A stretch of 64,000 nt of DNA, taken from assembly GCA_964016885.1 (NCBI GenBank), contig OZ024741.1, positions 45,942,001 to 46,006,000 on the forward strand. The letters are read 5' to 3'. Each line of letters begins with the position of its first letter. Within the stretch, counting starts at the first letter, position 1. Below the pieces are notes generated by a model. The model made no database searches, was not told where the DNA came from, and saw nothing but the letters and a program-made list of their open reading frames with translations. This document shows positions 1 through 64,000 of the stretch, piece by piece. This stretch comes from Eledone cirrhosa. Taxonomy: Eukaryota. The position numbers were made by a program, and so were the translations under genes.

Positions 1-3000
1 GTGGAGTGACAAAACCAGCGAAGGCGATGAATTCACCGGTGGTTATGTAACCATACATTCGTCAATCCTCGATAAGAGTGTTTAAATGTCGAACCTAAAC
101 AGTTCGAATAACGGTGAAATGGAGACTAGAATGTCATGTGACAGACTCTCACCCAACAGGTGCTCCCTGGCTCAGCAGCAGGGACCTGGCTGTCAACCAT
201 ATACTGCTGGTGTCGGAGGAAGAAGAAGAAGGAAAGGGACCAGAACCAACTGGACGAAAGAATTGAATAGAACTGTTATGCAATGTTACCTGAAGAGTAA
301 CCCCAAGGAGAAAGGCTATAGGAAACGGATGCATAACATCTGAAACGAGATTGGTCTATCTAAATTAGATGAACAAAAATTGGCCGGGCAGGCTCGGGTA
401 ATAAGAACTAATGGGTGGATAAGCGAGCTGGAACTGGAGGAACTGAGCAGAGAGATTAGCTTGGAGATGGAGGGTGGAGTATGCCAGGAAAACGAGCCAG
501 TGGGAAATGAAGGTGAAGAGGTCGAGAGAACGGAGGAACCACCCGAAGCAGACAATGATCTGAATGCTGAGATAAATAATACCTGGAACAGAGATACGGC
601 CACTGAGGAGATGAATGCTGACGGGCTAGGACAAGATTTGGTTGATATCCTAAACTTAGTGGTAGATGAATTGAACAATGATAGTGGGAGACCTATGAAC
701 CTAATATTTGTAGACAGGAAAAAGTTAAACGAAACAACAGCTAAGGTAAACAAAGTCATCCCATACCTTGAGGCGAGGAGCCTTCACCAGTGCAACAATA
801 TCCTCAAAGCAACAGCAAATACGGTGAGGAAACTACTTGGTATAAAAGCTAGAGGAAACAACAGACAAGAAAGAGCAGAGCCTTGGTGGAAGAAACGACT
901 GAGTGGTCAAATCAGGGAAATGAGAAATGACATTGGAAAGCTTGAGTCCCTACTGAATGGGACACTAAAAAACAAAGACACTAAAAATAGACTGGAAATA
1001 AAGTACAAAGTTAGGAGGAAAAAGCTAAATATTATCATAGAGGAACTGAAGCAACGCATTGTAGCAAAGAGTGCAAAAATCAGGCGATACGAGAACAGAG
1101 TCAGTCAGTATAGACAGAACCGCATGTTCGACAACAACCAGAAGATGCTGTTTGGACAGATTGAAGTGAAAGAAAGAGGCAACGACTTGATCCCCGAGGC
1201 GGAACAAACTAAAACATTCTGAAGAGGAATATGGGAGCAGGATGTTAAACATAATGACCAGGCAGTGTGGATTGAGACAGTACAGAAGGAGATTAGTGAA
1301 CAGGCACACCAACAAACTGATTTGAGTATCACAGTTGAAACTCTTAAGGGGCAGGCCAAAAAACTAACCAACTGGAAATCACCAAGCCCAGATGGTGTGC
1401 AGGGGTATTGGATTAAACATATAACATCCCTCCACCCGAAACTGACAACCATGTTCAATGACTGCTTGATGTCAGGTGAGGTACCAGAGTGGTTGACAAA
1501 AGGTACCACAGTTCTGATAATGAAAGACCGAATCAAAGGTAATGATGTTACCAACTATAGACCTATCACATGTCTGTCCGTAATGTGGAAACTGTTGACA
1601 AGCATTATGTCTGAGGAAATCTACCATCACCTCCACACAAACAGCTTGTTACCGGACGAACAGAAAGGATGCCGAAAGAAGTCCCGTGGTACAAAGGACC
1701 AGTTACTTATTGATAAGATGGTAATGAGGAATTGCAAGAGGAGACACACTGGTCTTGCCATGGGATGGATAGACTACAAAAAGGCATTTGACATGGTGCC
1801 TCATTCTTGGATCACCAAAAGCCTGGAGATCTTCAAGGTGGCAGATAACATCAGACAGTTATTGGGCAAAAGTATGAAGTCCTGGGAAACAGAGTTAACA
1901 TCAACTGGAGAATCCTTGGGAAGCGTGAAGATCAAGAGAGGTATCTTCCAGGGTGATAGTCTGTCCCCTTTGTTGTTTGTCCTTGCCCTGATGCCCCTGA
2001 CCAGTGTACTGCGAAAAGTGAGAGCAAGATACAGGTTGGGAAAGGGAGGGCTTACCATCAATCACCTCCTCTTCATGGACGATCTTAAGCTCTTCGGGAA
2101 GAGTGAGAGGAGTTGGATGTGCTTGTTCACACTGTCCGTATTTTCAGCAATGATATATGTATGCAATTTGGTATTAGTAAGTGTGGAGTCATTGTGATGA
2201 AGATGGGTAAGTTGAGCAGAAGTAGCGGAATCCAGGTACCAACAGGTGAGATGATAAAGGAAATTGACTCTGAAGAAGGATACAAGTATTTGGGCGTTCT
2301 GGAGGCTGATGACATCAAGAACAAAAAAATGAAGGAATTGATAAGAACTGAATACATTCGGAGAGTAAGGAGCGTATTAAAGTCACATCTGAACAGTAGG
2401 AATGCCATAAGTGCAGTAAATTCCCGAGCTGTGTCTATTATTAGGTACAGTGCGGGAATTCTGAGATGGAATGTTGCTGAACAAAAAGAAATGGATAGGA
2501 AGACTAGGAAGCTATTGACTATCTACAACATGTTCCACAAGAGGAGTGATGTCGATAGACTCTAATTAAGGAGATCTGAAGGTGGAACAGGTCTTATCAG
2601 CATAGAGGACTGTGTTCAGATGGAGAAAAACAACCTACACAAATACGTGACTGATAGTAAGGAGCCAATGCTCAGAACTGTACTGAAGGTGGGGACAATA
2701 GGCCAGGGGATGTCCAAGGAGGAAATAACATCAAGGAGAAAGAGCACAATTCAGGAAAAATCCCTTCATAGTACCTTCTTTGAGAAAACTGAATTTAGAG
2801 ATCCACAGACATGGAACTGGTTGAAAAGAGGATACCTTAAAAAGGCTACAGAAGGAATGTTAATGGCTGCGCAGGAGCAGGCCCCATAACAAAGTGGTTG
2901 AAACACGATATTTACAAGGAGGAGGCTAGCCCACTGTGCAGGATCTGTGGAGAGAGTGAGGAGACTGTGGCTCACATTGTATCCGAGTGTAAATACCTAG

Positions 3001-3587
3001 CCCAGACTCACTATAAGGGCTGGAGACATGATGTGATGGGCAGGGTGATCCACTGGCACCTATGCAAAGTAAACAATTTACGACATTCTGAGAAGTGGTA
3101 TGAGCATAAGCCAGAGGCGGTGATATAAAACGATCAGGTAAAGCTGCTGTGGGATTTTAGGATACAGACGGACAAGAAACTTGAACACAATAGACCTGAC
3201 CTGGTGGTTGTGGACAAAGAAAAAAGATCGTGCCTGATTGTGGATGTGGCCTGCCCATTCGACACGAGAGTGCAAGAGAAGGAGAGGGAGAAAATTAACC
3301 GATACCAGGACTTAAAGAGGGAGGTAAAAAGGATTTGGAACTGCCATGAAGTCAAAGTGATCCCGATTGTCATAGGCGCACTAGGGACTATCTCAAAATG
3401 TTTCCAGGGATGGTTAAAGAAAATTGGCCCCTTCACGCTTTTTGGAACGCTTCAAAAGGCATGCTTGCTGGGAACAGCAAGAACCCTCCGATACGTCCTG
3501 AATATCTGAGGCTGCAGGTAGTGGCTTGATATTCATTTCAACAAACTTTCCAGTTAACTAACATCAATGACTGAGACTCAAAGTGTA
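1..3587 (+). mobile_element. R4/Dong-clade non-LTR retrotransposon, family A (RT + RLE), decayed; 5' end may lie before the window
   Basis: Consecutive ORFs 86-3509 give RT motifs (NYRPITCL, QKGC, WIDYKKAFD, GIFQGDSLSP, LLFMDD), CCHC finger CRICGESEETVAHIVSEC, RLE RPDLVVVD..IVDV and the C-terminal LQKACLLGTARTLR. A short 3' UTR is followed by (TAA)n. Confidence 0.9.
86..3509 (+). pseudogene. Disrupted single ORF of Dong family A (RT-CCHC-RLE)
   Basis: In-frame stops at 341-343, 1220-1222, 2563-2565 and 3126-3128, plus frameshifts near 2110 and 2885. Confidence 0.88.
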
Positions 3588-3592
3588 ATAAC

Positions 3593-3631
<39 letters not shown>
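3586..3631. repeat. (TAA)n microsatellite: Dong tail/target and Tx1 insertion site
   Basis: Direct reading. The tract resumes at 9522-9588 on the other side of the Tx1 element. Confidence 0.95.
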
Positions 3632-3632
<1 letters not shown>

Positions 3633-3874
3633 TTTTCTTTATTACCCACAAGGGTTCACATAAAGTAGACATTAAGGACAGTACAGGACAATACAGGACG
3701 GTACAAATGGGCATTTCTGCGTGTAAAAAAACAGAGGTTGAAATAAAATAACAAAGAAAAATTCCCCAATAGGGGGGAGACTTCCAAGGGACATTTGTGG
3801 AGAAAGCCCATTAAAAGACCACAGTGGCCCTGACCACCAGGGCAAGTGCCCTCTCCCAGTTTTCCACCTTTAAT

Positions 3875-6800
3875 TTACAGACACATACTCAGAGAAGGCC
3901 CATTCATTCGGGCCATACTTGCTTCTCTCACCCATCTTTCAACAAAATGCTGGGAAGAGAGCACTTCCCTCTCTACCCTGATTTTCCTTTTCAAATGAAA
4001 TTTGAAAAAGTTAATCAGGGCATCACCGAAGAGGTAAGTGCTCGTCTTTAGCCCTTTCAAACGTGTCCACCATACTATCTCTTTCGCCATGGCCACCAGA
4101 CAGATAAAAACTGCCTGCCCTTCCAGGCTAAAGGAAGGGGGCGGGGCAATCCTCACGATGGACTCAGCTGATAGCTGGATAGGTCCTACACGTGACAGCA
4201 GGTGTTCGACATAAACCCACAAGTCAGCAATGCTCGGACACTGGACGAGTGCGTGCAGGACGGTTTCGTCGCCCTGCGCGCATCTCGGACATGCCCGGCT
4301 GACGGCACCTCCATGCCTGTAGAGTTTATCCCGAACTGGCAAAGCTCCTCGGTAGCACTGCCAGGCCAGGGATTTCTGGAAGTTGTCCATAGGCCCCGGC
4401 CCGAAAGTCCTTCCGAAGAGATTGGCTAGTTGATTTTCGTCGACGCCTAGAGTTTCTCCAAGTACGTCGTCGCTCTTCCCCTCCACTAATCCCCTATAGA
4501 ACGCCAAGGTGGAGTTTCCACCGATCACATTGCCCGATTGGTCGAGGGCTGTGAGCGCCTGAAGACATTCCAGTCTCCAAGCGCTCCCTCTCGGTCTTCG
4601 CTTGACCCAGGACTGCAGCTCCGTCAAGGAGACGAGCTGGGGAAAAACGTGTCTTGCAAACGGCGACCACACCTGATCACCGTCGAGGAAGAGGTGGAGA
4701 TGTCGTAGCCTGAGCGCGTGTCTGCGCATCATCAGCCACGGCATGCCCAGCCCTCCACGTAGCGGGTGTTGACAGCAGATGGACCGCCTGACCATCGGAG
4801 CGCGTCCCTTCCACAAGAAGCGAAAGAGCAAACGCTCCAGCGCAGTCAGGCGGGGCTTAGGACAAGGTACGACGGTCAGGCGGTAGTAGATGACGGATGC
4901 GATGTACGCATTCGCCACCTCCGCTCGACCTTTCAGGGATAGCTTCCTCTCGGCCCATTTCTGGGTGAGAGAAGCCACCCTGCTCGTCACCTCGTCCCAG
5001 TTTTTGTCCGTCTGGAGGTCTGGACCGAACCAGACCCCTAGCAATGTAACCGGTCCGTCCGTCCAGCGCCCGACGACGCTGTTGGACGGCATGGACCTGC
5101 CTCTCCAGGTGCCGAGCTGCAGGCCCACTGACTTTTCCTAGTTGATCATTGCTCCTGTCACCGCTTCGTATTCTCTTAGTGTAGTGCCGATCGCCTCGAT
5201 GTGTTTGGCGTTCGACACCACTACGGTGACATCGTCGGCATATGCTGACACGGATCTTCCGCATCCTAGTTCGCGCGGGACCCCCCTCAACGTCTCCAGT
5301 TTGTGCAGTAATGGCTCGAGAGTCAATACGTACAATAGGGACGAGAGGGGACATCCTTGGCGGACCGAGCGCATGATGTTGAACGGTTCCGAAAGGTGAC
5401 CGTTCACTCTCACTACAGAGCAGATGTCGCTGTGCATGGCAGCGATCCAGCCTCTGAAGACGGGCCCAAAGCCAGCCGCTCTCAGGACTGCCGTTAGGTA
5501 ACGATGGTCGACCCTATCGAAGGCTTTCGACTGATCTAAATTGATCAAAGACCCACCCGTGCCAGGTTCCCTAGCTACCCTCTCTACGATGTATCGCATG
5601 AGGTGGAGGTTGTCGTGGATGGATCTGTCGGGAATGGCGCATGTCTGTGCCTCTCCCACCAGACCACCAACGACAAGCGCCAACCTCTTTGCTAGCACCT
5701 TGGCCAAAATCTTGAACTCTGTGTTTAGCAGAGTTATGGGCCTAAAATTATCTATGTTATCCCCCTTGTTCGGATCCTTTCTCAGCAGCGCCACCGCTCC
5801 TCGGCTCACAGAGCTGGGAATTCTCCCGTTCTGTTGCCAGTTGCAGTAGACGTCCGCCAAGAGGCCTCCGAACAAGTTTGGCATTTGTACGTAAAGTTCA
5901 TAGGGCAGACCATCCAAACCAGGCGATTTACCCCTTGTGCAACTAGTCATTGCATCCCGTACTTCAGCGGTTGTTATCGGCTTTTCGCAACACTCCGCCT
6001 CAGTGGCCGAAAGCCGCGGCAGTCCGTCGAGGTAGACACTAAAGTCCATCCCTCGATCCGGCCCGCCACTGCCCCCGAACAGTTGAGCGAAGTGTCGCTG
6101 AAAAGCTTCACACATTTGCCCGGGATCGAGTAGCATGCGCCCGTCGTGGTCCACCAAAGACCGGATCGTGGCTTTGTTGCCACGACGCGCCTCCGCCACT
6201 CGGGCCCATTGAACGGCTTTCGTCCCCTCGTGTCTGAGAGCACGTACCCTAGCTCTGACAACGCAGCCTTCGTGCTTTGCATTGAAGAATTGGTCAAGGG
6301 CCAATTTCGCCGCAAGTACGTCGGTCGCGATGCCTTTGCTAAGCGCCTCATCTAATTTTCTAACTAATTCTCCCTCTGCTCTATTTTTCTCTATTGCTAA
6401 AGTCTTACTAAACCTAATGGACTCTATTCTAATTGCTCTTTTCAGAGCAAACCACCACTTGTTGTTGACGATGGCCCCCGTCAACGCCCGCTTAACTAGT
6501 TCGCTAATCTGGTCTCTGTAGGCCTTGCGCGCTGGTAAGGACCCGTTTAACTTCCAGTAGCCGGGTCCTCGTCTATGAAGCCTATCTAAGTCAAGCACAC
6601 AGATCACGAATTTGTGGTCCGTGTAGCTGACTATCTTGAATTGTGGACAGCCTATGCTAGACCTATCTATTTCCCTACAAAATACTCTATCTAGATATGA
6701 TCTGGATGACCCTATGCGATTTGTCCAAGTCCACATTGGTACATTCGGGAAATCCATTCGGTACCTGTCAGACAGTTCAAAACGTCTGAGCAGGTTGGTG

Positions 6801-7294
6801 AGACTCTTGCACCCTCCTTCCCTATCCACTAATCCCACACAATCCCAGCGTGCATCTAAGATCCCGTTCCAGTCGCCCACTAACACTAAAGAGCGGGACG
6901 TTCCAAGAAAGGTCTCCAGACGCCGGAAGAAATCAGGCCGCCCTGCTCCTGTCGGGGCATAGACGGCCACTAACCTGAAAGCTTGCCCGTCTCCGCTGGT
7001 CACGTCCAGCACCACCAACTTACCTTCTGGGTACAGGAAGATGGCCCGTATGGCTAGATCCAAACCTCTCCGAAAAAGCACAGCAACTCCTCCCCCCGAT
7101 CCCGGACGGCTGGGAGATGCGTACACATCGTAGCCGCCGAAGATCGGTGCGAAAGCCTGTGCTTCGGAGATTCTGGTCTCGCTGATGGCCACTACATCTA
7201 TGGTTAGTGACCTGAGGTCGTTGAGCAGGTGGCCCTGCTTCCATGACGATCCCAAGCCACGTGCATTTATGCTGCCTATTCTGAGTGAGGTCAT
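3875..7294 (-). pseudogene. Tx1 ORF2: apurinic-like endonuclease + reverse transcriptase + C-terminal CCHC; one premature stop
   Basis: Motifs SINARGL, ISET, VYAP, GDWN, YLDR, YTDH (APE); SPGLDG, NFRPITLLN, DQSKAFD, VRQGCPLS, YADD (RT); CPRCAQGDETVLHALVQC. ORFs 5138-7294 and 3875-5128 are in the same frame, split only by TAG at 5138-5140. Confidence 0.92.
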
Positions 7295-7328
7295 GTTGAA
7301 AAGGAGTGGAAAAGATGGGAAAGACCAC

Positions 7329-9311
7329 TTACCTTACTTCTCGTAGGGGAAGGACGGCTTTTCCATCCTTTTCACTGCTTGTGGCCTCCTCAGGAAGGAT
7401 GTCCTTATAAATCCTCCTGGAGAGTGCTTGTCGGAAGTCTCCGATGTCTTTGGGGAATTTTTGTTTTAGTGTCATGTACGTTTTCTGTGTGATGCGAGTG
7501 ATTTGTATGTGTGGAGGTGGTGTGAATTTTGGGGTTGTTGTGTAGTCTTTTTCTGTGATGCTGGTGTTGTGTTGGATGTAGTGTAATAATTGCTTGTTGT
7601 TCAAATTTAATGCTGTGTAGTGTGTATCGTTTTGGTTGTTTTGTTTTGTTTGCGTTTGTTGTGGGTTTGTTTCTGTTTCGCATTTTGGTGACTTTTGTGG
7701 TGTAGGTGATTGTGGTGCTGGGGATAATGATGGTGATGGTGTTGGTGTTTGGGTTGATGGGGTTGGTGATGCTGGTGTGGATGGTGGCATATCTGTCTTA
7801 ACTTTTTTGTTTCTTAGTTTATTTGTTTCCCTCTGTATTTTGTTTTTGGAGGGGGAAGGAAGAGAATTTTTTCTTTTTTGGTTTCTTTTTTTTTCCGGAT
7901 ATCGTTTCCCACTCCTCGTCGTCACAATCTGTCTCCAGTTGTGATAGGCCGGGGAGTGGAAAATCCTCCACAGCCGTTAGTTTTGGTTGTGGTGTGGTGG
8001 ATGGTGTAGGCGCTGGTGCTAGTTCTGAAGCGTTGGATGGTGGTGGTGTTGGTTTTGCTGGTGGTGGTAGTGGTGTTGGTTTTGCTACTGTTGCTGGGGT
8101 TGTTGCTGTTATAGTTGCTTCTGTTGTTGCTGCTACAGTTGTTGCTGCCATCTCTGCTACTGGTGGTGTTGATGGTTGTGTCACTGGGGTGGGTAGGAGA
8201 GGTGGCCTCAACCTTTTAGCCTGAGGGCAGAAAGCCCTTAGGTGGGTTCCTTCACCACAAACGACACACCTAGGTCTTCTGCCCTCGACAATTACCGTGA
8301 GGTGGCTGCCGTCAGTGAGGTCTATTACCTCTGGGATCTCCTCAATGCTTTTTTGGTCCGCTTGGATCAGGAGCTCCATCCCATATCCGGACCAGTTTTC
8401 CTGCTTTTCTTTTGCTACTGCTATTATTTTCGTGTTGGCTTCGATGCCGGCGAGGACAGCCGCTATTAGCCAGGGAATTTCGATGGCCGGTGGAACGTGG
8501 GTCACCCTGATCTTTACGAGTCTCTGGCCACAATAGCTTGGGACGAGTGTGAGGTCGTCACTTTTTAATGGGGCCATGGAGTGTTCTCTAGCCTCTTCTG
8601 GTGTTTCAAAGAACACATCCACGGTTCCATACTTTTGCCCACGTCTGATGTGGGTTTTTCTTGCCCACACATGTCCCAAAGCTTTTTGGATTTGGGACTC
8701 GGATGCCCGTTCCACTCGGCGCGATTTTACATTTATTGTTCTATACGACACGGTGCACAGGCGCCGATGCTCCATTTTATTAGGTGGGGGGGGGGGCTGA
8801 CCCTGTACCCATCTTTCTTTACCATTTGTTTGGCATTTTCTAAATCTTCTTGAGTTACCGTGAACGCTTCGAATTGTTTTGCTACGATGGCGAAACTGAG
8901 GGTCGGTTTTATAATGTCATTGTTGTTGTTGTTGCTATCGTTAATATTAATTTTATTTTCAGTCGTGGTGGTGGTGACGTCAGTCGTCTTTGGTGGGGAA
9001 GAGTCCATTTTGCTTGATTTCATTTCGACGTCACGAGTTAATTTATTTTTTTCTTCTTTTGTTTCTGTTGTCGCGGTGGTGGTGGTGGTGGTGGTTGTCG
9101 CGGTGGTGGTGGTGGTGGAGGGTTTAACACCTGCAGTCATTGGTAATGGCGGGAAATGAATGTCTGCCTGAGACAAATTTAAAATATTGCTACTGCTTAT
9201 ATTTTTTTTTGTGTTGGCAAACGTAGTAACATTTACAATGGTGGTGTCGGTGTGAGGTGTTATTTTGTGAGGAAGGCTTTCAGCTGCTTCGTGCAGAGAG
9301 GAATTAGACAT
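7329..9311 (-). pseudogene. Tx1 ORF1 (gag-like, zinc knuckle, Pro/Thr-rich), frameshifted
   Basis: Overlapping ORFs 8733-9311, 7819-8775 and 7329-7925; knuckle CVVCGEGTHLRAFC. The first shift lies near the G-run at about 8785-8797. Confidence 0.75.
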
Positions 9312-9521
9312 TTTTTTTTCAAAGAAAATTTTGGATAATAATAAAAGTTAAAATTTTGGGCACAAGGCCCCAATCTTTTTGGGTGTCCTTTTCGGAAAAC
9401 AATGTATGTGTGCTTATAAACAGTTTACAATAAAATTTTCCATAAATGGCAATTTTTAAACAAACGGAAATAACAAACCTTTGCGGAGCTCACGATAATA
9501 CGATTTCCTACGTAGGTCGCC

Positions 9522-9587
<66 letters not shown>

Positions 9588-9589
<2 letters not shown>

Positions 9590-9899
9590 GAGAAGGAGAG
9601 GGAGAAAATTAACCGATACCAGGACCTAAAGTGGGAGGTGAAAAGGATTTGGAACTGCCATGAAGTCAAAGTGATCCCGATTGTCATAGGCGCACTGGGG
9701 ACTATCTCCAAAAGTTTCCAGGGATGGTTAAAGAAAATCGGCCCCTTCACGCTTTTTGGAACGCTTCAAAAGGCATGCTTGCTTGGAACAGCAAGAACCC
9801 TCCGATACGTCCTGAATATCTGAGGCTGCAGGTAGTGGCTTGATATTCAATCCAACGGACTTTCCAGTTAACCAACATCAATGACTGAGATTCAAGGAA
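9588..9899 (+). mobile_element. 5'-truncated Dong family A copy (last ~310 bp)
   Basis: Near-identical to 3274-3580 (RLE C-terminus and 3' UTR), with (TAA)n on both sides. Confidence 0.9.
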
Positions 9900-9909
9900 T
9901 AACAATAAC

Positions 9910-9944
<35 letters not shown>

Positions 9945-10945
9945 GAATAAGGGAAGAAGACGCACGAGGTGGTAGAACGTCACGAAATTGCTCCCGTAAG
10001 TTTTTTGATTTTTAACATATTTAAATCAATTGTGAAAGAACAATTCTTAGCACAAATGTTGCATAAAGGCACCGAATGAGGTCCCATAAAGTTTCGGATC
10101 CATATTATATTGTTGTATCGCTCAAATATTCAATTTTGTATTATATATTTTGTATTATATATTTTGTATCGCTCAAATATTCAATTTTGTATTATATATT
10201 TTGTATTCAAAAAAAGAAAATGGTTATAAATGGAACAAAACACCCTCTGTCTACACTATATAGAACAGCGGCAATTTCAATTTCACCAACACCAGAAACT
10301 TGATACACTACCTATCCCATCACACTAAATATAACGGCAACTTCACCGGCATCATAATAATAATTACTATTATTATTGTCTCAAATTTTAAAAAATGTTT
10401 AATTCAAATTTTACGGGAATATGTCAACACAAAATATAATGAAAATATATATTAAACATACGAACACAAACTCATAGATACTATATCAGTAACCACAACA
10501 CCACCGCTGCCACCACCCCACCACATCCATCATCGCCGCCACCACTCATTCAATGCTACTGACACTATTCCCCTGTTAACTTGAGAGAGAAAAGGGAAGG
10601 TGGTGGTAGCACTAGACAAGAGAGAGGCTAGAAAAAGATATAAATAGATTGACTTGGTGACCTTGCCACGGACAAACGTCTACATCAACAATTATGGGAC
10701 TGCTGGCCCACCCCTTCCTCACCAACAATATAAAAAGCCCCGGCACCACCACCGACATAGCCAGCAGCAATAACAGCCAACTACAACAAAAAGTATATTA
10801 TATTATTGTAATGCACTGGGTGATTGCTGGCCTTGTCCCTGGAGTGGAGACAATTATTAATAATTTCATTCTTAAGCCACGCAATGCTCACATTAAGGAA
10901 CCACTCATGATAATAACAATTTAAAAAAAACAACAAAAAGAAAAC

Positions 10946-13900
10946 CCCATGACCAAGAAATACCGGGATGGCGGCCGGCGGGGAATAGCCATGTCTCTAG
11001 GGGAGAACGACCCCTCTAGTCTTGGTTGACACTCGTTCTAGAAGTGGTAACACGAAAAGATTACCCCTTGGCGGATAAGGATAAAACGCGACAAAATAAA
11101 GTAGATGTCTAATGATGAAATCTCATACCGGATCGGCCGTCACCCGGGTAAAAAAGGGCCGCGTCCCTCAGAGAGGAACCAGACTGGGGTCGAAAAATCA
11201 GCTAATGGTTCAAACCTTCCCATCACTTCGGAGCTGGAGACCTCCCATAACCGGAATACTCCTACTGTTGACCCTCCATGCTCACCACCAAGAAATCCAA
11301 AGAAAAAGAGAGAAAAATGGTCAAGGGAAGATAATAAAGAAGTCCTTGAGGCTTTCTACACTGCCATGTACTACCCATCAAATACATCGAATACAGAGCA
11401 AACATATATCAACTGGAAAAAGAAACATCCCGAAAACAGAGGCTATATTGACAGTAACAAACTAGCCAATATACGAAGAAATATTGTAAGAAAAAAGTTA
11501 CTAACTGATATAGAAATTGATCAGATCAAGCTAGTAGCACAAAGTCAGCGAAGGGAAAATGAAGCATGTGTCAGTGAAAACGAGGTAAACTGTAACACTT
11601 CGAATCCCAGAGTTGGGGCGGAATCACTGGCAACAGAACAAATTAAAGAAAGGAGCGAAAAAGTGGAGGGAGTGCATGCTCAGGATGAAAATCCAAATGA
11701 AAATAATGAGATCGTAAATGATAAAGAAATGAATGAGAATGAACTTGCCAACTTGAAGGATGAAATTATGATCGAATGGATGAAAATGAAAGAATCTGAC
11801 ATGGGGGAACGAGACATCCTCCCTAAGATCCAGAACTCCAAACAGAACCAAAAGATAATACACAAGACTAACATAATTCTCAAAAACATTATCATCACAA
11901 ACAAAATAAACATTACTGACTTAAATCATCTCTATTATGCATCGGCTAAAGTCACCACTCACTTATGTGGAGTGAAGATGAAAAAACAAAGGAATTCCCA
12001 CAAGAAATCTACTTGGCAAGATAACATCAATCGCCAAATAAACCTTCTCCGATCTGACATAGAAATTTTAACAAACTATAAAGTAGGTGAACATGTTAAA
12101 CAAACTAAACTTAGAAAATTGAAAAAAAAGTACAGTATAAGATCAACATGTGACATAGACATGCTGATAGAAACAATCAAGCAAAAAGTGTCGGCCAAAG
12201 CAGCTCGTATAAGGCGCTTTGAAAAACGATCTAGATTCTATAAGGACAATAATATGTTCAAAAACAACCAAAGAAACTTCTACAGAAAAATTGGTAAGTC
12301 AACAATAACTGCTAAATCAATACCACCCAAGGAGGAAGTGCAAGAATTCTGGGAAAAGATCTGGGCCGAAGAAAAAGTTCATAACATACATGCCCCATGG
12401 ATAGACAGACAAATGAAAGAAACAGCTCACCTTGAAGAACAAACATGGGAAAATATAACAGTTGAACAGCTGCGCTTGGCTCTAAGAAAAACCAGCAAAT
12501 GGAAATCCCCAGGAAAAGACAAAATACAAAACTTTTGGATAAATGCCTTCACAGAGTCTCATGAGCTGTTAGCCGAACTTTACAATGAAATAGTTAAGGA
12601 GCCAGAAAAGATACCATCATGGCTAGTTAACGGCATTACATTCCTGCTACCGAAGAATGATGAGACAAACAATCCCAAAAATTACAGACCGATAACCTGC
12701 TTGACCACAATGTATAAAATTTTAACATCAGTCCTAACTGAATACACATATGACCACCTGATAACAAATGACCTATTTCCCATTGAGCAGAAAGGGTGTA
12801 AACGAGGCTCATATGGCTGTAAGGATCAGCTTCTGGTTAACAAAATGATACTGGAAGATTGTCATAATAGACACAAAAATCTATCGATTGCTTGGATAGA
12901 TTATAAAAAAGCATTTGATAGTTTGCCACACAGTTGAATTGAAAAATGTTTAGAGATTTTCAAAATATCCCCCGTTGTCAGGAGGTTTTTGTCATTCAGT
13001 ATGAGGACATGGAGAACGACACTCCTTTTGAATAGTGAAACAAAATCACTGGAAGCTGGAGAAGTTAACATTAATTGTGGAATTTTTCAGGGTGACTCTT
13101 TATCACCGCTTTTATTCTGCATCGCACTTATACCATTAAGTAAAATGCTCAATGAAACAAAACATGGATATAAAGTCTATGACAAAACCATTAATCACCT
13201 GTTCTACATGGATGACCTGAAACTATTTGCAAAAAATGATGAACAATTGCAAGGGCTATTATCCACTGTGAAGCAGTTCAGTGATGACATTAAAATGGAG
13301 TTTGGACTGGATAAATGCGCCAAAGCAACGTTCACCAGAGGAAAGCTGCTGAAGAGTTGACATTAATCTTGATCGGGGGAACGTGATAAGAGAGCTTGAT
13401 CAAGAACAAACTTACAAATATCTAGGTGTTTGTGAAGGAGACGGAATCAAGCACTCGACAATGAGGGAAAGGATAAGGAAGGAATGTTACCGCAGAGTCA
13501 GAGCAATCTTAAGAACGGAATTAAATGCAAGGAATAGGATCGATGCCATAAACACGCTTGCCATACCAGTAGTAACCTACAGTTACAATGTCATCAACTG
13601 GTCAAGCACAGAGATCCGTAGGCTCGATACAAAAATCCGAAAATTCTTAACCATGCACAGAATGCATCACCCTAAGGCAGACATAGATAGAATATATCTC
13701 CCTAGGAAAGAAGGAGGAAGTGGGTTAATCCAGTTAGACATTGCGTTGAAAACTGCAACAATTGGATTATCCACATATCTAAGGGAATCACATGATTGGA
13801 TGATCAAACTCGTTTTGAAACACGAAAGCACCAAAAGATCATATTCCATTACAAAAGATGCACAAAGATACAGTAATGGACTACAAATTTCAGAAGTCCC

Positions 13901-14893
13901 ATTTACTGCTGAAATGGAAAACACAGAAAAAGCAAAGCAGGTAAAAGTAACTGCAAAGAAAGAACTGCTACAGAAACTGGCTAAGAAATGGCAAGAAAAG
14001 CCTCTGTATGGAAAATACCCAGAGCGAGCTAACAATCCTGATGTTGACAAAACTTTAACCCATCAGTGGTTGGCATCCTCTGAACTGAAATCGGAGACTG
14101 AAGGACTGATTATATCCGCACAAGATCAGTGTCTGCCAACAAAAAATTACCAAGCCAACATAATAAAAAATGGGTGCAGCCCATTATGCCGTGTATGCAA
14201 AAAACAACCAGAGACCATTGACCATAAAATTTCAATGTGCAGTCCTATAGCTCCAACCGAATACCTAAACAGGCATGACAGAGCTGCACAATACATACAT
14301 TGGATAATGTGTAAGCATTTTGACCTGCCCCATCAAAAGAATTGGTGGGAGCATCAACCACCTCCCATACTTGAAAAAGATCACATCTCAATCTTGTGGA
14401 ACTTTAGCATCCAAACAGACCGAAAAATAGATGCAAATAGACCTGATATAATATTGAAGGACTTTCAAAGGAGGGTATGCCTGCTAATTGATATGTCTGT
14501 TCCAATAGACAAGAATGTATCTATAAAAACATTTGAAAAATTGAGCAAGTATAAGGACCTGGAGATAGAAATTGGAAAAATGTGGAAATTGAGAACTAAA
14601 ACAATACCAGTGGTTGTAGGCGCTCTGGGAATGATACCTAAGGGGTCTAACGACTACTTATCGCAAATCCCAGGAAACCCGCGTATAGGAGAAATACAAA
14701 AGATAGTACTAATGGGAACTGCCCATATACTAAGGAAGATCCTGTCAATATAAGTACATCACAAGTCTAAACACTAAGGATGCATGTGTGAATATGTATG
14801 TTCTTTCTTGAACATGGCGGACCTTGTTGTCTCTTGAGGTCACTGGTTGTGACTTGGTGATAACTCGTATAAACATAAAGCAAAATAAATGCA

Positions 14894-14894
<1 letters not shown>
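10946..14894 (+). mobile_element. R4/Dong-clade non-LTR retrotransposon, family B, near full length
   Basis: GC-rich 5' UTR, ORF 11105-14753, short 3' UTR, then (TAA)n at about 14895-14929. Confidence 0.9.
11105..14753 (+). pseudogene. Dong family B RT-CCHC-RLE ORF with one stop and one frameshift
   Basis: Motifs NYRPITCL, WIDYKKAFD, GIFQGDSLSP, FYMDD, CRVCKKQPETIDHKISMC, RPDIILKD..LIDM. TGA at 12935-12937; frameshift near 13355-13380. Confidence 0.9.
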
Positions 14895-14930
<36 letters not shown>

Positions 14931-15073
14931 TCATCATCAACTCAATAAACAAGTGTTGTCTGCGTATTTTTACTAAAAGCAAAAATAAGCAATACAATAC
15001 CAAAAGCCATATATATATGTATGTGTGTGTGTGTGTGTGTGTGTGGATGTATATATGTATATGTGTATATATG

Positions 15074-15159
<86 letters not shown>

Positions 15160-15165
<6 letters not shown>

Positions 15166-15618
15166 GAGAAGAAAGAAGAATACTGCGTGGTCGCACATGG
15201 GTTACATATGATAAAAATAGTCCTTCGTCAGTGATTTTCCAACCATCATTGGTATTTCATCGCATTAAAAATCATATACCTCAGGTTGGTGCGAGCAATA
15301 ACTAATAAAAGTTATTGGGACCAGTAAATCGCGTAAAGCGAGGGGGACAAGTGAACAACATAGAAGGATAAAAGCAAACCAAAGAAAGGAAAAAAACAAG
15401 CAACATGGTAGTCCTGGTCAGCATAAGCTGGGTGGATTTCATGAGCGAAAGGTACAGACGTCCGACCTGAGTGAGATGTAAGCAAGAAGAGACCCACTGT
15501 AAACCAAACGGGAGGAAGTGAGAAGGGGAGAAACAGAGAATGGGTGAGAGTAAGTGCGAGGAAGCGGTCAGTCGAGAGAAAGTGTAACTGACGGGGGGGG
15601 GCGAAAGAAGGTGAGAAT
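15160..15618 (-). mobile_element. Non-coding PLE-derived/retrozyme-like element carrying a permuted HHR; diverged relative of 61537-62320
   Basis: (TA)n on both sides. The ribozyme and interior align loosely with 61575-61890 (e.g. GGTGGA..GA..GA, AACGGGAGGAAG). Confidence 0.6.
15220..15321 (-). ncRNA. Non-circularly permuted (pseudoknotted) hammerhead ribozyme, family 2
   Basis: Minus strand reads GGUAU-A-UGAUUUU ... U-GAAAUACC ... AAAAUCA-CUGACGA-A. Stem III is 5 bp, stem I is 7 bp, A10.1-U11.1. Predicted cut between 15275 and 15274. Confidence 0.75.
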
Positions 15619-15639
15619 ATATATATATATATATATATA

Positions 15640-15743
15640 TTCCGGGTTGAATTGGAGATAACCACAGTAAGTAAGGTACTCAATACATAGCAGAGTACCT
15701 TACTTACTGTGGTTATCTCCGATTCAACCCGGAATAACTTACC
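15640..15743. repeat. Palindrome of the 3' tail of PLE-derived family Y, within (TA)n
   Basis: TCCGGGTTGAATTGGAGATAACCACAGTAAGTAAGGTACTC followed by its reverse complement. The same tail occurs at 38074, 42440-42505 and 52516. Confidence 0.85.
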
Positions 15744-15814
<71 letters not shown>

Positions 15815-16090
15815 CGTTTCTGAATTTGTTTAGCAAGATTCTTTATCTGAAATCGTGTGTTGAAACCGATATTGTTATACTTTGGGAGGGTCATGTTGCC
15901 AATAAGAAAGACACGCACCAGTTGCATTCACTTCAATTTATTATTATAATAAATTTATGATAAATTTATAAATTTATAAACTTCTGGTTGGTTGGTTGGT
16001 TCCACAACCAGATAGTTGTTTATATATTGTCATAGTTCTTTCGTCACAGACTCTGTGACCTCTTCTTATATATACACATACATATATATA

Positions 16091-16420
16091 CTAGCAGATT
16101 TACGCGGCGTTGATCGGGGTTTCAAATTATGCTAAGAATATACAGCAAGGAAGTAAAAGAAGAAAATTATTTGTCCCAACCTGTCAAAATAAGGAGTGTC
16201 AATAAAGTTATTCCCTTACATCAATTTTGGTACCGATAATTTTGATATCAATGTTTTTCTTGCTCAACGTGGGTCGAATGGAAAAATGTTTGTGATGTGA
16301 CCATCTTAGCGACCTGTGCAACTTGCACAGAAAATTTGGTCAAATTCGGTTGGTAATTGTAAAAGCCTTAGGTATCCAAAATTGTACACAGACACACACA
16401 CATCCGCGCTTTTATATATA
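16091..16420 (-). mobile_element. Non-autonomous Helitron-like element
   Basis: Minus strand begins in TATATATAAAAG and ends with an imperfect GC-rich hairpin (CCCGATCAACGCCGCG) shortly before CTAGT, the typical Helitron 3' end. Confidence 0.5.
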
Positions 16421-16471
16421 TATATATATATATAATATAAGATCAAAAGATGGTTAAAGGAGTTCCATATA

Positions 16472-16538
16472 TTTTATTATGCGCATTTCAAAAACAAACA
16501 TCATCAAGCAATAATATTTGTGTTTTCATCAGATAAAA
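16472..16538 (-). ncRNA. Minimal type I hammerhead ribozyme, PLE-1 left arm
   Basis: Mirror of 20763-20829. Confidence 0.8.
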
Positions 16539-17520
16539 CAGGAGAACATGATATGAAGGCTAAAAAAAACACTTGTTGATAGTGCAGTTTTAAATCAACA
16601 TATGAAAAGTGGTTTTAGATTGATGTGTGATATTGGGAAAAATATTTTATTTAGAGAGGGGAGGGAAAGGATGAAAAGGGAAGGAGATGAGAGGGAGAGA
16701 TGGGTGATAGAGAGAAAGAGATAGTTTTTATAACTGAGAGGAGATATATTTTTTACATAGAGGGGTTGAAAACCGTTGGAAGATACTGTATAAATTAAAA
16801 ATTTTGAAAATTAACGAAGGGAGGATATGTGCGAGGAAAAAATATTTTATTTAGGGGGGGGGTGGAAAGGATGAAAAAAAGGGGGGAGGAGATGAGAGTG
16901 AAGGTGGAGAGGGAGAGATGGGTGATAGAGAGAAAGAGATAGTTTTTATAACTGAGAAAAGATATATTGTTTTAATATAGAGAGGTTGGGAACCGTTGGA
17001 AGATAATGTATAAATTAAAGGAATTTGAAAATTAACGAAGGGAAATTATGTATGAAGATAGAGAGAAAAAAAAAATAATAATTGTGGGTGAATATTCTAA
17101 CGTCAAAAGAAGAAATGTATGTATTGTGGCAATTTCAAAATTAGCGAAGAGAAAGATTGTTAAGGTTTGTGTGTAGAAGGATTTGAGAAAAATAATGTGA
17201 AGTTAAAGTTTGTATATTGAATTGATATGTATTAATAATGAGTTCGTTGATGGGGAGAAAAAAATAATAATAAATTAAGGATGAAATTGAGATTAAAAAG
17301 ATTTATGATATAGAGAAAAAATAATAATGATTGCGGATGAATATTCAAAATGTCAAAAACAAATGTTATTATTTTACGAGAAGATAGAATGAGGGTAATG
17401 AGTAAACGAGTATTATAGAGTGTATAATGCCCTTTAAAGTAAGGTAGATGGGTATATTTTAAAGAGGTGTATGTATATGTGCCTTTGAGAAAAGATTCTA
17501 AATTGATAAAGAATTGAATA

Positions 17521-18374
17521 TTAACTGTATACTTTGTGAAAAGTTCTATGGAATTTATGCAGGCAGATAGAAAACAAATCTGAGCGTCTATTTATTATAG
17601 ATTCTAGGTTAGAGATAATGGTAAATTTTTCATTTAGGCAGAGATTACAGATTTTAGATAGAGAGCTGTTCAAGTATGAGGATGCAGAAGAAATCTTTTT
17701 CCAAAAGATGTTATATTTAATGTTTTTGTCTTTTAAGGACCATATGAGTTCTGAGAGAGCAGTGTTAGTTCTTTTAAGTTTGTATTTGAAAGATGAATGA
17801 TGATTATAGAGACGAGCTTTAAAAGAGGTGGAAGTGGAGCCAAAATAGGTGAAGGAATTGGTGCTAGTTATAATTTTACATTCATAAATTAAGTTTTTAT
17901 CGAGGCAATGGTTGTTGAGAGGACATTTATTTTTAATGCGGCAGTTGCAATTATTAATGAGTGATCTAGTGTTATCTATAGAAGGAATTGGATTGGAGAA
18001 GTTGTTTGCGATAGGAATAATAGGAATAATAGTTTCTTGATTTAGAGTTGGATTATGAACATTTAGCGAAGTTGTGTTTGACGTTGTATTTGGGTTTACA
18101 GAAGTTAGCCTAGGGTTTACAATGACGTCGGGAGTACTATTACTGTTATTATGAAATTCAATATTGGAAGGAAGAGATTTAGTATTTAATATTTTGTTGT
18201 TGTGTTTAGAGATGATGTTGGAAATATTGGAGGATGTAGAATACGAAAATTTGATGGTGTGTTTGTTAAATATTTTACTATAGATATGTGAGGGAGGGAA
18301 GCATTTATTTAAGGCGCTAAAAAATAATTTAGGAATATTGTTATTAATAGAGATGGAGAAAGGAGCATTATACC
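17521..18374 (-). pseudogene. Mirror copy of the PLE-1 C-terminus (Zn finger + GIY-YIG)
   Basis: The translation is nearly identical to the + arm. Confidence 0.88.
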
Positions 18375-18386
18375 GATTCATCCCAA

Positions 18387-19776
18387 TTGACTGATTTAAT
18401 TGGTATCTTCATTTTGAACTCTTTGAGTCGGAAAATTCCTCAACTTCGCGGTGGAATTTATCGTGACGATGGACTCTTTACTATCCTAAATTGCATTATA
18501 GTTAAACTTAATATTATTAAGAACAATATACGTAATCTCTTTAACCAACATAACCTAAAAATTGAATTTGATAATAGTATCAAACTAGCTAATTTCTTGG
18601 ATGTATCTCTTAATCTTGACACTGGCCTATATTACCCTTACCATAAAAACAATGAGAATCTTAATTATGTTAACTTTAAATCTAACCATCCTACCAATAT
18701 CAAGAATGCTATAGTTAATAATATTGGAAATAGAATATCTAACATACCTTCTAATAAAAACATCTTTGATGCTAACGCCAATTACTATAATAACGCACTT
18801 TCTAAAGCCGGCTATCCAGATAAAATCAAATATAATAAAGAAACACATTCTAGGAAAACTTACAGTAGAATAATTAATCATGACCATTCCAATAATTTTA
18901 ATAAAAGACCTAGATACAAAAACATAATCTGGTATAATGCTCCTTTCTCCATCTCTATTAATAACAATATTCCTAAATTATTTTTTAGCGCCTTAAATAA
19001 ATGCTTCCCTCCCTCACATATCTATAGTAAAATATTTAACAAACACACCATCAAATTTTCGTATTCTACATCCTCCAATATTTCCAACATCATCTCTAAA
19101 CACAACAACAAAATATTAAATACTAAATCTCTTCCTTCCAATATTGAATTTCATAATAACAGTCATTGTAAACCCTAGGCTAACTTCTGTAAACCCAAAT
19201 ACAACGTCAAACACAACTTCGCTAAATGTTCATAATCCAACTCTAAATCAAGAAACTATTATTCCTATTATTCCTATCGCAAACAACTTCTCCAATCCAA
19301 TTCCTTCTATAGATAACACTAGATCACTCATTAATAATCTCTCTAATTGCAACTGCCGCATTAAAAATAAATGTCCTCTCAACAACCATTGCCTCGATAA
19401 AAACTTAATTTATGAATGTAAAATTATAACTAGCACCAATTCCTTCACCTATTTTGGCTCCACTTCCACCTCTTTTAAAGCTCGTCTCTATAATCATCAT
19501 TCATCTTTCAAATACAAACTTAAAAGAACTAACACTGCTCTCTCAGAACTCATATGGTCCTTAAAAGACAAAAACATTAAATATAACATCTTTTGGAAAA
19601 AGATTTCTTCTGCATCCTCATACTTGAACAGCTCTCTATCTAAAATCTGTAATCTCTGCCTAAATGAAAAATTTACCATTATCTCTAACCTAGAATCTAT
19701 AATAAATAGACGCTCAGATTTGTTTTCTATCTGCCTGCATAAATTCCATAGAACTTTTCACAAAGTATACAGTTAA
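18387..19776 (+). pseudogene. PLE-1 RT C-terminal half + Zn finger + GIY-YIG endonuclease; 5'-truncated, frameshift near 19164
   Basis: ORFs 18387-19178 and 19144-19776. The mirror copy 17521-18381 (-) is open across the deletion. Confidence 0.88.
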
Positions 19777-20762
19777 TATTCAATTCTTTATCAATTTAGA
19801 ATCTTTTCTCAAAGGCACATATACATACACCTCTTTAAAATATACCCATCTACCTTACTTTAAAGGGCATTATACACTCTATAATACTCGTTTACTCATT
19901 ACCCTCATTCTATCTTCTCGTAAAATAATAACATTTGTTTTTGACATTTTGAATATTCATCCGCAATCATTATTATTTTTTCTCTATATCATAAATCTTT
20001 TTAATCTCAATTTCATCCTTAATTTATTATTATTTTTTTCTCCCCATCAACGAACTCATTATTAATACATATCAATTCAATATACAAACTTTAACTTCAC
20101 ATTATTTTTCTCAAATCCTTCTACACACAAACCTTAACAATCTTCCTCTTCGCTAATTTTGAAATTGTCACAATACATACATTTCTTCTTTTGACGTTAG
20201 AATATTCACCCACAATTATTATTTTTTTTTTCTCTCTATCTTCATACATAATTTCCCTTCGTTAATTTTCAAATTCCTTTAATTTATACATTATCTTCCA
20301 ACGGTTCCCAACCTCTCTATATTAAAACAATATATCTTTTCTCAGTTATAAAAACTATCTCTTTCTCTCTATCACCCATCTCTCCCTCTCCACCTTCACT
20401 CTCATCTCCTCCCCCCTTTTTTCATCCTTTCCACCCCCCCCCCCCTCCCTAAATAAAATATTTTTTCCTCGCACATATCCTCCCTTCGTTAATTTTCAAA
20501 ATTTTTAATTTATACAGTATCTTCCAACGGTTTTCAACCCCTCTATGTAAAAAATATATCTCCTCTCAGTTATAAAAACTATCTCTTTCTCTCTATCACC
20601 CATCTCTCCCTTTCATCTCCTTCCCTTTTCATCCTCCCCCCCCCCTCTCTAAATAAAATATTTTTCCCAATATCACACATCAATCTAAAACCACTTTTCA
20701 TATGTTGATTTAAAACTGCACTATCAACAAGAGTTTTTTTTAGCCTGTATCATGTTCTCCTG

Positions 20763-20829
20763 TTTTATCTGATGAAAACACAAATATTATTGTTTGATGA
20801 TGTTTGTTTTTGAAATGCGCATAATAAAA
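20763..20829 (+). ncRNA. Minimal type I hammerhead ribozyme, PLE-1 right arm
   Basis: UUUUAU-CUGAUGA-AAAC...UUUU-GAAA-UGCGCA-UA-AUAAAA. The palindromic stem III is typical of PLE dimer-cleaving HHRs. Confidence 0.8.
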
Positions 20830-20971
20830 TATATGGAACTCCTTTAACCATCTTTTGATCTTATATTATGCATACTCCAGTCCCACAAACTGTAGAGTGC
20901 TTCTTATCCGATATCTGCATTGCTTTATTGTACTACAATAAAACTCACCTCCTACATTATATATATATATA

Positions 20972-21127
20972 TAACGAAGGAAATGTGGTAAGGAAACAGG
21001 TGGACCATAACGCACCAAAGTACTCAATACTTAGGGTAGTAGAGTGGGTAATAGGAATGTGGCTAATTCAGTACAGAATTAGCCGTCGAAACGGCTTGAG
21101 CTCAGCCGTCGGGGTCTTACTTGTTCC

Positions 21128-21128
<1 letters not shown>
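20972..21128. mobile_element. Tiny head-to-head fragment pair from the PLE-2 family 3' end
   Basis: 20972-21055 matches the reverse complement of 36848-36932; 21066-21128 matches 36789-36852. (TA)n flanks. Confidence 0.8.
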
Positions 21129-21160
<32 letters not shown>

Positions 21161-21679
21161 GGCTATGGTGAAAGAAGTGGTGTAGAGCAAGATTCAGAAA
21201 GGTCTGAACATATATATATGCATACATAAATACATACATACATACATTATGAAATGAATGTCATGCATGATACATTTTCAACAGACAAATATTGTACAGA
21301 TGTTTTGCTGGTTTTATGTTCTCTTTAAGTATATTTATTGGATTGTTCTCCCCTAACAACCTTCCCTACACCCTTTATGTTCCACAATCTCTTTCCTATC
21401 CCCATCTATCTCTCCCGTTCCCCTTCCTATCCTTTTCCTCTAATCTCTGTATCTCTTTATCTTTCCTCTTTATCTCCGTGCTCTTTCTCTCGTACTCTCA
21501 TTTCAGTTTCTTTCACCGAAATAATGGCGAATAAAAAGCTTATTATAACGCATTTGTATAAAGATTTGTATGCCTTATATTTCAAAAACTGTGTTTTTCG
21601 CAGTTCACAATAGATATGAAACGCCTAATGATGGATAAGACACAGATAACTGGATGAATAACATTTTCATTATATATAT

Positions 21680-22527
<848 letters not shown>

Positions 22528-22761
22528 TTTCATAAACTTCTTTTCGAGAATCTTTATGCGTAATTCATTCCAATTTACTTGTCAGTAACAGATTCTGAAA
22601 ATATAAAGTATAAATTGTTGTAATTATATAAATGGTGTATCCTCAACAAAGACAACTTCTCTCTTACTAAGCAGCGCGCATAAATCTTTTTTAAAAAGAA
22701 TTTAAATTCTATATTACAATAGCCAAGGGGAAATACACGTAGACAACCATCTACCCACCCA

Positions 22762-22812
<51 letters not shown>

Positions 22813-22944
22813 GCTCATATATATTCATATGTAATTATATATATATATGTGTGTGTAGATATACATGTATCTATGTTGTGTATATGTATTTACATATATA
22901 TATAGACATTCAAATATAAATATATATATACAATATGTATTATA

Positions 22945-23003
<59 letters not shown>

Positions 23004-23700
23004 ATATACTGGTACATATATGTATATATGTGTCTGTTCATATGTAATTCTATATGATTATATATGTGTATTTATACATACATATATATATGTTTTGATA
23101 TATACATATATATTGTGTGTTTATGTATGTAAGTGTGTATAAACGTGCATGATTTGTTATATACATACACATATGCCTCTTTATATTTTTAAGTATCTAA
23201 GGATATATGTATGTATAGTTGCGTGTTTGTGCGTTTAAGAGTGAATATGCCAAAAGAAAGTATACGCATTATTTAAAACAAAACAAAATGTTATGTTGCT
23301 TTCTTTCATACAGCTCAATATCAAAGATGGCAACTAGAATAGAATGTTTGGCACATATATAATTGAAGAATCTAAAATATGGGATATCGTGTTATCGAGC
23401 TTACATATTAACAATTGAATTTCATTGAAATATTTTTCGAAATGCATTCCCTTCATATTTCATTTTTTTTTATTCGTATATATATATATATATATTGTTA
23501 TACTTGGGGAGGGTCATATTTGTGTAATATTGCCAGAATTAATAACAGAACACATTCACTGTTTGGTTGGTTTTCGCTTCTCGCTTCTGTGTCTTTTATA
23601 TCGGTAATCTAACTTACTCGGTCCTCAATGTTGCCATTGACTGACAGACGGTCAAAAATAATACAGATACAATATTGACACAAACACATATATATAGTTT

Positions 23701-23742
23701 ATCATAAATCTTTCGTTGCACCTCTGCAACATCGTCAGTGGT
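23701..23742 (-). ncRNA. Degenerate minimal hammerhead ribozyme
   Basis: ACCA-CUGACGA-U-GUUGCA-GAGG-UGCAAC-GAAA-GAUU-UA-UGAU; stems I and III are imperfect. Confidence 0.45.
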
Positions 23743-23864
23743 GCTATCGTTTCCTCCTATTGTATTGTATGTCTACGCCATTTATATTCAGTCTGTCTAT
23801 ATCGATTATTAATATAATATAATATAATATATATATATTATATTTCATATAAAAAACCTCGCAA

Positions 23865-23905
<41 letters not shown>

Positions 23906-24062
23906 GTTTGTGTGTGTGTATCTGTGTATGTGTGTGTTTGTGTGAGCGCATGTGTGTGTATATGGTGATGCTATTTCGACACGTCTTTCCTACTCCACAT
24001 TATTATCACTATATAAATAACACACATATATATACACACATACACACACACACATATATATG

Positions 24063-24181
<119 letters not shown>

Positions 24182-24210
24182 TATATATATGTGTGTGTGT
24201 GTGTGTGTGT

Positions 24211-24247
<37 letters not shown>

Positions 24248-24260
24248 TATTATATTAATA

Positions 24261-24440
24261 ATTGTTTCTACCTTTGGCACAAGGCCAGCAATTACCCCAG
24301 TGCAATACTTTTGCTTTATTTTATTGACCTCGTAAGGATGAAAGGCAAAGTTAACCTCGGCAGGATTTAAACTCAGAACGTAAAGGGCCGTAACTCTATA
24401 CTGCAAAACATGGCGTCCGCCCCTCTACCGATACTGCCAA
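24261..24440 (-). mobile_element. tRNA-derived SINE (MetaSINE-like central domain)
   Basis: Reverse complement of the 29991-30180 family. Confidence 0.8.
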
Positions 24441-24774
24441 AATGATAATACTGAGTAGGAACGAAGTGTCAAAATAACGTCACTATGATGTGTGATGCCC
24501 GATTAGCGATCGCTCAGATCAACGTATAATCAAATGAAATAACAAGATAAAAGATATCATAAACATAAATGTAAATACAAGTTTAGATAAATTAATGGAG
24601 GAATATTTACAAGGGAGGTCGCTGGTTCCATAAGTTCATTGAAGTGGCTCACTTCAGCCAAAATGTTTCTCCGGCTCGAATTAGTTTAGCAGTCAGTCAA
24701 AGGCTCAATGTGTTCAAGACTCACACACACACATACACACACACGCCCACACACACTCACACACACACACCCTC

Positions 24775-24809
<35 letters not shown>

Positions 24810-24812
<3 letters not shown>

Positions 24813-25004
24813 CGAAGGAAATGTGGTAAGGAACCAGGTGGACCATAACGCACCAAAGTACTCAATACTTGAGGTAGTAGAGTGGGTAATAGGAACCAGT
24901 AAGACCCCGACAGCTGAGCTCAAGCCGTTTCGACGGCTAATTCTAATAAGTCCAGAATTAGCCGTCGAAACGGCTTGAGCTCAGCTGTCGGGGTCTTACT
25001 GGTT

Positions 25005-25007
<3 letters not shown>
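24810..25007. mobile_element. Head-to-head palindrome of the PLE-2 family 3' end (HHR stem II/III half)
   Basis: Inverted arms at about 24890-24944 and 24954-25007; tail 24810-24890 matches the reverse complement of 36850-36932. Confidence 0.85.
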
Positions 25008-25075
<68 letters not shown>

Positions 25076-25206
25076 GTGAGGTTTTTTTTACAAAATGAAA
25101 AATAACCGAGGTGTCCTACACGAGTGAAAGTATAAAGAAAAAGAGATGAAATCGAAAATGCAACTGGAGTCTTATTTTTTTTTTAAATATATATATTTAT
25201 TTGGTT

Positions 25207-25244
25207 CCTTTACCGGTTTCGCAGTTCTTCTGCTTTTCAAAAGG
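25207..25244 (-). ncRNA. Minimal HHR with U3:A8 core (family Z)
   Basis: CCUU-UUGAAAA-GCAG-AAGAA-CUGC-GAAA-CCGG-UA-AAGG. Confidence 0.75.
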
Positions 25245-25312
25245 TGAGTTGAGATGGAGGGTCTGTGGTTTTTCTCACGTGAGAAAAACCACAGACCCTC
25301 CATCTCAACTCA

Positions 25313-25350
25313 CCTTTTGAAAAGCAGAAGAACTGCGAAACCAGTAAAGG
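25313..25350 (+). ncRNA. Minimal HHR with U3:A8 core (family Z, mirror copy)
   Basis: As above, but stem III reads CCAG. Confidence 0.7.
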
Positions 25351-25420
25351 AACCAAATAAATATATATATTTTTTTTTAAAATAAGACTCCAGTTGCATT
25401 TTCGATTTCATCTCTTTTTC

Positions 25421-25503
<83 letters not shown>

Positions 25504-25539
25504 GTTTAACGATTAAATTTGGCGGTTTATCACTAGGTA

Positions 25540-25841
25540 GAATATGTTGGTGGTGCGGGTACGGAGTCAACTGACAGGAGGCCAAATATGTTGAATTTTC
25601 TTAATTATTTATTTCTACAAACACTATGCACATTTCAGTGGCCAGGTTGCGTAAGAACCCGGTGACACCTTCAGGTGTAAATTGTATAAAGGAATGATGG
25701 TAAATACATTCCAAGAGGCTTTAAGGAAAAAAGCAAAGAAAAAACGAGAGAAGAATAATTAAGGTAATTCAACATATTTAGCCTCTTGCCATTTTACTTT
25801 ATAATACATTTGACACCGTTCCCGCACCACTAACATGATTC
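25540..25841. repeat. Old inverted repeat (~80-bp arms) with a decayed HHR at 25621-25678 (-); probable PLE remnant
   Basis: Arms at about 25540-25610 and 25754-25841; ACAC-CUGAAGG...GAAA-UGUGCA-UA-GUGU. Confidence 0.55.
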
Positions 25842-28149
25842 AACATCAAAGATGGATGAATTGCATAACGTCGAGTGCTTTTCTCACGGTTGACATTGCA
25901 GAATAACCAATTCTATCCAGTGGTACATCACCAAATTTAAACAAATAATGCTCCTTATCCAGTTGAGGGCTTTATGATGTAATGGCGAACAGAGGCCTTT
26001 TCACCGATGCGGGACCATTAACACAGTGGGATTGATAGCATACCAGTAGGATTTTGTCTGACGAAATCAAGCCTGCCATACAGCTCTAACCACACCCTGA
26101 ATTGATACATATCCACACTTCGAACAATTAAAACTCCGTAGGACTTTACAAATTCTTTGAAGCATCTGCACGACCCCTTCTCTTCCTGACGTCCTATACC
26201 TTATACTGACTGAATTTTACCTTTATAGTTGTTGGTTTCTAGGTATTTATGTAAACGGTTACTGCTCAAACCATACTCTGCATCTCACCTGATATCACCT
26301 CTATTCTTGTATCCTTATCTTTTATTCTGTTATTTTCAAACTAATCTCCTCAAATTATATATCTTTCAAACTATATTATTTTTAATTTTTAAACTTCACT
26401 GTTTTTAAACTTTACTATTTTTTCTAGCTCTGATGTTTATTTGTTTATCTGCTACACCCAATTTGTTATTTCGTATTCCTATATCTTATATTTCTTATAT
26501 TTTTTTATATATATATATATATATATATATTTTATATATTCTTTATTCCCATGACTACCATTCTGTATAAGATTGCGATTAGATATTTTATAGACATTTT
26601 AATCATCCTTCACCTAAATTATTTTACATTCTATGTCGCCGATACATTATACTTTTCATTAATTAAATACTTTTCACGATCTCTTTCATATATTTATCAT
26701 TAACTATATGTATATTTATTCGATTAATTATTCCCTCTACCTCTTGGGATACTCTCGCTATATTATATACGATAGTGTCTTCATATTATAGTGATAGCTT
26801 GGTTTGAATGTATAACCTTGCCTATATAGATTTCATCCAATATGAATCTAAGATTGACCGGCGCATGGAACCTATGCGCAGCTAAGGATTTTGTATAGAT
26901 TTTCCTGACTCATTAAAGCCTGCGTTGCTTCAGTTTTCATATTTCTCGACTTTATCATTAACCTCACTAGTTTGGATAACTAGGAATACATGGCATATAT
27001 TACGACGCTGGCTGGCGGTGGAGACCGTTCTAGCTGCGCTCGGGGCGCCTGAGTCAGTTCACCTTTTTTAAATTTCCATTTTCTACGGTATACCGTAATA
27101 CTCGGAACGGTCCGTGGGCCTTCGGACATTGGGTGTATTAGGCGGGGTCACAATTTTCAGTTGTTGTTAACAGCCATACCATACTACTTATATAGTATAT
27201 TCCATAGGAATATAACATTGAACTACGAGAGAAACCCAAGGCGGATAGTGATTTAGCTTAGCTCAACTAACATTATGTTATTTGTTTATGAGGTCGCTGA
27301 TTTACACAACTCTATAATTAGAATCATTAACGTAACTGGTCTTTCTAATTGGTGATTACCTAGCATACAGTACTTCACCGGCCAAATGTACTTATTTAAT
27401 TAAATTTTAAACATTTTTAAACATTCAATTTTAATTTTCAATCCCTAAAATTAAACATAACTTTAACTTCTAAACAATTTTAACCGGTAATTATATGCAT
27501 ATATATCTATATGTATGTGTATATATATATATGCATATAATTGGAGGATTATATGAACAAACAAGGAGAAATTACTAATTGGAAAATAGAAATCGCGCTT
27601 CAATATTTAGGAATAATACACAACGTGAAGCGACTCGTTCTCCACATCCAGCCTTCTAGCTTCGGCAAAAAACAGGTGATCCGCTGTCCGCAATGCTGAG
27701 TAAAGGAAGAGAGTAAAATACCGGGGCCTGGCCGACCGGTTTCTCTTTGTACCAGACTCTGTCGAGACGTCCTGGCATCCTCGGTCCCCGCACTTCTGGT
27801 TTCCTCCGTAAATTCGGAAAAGCGGCGGCCAGCTCAAAGATGGAGTCCCGAGAGTTTGAGTGGTTGTTGCAGAGGCGGTCTCTAGCCATTTTCTGCGATA
27901 ACGCTTTTGCGATTTTATTTGCTGTGTGGCTTTGCCACAGCTCAGACAGGGGTGTAATGACTGTCCCTCCCCCTTTCTTTCGATGTTTGATCCATCGTTC
28001 TTTTTCTCCTTTTCATCATTTATCTTTCCCAATTTGGCTATAGTTCTTGAAGCAATATGTTTTATTTCTTAAATTATTCTGGTTCTTAATAAATAAAAAC
28101 TAACAAGAGATCTAAAAAAGACAATATTCAACCAAATAATTCAGATACT

Positions 28150-28323
28150 AAGGGGGGAAGTCGATCGAGTCTCGTCAAATCGGACCGAGGAAACAATGTT
28201 TCCATTGGTCTTTCCAATTGCTAATACTATCTGTCGGTCGCAACTCCAGGTAGAAGGAGCAACGTGAAATAAAATGTCTTGCTCAAGGACATAACGAATC
28301 ACCCGGTCCAGGAATCGAACAAA
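28150..28323 (-). mobile_element. tRNA/CORE-like SINE fragment
   Basis: B-box GTTCGATTCC followed by TGTCCTTGAGCAAGACATTT; related to 32229 and 54390. Confidence 0.6.
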
Positions 28324-28622
28324 CAACCTCAGCTACTACGTCACGTTACTAACATAACGTTCTATTATAAAGTCAAAGATGAAATGATATATATTTACAT
28401 TCAATATTTACTGATAGCGACGAGCAGAAAAAACATTTAATCTATTACTGCTAATGATAAACGGTAATTAATATAATTAATATTATTATAAACTGCTTAT
28501 AAGATTTAACATTTGATATTGTTATCAAGTTTTTTTATAAACTGTATAATATTAGACATTGTGTTTGTGTGCAATTTCGTTTTCATTCTCTCTCTTTCTC
28601 TCTCTCTATATATATATGTGTG

Positions 28623-28681
<59 letters not shown>

Positions 28682-28788
28682 AAGAGAATAAATGTATTTA
28701 TATATGCATTATAAATGTAATTGAATAATATTTAATATTACCCACTTAAAAATATATATCCATATATATATATAGAGAGAGGGGGAGA

Positions 28789-28824
<36 letters not shown>

Positions 28825-28847
28825 CAGTTATATTGTATTTATACATA

Positions 28848-29250
28848 TATATCAACTAGACGTAGATTGACACATATATATATAAAATAAACACATGAAA
28901 CAATCTCATGTCTGTATTTTTTATAAAATGCAACGCGTGGTTCGAGTCATACACAGATTTGCATTTGATGTGTAACCGCAGATGGTTGGATCTTCTCCTT
29001 TGGTGACCATCCAGGATTTGACCGCTGTGATTTACTGGTTAATTGGTGAAATATATTTTTTATTTACAGAAATATATACAAAGGAGATTAATCATTTTAA
29101 AAGGTATCTATATTTGAAGTTCTAGTTAAACTTTAATTAGTTAGTTACCTACCTAGCTATGTGTGCTTACACACTTTACAAATTATTCCCTGAGATTGTT
29201 TCATGTGTTTATTTTATATATATATTGGTCAATCTACTTCTAGTTGATAT
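28848..29250. repeat. Inverted repeat with ~60-bp arms (MITE-like or PLE fold-back)
   Basis: 28848-28908 versus the reverse complement of 29192-29250. Confidence 0.7.
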
Positions 29251-29401
29251 AAAATGCTCAGATCTATTCATTGGAATCTTTGAGCTTATTCTGCAGTGAA
29301 TATGACGCCTGTCTCTCAGACATGACAACCTTAATTTAATTTTGTATATATATATTAAAATATAAGTATTAATAAAATAGATATTCTTTTGATCAATTAC
29401 A

Positions 29402-29452
29402 TTTTATTATACATATTTCGGATGTACAACAGTACGTCCTCATCAGACAAAA
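29402..29452 (-). ncRNA. Minimal type I HHR
   Basis: UUUUGU-CUGAUGA-GGACGUAC-UGUU-GUACAUCC-GAAA-UAUGUA-UA-AUAAAA. The mirror at 31694-31744 has G5C (CUCAUGA). Confidence 0.78.
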
Positions 29453-29990
29453 TATAATGATACATGACATACCCTGAGATATTAAATGGTTAAGATTTAA
29501 TCAAGGTAGTGATTACCCGATAGAAAATTTTGCTTATATACTATCTGTGTGAGAGTGCGAAAACGTAATGAATTCATTAGAGAATGTGTGAGTAAGAAAA
29601 AACGTTGCATACTTAAAGTGTTCTAAAATTTTAAATTGTATGATACGATAATATCTAGGGAAACGTCTCGTGAATCATAACAGCCAGTGATAGCCACTGG
29701 AAAAAGATTTATAAGGAGGGAAAGATAAAGTTCGAAAGTTAAACGGTTAGAATTTGGAAATATTTAATTTATAATATTAATGTGAAGACTCCAGATTTCA
29801 GGATTATTTATATAAATTCGATAAGTGTGTTATCATTTCTAAACTTCTGAATTGTGAGAATAACATTTTAAAGGATTTAGCTGAATCATTTGAATCATGT
29901 ATATAGAAGTATGGTAGGTATATTTAAAAATATATAGAAATCAATATATAACTACATATATATTATAAAACATTATATTATAAATAAATA

Positions 29991-30180
29991 GGCGGTGGAT
30001 TGGCAGTATCGGTAGAGGTTCGGACGCCATGCTTTCCAGCATAATTACGTCCCTTTACGATCTGAGTTCAAATCCCGCCGAGGTTGACTTTGCCTTTCGT
30101 CCTTATGAGGTCGATAAAATAAAGTACCAGTAATGCACTGGGTAATTGCTGGCCTTGTGCCTAAAGTAGAAACAATTATA
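29991..30180 (+). mobile_element. Full-length tRNA-derived SINE (MetaSINE-like) with target-site duplication
   Basis: A-box TGGCAGTATCGG, B-box GAGTTCAAATCC, central GCCTTTCGTCCTTATGAGGTCGATAAAATAAAGTACC. ATTATATTATAAATAAATA is duplicated at both flanks, and the SINE is absent from the mirror arm. Confidence 0.88.
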
Positions 30181-31888
30181 TTATAAATAAATAAATAAAT
30201 AAGAGATCGAAAGTACAGCGAAAAAAATTCACATTTATATATAAGTTTGAATCTGTCTCAAATTTAGTTATTATAGTGCAGTAAGTATATTTAAAAGAAT
30301 CATATGCTATATTATACTATAAATAATAGATAAAAAAGTCATTAAACATCTGGAGTTATAGATAAGTTATTAAAACTAAAATTTAGAAGAGATTACAAAT
30401 GTATTAAAAATTCACTGTTAAATAAATTCAATAGATATGTAAGGATTAGGTATTGTACTAAATTATAGATAAATGATGGTGTTGATCAAAGTTAACAAAT
30501 AAAGTTGTGTGTATCAATGTTTAGGCATGCTAATTGAAATATTGTCATTCATTCAAACGTTGTTTTTTCTATAGATATCCATAAAATAAAATAAATTTGA
30601 GACAGATTCAAATTTATATATAAATGTGAATTTTTTTCGCTGTACTTTCGATTTCTTATTTATTTATTTATAATATAATGTTTTATAATATATATGTAGT
30701 TATATATTGTATTCTATATATTTTTTAATATTTTTAAATATACCTACCATACTTCTATATACATGATTCAAATATAGAGAAAATATCCAAAATAAAAATT
30801 ATTATAGACATTATTTTGAACTTTATACATGCACTCATTGTTCGTTTCTCTTATATGTATATATATATATTTAAATCTAACGTTGTTAAAAGTATAACTA
30901 TTAACATTTACCTAAAGTATACTACATTAATAATACCTAATATATATCTATATATATATACATCCCTATATCTAATAATATGTTGATATCTTGATTGAAG
31001 AATAATTATACATATGTATAAATTTTATCTGTAACATATTATTTTATTTTATTTTTACCTTAATATATAACTACTATTTTATTTTTACCATTAGTATATA
31101 ACTACATACATAATAGTTATTCAAATATTTATAACAATAACTACTTCAAAAGATTTAAGTTTAGAGTTAGGTAATTAATCAACAGTATCATTTGTCATTC
31201 TTTACGTGCCAGCTAAATCCTTTAAAATGTTATTCTCACAATTCAGAAGTTTAGAAATGATAACACACTTATCGAATTTATATAAATAATATATAATTAA
31301 ATAGCAAATAATCCTGAAATCTGGAGTCTTCACATTAATATTATAAATTAAATATTTCCAAATTCTAACCGTTTAACTTTCGACCCCCCCCCCCCCCCCA
31401 CACACACACACACACTTTATCTTTCCCTCCTTATAAATCTTTTTCCAGTGGCTATCACTGGCTGTTATGATTCACGAGACGTTTCCCAAGATATTATCGT
31501 ATCATACAATTTAAAATTTTAGAACACTTTAAGTTTGCAACGTTTTTTTCTTACTCACACATCCTCTAATGAATTCATTACGTTTTCGCACTCTCACACA
31601 GATAATATATAAGCAAAATTTTCTATCGGGTAATCACTACCTTGATTAAATCTTAACCATTTAATATCTCAGGGTATGTCATGTATCATTATATTTTGTC
31701 TCATGAGGACGTACTGTTGTACATCCGAAATATGTATAATAAAATGTAATTGATCAAAAGAACATCTATTTTATTAATACTTATATTTTAATATTAATAA
31801 CTCCTGAAAATTATTTACAGTTGAGTGCTTCCAATCTACTGTAAAACTCATTCTTTGACATTATCATCGAATATTGTTTAACAAATTA

Positions 31889-32094
<206 letters not shown>

Positions 32095-32228
32095 AATACA
32101 AGGCCTCCATCTCAATTCTACCTTTGAAAAGCATAAGAACTGTTGTGAAAGCGGTAAAGGAATTAAATAAATATTCTTAAAAAGACTCCTGTTGCATTTT
32201 TGATTTCTTTTCCTAATACTTTCACCCG

Positions 32229-32350
32229 TGGAGGACCTTGGCCTAGTGGTAAGCGTGTTGAACTTACGATCATATTGTCATGGGTTCGATTCCTGGGTTG
32301 CGTGTTGTGTTCTTGTGCAAAACACTTCATATTTAAACTTTTCAGATACT
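32229..32350 (+). mobile_element. tRNA/CORE-like SINE
   Basis: A-box TGGCCTAGTGG, B-box GGTTCGATTCC, then TGTTGTGTTCTTGTGCAAAACACTT. Confidence 0.65.
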
Positions 32351-32396
32351 TTCACCTGTGTAAGACATCTCGTTTTTGTATTTATATAAACAACAC

Positions 32397-32427
<31 letters not shown>

Positions 32428-33628
32428 CAAATATGTACATATATATATAAAACTTGAAATCGAGTTGCAACCACCATATATATATATATACAAATATAGA
32501 GTGATATTAAACAATTATACATTTATACATTTAGTAGATAAACGTAACATACTCATATTACAATATTAACTATGCATATACAGTGCAGTTTTGAACAAAG
32601 AAAAGCTTAACCAATTAACATAATAATAAATTGAAAATTAGCAATATTAGGACGATGGCTTTGTTCAGCAGGGCTTTTTATACTAAATATTGTCTGTCCA
32701 GAGAGAATTCGAAGTGAAAAATGAATTCCACATACGATGTTATGCTAACTGCATAATTATAACATAATCGATGTGTTGGTCGCTAACAAGACGTTAGAAC
32801 AGTGACTATTTACTGGATGATATAAACCTGGAGTGTGTGTGCCTGGTCTACACTGGGAATTACTTTTCAAAAGAACCGAAATAGGGAAAGGAAAAGATAA
32901 TGTGCTATGCATGCACCTTTGATGAGTTGCAGTGCAGCTGAGCACTATACACAATAATTTCATTATTGTTATTATTATTATGACTATAAAATAATTAGAA
33001 AAACGCTACAAATATTTAGAAACAGAAAGGAACGGAAAGTCAAGAGCTCTAGGATCCCAGAAGAATGGAAGGGGGAAGGAGGAGGGTGATGAGCTCTGAG
33101 CCTAGGGCGCGATGGTGTTGGGGATGCGCCCTGTGGACATAACCGTAAAGGCATTTCAGTGACCTAGTGGAAAGTATTAGAGACGGTAAAGATCTTCGTC
33201 TGGGGTTCAATCTCAATCAGGATCTACATTAAGGGGATCTTACTAATTGGTTTTCGACAAATACATCAATTCTTGCAATTTCTATTGCTTTATGTTATAT
33301 TTTTATTATATCATAATGGTGGCAGCAAGTGGATAGCAAACAGGTTAAGGAAGAAAGCTAAAGATATCTCACCAAATACACCAACTGGATAATTAAAAAT
33401 ACGGAAGTATAATATAACAGAGATTTAAATCGGAAAACAATATTACGGTCTTGTTTTACAATTACAGCTCAAAGAAATTAGATGATAAAAGCCATTAATC
33501 GGAGCATACTATGTATATATATATATATACATAAATATATGTATTATTTTTTTTATAAAATAACAGGAGGCTGGACTGGTATACTTCCTTGAAAGGTTTA
33601 TTATACTAAATAAATAAATATATACTAA

Positions 33629-33693
<65 letters not shown>

Positions 33694-33703
33694 AACAAGT
33701 AAG

Positions 33704-33797
33704 ACCCCGACGGCTGAGCTCAAGCCGTTTCGACGGCTAATTCTGTACTGAATGAAAATTTATTCTGGTACTTAAATAGCCGAACTTATCAAGGGGT
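33704..33797 (-). ncRNA. Mirror copy of the PLE-2 U3:A8 HHR
   Basis: Reverse complement of 36745-36838. Confidence 0.82.
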
Positions 33798-34174
33798 AAT
33801 TCCATATATGGTCAAAGAGATAATCACCAGGATTGGTCACATCACAAGTTAGTAGTAAATCTGTGATGGCAAGTTGGTGGGGGAAGGGGTAGCTAAACCT
33901 GCCGGTAGGAGAAAACTGGAGAGGGGGTGGAGTAGACCCATTCATGCGTTGGTAGTGCCAGCTACAGCTGGGTGTGAGGTCAAAGAGGATACTGGGGAGG
34001 GGGAGGGGGAGGAGGTCGAAACGGTAAGTAGAACAATGAAAGGTAAAACTATAAAAGGTACTGAGAGAGAAAAAAAAAAGCAAAATCTGGTTACTGAGAC
34101 TTAAGTCTCTCGCTATTGCTAGGCTAAAGAAATACATAAATAAATAAATAAACAAATAAGTGAATAAAAGAATA

Positions 34175-35562
34175 GAGAGCTACTATGCTTCAATCACCTT
34201 ACCGCTACTTACTGCCGCCTTGGACTTCGCCGAAGCACTTGTGCCCATCACCGACCAGGAAAGAAAAATCATCCTCCACGCCAGGAAGACAGTCTTACTC
34301 TTTGACAACTCCAAATGGATAAAAAGAGCTCCTGACTCACCCTTCGACGTCAGCATGGGCGCCACTGATTCGGCGGAGGTCACAGATCTTATAGGATTAC
34401 TCCTTATAGCCAAACTCACCGATTTGTTTCCTGCTTTCGGTGGTGGATTGTACCGTGATGATGGGCTCCTTACCCTTAGAGGGTACAACCGCAGTAGTAC
34501 AGATCGGGTCCGTAAACAATTAATTAGCTTCTTCCGCGACTGGGGATTTAAAATAACCCTACAAACGTCCCTGACCCGAGTTAATTTACTGGACGTTACC
34601 CTCGATCTCAATAATGATCTGTACTACCCATACAGGAAACCCAATGACAACCTGCACTACATCCACCGCCGATCTAACCATCCTAGGAACATCACCAACA
34701 ACCTGGTCAAAAACATCTCCCTCCGTATATCCCGTTTGTCAGCTAATGAGAAGATATTCGATGAACATGCGCCTTACTACAACCAGGCCCTCAAGCGGAG
34801 TGGTTTCCGGGAGGAAATATCCTACTGTCCAGCTCCCATTAGCGGAACCAGCAGGCGACACCGCCGCTCACGCAATGTAACATGGTTCAATCCTCCCCAC
34901 AACGCTGAGGTGACAACTCCCATCGGGAAAATTTTCTTTAGGCTCATTGAAAAACACTTCCCACCACAACACCGCTACCACAACATAATTAACAAAAATA
35001 CCATCAAACTCTCTTAAGCACTACACCTAACTTCGCACAAAACATCGTCTCCTCCAACAACAAAAAACTCAACCCCGATGGAAGAAACAACCTAAATAGC
35101 AGTGGAGAGCCGACCAGGAGGCGCAACTGTCCGGATAGATCCAGTTGCCCCCTCGACAACAGATGCAGAGACCGTAATGTGATCTACCAGTGCAACGTGA
35201 GCACGGACACCTCCAACAAAGCTTATATAGGATTAACCGCATGCGACTTCAAGACCCGGCTATACCAACACAGACATACCTTCCGAAACCCGGCCCGGCG
35301 TCACGCCACTACACTTTCGGTCCACATATGGGACCTCAAGGACAACAACATCAACTATGATCTCACTTGGAAATTATTGTCCAGAGCCAACTCTTACACG
35401 GGAGGACGCCGTCCGTGCAATTTATGCTCGGAGGAAACATTACAAATGTTGTTTTCGACTGACCAACTCCTAAACAAGAAAGATGAACTGGTTACTGCAT
35501 GTAAACACCGATTACGTAGAACATACCTCGCCCTCAAACCCCATAATGACCCGGGGGGGTAG
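34175..35562 (+). pseudogene. PLE-2 RT (5'-truncated) + Zn finger + GIY-YIG; 1-nt frameshift near 35017
   Basis: Motifs FDVSMGATDSAEVTDLIG, GGLYRDDGL, SNHP, WFNPP, NCPDRSSCPLDNRC, VIYQC..AYIGLT..FKTR, CNLC, LLNK. Confidence 0.9.
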
Positions 35563-36744
35563 ACTAGGGCTATAACACCCCACTTGCCTATTTTATAATG
35601 GGCAACCCCTGCTTGCCTATGGAGACGTAAGATCTTCTTTTACATTCTTTTATCGCTTCCTCTATATTTCCTCCTTCCCCCCATCCCTCCCTAGTCCTTC
35701 TACCCCAGTTCCCTTTCTTTGTCGTCGTCTTTTTCTCGCCCACCCGAGGTAGCCCATCGGTCCCTTGTAGCTTCAGCACCCCCATCCCCTCCCCTATTCT
35801 ATGATAGATTTGACTGACTCCGCTTTTCATAGCAGAGGTGTTAGACTTCGGATACTCGCCCCCTTCTCCGACCGCTGTTCCTTTTTTCCGTGCCTTCTAT
35901 ATTTCTTAATGGCATCTTTGCTTTAATTTCTCGTTTATCCAGTATCTCTTTTTTCTTTTTCCCTTTTTTTGTTGGGGGGGGGGGGGGTATTCCTGTATTA
36001 ATTTTCCGTTCTTTACTTTTACTTCGTACGATCTTTCATGTAGCTTGTATAAGACTTTTTGTTTCGTGGCGGTACCCTTAGAGTTAGCACTAGTATTTTT
36101 TTGCGGGACCCTGAATTATATTCTCGTACTAGTTTACTTTCTTGCACTGGGTGGTTGCTGGCCCTGTGTTTGGGGTAGAAACCTTTATTATTTTCGTGGT
36201 AGTCACTTTAGTATTGTGCCCCCCCCCCTTTGTTGACCCGTCACCGTACGATACACGCACTTATACCTCGTATAAGGGTCCCTTTATTTCCGTCCCACCT
36301 AGTTTATTTTTATTATTATTTATTTTTTTTACTCTACATTATATATATATATTTTCTTTTTTAAATTTATTTATCTATTCTTTTATTCACTTATTTGTTT
36401 ATTTATTTATGTATTTCTTTAGCCTAGCAATAGCGAGAGACTTAAGTCTTAGTAACCAGATTTTGCTTTTTTTTTGCTCTCTCAGTACCTTTTATAGTTT
36501 TACCTTTCATTGTTCTACTTACCGTTTCGACCTCCTCCCCCCCTCCCCAGTATCCTCTTTGACCTCACACCCAGCTGTAGCTGGCACTACCAACGCATGA
36601 ATGGGTCTACTCCACCCCCTCTCCCTTTTTCTCCTACCGGCAGGTTTAGCTACCCCTTCCCCCACCAACTTGCCATCACAGATTTACTACTAACTTGTGA
36701 TGTGACCAATCCTGGTGATTATCTCTTTGACCATATATGAAATT

Positions 36745-36838
36745 ACCCCTTGATAAGTTCGGCTATTTAAATACCAGAATAAATTTTCATTCAGTACAGA
36801 ATTAGCCGTCGAAACGGCTTGAGCTCAGCCGTCGGGGT
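36745..36838 (+). ncRNA. Type I HHR with U3:A8 core and a stable stem III (PLE-2)
   Basis: ACCCC-UUGAUAA-GUUCGGCUA...UAGCCGUC-GAAA-CGGCU-UGAGCUC-AGCCG-UC-GGGGU; predicted cut after 36833. Confidence 0.82.
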
Positions 36839-37017
36839 CTTACTTGTTCCTATTACCTACTCTACTACCCTAAGTATTGAGTACTTTGGTGCGTTTTTGT
36901 CCACCTGGTTCCTTACCACATTTCCTCCGTTATATATATATATAGAGAGAGAGAGAGAGGGAAAAAAGATGAAATCGAAAATGCAACTGGAGTCTTTTTA
37001 AGAATATCTATGTGTTT

Positions 37018-37054
37018 CCTTTACCGGTTTCACAGTTCTTATGCTTTTCAAAAG
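37018..37054 (-). ncRNA. Family Z minimal U3:A8 HHR, diverged copy
   Basis: CUU-UUGAAAA-GCAU-AAGAA-CUGU-GAAA-CCGG-UA-AAGG. Confidence 0.6.
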
Positions 37055-38034
37055 TTGAATTGAGATGGGGGATCTGTGGTTTTTCTCGCATCTGGTTGGT
37101 GTTCGAATGTTACTTTTGTTTTATGTGGAAAAAAAGTGGCTCGAAATGCTAGGTTTTATAGAAAAGTAATTTGGTTGGTTGATGACTGTCACGTGAATAA
37201 CTAAAATAAATTTCACGCCAGTTCGCGTTACAAAGTTCTTGTATTTGCCTTTAAAAAAGGGGGGCTGAGATTGTTTTTTCATATATGAGTGAAATTTGGT
37301 TGGTGGATACAGTTACGTTAATAAGCACATCAACTTTTGCGTCAGTTTGAGTTTGAGGGTTCTTTATTGTCATTTTCACTTAAAAAAGTGGCTCAAAAAT
37401 GTTCTTTTTTTTATAAATGTAATTTGATTGGTTATGACTGTCACGTGAATAAGTCCATTAAATTTCGCACCAGTTTGTATTTGTCGGTTCTTTGTAGCCG
37501 TTTTCACAGTTACATGATTTGTCATAGAGAGTTTTGTGCAAAAGATAATGGTCAAGAAAAAAGGGATGGGGAGATTTGTTCTGGTTCAGTGAGTATTCTG
37601 ATGTGCTGAGGTGTCAAACTTCAGACTTTCTATTGAAATAAAGAAAATAGAGATATATACTTTTATTTGTGTGTGGATTGTGTGTGTGTGTAGGAAAATG
37701 ATTCCATTAGTAGAAATTGAAAAGGGAGTTATGTGTGTGTGTATGGGTGTTATATGTGTGTGTGTATGTGTGTGGGAGTATGGTTATCGTGTTAAGGTGG
37801 TGGGGACAGAGTAGAGAATATAAATTTTTGTGTGTGTATGTAGGAAAATGATTCCATTAGTAGAAATGGGGAGGGAGTTATGTGTGTGTGTATGGATGTT
37901 ATATGTGTGTGTGTATGTGTGGGGCGAGGTATGGTTAGCATGTTAATGTGTTAGAGTATTAATATATGTTAAGGTCTATCTAGCTCTGATTTTTATTTTC
38001 GAATATAGAAGAGGGTGTTATGTGTATGTATGTG

Positions 38035-38073
<39 letters not shown>

Positions 38074-38243
38074 GTTATTCCAGGTTGAATCGGAGGTAAC
38101 CACAGTAAGTAAGGTACTCAATACATTGCAGAATATAAAAGTTTAATATAGATGAGATTCTACAGGACTAGAACTGTTTCATTCTTTAGAAATCATCTGA
38201 TGATTTCTAAAGAATGAAACAGTTCTAGTCCTGTAGAATCTCA

Positions 38244-38251
<8 letters not shown>
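38074..38251. mobile_element. Family Y head-to-head palindrome centred on an HHR core
   Basis: Palindrome 38145-38251; + strand CUGAUGA-UUUC-UAAA-GAAU-GAAA-CAG-UU at 38197-38224. Confidence 0.8.
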
Positions 38252-38316
<65 letters not shown>

Positions 38317-39291
38317 ACATGCCCCAACTCATTTTGGGTGTCTCGAATACCTGGTACGGTGAAAGGAACCGAAATTGACAGTGGAATTGTGAAAGCAGGA
38401 AACAAGAAAATAGATACAAACCTGCCCAGATAAAAACCTGGCAGTTCAAAGAGAAGTTTCATTAAAATCACCAAAACAACAAAGACCACAGACATCAACA
38501 ACACTGCAAACCCCAGAGCAAAATTCCCTACACAACTATAACAAGAACAGCGCTGAAAGATGAACAAAGAAAAAATACCATTAACTACTCGACCATAGAT
38601 ACAATCAAACGACTGTGAAGAATAGTTTCACCCGAAATAACACAACTTGTTCTCTTATTCTAAAAACCTTTCAGGATTTTTCCCGCTACTGACGTGCATG
38701 GTGTCGTTATCCTAGTAATGTACGCGTACCCAAGTTACATTGTTTTTTCATGAATAAAAAATTTCATTTCTTAGTAGAGATGTATAAACATACAGAAAAA
38801 GAGAGCAGTACTGGAAAAAACTATAAATGCCACAAATAAGAGTGAACAGAAGAAAGAGCAAGGACTACTAGACAAAGGAAGAAAGTAAGGGGGAAGATGT
38901 GGGGGTGAGAGACTCTACACCTATGTCAGTGGTGCTGCGGTTGCGCTCCACGAACAACGGCCAACGACACACGATGCTACAGTCACCCCACCTCACGGGG
39001 CTCCTTCCTCAGACGGTCTGCTATCGATCCCATTTTACGGCGGATGTCAGCTGTCCAGGTTCCAGGACGCCTGGGGTTTTGACGGCGACCGGTACAAAGA
39101 GGAAGCGGTCGGACATACTCTGGTATTTGCTTGAATATTTAATGTGCGCTTGGAAACTTCAAAAATCGAAATGTATGTTGAGATTAAAAACGTAAAAAAA
39201 TAGTATAGTATGTGTGCGCGCGCGCGCGCGCGTGTGTGTGTGTGTCGGTTTATTAACCTTTAAGTCTGAATACTGCCACCCTACACCTACC

Positions 39292-39600
39292 TTAATATGT
39301 CGTCTGCCTCAGGGTCTCAGTTGACAGGATGGAAAAGACACTGCCGCGGGAGATAGTGAGGGATATGCGCTGGAACAGCCATTCCACCGCACGGGGTTTA
39401 CACCTGTGGACAGCCAACTCCGCTCCGATAGCAGTGAGCAAGGATCCGGTCAAAGAGTCAAGAACGCCGAAAGTTTCCACTGCTACAAGCTCAACCACAG
39501 AGAGCGGCTGATACTTTGGCAGTTTGCCCTCATCGGCCTGGCCGGCAACTAAGCGTAGGTTGGCGGCCGAATTAACAAGGAGTGAAGGAACTGCATACAT
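39292..39600 (-). pseudogene. Decayed RLE C-terminus of a CRE-like non-LTR retrotransposon
   Basis: KY..VAVETFG....LFQRISLTISRG..IL motif. Confidence 0.7.
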
Positions 39601-39684
39601 CAACACAATCATAACATAACTACTACATCACACAAACAAAGATCGTAAAAAATAACTCAAGATACATACAACACCTTAAGAAAA

Positions 39685-40010
39685 CATGAATGGTGAAAGA
39701 GAGTGAAGGGCAAGGTCAGAGTGAACAGGCCTGCTCTGAGTATGTACCTGTAGAGTGGAGAAGGACAATTAGATGGCATTTGCTTTGTTGTCATGGTGAC
39801 TGGAGTTGTTTAGGGTTTTTTCCATAAGTTGCCCGCGGAAGTCTCCTATTAGGGAATTTTCTTTATTTTGAGATATATCTTTTATCACAATTGCTTTTTA
39901 TTTTGATATTTCTCCTCATTTTTACAAGTTTTCATGGAAAACTACAATGTATTTTTTTCACCGTCGTCGATCGTTTTGTAAACTCTTGTGGTTAATAGAG
40001 GAATCATTTT
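39685..40010 (+). mobile_element. Old 3' fragment of a Tx1 related to 3631-9521
   Basis: CTCTGAGTATGT, GGAAGTCTCC..TATT.GGGAATTTTCTTT and CTTGTGG.TAATA match the ORF2 end and 3' UTR of the Tx1. Confidence 0.7.
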
Positions 40011-40051
40011 TTTCTGACTTTATTACCATTACTAGTATAATAGACTATTGG

Positions 40052-40052
40052 C

Positions 40053-40105
<53 letters not shown>

Positions 40106-40143
40106 CAGTAGTAGTAGTAGTAGTGGTGGTGGTGGTGGTGGTT

Positions 40144-40188
<45 letters not shown>
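40052..40188. repeat. (TAG)n/(TGG)n microsatellite
   Basis: Direct reading. Confidence 0.95.
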
Positions 40189-40659
40189 AGCTTCGTCTTA
40201 TAAGTCATCATGTCATGAACATTCTAGCGTAAAAACTCATAAACTACTCCTATTATGTCGAAAATATGGTCTTTTTACTTTTTTACTTTTTTTTCATTTT
40301 TGTTCACACATAATATTTCTTACTTTTATGTGTCTATATAACTGTTTTATTTATGGTTCCTTTCTGCTCATTGTCGAAAATAGATTTCCTTTGGCAACGT
40401 AACCAGATCATTAACTATAACTATATATATTGGCGCGTTTATGCGTATGAGTCTCACCACTCTCTTTCTCTCACTCTATCTCACTCTCTCTCTCTCTATC
40501 CCTCTCTCTCTCTATATATATATATATATGTATACCTATAAAGAGCGCTCACGGGGTATATATATATATATATATACATATATATGTGTGTGTGTGCGTG
40601 TGTGTATGTATATATGTGTATATAAATATATGTGTGTGTGTGCATATGGATGTATATAG

Positions 40660-40755
<96 letters not shown>

Positions 40756-41090
40756 TACGCATACACACACACACACACACACGTCTATCTGTCACTCTTT
40801 CGGATTCACCCATACCCAATCTGCACCCGTCATCTCTCCTTCTGTTTAACTACCGCAGAGCTGTCTCCCAATTATTACCCATGATATTTCATAGACTGAC
40901 CTAGAGGTCATACAGATCTACATTGTTTCAGGCATTCTCCATTCTTGTCTCCTTATTCAGACATCATTTTCACAAAACACAGCTTTCAGATAATACAATG
41001 TTGTTTGAAGTTTATTATCCTGCTATTCTATTATTCAGTCTCGTCTGTTATAGTTGGCTGTGTGTGTAACGTATTTATGTATATATATGT

Positions 41091-41145
<55 letters not shown>

Positions 41146-41148
41146 CAC

Positions 41149-41193
<45 letters not shown>

Positions 41194-41204
41194 TAAATAT
41201 ACAT

Positions 41205-41274
<70 letters not shown>

Positions 41275-41306
41275 ATATATATATATATGTGTTTATATAT
41301 ATATAT

Positions 41307-41337
<31 letters not shown>

Positions 41338-41342
41338 CACAG

Positions 41343-41373
<31 letters not shown>

Positions 41374-41384
41374 TAAATATACAT

Positions 41385-41433
<49 letters not shown>

Positions 41434-41687
41434 TATATATAGATATAGATATATATACATACATACTCAAATAACTACCCTTTATTTGTGCGACCGAGTT
41501 TCCTTCTAACTGTTAAAATCTCAGATAATCCACTGGAGCAAGTAAAGGATGGCAGTGATTGTGTCTGTGTCTACTCATGACTGCAGCGCCACCTAAAACA
41601 ATTATAGAAAACATGGTAGAAATACCAAGTCATATTCGATTGCAAGTAACGGCTGTAATTGTTTTTTATTATTTATAGATAGTCAAG

Positions 41688-41895
41688 GGCGGTGGATTGG
41701 CAATATCGGTAGAGCGTCAAACACCATGCTTTGCAGCTTAGAGTTACGGTCCTTTATGGTCTGAGTTCAAATCCCGCCGAGGTTAACTTTGCCTTTCATC
41801 CTTACAGGGTCGATAAAATAAAGCCCTGGGTCGATTTAATCGACTTTCCCTTCCCCCCAAATTACTGGTCTTGTGCCTATAGTAGAAATCATTAT
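41688..41895 (+). mobile_element. tRNA-derived SINE (same family as 29991)
   Basis: A-box, B-box, central domain and tail are present. Confidence 0.85.
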
Positions 41896-42251
41896 TTATG
41901 GATATTCAATAAAATATTGAATTTAAATCCTTTAGATATTAAGTTTCGTGTTTCTTACGCTTAGCATATCCGTCGATGGCGATTAGGAAATTCAGACAAA
42001 TTATAGTTAATTTGCAATGCTGAATAACAGCAGAGCGTTTCATCTATTATCATTAATCTCTTGTATGAGACACAAATAAAAGATTGTCTCATTAAATTAT
42101 TCACACATTTGACAAGAAAATTGGAATCAGCTACTACATTATCATACTTTATCAGTAATTCGAAATTTATAATTTAATTTTCCTGGGGTTTTTATCTAAA
42201 CACTATATATAAATATATATATATATGCGTGTGTGTGTGTGTGTATAAGTG

Positions 42252-42320
<69 letters not shown>

Positions 42321-42323
<3 letters not shown>

Positions 42324-42505
42324 AAAATGTTTAACCCCGACAGCAGAGCTCAAGCCGTTTCGACGGCTTTTTCTGGACAGAAAAAGCCGAATGAAACAGT
42401 TCTAGCCCTGTAGAATCTCTTCTATATGAAAACTGTTATACTCTGCTATGTATTGAGTACCTTACTTACTGTGGTTACCTCCGATTCAACCTGTAATAAC
42501 TTACC
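42321..42505. mobile_element. Chimeric head-to-head insertion: PLE-2-related 3' end (-) joined to family Y 3' end (+)
   Basis: 42334-42375 resembles the reverse complement of 36797-36838; 42389-42505 matches family Y. (TA)n on both sides. Confidence 0.75.
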
Positions 42506-42538
42506 TATATATATATATATATATATATATACATTTAA

Positions 42539-42614
<76 letters not shown>

Positions 42615-42700
42615 AATATATATAAATATACATATCCATATATATATATCTCTATATATATAGAGATAGTTATGTAATAAACAACATAAGGCAATTATTC

Positions 42701-42754
42701 CATTTACCAGTGGTTTCTTAAAAGCAAAAAATGTTGCTTTCAATCATCAGAATG
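42701..42754 (-). ncRNA. Minimal type I HHR (PLE-3), the only copy with an intact core
   Basis: CAUU-CUGAUGA-UUGAAAGCAA-CAUUUU-UUGCUUUUAA-GAAA-CCACUGG-UA-AAUG. Copies at 44611-44664 (-), 46532-46585 (+) and 47865-47918 (+) carry core or cleavage-site mutations. Confidence 0.8.
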
Positions 42755-42905
42755 AAAAAATCCTGGTCTGTTTATTGATATTGGATTTTAAAAACAAAAA
42801 TGCAATCTATATGAAAGTGAGGTTGGAGAAAGAAGAAGGAAAGGAAAAATAAGATAAAAACACACATGCAAACACACACACACACACACACAGAAATCCA
42901 TACAT

Positions 42906-43017
<112 letters not shown>

Positions 43018-43329
43018 CATACACTCATACATACACACACACATATACACATATATATGTGTATATATATACACACATACACATACATATACACATACAT
43101 ATACACATACATATACACATAAATATCAACACATCCATACATACATATACATATATAGAACCACACACACCTATATATAGAAATAGAAATATATATATAT
43201 GCATACACATACACATACATAGCCATACACACATATACATACATACATACATACATACATACATACATACATACATACATACATACATACATACATACAT
43301 ACATACATACATACATACATACATACATA

Positions 43330-43886
43330 GTGGCTGCCAACTCGTTTTCGAGTACGGCCACTACTTTATATCCATGTAGGAGAACCCCTACCGATGCGCT
43401 GAACGAATGTGTCTTTTTAGTCCAGCCAGCGACTTGAAAACTCTGGTACAAAGACTACACTTGTGACCATTATTGACACATAGTGCAGGGCCCATGATAC
43501 CATGTGATGACAAGTGCAGAGAGATCTCCAGATATAAAGCAATGCCTGTGCTGTGAAGCTTTTATAGTGAGCAAAGGCACTGCACAAAGCCAGTCCCACT
43601 CTCTTAACCAAGATGATATTTACCAAAAAGCAGAACAAGTCAACATCATTGGATACCATCAGAGTTGCAGGTGTTATATCAGAGTTTTCTTTCTCCTAGA
43701 ATTCTGCCTTGACAAAGGCTAAGGGGTCATCTCTCCCGGTGATTTTGGATGGCTATTGAGTCTTAAGAGCTCCCTTGCCCTTTGACAGGTTTTGTTTTTA
43801 GTCCTGCAGGATGTCTAAAGTCACCCTCCTCACCAAGAAACCTTGGTGGGGTTGCCAGTTTAGTCGCCAACGACCCGACCATGAGA
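43330..43886 (-). mobile_element. ~560-bp insertion in (CATA)n resembling a non-LTR retrotransposon 5' UTR or a derived SINE
   Basis: Absent from the mirror arm. The minus strand has CTAGGAGAAAGAAAACTCTGA, which I recall from RTE-type 5' UTRs. Confidence 0.55.
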
Positions 43887-44316
43887 CATACATATATACA
43901 TACATACATACATACATACATACATAAATACATACACACAATCATACCTATATACACACGTACATACATACACATACATAAATGCAGACATGTGCATGTA
44001 TAAAATTAGAAAAATATGCACACACTTCTACATATTCACACACGCAAATAAATATAAGAAAAAATATATATAAAAAATAAAATAATAAAAACTATTATAC
44101 AGTTGACAGCGATACAGGCAACGAATAAATGAATAAACACGTGTGGTAAGCAATACACACAAATGCACGTACACATACATACGTAAAAATAAATATATAC
44201 GCACACTCTCACACATAAATATACATATACAAATACATAAACACATACATACGCATACACAAATACATACACAAACACACACACACACATATACATATAT
44301 ACACACACATATACAT

Positions 44317-44365
<49 letters not shown>

Positions 44366-44697
44366 CACATACACATATACACACATATATATATACACAC
44401 ACACATACATAGCTATACAATTATACTCATACAAATACGTACATATCACAAACACTCACAACCAAATACAAAAACACACACATATATATATATATATATG
44501 TGTGTGTGTGTTTAAAACTCAATCTTAAATAATTCATATGAACCTTATATAACTCCAAAATATACATATACATATATAGTAATGTAATAAACAACATAAG
44601 GCAATTATTCCATTCGCCAGTGGTTTCTTAAAAGCAAAAAATGTTGCCTTCAATAATCAGAATGAAAAAAACCTGGTCTATCTATATATATATATAT

Positions 44698-44742
<45 letters not shown>

Positions 44743-45174
44743 CACATACATACACATACGTTTTGGTATGTGAAGGGTAAGGCAAAAAAAATATATTTGA
44801 GGGGGAAAGGAGGGGGGAAAAAGACATAGGAAAAGGTGAAATATAAGGGGAGATAAGAGAAAAAAAGAATACAAGAGTACAGAACGTGGATTCAGCAGGT
44901 AAAAAAACCGTAGTAGAAGTAAAGAGCAGATAAGGAGTTCAAGGTGGTTGAGTTATCATAGGAATGTCAATCCAGTTACAGATCAGATGTGGTTTAAGAT
45001 GAGGACAGCATCTGAAGATCTCGGTCTTTGAGTTTAGGCAAGCCGAAGTGGCTCTCAAGTTTAGCAAAATCCTATATTTTTCTGTGGTACACAAAGAACA
45101 ATTCTTTGTGCCCCGTTGGTACTCCCTCGAATGGTTTAAGGTAGACCAATCGATAGAGTATGGGATGTTACTAA

Positions 45175-46220
45175 ATTCCGTAAAGATTTAATCAATACTC
45201 TTGCTAATCCTAACCTTAAAATCACTATAGATACGAACCTTACCAATGCTAACTTTCTTGATATTAATCTTAATCTACTTACCGCCTCTTTTAAACCTTA
45301 TCATAAACCTAATGAAAATCTTAGTTATATACACAAAGAGTCTTGCCATCCCCCTATAGTTTTTAATAATCTTATTCCCAACAATAGCGGTAGGATTTCT
45401 ACCTTATCTTCGTCTATAGACATTTTTATTAAAGCCACCCCTTATTATAATAAAGCCCTTAAGAACAGCGGTTTTACAGAAACATTTTTTTATTTACCTA
45501 CTCCCCTCCCCCCTCTAAAACTAACCACAATAACAGGAAAAGGAAAATTATTTGGTTCACACCCCCCTTCTCTCTAACTGCCAAAACTAATGTAGGAAGG
45601 AAATTCCTTGAACGCTTAGACAAACATTTTCCTCCTAATCATAGATATTATAAGATATTTAATAGGAACGTAGTTAAGATCAGTTACTCTTGTTGCCCAT
45701 CTATGAAGTCCAAGATCACTAGTTCAAATCATACGAGAACAAACCGAGGATGCAGTTGCAGGAAGCCGGATGAATGCCCATTGCAGGGTAAATGTAACAC
45801 CAAATCTGTTGTTTATGAGGCTAAAATAACACCGTTAATCAGCAACCAGCCAGCCAGGAGTGAGCGATATGTCGGCATGACGCAGGACAGGTTTAAACCA
45901 GGTTTTACTCACATGTCGCTTCTTTTAAGCACTCCGATAAACGAACAACAACGGCCCTCGCAAGTAAGGTGTGGGAATTCAAGGATAGTAACATCCCGTA
46001 CTCTATCGATTGGTCTATCTTAGACCATTCGAGGGAGTACCAAAGGGGCACAAAGAATTGTTCTTTGTGTACCACAGAAAAATATAGGATTTTGCTAAAC
46101 TTGAGAGCCACTTCTGCTTGCCTAAACTCAAAGACCGAGTTCTTCAGATGCTGTCCTCATCTGAAACCACATCTGATCTGTAACTGGATTGACATTCCTA
46201 TGATAACTCAACCGCCTTGA
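45175..46220 (+). pseudogene. PLE-3 RT thumb + Zn finger + GIY-YIG, frameshifted
   Basis: Motifs NFLDINLNL, SCHPP, WFTPPFS, CSCRKPDECPLQGKC, VVYEA..YVG, CSLCTTEK, LNSK. Confidence 0.85.
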
Positions 46221-46416
46221 ACTCCTTATCTGCTCTTTACTTCTACTACGGTTTTTTTACCTGCTGAATCCACGTTCTGTACTCTTGTATTCTTTTTCTC
46301 CCTTATCTCCCCTTATATTTCACCTTTTCCTATGTCTTTTTCCCCCTCCTTTCCCCCCCCTCATATTTTTTTTTTGCCTTACCCTTCACATACCAAAATG
46401 TATGTGTATGTATCTG

Positions 46417-46501
<85 letters not shown>

Positions 46502-46694
46502 ATATAGAGAGAGAGATAGACCAGGTTTTTTCATTCTGATGATTGATGGCAACATTTTTTGCTTTTAAGAAACCACTGCTGAATGGAACAATTGCCTTAT
46601 GTTGTTTATTACATTACTATATATATGTATATGTATATTTTGGAGTTATATAAGGTTCATATGAATTATTTAAGATTGAGTTTTATACACACAC

Positions 46695-46759
<65 letters not shown>

Positions 46760-46867
46760 TTGTATTTGGTTGTGAGTGTTTGTGATATGTACATATTTGT
46801 ATGTGTATAATTGTATAGCTATGTATGTATGTGTGTGTGTATATATATGTGTGCATATGTGTATGTG

Positions 46868-46962
<95 letters not shown>

Positions 46963-47444
46963 ATGTGTGTGTATACGTGTGTGTATATATGTATATGTGT
47001 GTGAGTGTGTTTGTGTATGTATTTGTGTATGCGTATGTATATGTTTATGTATTTGTATATGTATATTTATGTGTGAGAGTGTGTGTACGTATTTATTTTT
47101 ACGTATGTATGTGTACGTGCATTTGTGTGTATTGCTTACCACCCGTGTTTGTTCATTTATTCGTTGCCTGTATCGCTGTCAACTGTATAATAGTTTTTAT
47201 TATTTTATTTTTTATATATATTTTTTCTCATATTTATTTGCGTGTGTGAATATGTAGAGGTGTGTGTATATTTTTCTAATTTTATACATGCATATGTATG
47301 TATTTATGTAGGTGTATGTATGTAAGTGTGTATATAGGTATGATTATGTGTATGTATGTATGTATGTATGTATGTCTGTATGTATGTATGTATGTATGTA
47401 TGTATGTATATGTATGTGTGTATGGCTATGTATGTGTATGTGTA

Positions 47445-47501
<57 letters not shown>

Positions 47502-47667
47502 TTCTATATATATGTGTGTATATATGTGTGTGTGGTTGCATATATGTATGTGTATGTATGGATGTGTTGATATTTATATGTGTATGTATGTGTATATGTA
47601 TGTGTATGTGTGTATATATATACACATATATATGTGTATATGTGTGTGTGTATGTATGAGTGTATGT

Positions 47668-47711
<44 letters not shown>

Positions 47712-48141
47712 ATGTATGCATTTGTATGTGTGTGTGTGTGTGTGTGTTTGCATATGTGTTTTTATTTCATTTTTCCTTTCCTTCTTCCTTCTCCAGCCTC
47801 ACTTTCATATAGATTGCATTTTTGTTTTTAAAATCCAATATCAATAAACAGACCAGGATTTTTTCATTCTGTTGATTGAAAGCAACATTTTTTGCTTTTA
47901 AGAAACCACTGGTAAATGGAATAATTGCCCTATGTTGTTTATTACATAACTATTAAGCTCTGTTACCTACATAGAGCACTCTTTTTCCAAACAGTGAGTG
48001 TGTTCTGTTATTAATTCTGGCAATATTACACAAATATTGCCAGAATTAATAACAGAATTAATAACAGAATATATAAGAGACAGAATACTTTTTTGTGAAA
48101 AAACATAATTTTATAAGGTAAGGAAATAATAAAGGGTATAA

Positions 48142-48189
48142 AAAATGACCGGTTTCGATGGGTCTGCAAAAGCCATCTTTTCAAATGTT
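48142..48189 (-). ncRNA. Minimal U3:A8 HHR (PLE-4); mirror at 50906-50950
   Basis: AACAU-UUGAAAA-GAUGG...CCAUC-GAAA-CCGG-UC-AUUUU; stem I is weak. Confidence 0.6.
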
Positions 48190-48643
48190 GATTAATATTA
48201 AGAAAAATTAATAATACGAAGAGTTAAAACTTGAGATTTGAAAATTCAAGTATAAAATTCATTGTGGGATTTCATAGCAGTTTTCATCTAGGTAGCAACA
48301 ACAGGTTGACTGCTGTGTCCCTTTCTGGTAGTGAATGAGAAGTTATTTGGGGTGTGGGTTATTTTATAAAGGTCACATTTAGCAATCGTCAACTGGCCAG
48401 CTGCTGGTAAGTGAGGGGGTGGAAGCAATATACATACACATATCTTCCTGTGGTGCATATGAGAGTGGAGCGTGATAGAAAGGGATTTAGTGCACTTACA
48501 CCTATATATACACACATACCTTCACCCACACATACATACATATACATATACATATACATATATATATATATATATACATATACACACATACATACACACA
48601 AACATACATATACATACACACATACACACACATATATACACAT

Positions 48644-48692
<49 letters not shown>

Positions 48693-48759
48693 TATATATA
48701 CATACACATACATCCAGATACACACATACATACACACACACACACACATATATATATAT

Positions 48760-48834
<75 letters not shown>

Positions 48835-48835
<1 letters not shown>

Positions 48836-49844
48836 GTTTAAAAACATGATAAACAACATAGATAATAACATACAATTCACAATGGAATCCAATCCTAAGG
48901 AATTAGCCTTCTTGGATATTCTCATCTCTGTAATAGACGGGAAATTAGATACAGATATATTCTATAAACCCACAGATTCCAAGCAATACCTCTTTTTCAC
49001 ATCAAGTCACCCAAAACATACAAAACTTAACATTCCTTACAATTTGGCCAAACGTATATGTACCATAGTATCAGATCCACCTAAACGGGAGCAAAGACTA
49101 AAGGAACTAAAAGACACCCTTATCTTAAGAGCCTTTCCACTTGAAATAATCAACAATGGAATAGACAGGGCAAAACACCTAAATCCCCATCAACTTAACA
49201 ATCCAAAACAGAAAACCACACTAAACACCCTGCCATATGTATCCACTTTCAACCCCAGAAATACCGAAATGTTTGATCACCTACACAAAAACCTCCCCAT
49301 CCTACTTAAAGATGTAAAAATGAAGTCTATTCTTGAAACACACAAGATCCTTAAAAGTAAAAGACAACCCAAATCACTTAAACGCATTCTCACTGGACCA
49401 AATATACCCAAACCAATCCTCAACCCTACAGTTACCAAATGTGGTAGAACAAACTGTGGAACGTGCCTCTACTTCACTGAAGGACAAACATTTACATTCA
49501 AAGATGGCCAAACATTTACAGTAAAAAACAATTTCACCTGCAACTCGGAGAACTTGATTTACGCAATAACTTGCGGTGGGTGCAAACACAACTACATAGG
49601 ACAGACGGGCACCTCATTACGCAAAAGAATGACCATCCACCGCCAACAAATCCGGGACGCTAACACAAGAAAAATCCCCTTGAGCAGCCATATTGCGAAC
49701 TGCGCAGGAATGACACTACCCAACTTTAAAATCTTCCCCTTCTACAAGTGCTCAGATTCGTTCACACAGCAACAAAGAATAAACAAAGAAAATCTATTCC
49801 TTAACAAATTTAAACCAAAACTAAACGGGTTATCACCCCAATAG
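48835..49844 (+). pseudogene. PLE-4 RT thumb + CxxxxCxxC finger + GIY-YIG; 5'-truncated but open
   Basis: Motifs [60 protein letters not shown]. The ORF track's N-terminal extension is microsatellite. Confidence 0.9.
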
Positions 49845-50288
49845 AATTGTCATAAAATATAAACACACATACGCACGGAATCACTACTATTAAAGACCAG
49901 AGACCAATTCTGTAGAATCAGGTTTATTCGTTGACAGACCATGCCTTTGTGTGACCAACACATCCATGTTAAACCCTGCACGTGCACACACATATACCTA
50001 TATATATATGCGCACACAGAATTCACCACTGTCGGTTGCGGGGCCCAATCTACATGAAGAACTCAATGTGATCAGAATGACTTGTATTTTAATTTCACTG
50101 TCCCAACTTCTTATATTATGGAAAAAATATGTGTCTGTATGTATATATATATATATATTTGGAGGCCATTTCTCTGTGTGGGTGTATGTATGTGTATATG
50201 TGTGTGTGTGTATATGTGTGTGCATGTGGATGCATGTATTGTGTGTGCGTGTGTGTGTGTGTGTGTGTATGTATGTGTGGGGGTGTGA

Positions 50289-50338
<50 letters not shown>

Positions 50339-50381
50339 GTGTGTGTGTGTATGTATGTGTGTATCTGGATGTATGTGTATG

Positions 50382-50428
<47 letters not shown>

Positions 50429-50501
50429 GTGTGTGTGTGTATGTGTATATATGTGTGTGTATGTGTGTATGTATATGTATGTGTGTGTGTATGTATGTGT
50501 G

Positions 50502-50560
<59 letters not shown>

Positions 50561-51086
50561 GTATGTGTGGGTGAAGGTATGTGTGTATATATAGGTGTAA
50601 GTGCACTAAATCCCTTTCTATCACGCTCCACTCTCCTACCCACCACAGGAAGATATGTGTATGTATATTGCTTCCACCCCCTCACTGACCAGCAGCTGGC
50701 CAGTTGACGATTGCTAAATCTGACCTTTATAAAATAACCCACACCCCAAATAACTTCTCATTCACTACCAGAAAGGGACACAGCAGTCAACCTGTTGTTG
50801 CTACCTAGATGAAAACTGCTATGAAATCCCACAATGAATTTTATACTTGAATTTTCAAATCTCAAGTTTTAACTCTTCGTATTATTAATTTTTCTTAATA
50901 TTAATCAACATTTGAAAAGATGGGTCTGCAAGACCGAAACCGGTCATTTTTTATACCCTTTATTATTTCCTGACCTTATAAAATTATGTTTTTTCACAAA
51001 AAAGTATTCTGTCTCTTATATATTCCATGTGCCATTACCAACCTCAATTTTCTCTATAACCTTCGTTTTGTGTAGAAAATTACACT

Positions 51087-51132
<46 letters not shown>

Positions 51133-51436
51133 CTTTCATTTATATATTTATACTCGGATTTTTTTCCTAGAGTGCTTAAATTATTTGTGACTAATCCCGG
51201 TTTTTTTAATAAAAACTGCGATAATATTGCTTTTTACTGAACTCCTTTCGTAGAGTTTTTTTTCGGAATGTTTTTGACTGTTGTTTCTTTTAAACAAACA
51301 TTCGCCTCATTCTAACGTCACTAGCCCTGTCTTTCCTCATTTGCGTTTTTCTTAATCACGCATGATGGTGAACTAGCCAGTTTTAAAATTCCCTTTTTGG
51401 CATATAGATCTGTGAGAGTCCTGGTTATCGAGTTGA

Positions 51437-51516
51437 GCTCTGCTGACGATTGAAATCCAACCGTGACCATTTCCACTGAAAGTTTTCATGAAATAGTCTT
51501 TAAGACTATACAGTGC
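51437..51516 (+). ncRNA. Type I HHR, tandem unit 1
   Basis: GCUCUG-CUGACGA-UUGAAA...UUUCAU-GAAA-UAGUC-UUUAA-GACUA-UA-CAGUGC; cut after 51510. Confidence 0.78.
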
Positions 51517-52063
51517 ATTTGAAGTTTTTCCAAATTGAAGGATGAGTATTTTAGACTTTATTTTATCATGAGTTAAGGCTCTATTGATTTTTCCCTGGAT
51601 TTCACTAAATTCTGGGGATGAATTTATAACCCGATTCTCTTTGAGATGATTTTGAATTATTTTTCCCACATCTTACGTTAACTATTTTTCCCATTTTGAC
51701 GCTATAGTCGCATATATGTCATGGAATACTGTTAGCTTTTCGCTACAACAATTTCTATACCTTTCATTTATATATTTATACTCGGATTTTTTTCCTAGAG
51801 TGCTTAAATTATTTGTGACTAATCCCGGTTTTTTTTATAAAAACTGCGATAATATTGCTTTTTGCTGAACTCCTTTCGTAGAGTTTTTTTCGGAATGTTT
51901 TTGACTGTTGTTTCTTTTAAACAAACATTCGTCTCATTCTGACGTCACTAGCCCTGTCTTTACTGATGTGCGTTTTTCTTAATCACGCATGATGGTGAAC
52001 TAGCCAGTTTTAAAATTCCCTTTTTGGCATATAAATCTGTGAGAGTCCTGGTTATCGAGTTGA

Positions 52064-52143
52064 GCTCTGCTGACGATTGAAATCCAACCGTGACCATCTC
52101 CACTGAAAGTTTTCATGAAATAGTGTTTACGACTATACAGAGC
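52064..52143 (+). ncRNA. Type I HHR, tandem unit 2
   Basis: Perfect stem I GCUCUG/CAGAGC; cut after 52137. Confidence 0.78.
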
Positions 52144-52392
52144 ATTTGAATTTTTTCCAATTTGAAGGATGAGTATTTTAGACTTTATTTTATCATGAGT
52201 TAAGGCTCTATTGATTTTTCCCTGGATTTCACTAAATTCTGTGGATAAATTTATATCCTGATTCTCTTTGAGATGAGTTTGAATTATTTTTCCCACATCT
52301 TACGTTAACTATTTTTCCCATTTTGACGCTATAGTCGCATATATGTTATGGAATACTGTTAGCTTCTCGCTACAACAATTTCTATACCTTTC

Positions 52393-52440
<48 letters not shown>

Positions 52441-52471
52441 TTAAACATATATAAATATACATATCTATCTA

Positions 52472-52515
<44 letters not shown>

Positions 52516-52517
<2 letters not shown>

Positions 52518-52688
52518 TAAGTTATTCCTGCTTGAAACGGAGGTAACTACAGTAAGTCAGGTACTCAATACATAGCACAGTATAAACGTTTTCATATAGA
52601 AGAGATTCTACAGGACTACGACTGTTTCATTCGTGAGAAATCATCAGATTCCTGATGATTTCTCACAGTTCTAGTCCTGTAGAATCTC

Positions 52689-52692
<4 letters not shown>
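52516..52692. mobile_element. Family Y head-to-head palindrome with HHR core
   Basis: Minus strand CUGAUGA-UUUC-UCAC-GAAU-GAAA-CAG-UC; the arms meet at about 52648-52651. Confidence 0.78.
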
Positions 52693-52730
<38 letters not shown>

Positions 52731-53176
52731 GTGAGTATCTGCTATTAGCATCTTTCGTAAATATGTGTATATTTATATATACACACACATATATCTATGT
52801 ATATATCTATATATATATATATCGAGAGAGAGAGAGACAGACAGACAGAGAGAAGGCCGATAAAGAAGAAAGAGAGAGAGAGAGAGAGATTTTATTTTTA
52901 AACTATAATAATTTCAATCCGAATTTCAATTTAATAATATTTCAATGCTAATTTAATGAAAGTATAATTAATTGTAAAAACAAAAATTTAATATAGTATG
53001 AAGTAATCTTAAAGTTAATTTTTCTTCAATAACTTTCAGAAAAACCGAATATTTGTTATATATCTCGCTTTGTGTTTTCGTAGGTTTTATTTATTATTTT
53101 ATTTTTTTCATATTGTTATTAAAGATAAGTTAATTATATTTTATATATTAAAATATAATGGAATTGTCTATTTGAA

Positions 53177-53616
<440 letters not shown>

Positions 53617-53690
53617 ATATATTATGGATATTAATCTCGCCTAGCTAGACAGAATACCATATACGTATAAGTGTGTGAATGTATGTATTA

Positions 53691-53763
53691 CGTCGTCAAG
53701 TATGAAATTTGTAGACATTTCCTTATTTTCTATCTATTCCTACAAATTTCATACTTGACGACG
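53691..53763. repeat. Short inverted repeat (~24-bp arms)
   Basis: CGTCGTCAAGTATGAAATTTGTAG ... CTACAAATTTCATACTTGACGACG. Confidence 0.85.
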
Positions 53764-54389
53764 CATATTTCGGATTTTACTGTTAAACACGGGAGTGCCA
53801 AAGATATTTCTCTACGAATTTTTTCATTTACTTTTTACTTATTCCTAAAATTGTCATGAGGGACATTAATATCATTTTGGTGTGATTTGTTCCTGATCAA
53901 TAGAAATTATTTTTATATGCTGTCATTTACTTATTTATTTACTAATTTCAGCCATTAGACTGAGATCATATAAAAAGAGGTGGGAAATTAAATTGAGGAG
54001 AGGAAGGGGTCCTTCTGCAAATACATGCCAAACCATTACTACACAACATGGTCTAAGATTATTTTATAATCTGTAAATATGGGTCTATTTCCACTTAAAA
54101 TAATTTTCACATTTTTAGTTGTTTTATGACGCTCAGTCTGAACGTTATCAACAGTTTTCTTCTAATTAACCATTACTGCAAAATCAAATGAGATATTTTA
54201 AGCTGGCAACTATAATTAATATATTGTTTCGTTAAATAGATTAGAGAATGTTCTTCTAGGGTAGGTAGAACTGTATATTGCTGATAATATTCCTGTTAAA
54301 CTGAACAAAACGTGGAACTGCAACAAATATTTCCGCTGCTAATAATGGTAAATTATATTATTGTTCATTTCCTACTGCAAAGTTTCGTT

Positions 54390-55324
54390 ACCAATTGGTT
54401 AGAAGATCGGTCTCATAATTATCATAAGGTCGTGTATTCGCATCCTAGACTGAGTGGTACGTTGTTTTGAGGATCAGGGTCTTTCACTTCACGTTACTCT
54501 AGTTATTCGGCAGAACATATCTATATACGGCAGCTGTGGTTTAGCCCTGCGATGAAACAGGGTCTTATCACTAATGAGCCATAGATAACGGCTTTGAATC
54601 TGGAATAATGATTTCTGATTTAGGCACAAGGCCAACAATTTGGGGGGAAATAGAAAGTCGATAAATCGACCCCTGTGAAATGCTGATAGTTTATTTTATC
54701 GTCCCTGTAAGGATGAAAGTCAAAGCTAACCTTGGCGGGATTTGAACTCAGAAGGTAAAAGGACATAGCTCTATGGCACGAAGCATAATGTCCTACGCTC
54801 TACTGATACTACCAACGGAATATTTGTTTCTACTTTTGGCACAAGGCCAGCAATTTCCGTAGTGAATTACTGGTGCTTTATTTTATCGACCCCGTAAGGA
54901 TGAAAGGCAAAGTTAACCTCGGTGGGATTTGAATTCAGATCATAAAGGGCCGTAACTCTATGCCAACCTTCTACCGATACTGCCAATCCACTACTTGTGC
55001 AGGCATGGAAAAACAAACGTAATTAAATAAGTAAATAACGTTCCCTATTTCCACTGGCTAAGCTATTAACACATTGCACTATCTGTGACAAGATGTACGT
55101 CCCAAATATTATAGGTGTGTTACTACTCCCCTATTGTTTTGGCCGTCTGTGATGTGATCAGGAGGCAGCGAATTGGCAGAGTCATTTGAACATCGGATAG
55201 AACGCTTTGTGACATTCGTTTTGGCTCTCTGATCTCTGTGTTACGATCCCTGTGGAGATCAACATTGCCTCTCACCATTTCGATGTCGATAAAAAAAAGT
55301 ACCAGTCAAGTACTGGAGTCGACT
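54390..55324. mobile_element. SINE cluster: about 54390-54500 (+), 54610-54815 (-), 54822-54992 (-), 55162-55324 (+)
   Basis: Similarity to the 29991 and 32229 SINE families. Confidence 0.7.
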
Positions 55325-55362
55325 CTTCCTCTTTATCTCTCTCTCTCTCTCTCTCTCTCTCC

Positions 55363-55452
<90 letters not shown>

Positions 55453-55454
55453 AC

Positions 55455-56075
<621 letters not shown>

Positions 56076-56430
56076 GTTATTAGGAGTATTCCAAAGCTTG
56101 GTAGAACAAGTTGTGAGGAAAGTTCTCAACATACGTTAAGGTGACTCGACAGGTTGGTAGGGATTCTGTAGTGGAAACACGAACAATTGAGGAGTGTAAT
56201 CAAAGAAGAGAAATAGGACGAAGGTAAACAATTACAAAAGAATTTAATCCACGTATTAACAATTGTTTCATCAGAATTTCAGTCCATTATTGCTACACTA
56301 TGTTATAATAGGCAATCAAGGAAGATACTGTGGCATCCGAATTTTCAAAATACAAAGTTGGAATGACCTTAGGAAATGAAATAAGGGGTAGTAGTGTAAG
56401 ATAGAGGAACAGAGAGAGAGAGGGGCAAAA

Positions 56431-56491
<61 letters not shown>

Positions 56492-57165
56492 GATAGAGGT
56501 AGGGAGAGAAAGAGAAAGAGATAGTATGGTGTGAGAGGATTTGTATAGGGAGGGGGAGGAGGGCTGTGTGCTAAAAGTTGTGATGAGTAGAGGGAGAGAG
56601 AAGGAAGATAGAATTTTAAGAGGCATTTGGAAGTGGACAGGCGAAAGTCTTACCAGAGAACAGATGAAGGAAGAAAGTATTAAATTTCATATATAGTCTA
56701 TTTTTAGGGGTGTAGAATTGTTATTTAGAGTAGAAAGATAGGTAGTGTTAGGATTTGGTTGAAGGTTTGAAGTGTGAGAATTTCGCTTTCAGTTTATGCT
56801 GGCAAAAAATTGACCTTTCAATTCTGTTGTTGAGTAGTTGGTGGCTTGAGCTTAGAATATGGAAGAGCTCATTATTGCACAACGGGCACGTTTTCATCCC
56901 ACTCCGTTATGGAGGAGCATGTGAGAGTTTGGTCCACATTGTCGGTTATTCCCTTTTAAGTGCCACATTTTGTCGGCGAGAGTCGTTACGTAACGGTTTT
57001 GGTGGTGCTTTATTGCGTAACGATGCGTGTACCAACGAGTTTTGAAGGTGTTTGCAGTGCTGCCTATGTAGTACCAGGTTTGGTTGCCCGACTCAACCGA
57101 GCACCTGTATACTAGGTTTGAATGCAAACATTCGTTATTCAATGGACAAGTCTCTGGAAGGTGGC

Positions 57166-58345
57166 CTTGGCCTTAAAATCACCTACGAATATAGTACCAA
57201 AGTAGTTAACTTCAACCTCAACACCCAAATTATCACACCCTTTCACAAAAACAATGAGAACCTCACCTACATACACACTAGCTCTAACGACCCACTATCT
57301 ATTATAAGGTCCTTGCCACATAGTATATCACTTAGAATATCCCGCCTCTCATCTAACCAACAAATATTCGATCAACACGCTGAATACTACAACACTGCAT
57401 TAGAACGGGCTGGCCACACCGACAAACTAGAATACATGGACCCACACAACCATAAAACACATAACCACAGACACGCCAAACGCCGCACAAACACCCGCAC
57501 ACACGCACCTAGACCCCCTAATACTAACCACACCACAAATACAACAGCAACATCACAGCAAAACAGAATACGGAGTAGATCTTACATTTGGTATAATCCT
57601 ATTTTTAACTCTTCTATTAGCTCTAACTTATCTTCCACATTCTACAAAATTATAAAAAAAACACTTTCCAAATTCACATAAATATAGTAGTATACTTAAT
57701 ACCAAAACAATTAGACTATCTTATTCCACTGCACCAAACCTAGACGCACACATTAAGATGCTCAACGCCAAAAAACTCCGTAATAACAACACCCCAATCG
57801 CTCAACACAATAATACATCTAATACACAACCACCCACTAACAATCAGTATGCACAAAACACACTCACACACACATCCCAGCCCACCTATAACTCCACCAC
57901 TGCCCATAACAGAAATTGTAATTGCCACCTTCCAGAGACTTGTCCATTGAATAACGAATGTTTGCATTCAAACCTAGTATACAGGTGCTCGGTTGAGTCG
58001 GGAAACCAAACCTGGTACTACATAGGCAGCACTGCAAACACCTTCAAAACTCGTTGGTACACGCATCGTTACGCAATAAAGCACCACCAACACCGTTACG
58101 TAACGACTCTCGCCGACAAAATTTAGCATTTAAAAGGGAGTAACCGACAATACACCCTTAAATGGACCAAACTCTCACATGCTCCTCCATAACGGAGTGG
58201 GATGAAAACGTGCCCGTTGTGCAATAATGAGCTCTTCCATATTCTAAGCTCAAGCCACCAACTACTCAACAACAGAATTGAAAGGTCAATTTTTTGCCAG
58301 CATAAACTGAAAGCGAAATTCTCACACTTCAAACCTTCAACCAAA
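57166..58345 (+). pseudogene. PLE-5 RT thumb + Zn finger + GIY-YIG, disrupted
   Basis: Motifs GLKIT, YIHTSSNDP, WYNPIF, CNCHLPETCPLNNEC, LVYRC..YYIGST..FKTR, CPLCNNE. Confidence 0.85.
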
Positions 58346-58715
58346 TCCTAACACTACCTATCTTTCTACCCTAAATAACAATTCTACACCCCTAAAAATA
58401 GACTATATATGAAATTTAATACTTTCTTCCTTCATCTGTTCTCTGGTAAGACTTTCGCCTGTCCACTTCCAAATGCCTCTTAAAATTCTATCTTCCTTCT
58501 CTCTCCCTCTACTCATCACAACTTTTAGCACACAGCCCTCCTCCCCCTCCCTATACAAATCCTCTCACACCACACTATCTCTTTCTCTTTCTCTCCCTAC
58601 CTCTATCCCTTTTTTCTCTCTCTCTCTCTCACTCCCTCTCTTTTGCCCCTCTCTCTCTGTTCCTCTATCTTACACTACTACCCCTTATTTCATTTCCTAA
58701 GGTCATTCCAACTTT

Positions 58716-58816
58716 GTATTTTGAAAATTCGGATGCCACAGTATCTTTCTTGATTGCCTATTATAACATAGTGTAGCAAAAATGGACTGAAATTCTGATG
58801 AAACAATCGTTAATAC
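58716..58816 (+). ncRNA. U3:A8 HHR with a long stem II insert (PLE-5); mirror at 56253-56353 (-)
   Basis: GUAUU-UUGAAAA-UUCGGA...UCUGAU-GAAA-CAAUUG (left copy)-UU-AAUAC. Confidence 0.65.
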
Positions 58817-58866
58817 GTGGATTAAATTCTTTTGTAATTGTTTACCTTCGTCCTATTTCTCTTCTT

Positions 58867-58971
<105 letters not shown>

Positions 58972-59114
58972 AATTGAAATACTAGCGTGTGTTGGAGTTA
59001 AACACCCTCTTCGTATTATAGAAATGACAGTAAAGGTATAGCTCAATGTAATTAAACAGAGCCGAAGAATTATGAAAATAAACCAAAGAACCCTTCAATA
59101 CATCAAAAGTCTTT

Positions 59115-59159
59115 ATTAGCCAACAATGTTTCGTCCTATTAAGGACTCATCAGGGCAAT
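59115..59159 (-). ncRNA. Canonical minimal type I HHR near the end of an AT-rich non-coding PLE-like remnant (about 58968-60700)
   Basis: GCC-CUGAUGA-GUCC-UUAAUA-GGAC-GAAA-CAUUG-UU-GGC. Confidence 0.8.
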
Positions 59160-61184
59160 TAAAGCTATAAGAAGCACTATCAGCCGAAAACTCAGAAGAA
59201 TATGGAGTGTACATAGATTAAAGCATAGGAAAATAATCGGGTAAAAAATTATCAAGTAAAAAATTATCAAGTAAAAATTGCTAAGGAAGTAAGTAACATT
59301 TTGAACCATATTACAAATATAGTCCAATGCAAAAACTAGAGCTAAAACAGAGGTGGGGATATAGAGCGGGAATTATTGTACTATATATAATATAATATAA
59401 TATAATATATAATATAATTGATAATGATAATAATAATAATGTTAAAAGGCCCAATATACATATATATATATATACATATGTACACATATATACATATATA
59501 TCAATACACATTTCCATCAATAGAAGCACAAACTAATCCTTATTAAGAGTTTAAATAAAAATAAAAATAAAAATAAAAATACAAATAAAAATAAAAATAA
59601 AAATATAATACATATATTATTTACAATATAAAATGAAGAATAAATGATTAAAAGTAAGCATAAAAAATATATAATAAACTATATAATTATATAATAGATA
59701 ATCTCCGGTTAATTTGCACAAACAATATAAATGTTACAATAACACTAAAATAACAATATTATAATATAATGGCATATAACTTAACAAATCATATAGAGTT
59801 ACAGACCGGGTGAGAAAAAATATTGTACAGAACTAAATTATATTGGAAAAATTATGTTGGAAAAATATCAAAACCATTGCAAGAAAATAGATGGAGGTCA
59901 AATTTCTATACAGTTGGTGTAAATAAATATTATCCAAACATTACAAAAATTATAAAAATATAAACATATTACAGGATTTACAGAATTTAACATAACATAA
60001 TAGTACATTTAATAATCGGTAAATAATAAAGATCAGTAGTACGTTTACAAAGCGTGGAATGATATAAAACTTCAATATAAAATATTCAACATAGTATAAT
60101 ATACATAATTACGTGGTTGGTGGAGAGACATTTGTGAATAAGTGAATAAGAGCCAGACAGAAAAACTACGTACGGTAGTATATATAAATAAATAAAATCA
60201 ACCGGAAATCGAAAAACAAAAACAAAAGTATTTACTTAGGTGTCACATGCAGTTAAGTAAAATATTTAGGAAACAAACCCGGATAAATGACTAGAAAACC
60301 CTATTAAATTAATTAATATTGAAAGTACTTAAAATACACAATAAGTCCATACAAAATTAGCTATGGTTTAAGTAATCAAAATCCCCGAGTTTAAAGATAT
60401 CACTATAAAAATATATCTGGAAAAAATGAAATATTCAACTATCAGTTGAATAACGTTATCTAATAAACAGACTTTAAATAGATTTATGGTAGGCCAATGG
60501 GGACAGAAAAAAGAAATGTATGGAGGATACGAAGGAGCATAAAACCATAATCAACATACTGTATTATACAATAGAAAGGAGCATAAAAGGGAATTGAATA
60601 TAATTATAGTATATTTGAAGGGGCGAGTGACAAGTGTGTATGTGTGTGTGTGTGGGGGGGGGTTAGTTATCCAAAGAAGAATCCAAATAAAATAAAATAT
60701 ATATATATACGTTTCTTGTAGATATATGTGTGTGTGTACGCGTGTACCTTGTTTGTCTTCTTTTCTTTAATTTTTTTTTTCTAAATTATTGTTCCTTTTT
60801 TTATAAATATATCGAGAATGATACTTTCTTTTAATTATTACACTCCCTTACCTCTTTTACTTCCGCATATAAGTGTACGTGCGTGTGAGTGTGTTTATAC
60901 GCGTGCCTTCATATTCTTATAATGTATCTAATACACTGTTTTTCTGTGTACCTGCCAAACAGACAATCACATCATGTCTGTCTATAGTTACAGATACACA
61001 GATACACTTGCCCTAACACATATACATCTGTGAGCGTATATACATACATATACACACACCTAACTATATTTCTTGAAAGATTTTTATATATTTCATATGG
61101 CTATTGTAATTCCTTTGTCTATATTTATATAATTTTTTTTGCTTTTCTTGATGAGACTTTCCAAGTATTTAGCCATGTTTTATA

Positions 61185-61260
61185 TTGCCTCGTCTGACGG
61201 ACGAATGAAGACGTTTCTTTCGTATTCGCCTCATTCGGGAAACCTCTGGTAATGAGGTAA
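61185..61260 (+). ncRNA. Type I HHR with a degenerate core
   Basis: UUGCCUCGU-CUGACGG-ACGAAUGA...UCAUUCGG-GAAA-CCUCUGG-UA-AUGAGGUAA; A9 is changed. Confidence 0.65.
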
Positions 61261-61397
61261 TTATATTGTATAGATTTTTATACATAAAATTTTGCTCTGG
61301 TACTTACATAGAGCATTCTTCACTTCTATGACCTTTTCTGTTTTCAACGGAAATTGCAATACATATATATATATATATATATAAGAGAGTATTGAAG

Positions 61398-61541
<144 letters not shown>

Positions 61542-61595
61542 AATATGATAATAATGGAGCTGCGGCGCTGCAAATGGGTTACATATGAAAAGGTT

Positions 61596-61698
61596 TGTCC
61601 TCATCAGTGGCCTTCCAACCGTCGTAGGCATTTCGTCGCATTAAAGGTCATATACCTCAGGTTGGTGCGAGCAACGGCTAAAAAAAGTCGTTGGGACA
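61596..61698 (-). ncRNA. Non-circularly permuted pseudoknotted HHR, family 1, copy 1
   Basis: AGGUAU-A-UGACCUU ... C-GAAAUGCCU ... AAGGCCA-CUGAUGA-G; cut between 61651 and 61650. Confidence 0.75.
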
Positions 61699-62216
61699 CG
61701 TAAATAAGGGGGACGCTAGGGTAAACAAACAAAATGGTTTAAGCAACAGAAAGTGATGTAGAAGAAACAAGTCCCAGATTTCTATGAATATAAATTCGGT
61801 GGAATCGTGAACGAGAGAATAGAGACCATCAACCCTGGTTGAAATGTGAGCAAGGAAGGAATTTCGCACAGGTCTAACGGGAGGAAGAAGGGGTCTGGTC
61901 TGCGAATTCGGTAAACATAAGTTCTGTGAAGTCGCAGACGAGAGAGAGAGAAAATAAATTCATACCGGCTTGGCCAAGTGCCCGCTAGAAAAGGATTACG
62001 GACAGGTCAAACGGGAAGAAAGAGGAGGAGGAGAGGTAGTGACAGAGAGTGAGTGAGTGAAAGGTGAGAAAGAGGCTAACAGAGAGAGAGAGACTGCTAG
62101 AAAGGGTAAAGACACAAAGAACGAAACAGACTGGTGGCAGCGGAGGAAAAAATATATGTGTAAATATGATAATAATGGAGCTGCGGCGCTGCAAATGGGT
62201 TACATATGAAAAAGTT

Positions 62217-63262
<1,046 letters not shown>

Positions 63263-63778
63263 TAGAAAGTGAGGTTTTTTTACAAAATAAAAAATAACCG
63301 AGGTGTCCTACACGAGTGAAAGTATAAAGAAAAAGAGATGAAATCGAAAATGCAACTGGAGTCTTATTTTTTTTTTTAAATATATATATTTAAACGTATG
63401 TTAAGGTTTATTTAGTTCGGGTTTTTATTTTCTAAAGTAGAAGGTGTTATGTGTGTGTGTGTGTATGTCATATTATGGTGTTGACATAATGTATATTCAA
63501 CTATATTTAATGCTGGTCTATATTTTTTGAATAAACATATTTTCCTTATTTATTCGTATTTGTTCTGTTGTATTGTTAGCGCAAAGGTAAAATGACATAC
63601 ACACACACACATAACACCTTCTACTTTAGAAAATAAAAACCCGAACTAAATAAACCTTAACATACGTTTGCACTGACAATACAACAGAACAAATACGAAT
63701 AAGTAAGGAAAATATATTCATTAAAAATATTCCTACTAAAGGAATCATCTTCCTACACACACACACACACACACACAC

Positions 63779-63825
<47 letters not shown>

Positions 63826-64000
63826 TCTTCATCTTACATGCTAACCATACTCCCACACACATAACACCCATACACACACATAACAACCCCCACACCCACA
63901 ACTCCCTCCCCCATTTCTACTAATAGAACCACTTTCCTACACACATATATACACACACACAAAATATATATTCTCTCCATCTTAACATACTCGCACACAC

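Follow-up and report, generated by a model that had tools for sequence, protein, structure and literature searches.

A predicted self-cleaving hammerhead with a split stem II and S-G-C block order near the 3' end of a short (TA)n-borne repeat of Eledone cirrhosa, a likely Naiad-related, non-autonomous Penelope-like retroelement

Non-circular RNA permutations have so far been known only from metatranscriptomic and metagenomic hammerheads and from one weak bacterial case. The type-SGC hammerhead ribozymes (HRIMA-1 and the SGC variant), whose stems I and II are separated by a 3-nt linker and which possess a joining helix, are active in vitro, cleaving at slow rates of 0.007-0.19 per min (Eckert et al. 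2023, PMC10085705). Besides this linker, their layout has GAAA preceded by 5 nt and a C, and CUGAUGA leading into a stem II strand and then a I-II joining strand; the published descriptor calls for stem II to extend 2 bp or more past CUGAUGAG. According to the accessible part of that paper, the known SGC ribozymes come from metatranscriptomes, none of them from the genome of a known organism, and the geometry of stem III for short linkers was left open (PMC10085705).

In animals, Naiads are Penelope-like elements that favour (TA)n targets and make partial tandems; in the accessible text describing them, canonical hammerheads are reported as absent, with 'core' or 'half-core' matches in some, a lack taken as a hint that the ribozyme is dispensable or parasitic for Penelope-like elements, and those of cephalopods are said to have been inactive for a long time (Craig et al. 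2021, PMC8557442). Metazoan non-LTR retrozymes consist of non-coding tandem units (51-972 bp in the parts available of Li et al. 2026, bioRxiv 10.64898/2026.07.22.740005) with low GC, one hammerhead each and a proposed derivation from Penelope-like elements, and have type I hammerheads as their defining feature (Cervera and de la Pena 2020, PMC7229834, as far as its text was accessible).

The window analysed here, a 64-kb stretch of the E. cirrhosa assembly, carries a hammerhead-type motif three times on its minus strand, at 15220-15321, 61597-61697 and 62218-62318. The three copies fall into two families, family 1 at 15 kb and family 2 at 61.6 and 62.2 kb, and lie in the following features.

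15160..15616, minus strand: family-1 non-coding repeat, 457 nt between two (TA)n runs, with one motif near its 3' end
15184..15195, minus strand: small conserved UGC-N6-GCA hairpin, 3' of the block UCAUAUGUAACCCAU, present in all three copies
15197..15211, minus strand: invariant block UCAUAUGUAACCCAU, sequence-conserved, with a partner no better than chance
15220..15244, minus strand: strand c' GGUUGG, block C (stem I strand AAAAUCA and CUGACGA at 15231-15225), an extra A at 15224 and strand a' GGAC
15245..15250, minus strand: bulged strand of a predicted k-turn, AAU-G-A-U (UAC-G-A-C in family 2)
15251..15264, minus strand: block G, with b' UGCGA, U11.1 (15259), GAAA (15258-15255) and a stem III strand
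15268..15280, minus strand: block S, with stem III strand GGUAU, A17 and stem I strand UGAUUUU; predicted cut between 15275 and 15274 (AUA)
15281..15283, minus strand: non-bulged strand of the predicted k-turn, U-G-A (3n, 2n, 1n; k-turn as defined in the part consulted of PMC4382518)
15284..15289, minus strand: strand c, CCAACC, pairing with c' GGUUGG, 6 of 6 pairs the same in the copies
15290..15294, minus strand: strand b, UCGCA, the displaced stem II strand, pairing with UGCGA at 15260-15264, 5 of 5 pairs the same, in the position of the HRIMA-1 stem II
15296..15317, minus strand: hairpin H, 8 bp with a U-rich loop, the arm of a predicted four-way junction, with two double changes and one A.C in family 2
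15318..15321, minus strand: strand a, GUCC, of the closing helix, pairing with GGAC at 15220-15223, 4 of 4 pairs the same in three copies, with a Naiad equivalent
61538..62322, minus strand: family-2 insertion in (TA)n, a pLTR-like partial tandem that holds two motifs in about 1.26 units of a 621-nt repeat
61597..61697, minus strand: downstream family-2 motif, with an A.C mismatch in stem I; predicted cut 61651/61650
62218..62318, minus strand: upstream family-2 motif, stem I intact; predicted cut 62272/62271; the insertion starts at most about 4 nt from strand a

All three copies contain a hammerhead core (CUGANGA, GAAA and an NUH site with A15.1-U16.1, the site being AUA) flanked by stem I (7 bp) and stem III (5 bp), with one stem I mismatch in the 61.6-kb copy. 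The core blocks follow the order S-G-C in every copy, which is the order of type SGC and a non-circular permutation of the hammerhead. Read from 5' to 3', the first half of the 15-kb motif is GUCC (a), hairpin H, C, UCGCA (b), CCAACC (c), UGA and GGUAU-A17-UGAUUUU (block S), and the second half UAA, UGCGA (b'), U, GAAA-UACC (block G), AAUGAU, GGUUGG (c'), AAAAUCA-CUGACGA (block C), A and GGAC (a'). The general layout is thus a, hairpin H, b, c, k-turn strand, S, a 3-nt linker, b', G, k-turn strand, c', C and a'. A canonical type I, II or III reading was rejected, the nearby GUCC-GAAA partner being absent, and Rfam at gathering score gave no match anywhere in the 64-kb window. Minimum-free-energy folds restricted to nested pairs miss the active fold and have weak scores (z -1.05 to -1.88). 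The 15-kb copy has an AU-rich stem I (-3.2 kcal/mol). A descriptor of the full layout matched the three copies and none of 200 shuffled windows; since it was made from these same copies, only the null is informative.

Comparison with type SGC showed both a shared principle and a different path of the strand. The copies have the CCAACC/GGUUGG helix and the UAA linker, with the partner strand 5' rather than 3', and in none of them is a stem II strand contiguous with CUGAnGA with at least 2 bp beyond 10.1-11.1. In type SGC, the stem II and joining strands lie 3' of CUGAUGA, whereas here they are b and c, 5' of block S; the closing helix and hairpin after A9 and the k-turn after stem III are likewise features that type SGC lacks. 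Because the stem II partner strand is 5' of the cleavage site, the re-implemented type-SGC descriptor recovers none of the three copies. The topology also breaks the assumption that CUGANGA runs straight into stem II, so that standard descriptors and Rfam miss it. The motif works like SGC while lacking one of its defining features, and we conclude that it is a topologically new form of the non-circularly permuted hammerhead, carried by an animal retroelement and probably shared with Naiads.

How stem II may be rebuilt is suggested by the closing helix. As GUCC/GGAC encloses the whole motif, a/a', H and b/b' meet directly after A9 as a four-way junction, through which b/b' would rebuild stem II, and helix c/c' would link stem I to stem II. 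Between c/c' and stem III lies a loop with U-G-A opposite NNN-G-A-Y in all three copies, which at the sequence level is the standard k-turn pattern, namely two helices separated by a 3-nt bulge and then G.A and A.G pairs (as given in the accessible part of PMC4382518); it differs from described k-turns in lying within a predicted hammerhead, for which the literature searched, some of it in part only, yielded no natural case. The 50-degree bend of a k-turn (PMC5061560, consulted in part) would fold stem III back toward c/c' and return its far end to helix c, the geometry left open by Eckert et al., and may account for two short linkers spanning the core. The first-pass annotation largely holds; its fold was incomplete, as the closing helix, the four-way junction and the k-turn did not figure in it. 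It had also proposed that G10.1-C11.1 changes to A-U, which does not hold as stated: the change requires a 1-nt indel after A9, and 11.1 (U or C) may pair either with the base after A9 (A or G, with that indel) or with G15296 on the 5' strand. In the Naiad_Plae, Naiad_EuTe and coral records, read by eye, G10.1 is available only from the 5' strand, and a' follows A9 directly with G10.1 supplied by strand b, which weakens the earlier assignment; the A-U/G-C change depends on the indel and may be misassigned.

To what extent the two families support this fold was assessed by comparing the 15-kb and 62.2-kb copies, which differ by 18 substitutions, 16 of them transitions, and one indel over 102 columns. 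Among the 35 predicted pairs, 28 are unchanged, five show double changes (three in stem I, two in hairpin H), one is changed on one side and one is broken, the broken pair being the A.C in hairpin H of family 2. The stem I exchange already proposed (UGGCCUU/AAGGCCA against UGAUUUU/AAAAUCA) was recovered with its three double changes against the 62.2-kb copy; the 61.6-kb copy has UGACCUU with an A.C mismatch, and so gives two. The hairpin exchange (CAACGAC/GCCGUUG against CAAUAAC/GUUAUUG) was confirmed with two double changes, the family-2 A.C mismatch having gone unflagged, and the stem III difference (G-U against A-U) and the variation of N7 between C and U were found as described. It should be noted that the C7 of the 15-kb copy is the minority letter, U being present in 952 of 1,205 reads of run X7. 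UCGCA/UGCGA, CCAACC/GGUUGG and UCAUAUGUAACCCAU are identical in the three copies, in agreement with their reported invariance. Of the flanks, said to be strongly diverged, the upstream ones are indeed only 57% identical, yet they are homologous, with an alignment score of 155 against 73+/-12 for shuffled sequences and 115 for the best of 200 shuffles. The A.A break at 15281/15250 was kept out of the pair list because this position is k-turn 1n/L1, and a candidate fifth closing-helix pair (G-U versus U-A) was dropped, most reads having U at 15322 and a third variant U.U.

Among 200,000 random placements of the substitutions with the same transition bias, 34 had at least five double changes and 1,361 had no more than one broken pair; a null for the post hoc choice of helices gave five double changes in 0 of 3,000 trials, and slid structures yielded only 0-2. 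Two lineages and two runs of adjacent changes make the window by itself modest evidence. The same two points, together with the prevalence of transitions, are what would be expected if homogenisation of the stems in a decaying repeat had produced the double changes as a side effect and the hammerhead likeness were a coincidence. We regard this as very improbable, as the two arms of stem I lie 30 nt from each other with other helices interleaved, the layout is absent from the 200 shuffled windows, the third variant contributes another double change, and the layout recurs with other sequences in four phyla, in the Naiad records consulted. Helices b, c and a are invariant within the family, so that their support comes from this by-eye Naiad comparison, which speaks for selection on a permuted hammerhead fold, as claimed from the first, more strongly than the covariation tests do. 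We are confident that the conserved fold is real and selected and, with a little less assurance, expect the motif to self-cleave.

The host repeat is abundant. The 457-nt repeat is homologous along its length to the 621-nt unit of family 2, whose tandem contains a 176-nt repeat, 97% identical, at a spacing of 621; no RT ORF was found within the repeat element, and its GC is low (45%). The repeat family is matched by 2,153 contigs in run X1 and 2,076 reads in run X7, and runs X5 and X6, from two other organisms, contain 36 and 10 contigs of it, as compared over 15162-15612. Read depth peaks over the ribozyme, partly an effect of the 80% likeness cut. Among the 40 listed of 143 substitutions, none falls in 15197-15216 or 15228-15305. 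The third variant occurs in loose ends of X5, X6 and X7, with a hairpin UAAUAAC/GUUAUUA in which the C-G closing H has become U-A. The same loose ends have a b strand UUGCA that lacks the spacer C and, in X5, CUGAUGA-G-GGAC; the pieces are possibly from different molecules. Pattern scans elsewhere found 0 and then 17 loci in metagenomes, none in viral sequences and 12 in prokaryote genomes; these 29 loci were rejected as chance matches, since all of them lack both an upstream CCAACC and a partner for stem I, and an nhmmer search likewise came back empty.

In the part available of File S5 of Craig et al. 2021, the layout a-H-b-c-S-G-c'-C-a' was recognised by eye in eight Naiad consensi, with other helix sequences; the parses involved no program check and covered about 20 of 54 records, in which the nameless ones (Obim, 2_Movir, Amil, Aacu and Anas) are labelled by file order. 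Naiad_Ovul and the record preceding it have stem I CUGCCC/GGGCAG, stem III AUGGU/ACCAU, b GACACC/GGUGUC, c CGGAU/AUCCG and a UUCC/GGAG, with an H that contains an A.C mismatch and a U-rich loop, and the same k-turn. Naiad_Plae has a AGAGG/CCUCU, b GGCCCC/GGGGCC, a 9-bp c and stem I GAGGAG/UUCCUC, the layout being present in its preceding record too, and Naiad_EuTe has a GGGG/CCCC, b GACGCC/GGCGUC and a 10-bp stem III. Three coral records, one having two mismatches, show the layout with a AACUGU/ACAGUU and b GGCUCC/GGAGCC. By this reading the layout-bearing Naiads belong to cnidarians, an acanthocephalan, a crustacean and octopuses, that is, four phyla. Since every helix differs in sequence from the Naiad versions, the comparison supplies the covariation that b, c and a lack within this family. 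Of 12 Naiad 3' ends consulted, five have this layout, three are S-G-C with long inserts (one with a decayed core), one has blocks G and C only and three have nothing. Also by eye, Naiad_Smim and Naiad-1_Dst have S-G-C order with long inserts, and four snippets from the nematode region of the accessible file are of type CSG.

The repeat further resembles the Naiads, as described in the text consulted (PMC8557442), in its (TA)n targets and partial tandems, and the k-turn is common to two octopus records; Naiad_Ovul ends about 77 nt after C3, compared with 70-72 nt here. It differs from them in being non-coding, lacking an EN-RT ORF, and in its 621-nt unit as against 3.4-4.4 kb, with no sequence match seen. 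The N-terminal GIY-YIG and the RT with CxC and DKA motifs that mark Naiads are not encoded by this non-coding element, a Naiad RT motif was not found in the six frames of the 64-kb window, and the two family motifs have no match in the part of the Naiad file searched, in which line breaks might mask one. (TA)n targets and pLTR tandems are common to other Penelope-like clades and are therefore non-diagnostic, and tandem copies 97% alike stand against the long inactivity of cephalopod Naiads. On balance we give a slight preference to derivation of the element from a Naiad. The same ribozyme and cycle could instead belong to a free retrozyme mobilised by a different Penelope-like clade that targets (TA)n, of Neptune or Hydra type, with the ribozyme captured or having outlived its donor. 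The window indeed contains several Penelope-like ORFs with C-terminal GIY-YIG and type I hammerheads and no Naiad motif, Hydra-1_Obim likewise prefers (TA)n and the published Naiad 3' ends consulted offer no sequence match; by contrast, the octopus Naiads, as far as their records go, share the layout, the k-turn, the A.C-mismatched hairpin and the distance to the target, and Hydra and other clades carry, in the accessible descriptions, canonical type I motifs. We consider this other mover a possibility, though a doubtful one.

The 3' part of the element was considered separately. Counted from A9, the block UCAUAUGUAACCCAU lies 13-14 nt downstream, with about 37 nt left before the (TA)n junction; the first-pass annotation had offered it either as a tertiary contact or as an RT-recognition signal. 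Its pairing with the motif was equalled by 788, 957 and 1,368 of 2,000 shuffles, and the Naiad versions read by eye have no such block; a base-paired contact is thus not supported, and the block is unlikely to be part of the fold. Pairing as an antisense to the cleavage site was also discarded, the 7-bp pairing that exists being no better than in shuffles. UAACCC is the telomeric primer sequence; a telomeric primer site was rejected, as this is a lone 6-mer and the insertions are in (TA)n. The position would suit a signal used by RT or endonuclease at the 3' end, or else a promoter element of the pLTR, which we consider likely roles; RT recognition in particular is possible, and the block would most likely act at the RT-priming 3'-end step.

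The element resembles the metazoan non-LTR retrozymes in being a non-coding tandem with two motifs 621 nt apart, one to a unit, and departs from them in that its hammerhead is S-G-C and not type I. We propose that, in a read-through transcript of the partial tandem, each copy would be cut after its AUA, and that the ends of the resulting 621-nt monomer might re-pair via about 20 bp (a, b, c and III); ends held in this way would promote circle formation. Priming at nicked (TA)n, some 70 nt beyond the core, a Penelope-like RT could then copy more than one round and rebuild the partial tandem. Both families end 70-72 nt past C3, about 115 nt beyond the predicted cut, and the copied template must therefore have spanned the cut, as a circle, an uncut RNA or by a template jump. 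The circle is favoured by the retrozyme analogy and by a split layout that would hold the ends together; the folded circle of the unit is 45% paired and not rod-like. These insertions running beyond the cleavage site would also fit a conserved fold acting mainly as a ligase or remaining uncut, or one active only as a strand-swapped tandem dimer or with a k-turn-binding protein. Cleavage products would remain bound by the same 20 bp or so, SGC ribozymes are slow (0.007-0.19 per min in the paper cited above, seen in part), and at k-turn 3b.3n family 1 carries U.U, which does not satisfy the '3b=C or 3n=G' rule for ion-only folding as found in the sources available. Family 2, though, has 3b=C, and the whole catalytic core and NUH site are retained in all copies and Naiad versions, so that we hold this explanation to be improbable. 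We thus judge it likely that a conserved split-stem-II S-G-C hammerhead near the 3' end of a short non-coding (TA)n repeat, predicted to self-cleave, releases the unit-length RNA of what is likely a Naiad-related, non-autonomous Penelope-like retroelement.

The rest of the window is repeat-rich animal sequence with many Penelope-like and other retroelements; protein searches led to distant animal relatives only, from a bryozoan, shrimp, coral and fish. At 51123-52395 (plus strand, cores at 51443 and 52070) a tandem repeat with a 627-nt unit, 96% alike, lies in (TA)n and contains a type I (C-G-S) hammerhead with an AUA site, a long loop II and a possible UGGUUA/UGACCA pseudoknot; it has the look of a classical retrozyme and stands alongside the permuted element. 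Motifs resembling type I hammerheads, of the kind usual in Penelope-like pLTRs, occur at 16532 (minus), 20769 (plus), 29446 (minus), 42750 (minus), 46536 (plus), 55669 (plus) and 59153 (minus), all seven missed at Rfam gathering scores; those at 16532 and 20769 bracket a Penelope-like ORF at 17.5-19.8 kb in inverted orientation. CUGACGA-U-stem II (6 bp)-GAAA at 23738 (minus), with no stem I partner of at least 6 bp within 600 nt, may be decayed, trans-acting or otherwise arranged. Short palindromic elements centred on CUGAUGA at 38197 (plus) and 52647 (minus) adjoin copies of the inverted repeat at 15638-15736 (44 bp, 98%, 11-nt spacer, in (TA)n), half copies of which are found near 38.1, 42.5 and 52.5 kb. 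Two non-LTR retrotransposons with RT and restriction-like endonuclease at 344-3509 and 11105-14753 (plus), which we take to be R4/Dong-like, end in (TAA)n, and an L1/Tx1-like element occupies 3875-8916 (minus).

In the literature searched, partly accessible and with subscription papers outside its coverage, there was no report of a permuted, type-SGC-like hammerhead in animal retrotransposons or Naiads. If the present reading is true, it would place non-circular permutations in high-copy animal retroelements and add a four-piece topology. Taken together, the data incline us, with reasonable though not strong conviction, to a broader view in which active non-circularly permuted hammerheads are present clade-wide in Naiads and their non-autonomous derivatives, as split-stem-II S-G-C with a four-way junction in cnidarians, an acanthocephalan, crustaceans and molluscs and as C-S-G in nematodes. 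They would be the first non-circular RNA permutations in animal genomes, with a topology beyond the six of Eckert 2023, here braced by a k-turn, possibly gated by an L7Ae-family protein and built for self-circularisation, and the ribozyme would never have been lost by Naiads. If Naiads do retain a rearranged ribozyme, self-cleavage would look general to the Penelope-like cycle.

Follow-up and report, generated by a model that had tools for sequence, protein, structure and literature searches.

The window analysed here (the whole stretch of 64,000 nt from Eledone cirrhosa, to which all coordinates refer) contains a tandem array of two consecutive hammerhead-bearing units, the arrangement used as the working definition of a non-LTR retrozyme by Li, Clavereau & Pollet 2026 (bioRxiv 10.64898/2026.07.22.740005). 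The array belongs to a widespread family of non-coding 627-nt repeats. This family is likely a non-LTR retrozyme that depends on Hydra-clade Penelope-like elements (PLEs) as their non-autonomous passenger. The array itself probably arose when a non-autonomous hammerhead tandem, mobilised by a PLE, entered a (TA)n tract as a 2.03-mer through target-primed reverse transcription, an account in which we infer the PLE partner, the priming step, the cleavage and the circle.

The array lies on the plus strand between two (TA)n tracts with no strand assigned, one at 51091-51129 and the other, interrupted, at 52396-52515, which are the putative insertion target. Unit 1 (51131-51758, 628 nt, 33% GC, 41% T, non-coding) is followed by unit 2 (51759-52385, 627 nt) and by the 16-nt start of a third unit (52386-52401), which merges into the right tract. 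The original prediction of about 2.03 head-to-tail units between (TA)n tracts is borne out by this layout. The two units differ at 22 positions (21 substitutions and one indel; BLAST identity 96.5%). A TATA-rich site inside the array (51768-51780, plus strand) recurs at 51140-51151 and from 52395 on; copies of the family appear to end here in (TA)n, and the site might have provided microhomology for priming. Both flanks are (TA)n, in which a target-site duplication is unreadable, and none is visible. LTR structure is absent, and the GC content of the unit is below 50%. The array has no ATG-started ORF of more than 50 codons (the longest has 50), and its best match to PLE proteins has an E-value of only 0.57, with no RT/GIY-YIG ORF carrying a CxCX5C linker. 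A reading of the unit as a tRNA-SINE was rejected, because the unit lacks Pol III A and B boxes and the window lacks tRNA genes.

Four of nine listed public sequencing runs, none of which is from RNA, were compared with one rotated unit (51290-51916). For the runs of organism A, which may not be the species of the window, the best share of words was 0.38. In X1 (organism A, with the same proviso) 1,992 contig records match the unit, 383 of them at 99% identity or more, 661 at 95-99%, 664 at 90-95% and 284 below 90%. X7, a RAD library, has 4,124 matching reads out of 12,467,656, while 49 records match in X6 and 3 in X5. One X6 contig (contig 12, 487 nt, from another organism code) spans the unit boundary into the next hammerhead with 26 other letters and 5 gaps relative to the unit, and the head-to-tail junction thus occurs beyond this locus. 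These matches indicate that the unit is a dispersed, multi-copy family; the claim is limited to "many copies" because summed contig depth is not a copy number. A single-copy local duplication, the outcome that would have spoken against the original prediction, therefore does not describe the family, and the kind of element proposed there is supported: a non-LTR retrozyme-like tandem that is present in many copies, does not code for protein and carries hammerheads. Scans of viral collections (1 and 0 loci), of metagenomes (8 loci) and of genome contigs (2 loci) returned chance motif matches without flanking homology.

The 3' end, near 51780, appears to be common to the copies of the family, whereas their 5' ends seem variable or truncated. 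In X7, 274 reads exit the unit at 51780 into (TA)n (agreement 0.59), the same TATA-rich site at which the array itself ends, whereas 5' loose ends are found at 51424, 51432 and 51515 (among 20 of the 308 loose-end rows). Permuted start positions had been proposed as a check for a circular template; the ends point instead to the shared 3' end and variable 5' ends. The permutation test cannot separate a circle from a read-through transcript, since fixed priming should be possible on a circle too. Three further sets of positions were set aside. In X7, differences at 51781-51842 and reads that break off at 51762 and 51860 (about 375-445 reads, 1-3 starts) likely come from one diverged RAD locus; read ends at 51536, 51611 and 51655 were rejected as element ends, being diverged or library-dependent places; and a depth dip at 51605-51646, where unit 1 has several changes of its own, was treated as an alignment effect.

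Summed depth in X1, which is not copy number, is about 92,600 on 51458-51772 versus about 11,000 on 51290-51436. In the 60 nt past the TATA site, which may be a tail like that of PLEs, it is 49,600, and then 16,500 (51836-51916). In X7 the depth on 51458-51604 is, by our arithmetic, about 3.3 times that on 51290-51436. The climb in X1, roughly eightfold, is located at the 5' edge of the hammerhead (51437-51458), and in three contigs a different upstream sequence joins the unit at 51432. Candidate causes of the rise are reverse-transcriptase stalling, a second subfamily or the autonomous partner. The profile as a whole agrees with a shared 3' end and truncation at the 5' side, but it may also owe something to stronger conservation of the 3' half, to edge effects or to kindred families whose 5' parts differ. 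The greater depth of the half from the hammerhead to the 3' end in both runs, the step at the hammerhead edge and the three contigs could also be accommodated if the unit were the untranslated terminal repeat (pLTR) of an ORF-bearing Hydra-type PLE and the locus a truncated tandem of that end instead of a non-autonomous family in its own right; PLEs do form partial tandems. We consider this unlikely: the unit contains no ORF remnant, the X6 contig from another organism follows the full path from junction to next hammerhead, and an ORF-less head-to-tail period of 627 nt requires a non-coding template.

The differences between the two units bear on how the tandem arose. Nineteen differing sites fall in the compared part of unit 1. 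At 12 of these unit 2 has the letter of the family and unit 1 is private; the other 7 are absent among 40 of the 187 variant rows, which suggests that at these it is unit 2 that departs from the family. A share of 12 in 19 does not differ from an even split (binomial p 0.36). At about ten further family-variable sites, again among 40 of the 187 variant rows, both units share the minority letter. It is likely, on these letters, that both units descend from one variant and have aged side by side, as would be expected from rolling-circle copying, from a homogeneous tandem source or from an early local duplication. The last of these could have been the doubling in place of a single 1.03-unit insertion by unequal exchange between the 16-nt terminal repeats or the TA tracts. 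Such a doubling would account for the shared alleles, for the comparable numbers of private changes (12 in unit 1, at most 7 in unit 2) and for the start and end of the array being no more than 16 nt out of register with each other, for which random ends would give a chance of about 5%. Two TATA microhomology sites at a spacing of 16 nt would produce the same agreement in register, however, tandem continuity exists elsewhere in the family, and even a 1.03-mer requires a template longer than a unit, so that local doubling seems decidedly improbable.

Each unit contains one type I hammerhead motif on the plus strand, copy 1 at 51428-51522 and copy 2 at 52055-52149. By the standard hammerhead numbering and core consensus, which agree with the papers cited in this work, the motif has the CUGANGA, GAAA and UH elements with closable helices I to III. 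Stem I begins at 51437 and 52064, the CUGACGA cores start at 51443 and 52070 (51443-49 and 52070-76), and the predicted cuts, after A51510 and A52137, are exactly 627 nt apart. Stem I of copy 1 (51437-42/51511-16) is interrupted at 51514 by a U·U mismatch that is private to this copy, and a predicted extension (51428-33/51517-22) lies beyond a 3-nt bulge; the core is followed by a U·U (51450/51489), stem II (51451-55/51484-88) and GAAA (51490-93). Copy 2 has a perfect 6-bp stem I. In both copies stem II consists of the U·U at its base, 5 bp and a loop II of 28 nt, and the G10.1-C11.1 pair is absent, with U·U in its place. The cleavage triplet is AUA and the arms of helix III are 8 nt long. Helix III of copy 1 (51493-51509) is a perfect 8+1+8 palindrome, whereas in copy 2 two changes (52125 and 52130) shorten the fold to 5 bp (-1.7 kcal/mol). 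Each copy at the locus is damaged in its own way, and neither is pristine. In the family stem I is intact, with A at 51514 in 829 of 845 X7 reads, and 305 of 814 X7 reads have one extra T in the loop of helix III.

A descriptor of the motif (at least 3 bp in stem I and at least 4 bp each in stems II and III) matched only one of 20,000 dinucleotide shuffles of unit 2, searched on both strands, versus 1,976 for the bare core alone. The hammerhead motifs first noticed at 51437 and 52064, with predicted cuts one unit apart, are confirmed. Rfam gave no hammerhead match at the gathering threshold, nor any among the 28 rows at E<=10, and the motif is therefore a variant and not a textbook hammerhead. 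Published hammerheads that open stem II with U·U retain part of their activity (PMC7229834, PMC3088659); the axolotl Amex2 monomer, which has it, cleaves 22% in 1 h (PMC7229834).

The same features point to a particular clade of PLEs. Hydra-clade PLEs use (TA)n as their insertion target (Craig et al. 2021, PMC8557442). In File S2 of that paper, counted by eye, stem II opens with U·U in 14 of the 26 Hydra-clade hammerhead rows, followed in 10 of these 14 by UG...CA as in the array, and a palindromic helix III with a 1-nt centre is present in 17 of the 26. All 26 rows have a GUH triplet, helix III arms of 3-4 nt and a loop II of at most 10 nt. The array thus resembles Hydra-clade PLEs (PMC8557442) in its insertion into (TA)n, in its sense-strand hammerhead near the 3' end, in the U·U followed by UG...CA in stem II, and in the palindromic helix III with a 1-nt centre. 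It differs from them in having no RT/endonuclease ORF, in its AUA instead of GUH triplet, and in the greater length of its helix III arms (8 nt versus 3-4) and loop II (28 nt versus at most 10).

Remnants of PLEs of the Hydra-clade type are found in the window at 16432-20869, 34160-35562, 42666-47953 and 56199-58870, and most of them have a second copy in inverted orientation. Of 12 ORF pieces compared with Pfam, 4 were recognised; the Hydra-type pieces were not among these and were classed by motif using the definitions in PMC8557442. The four ORF remnants have the Hydra endonuclease marks CxxC..E..N..CxH (at 19648, 35416, 46059 and 58211) and lack the Cys pair inside GIY-YIG, and three have the CxCX5C linker. 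One copy of the element with its ORF at 18351 ends at an internal TATA site into (TA)n, while the other copy continues for about 90 nt more; this element shows the same end rule as the array. The element at 45140 shows a similar but less clean divergence of its copy ends. No sequence match was found between the unit and the PLE ends within the window, nor between five short words from the unit and the PMC8557442 supplement. The partner is proposed from anatomy only, since no sequence homology links the unit to the PLEs of the window.

A further PLE, of the Neptune/Nematis type, lies directly upstream of the array (48067-51090). It has a GIY-YIG domain near 49550 (Pfam E-value 3e-6), a linker of the Neptune/Nematis type with a CCHH motif, and a second, inverted copy of its 5' part. 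Near 50915-50945 it contains the decayed remains of a minimal hammerhead, and its 3' end abuts the left (TA)n tract of the array. Its named relatives are molluscan (Argonauta, 51%; Saccostrea, 48%), which hints weakly at the host. Additional type I hammerhead-like cores with differing stems occur at 20769 (plus) and 16532 (minus), 42750 (minus) and 47869 (plus), 29446 (minus) and 59153 (minus). The core at 42750 has a 10-bp stem II that opens with the same six letters as the array motif, and the cores at 20769, in a Hydra-type remnant, and at 29446 have the AUA triplet of the array motif. The stem I region matches a different repeat of the window over 13 nt, a length that by rough estimate is at chance level, and this match was disregarded.

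In the mechanism that we propose, the GIY-YIG endonuclease of a PLE would nick (TA)n, and the nicked DNA would pair with the internal UAUAUA site of the unit and prime reverse transcription. The enzyme would then copy an RNA longer than one unit, passing the cleavage site twice, and the other end would be joined at the second TATA site, 16 nt upstream in register, after which both units would decay separately. The template might have been either a ribozyme-cut and re-ligated circle of 627 nt or an uncut read-through transcript of a tandem. Odds between these two are about even; the apparent descent of the units from one variant tips them slightly towards the circle. At the cut site there is no step in depth (91,600 before versus 112,200 after in X1; 778 versus 797 in X7), so that a cleaved linear monomer does not seem to be the usual template, and since copies run through the site, both a circle and uncut read-through RNA fit.

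Self-cutting of the motif and RNA circles are predictions. The UAGUC/GACUA hairpin originally described as stem III is complete in copy 1, but copy 2 has the two changes noted above. The conclusion drawn from it, that cleavage could occur in the monomer, does not follow directly. Invertebrate type I hammerheads are described as commonly having a stable helix III (PMC7761336), and that of copy 1 folds as a 7-bp hairpin at -4.8 kcal/mol; because it is a palindrome, however, dimer folding is also possible, at -17.4 kcal/mol for a duplex of two copies. Stem II is predicted to be the weak part of the ribozyme. In calculations that ignore tertiary contacts, Mg2+ and proteins, the active fold makes up 2-4% of the ensemble for the isolated motifs. 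Copy 2 keeps this share when up to 40 nt of flank are added and drops to 0.2-0.3% at 100-200 nt, whereas copy 1 falls to 1e-4 to 1e-6 once it is given flanks. A check for contact between loops I and II found complementarity of 4-5 nt between loop II and the flanks, which is at chance level. In the cut-to-cut circle of the locus, the three hammerhead helices have a probability of at most 0.02. Circular folds have z values of -2.6, -1.7 and -3.1 (40 shuffles), with 59-62% of bases paired versus 57% in shuffles, and the circular monomer is predicted to be only modestly stable.

The poorly populated active fold, the modest stability of the circular fold and the continuation of copies across the cut site would all suit a linear, uncut read-through template, with the hammerhead as a weak or protein-dependent passenger of the same PLE-mobilised family. 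Only the template is at issue in this alternative, which leaves the assignment of the family as it stands. There are precedents for it: in the green anole PLE (Frangieh et al. 2024, PMC11167929) the uncleaved RNA is the dominant template and hammerhead cleavage is dispensable and protein-assisted, and only one of nine predicted Xenopus retrozyme dimers cleaved, the other eight showing no cleavage (Li et al. 2026). Other observations count against it. The family allele, A at 51514, restores a perfect stem I, a stem II that starts with U·U does not preclude cleavage (Amex2, PMC7229834; PMC3088659), Cervera & de la Pena 2020 (PMC7229834) found circles in each of the three animal species whose retrozymes they tested, and the two units look as if copied from one variant. 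A linear template is thus a real possibility, although one that we hold with less than even confidence.

The anole Poseidon PLE (PMC11167929) resembles the array in its internal, fixed start of reverse transcription, its AT-rich target and its copies made from RNA not cut by the hammerhead. It is autonomous, with a hammerhead that overlaps the start of its ORF. The end of the array coincides with TATA microhomology, whereas the priming site of the anole PLE is not homologous to the cut DNA, and the microhomology step in our proposal is weakened by this (PMC11167929). The most specific version of that proposal would be an invertebrate, possibly cephalopod, retrozyme tied to Hydra by the anatomy of its ribozyme, in which the 8+1+8 helix switches between monomer cutting and dimer, the RNA forms a 627-nt circle, and nicked (TA)n primes by pairing with the internal UAUAUA; taken together, these steps seem rather unlikely.

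The array shares with animal non-LTR retrozymes (PMC7229834; Li et al. 2026) a non-coding head-to-tail structure with one type I hammerhead per unit, a GC content below 50%, the lack of an LTR, many copies, and the presence of PLEs in the same genome. It is unlike them in its 28-nt loop II and 8+1+8 helix III, and in its place within (TA)n, where its copies have a 3' end in common and a target duplication is not to be seen. At 627 nt its unit is longer than the 170-400 nt circles tested in coral, mussel and axolotl (PMC7229834). The length was originally thought unusual for an animal element, but published retrozyme consensus sequences span 51-972 bp, with a mean of 650 in ray-finned fish (Li et al. 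2026), and 627 nt is therefore not exceptional. The pDo500 satellite of Dolichopoda cave crickets (PMC2837043) is similarly a tandem with one hammerhead per unit and a more conserved hammerhead region; it is described as satellite DNA, whereas the array is a dispersed 2-mer in a microsatellite.

Retrozymes are already described as a class, and the family would add an invertebrate case that points to a specific PLE clade, Hydra. A PLE origin of retrozymes has been argued for vertebrates, and Li et al. 2026 state that they did not look at this relationship in other organisms. The fixed priming site and the unusually long helix III and loop II make the family suited to tests of circle versus uncut read-through templates, and if the reading as a Hydra-tied circle were true, it would offer a direct test of circle-templated reverse transcription by a PLE. 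The family was not found in literature on cephalopod retrozymes, octopus Penelope hammerheads and non-autonomous Hydra PLEs, a search outside which most subscription journals, Repbase and Dfam fell and which is no proof that the family is unrecorded.

Several other repeats are present in the window. Immediately downstream of the array there is another (TA)n-flanked repeat (52516-52700), with related copies near 15600-15810, 38030-38255 and 42390-42630. In three of the four, the sequence terminates in a long fold-back whose position varies from copy to copy, and the copy at 52516-52700 folds at a z of about -11, with a hammerhead-like core inside the hairpin. ORFs of non-LTR retrotransposons occur at 344-3631, 3875-8916 and 11105-14753. 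Two of them have RVT_1 matches and end near (TAA)n tracts, and are RTE-like by our reading; one, on the minus strand, encodes an endonuclease and an RT and reads as L1/Tx1-like.
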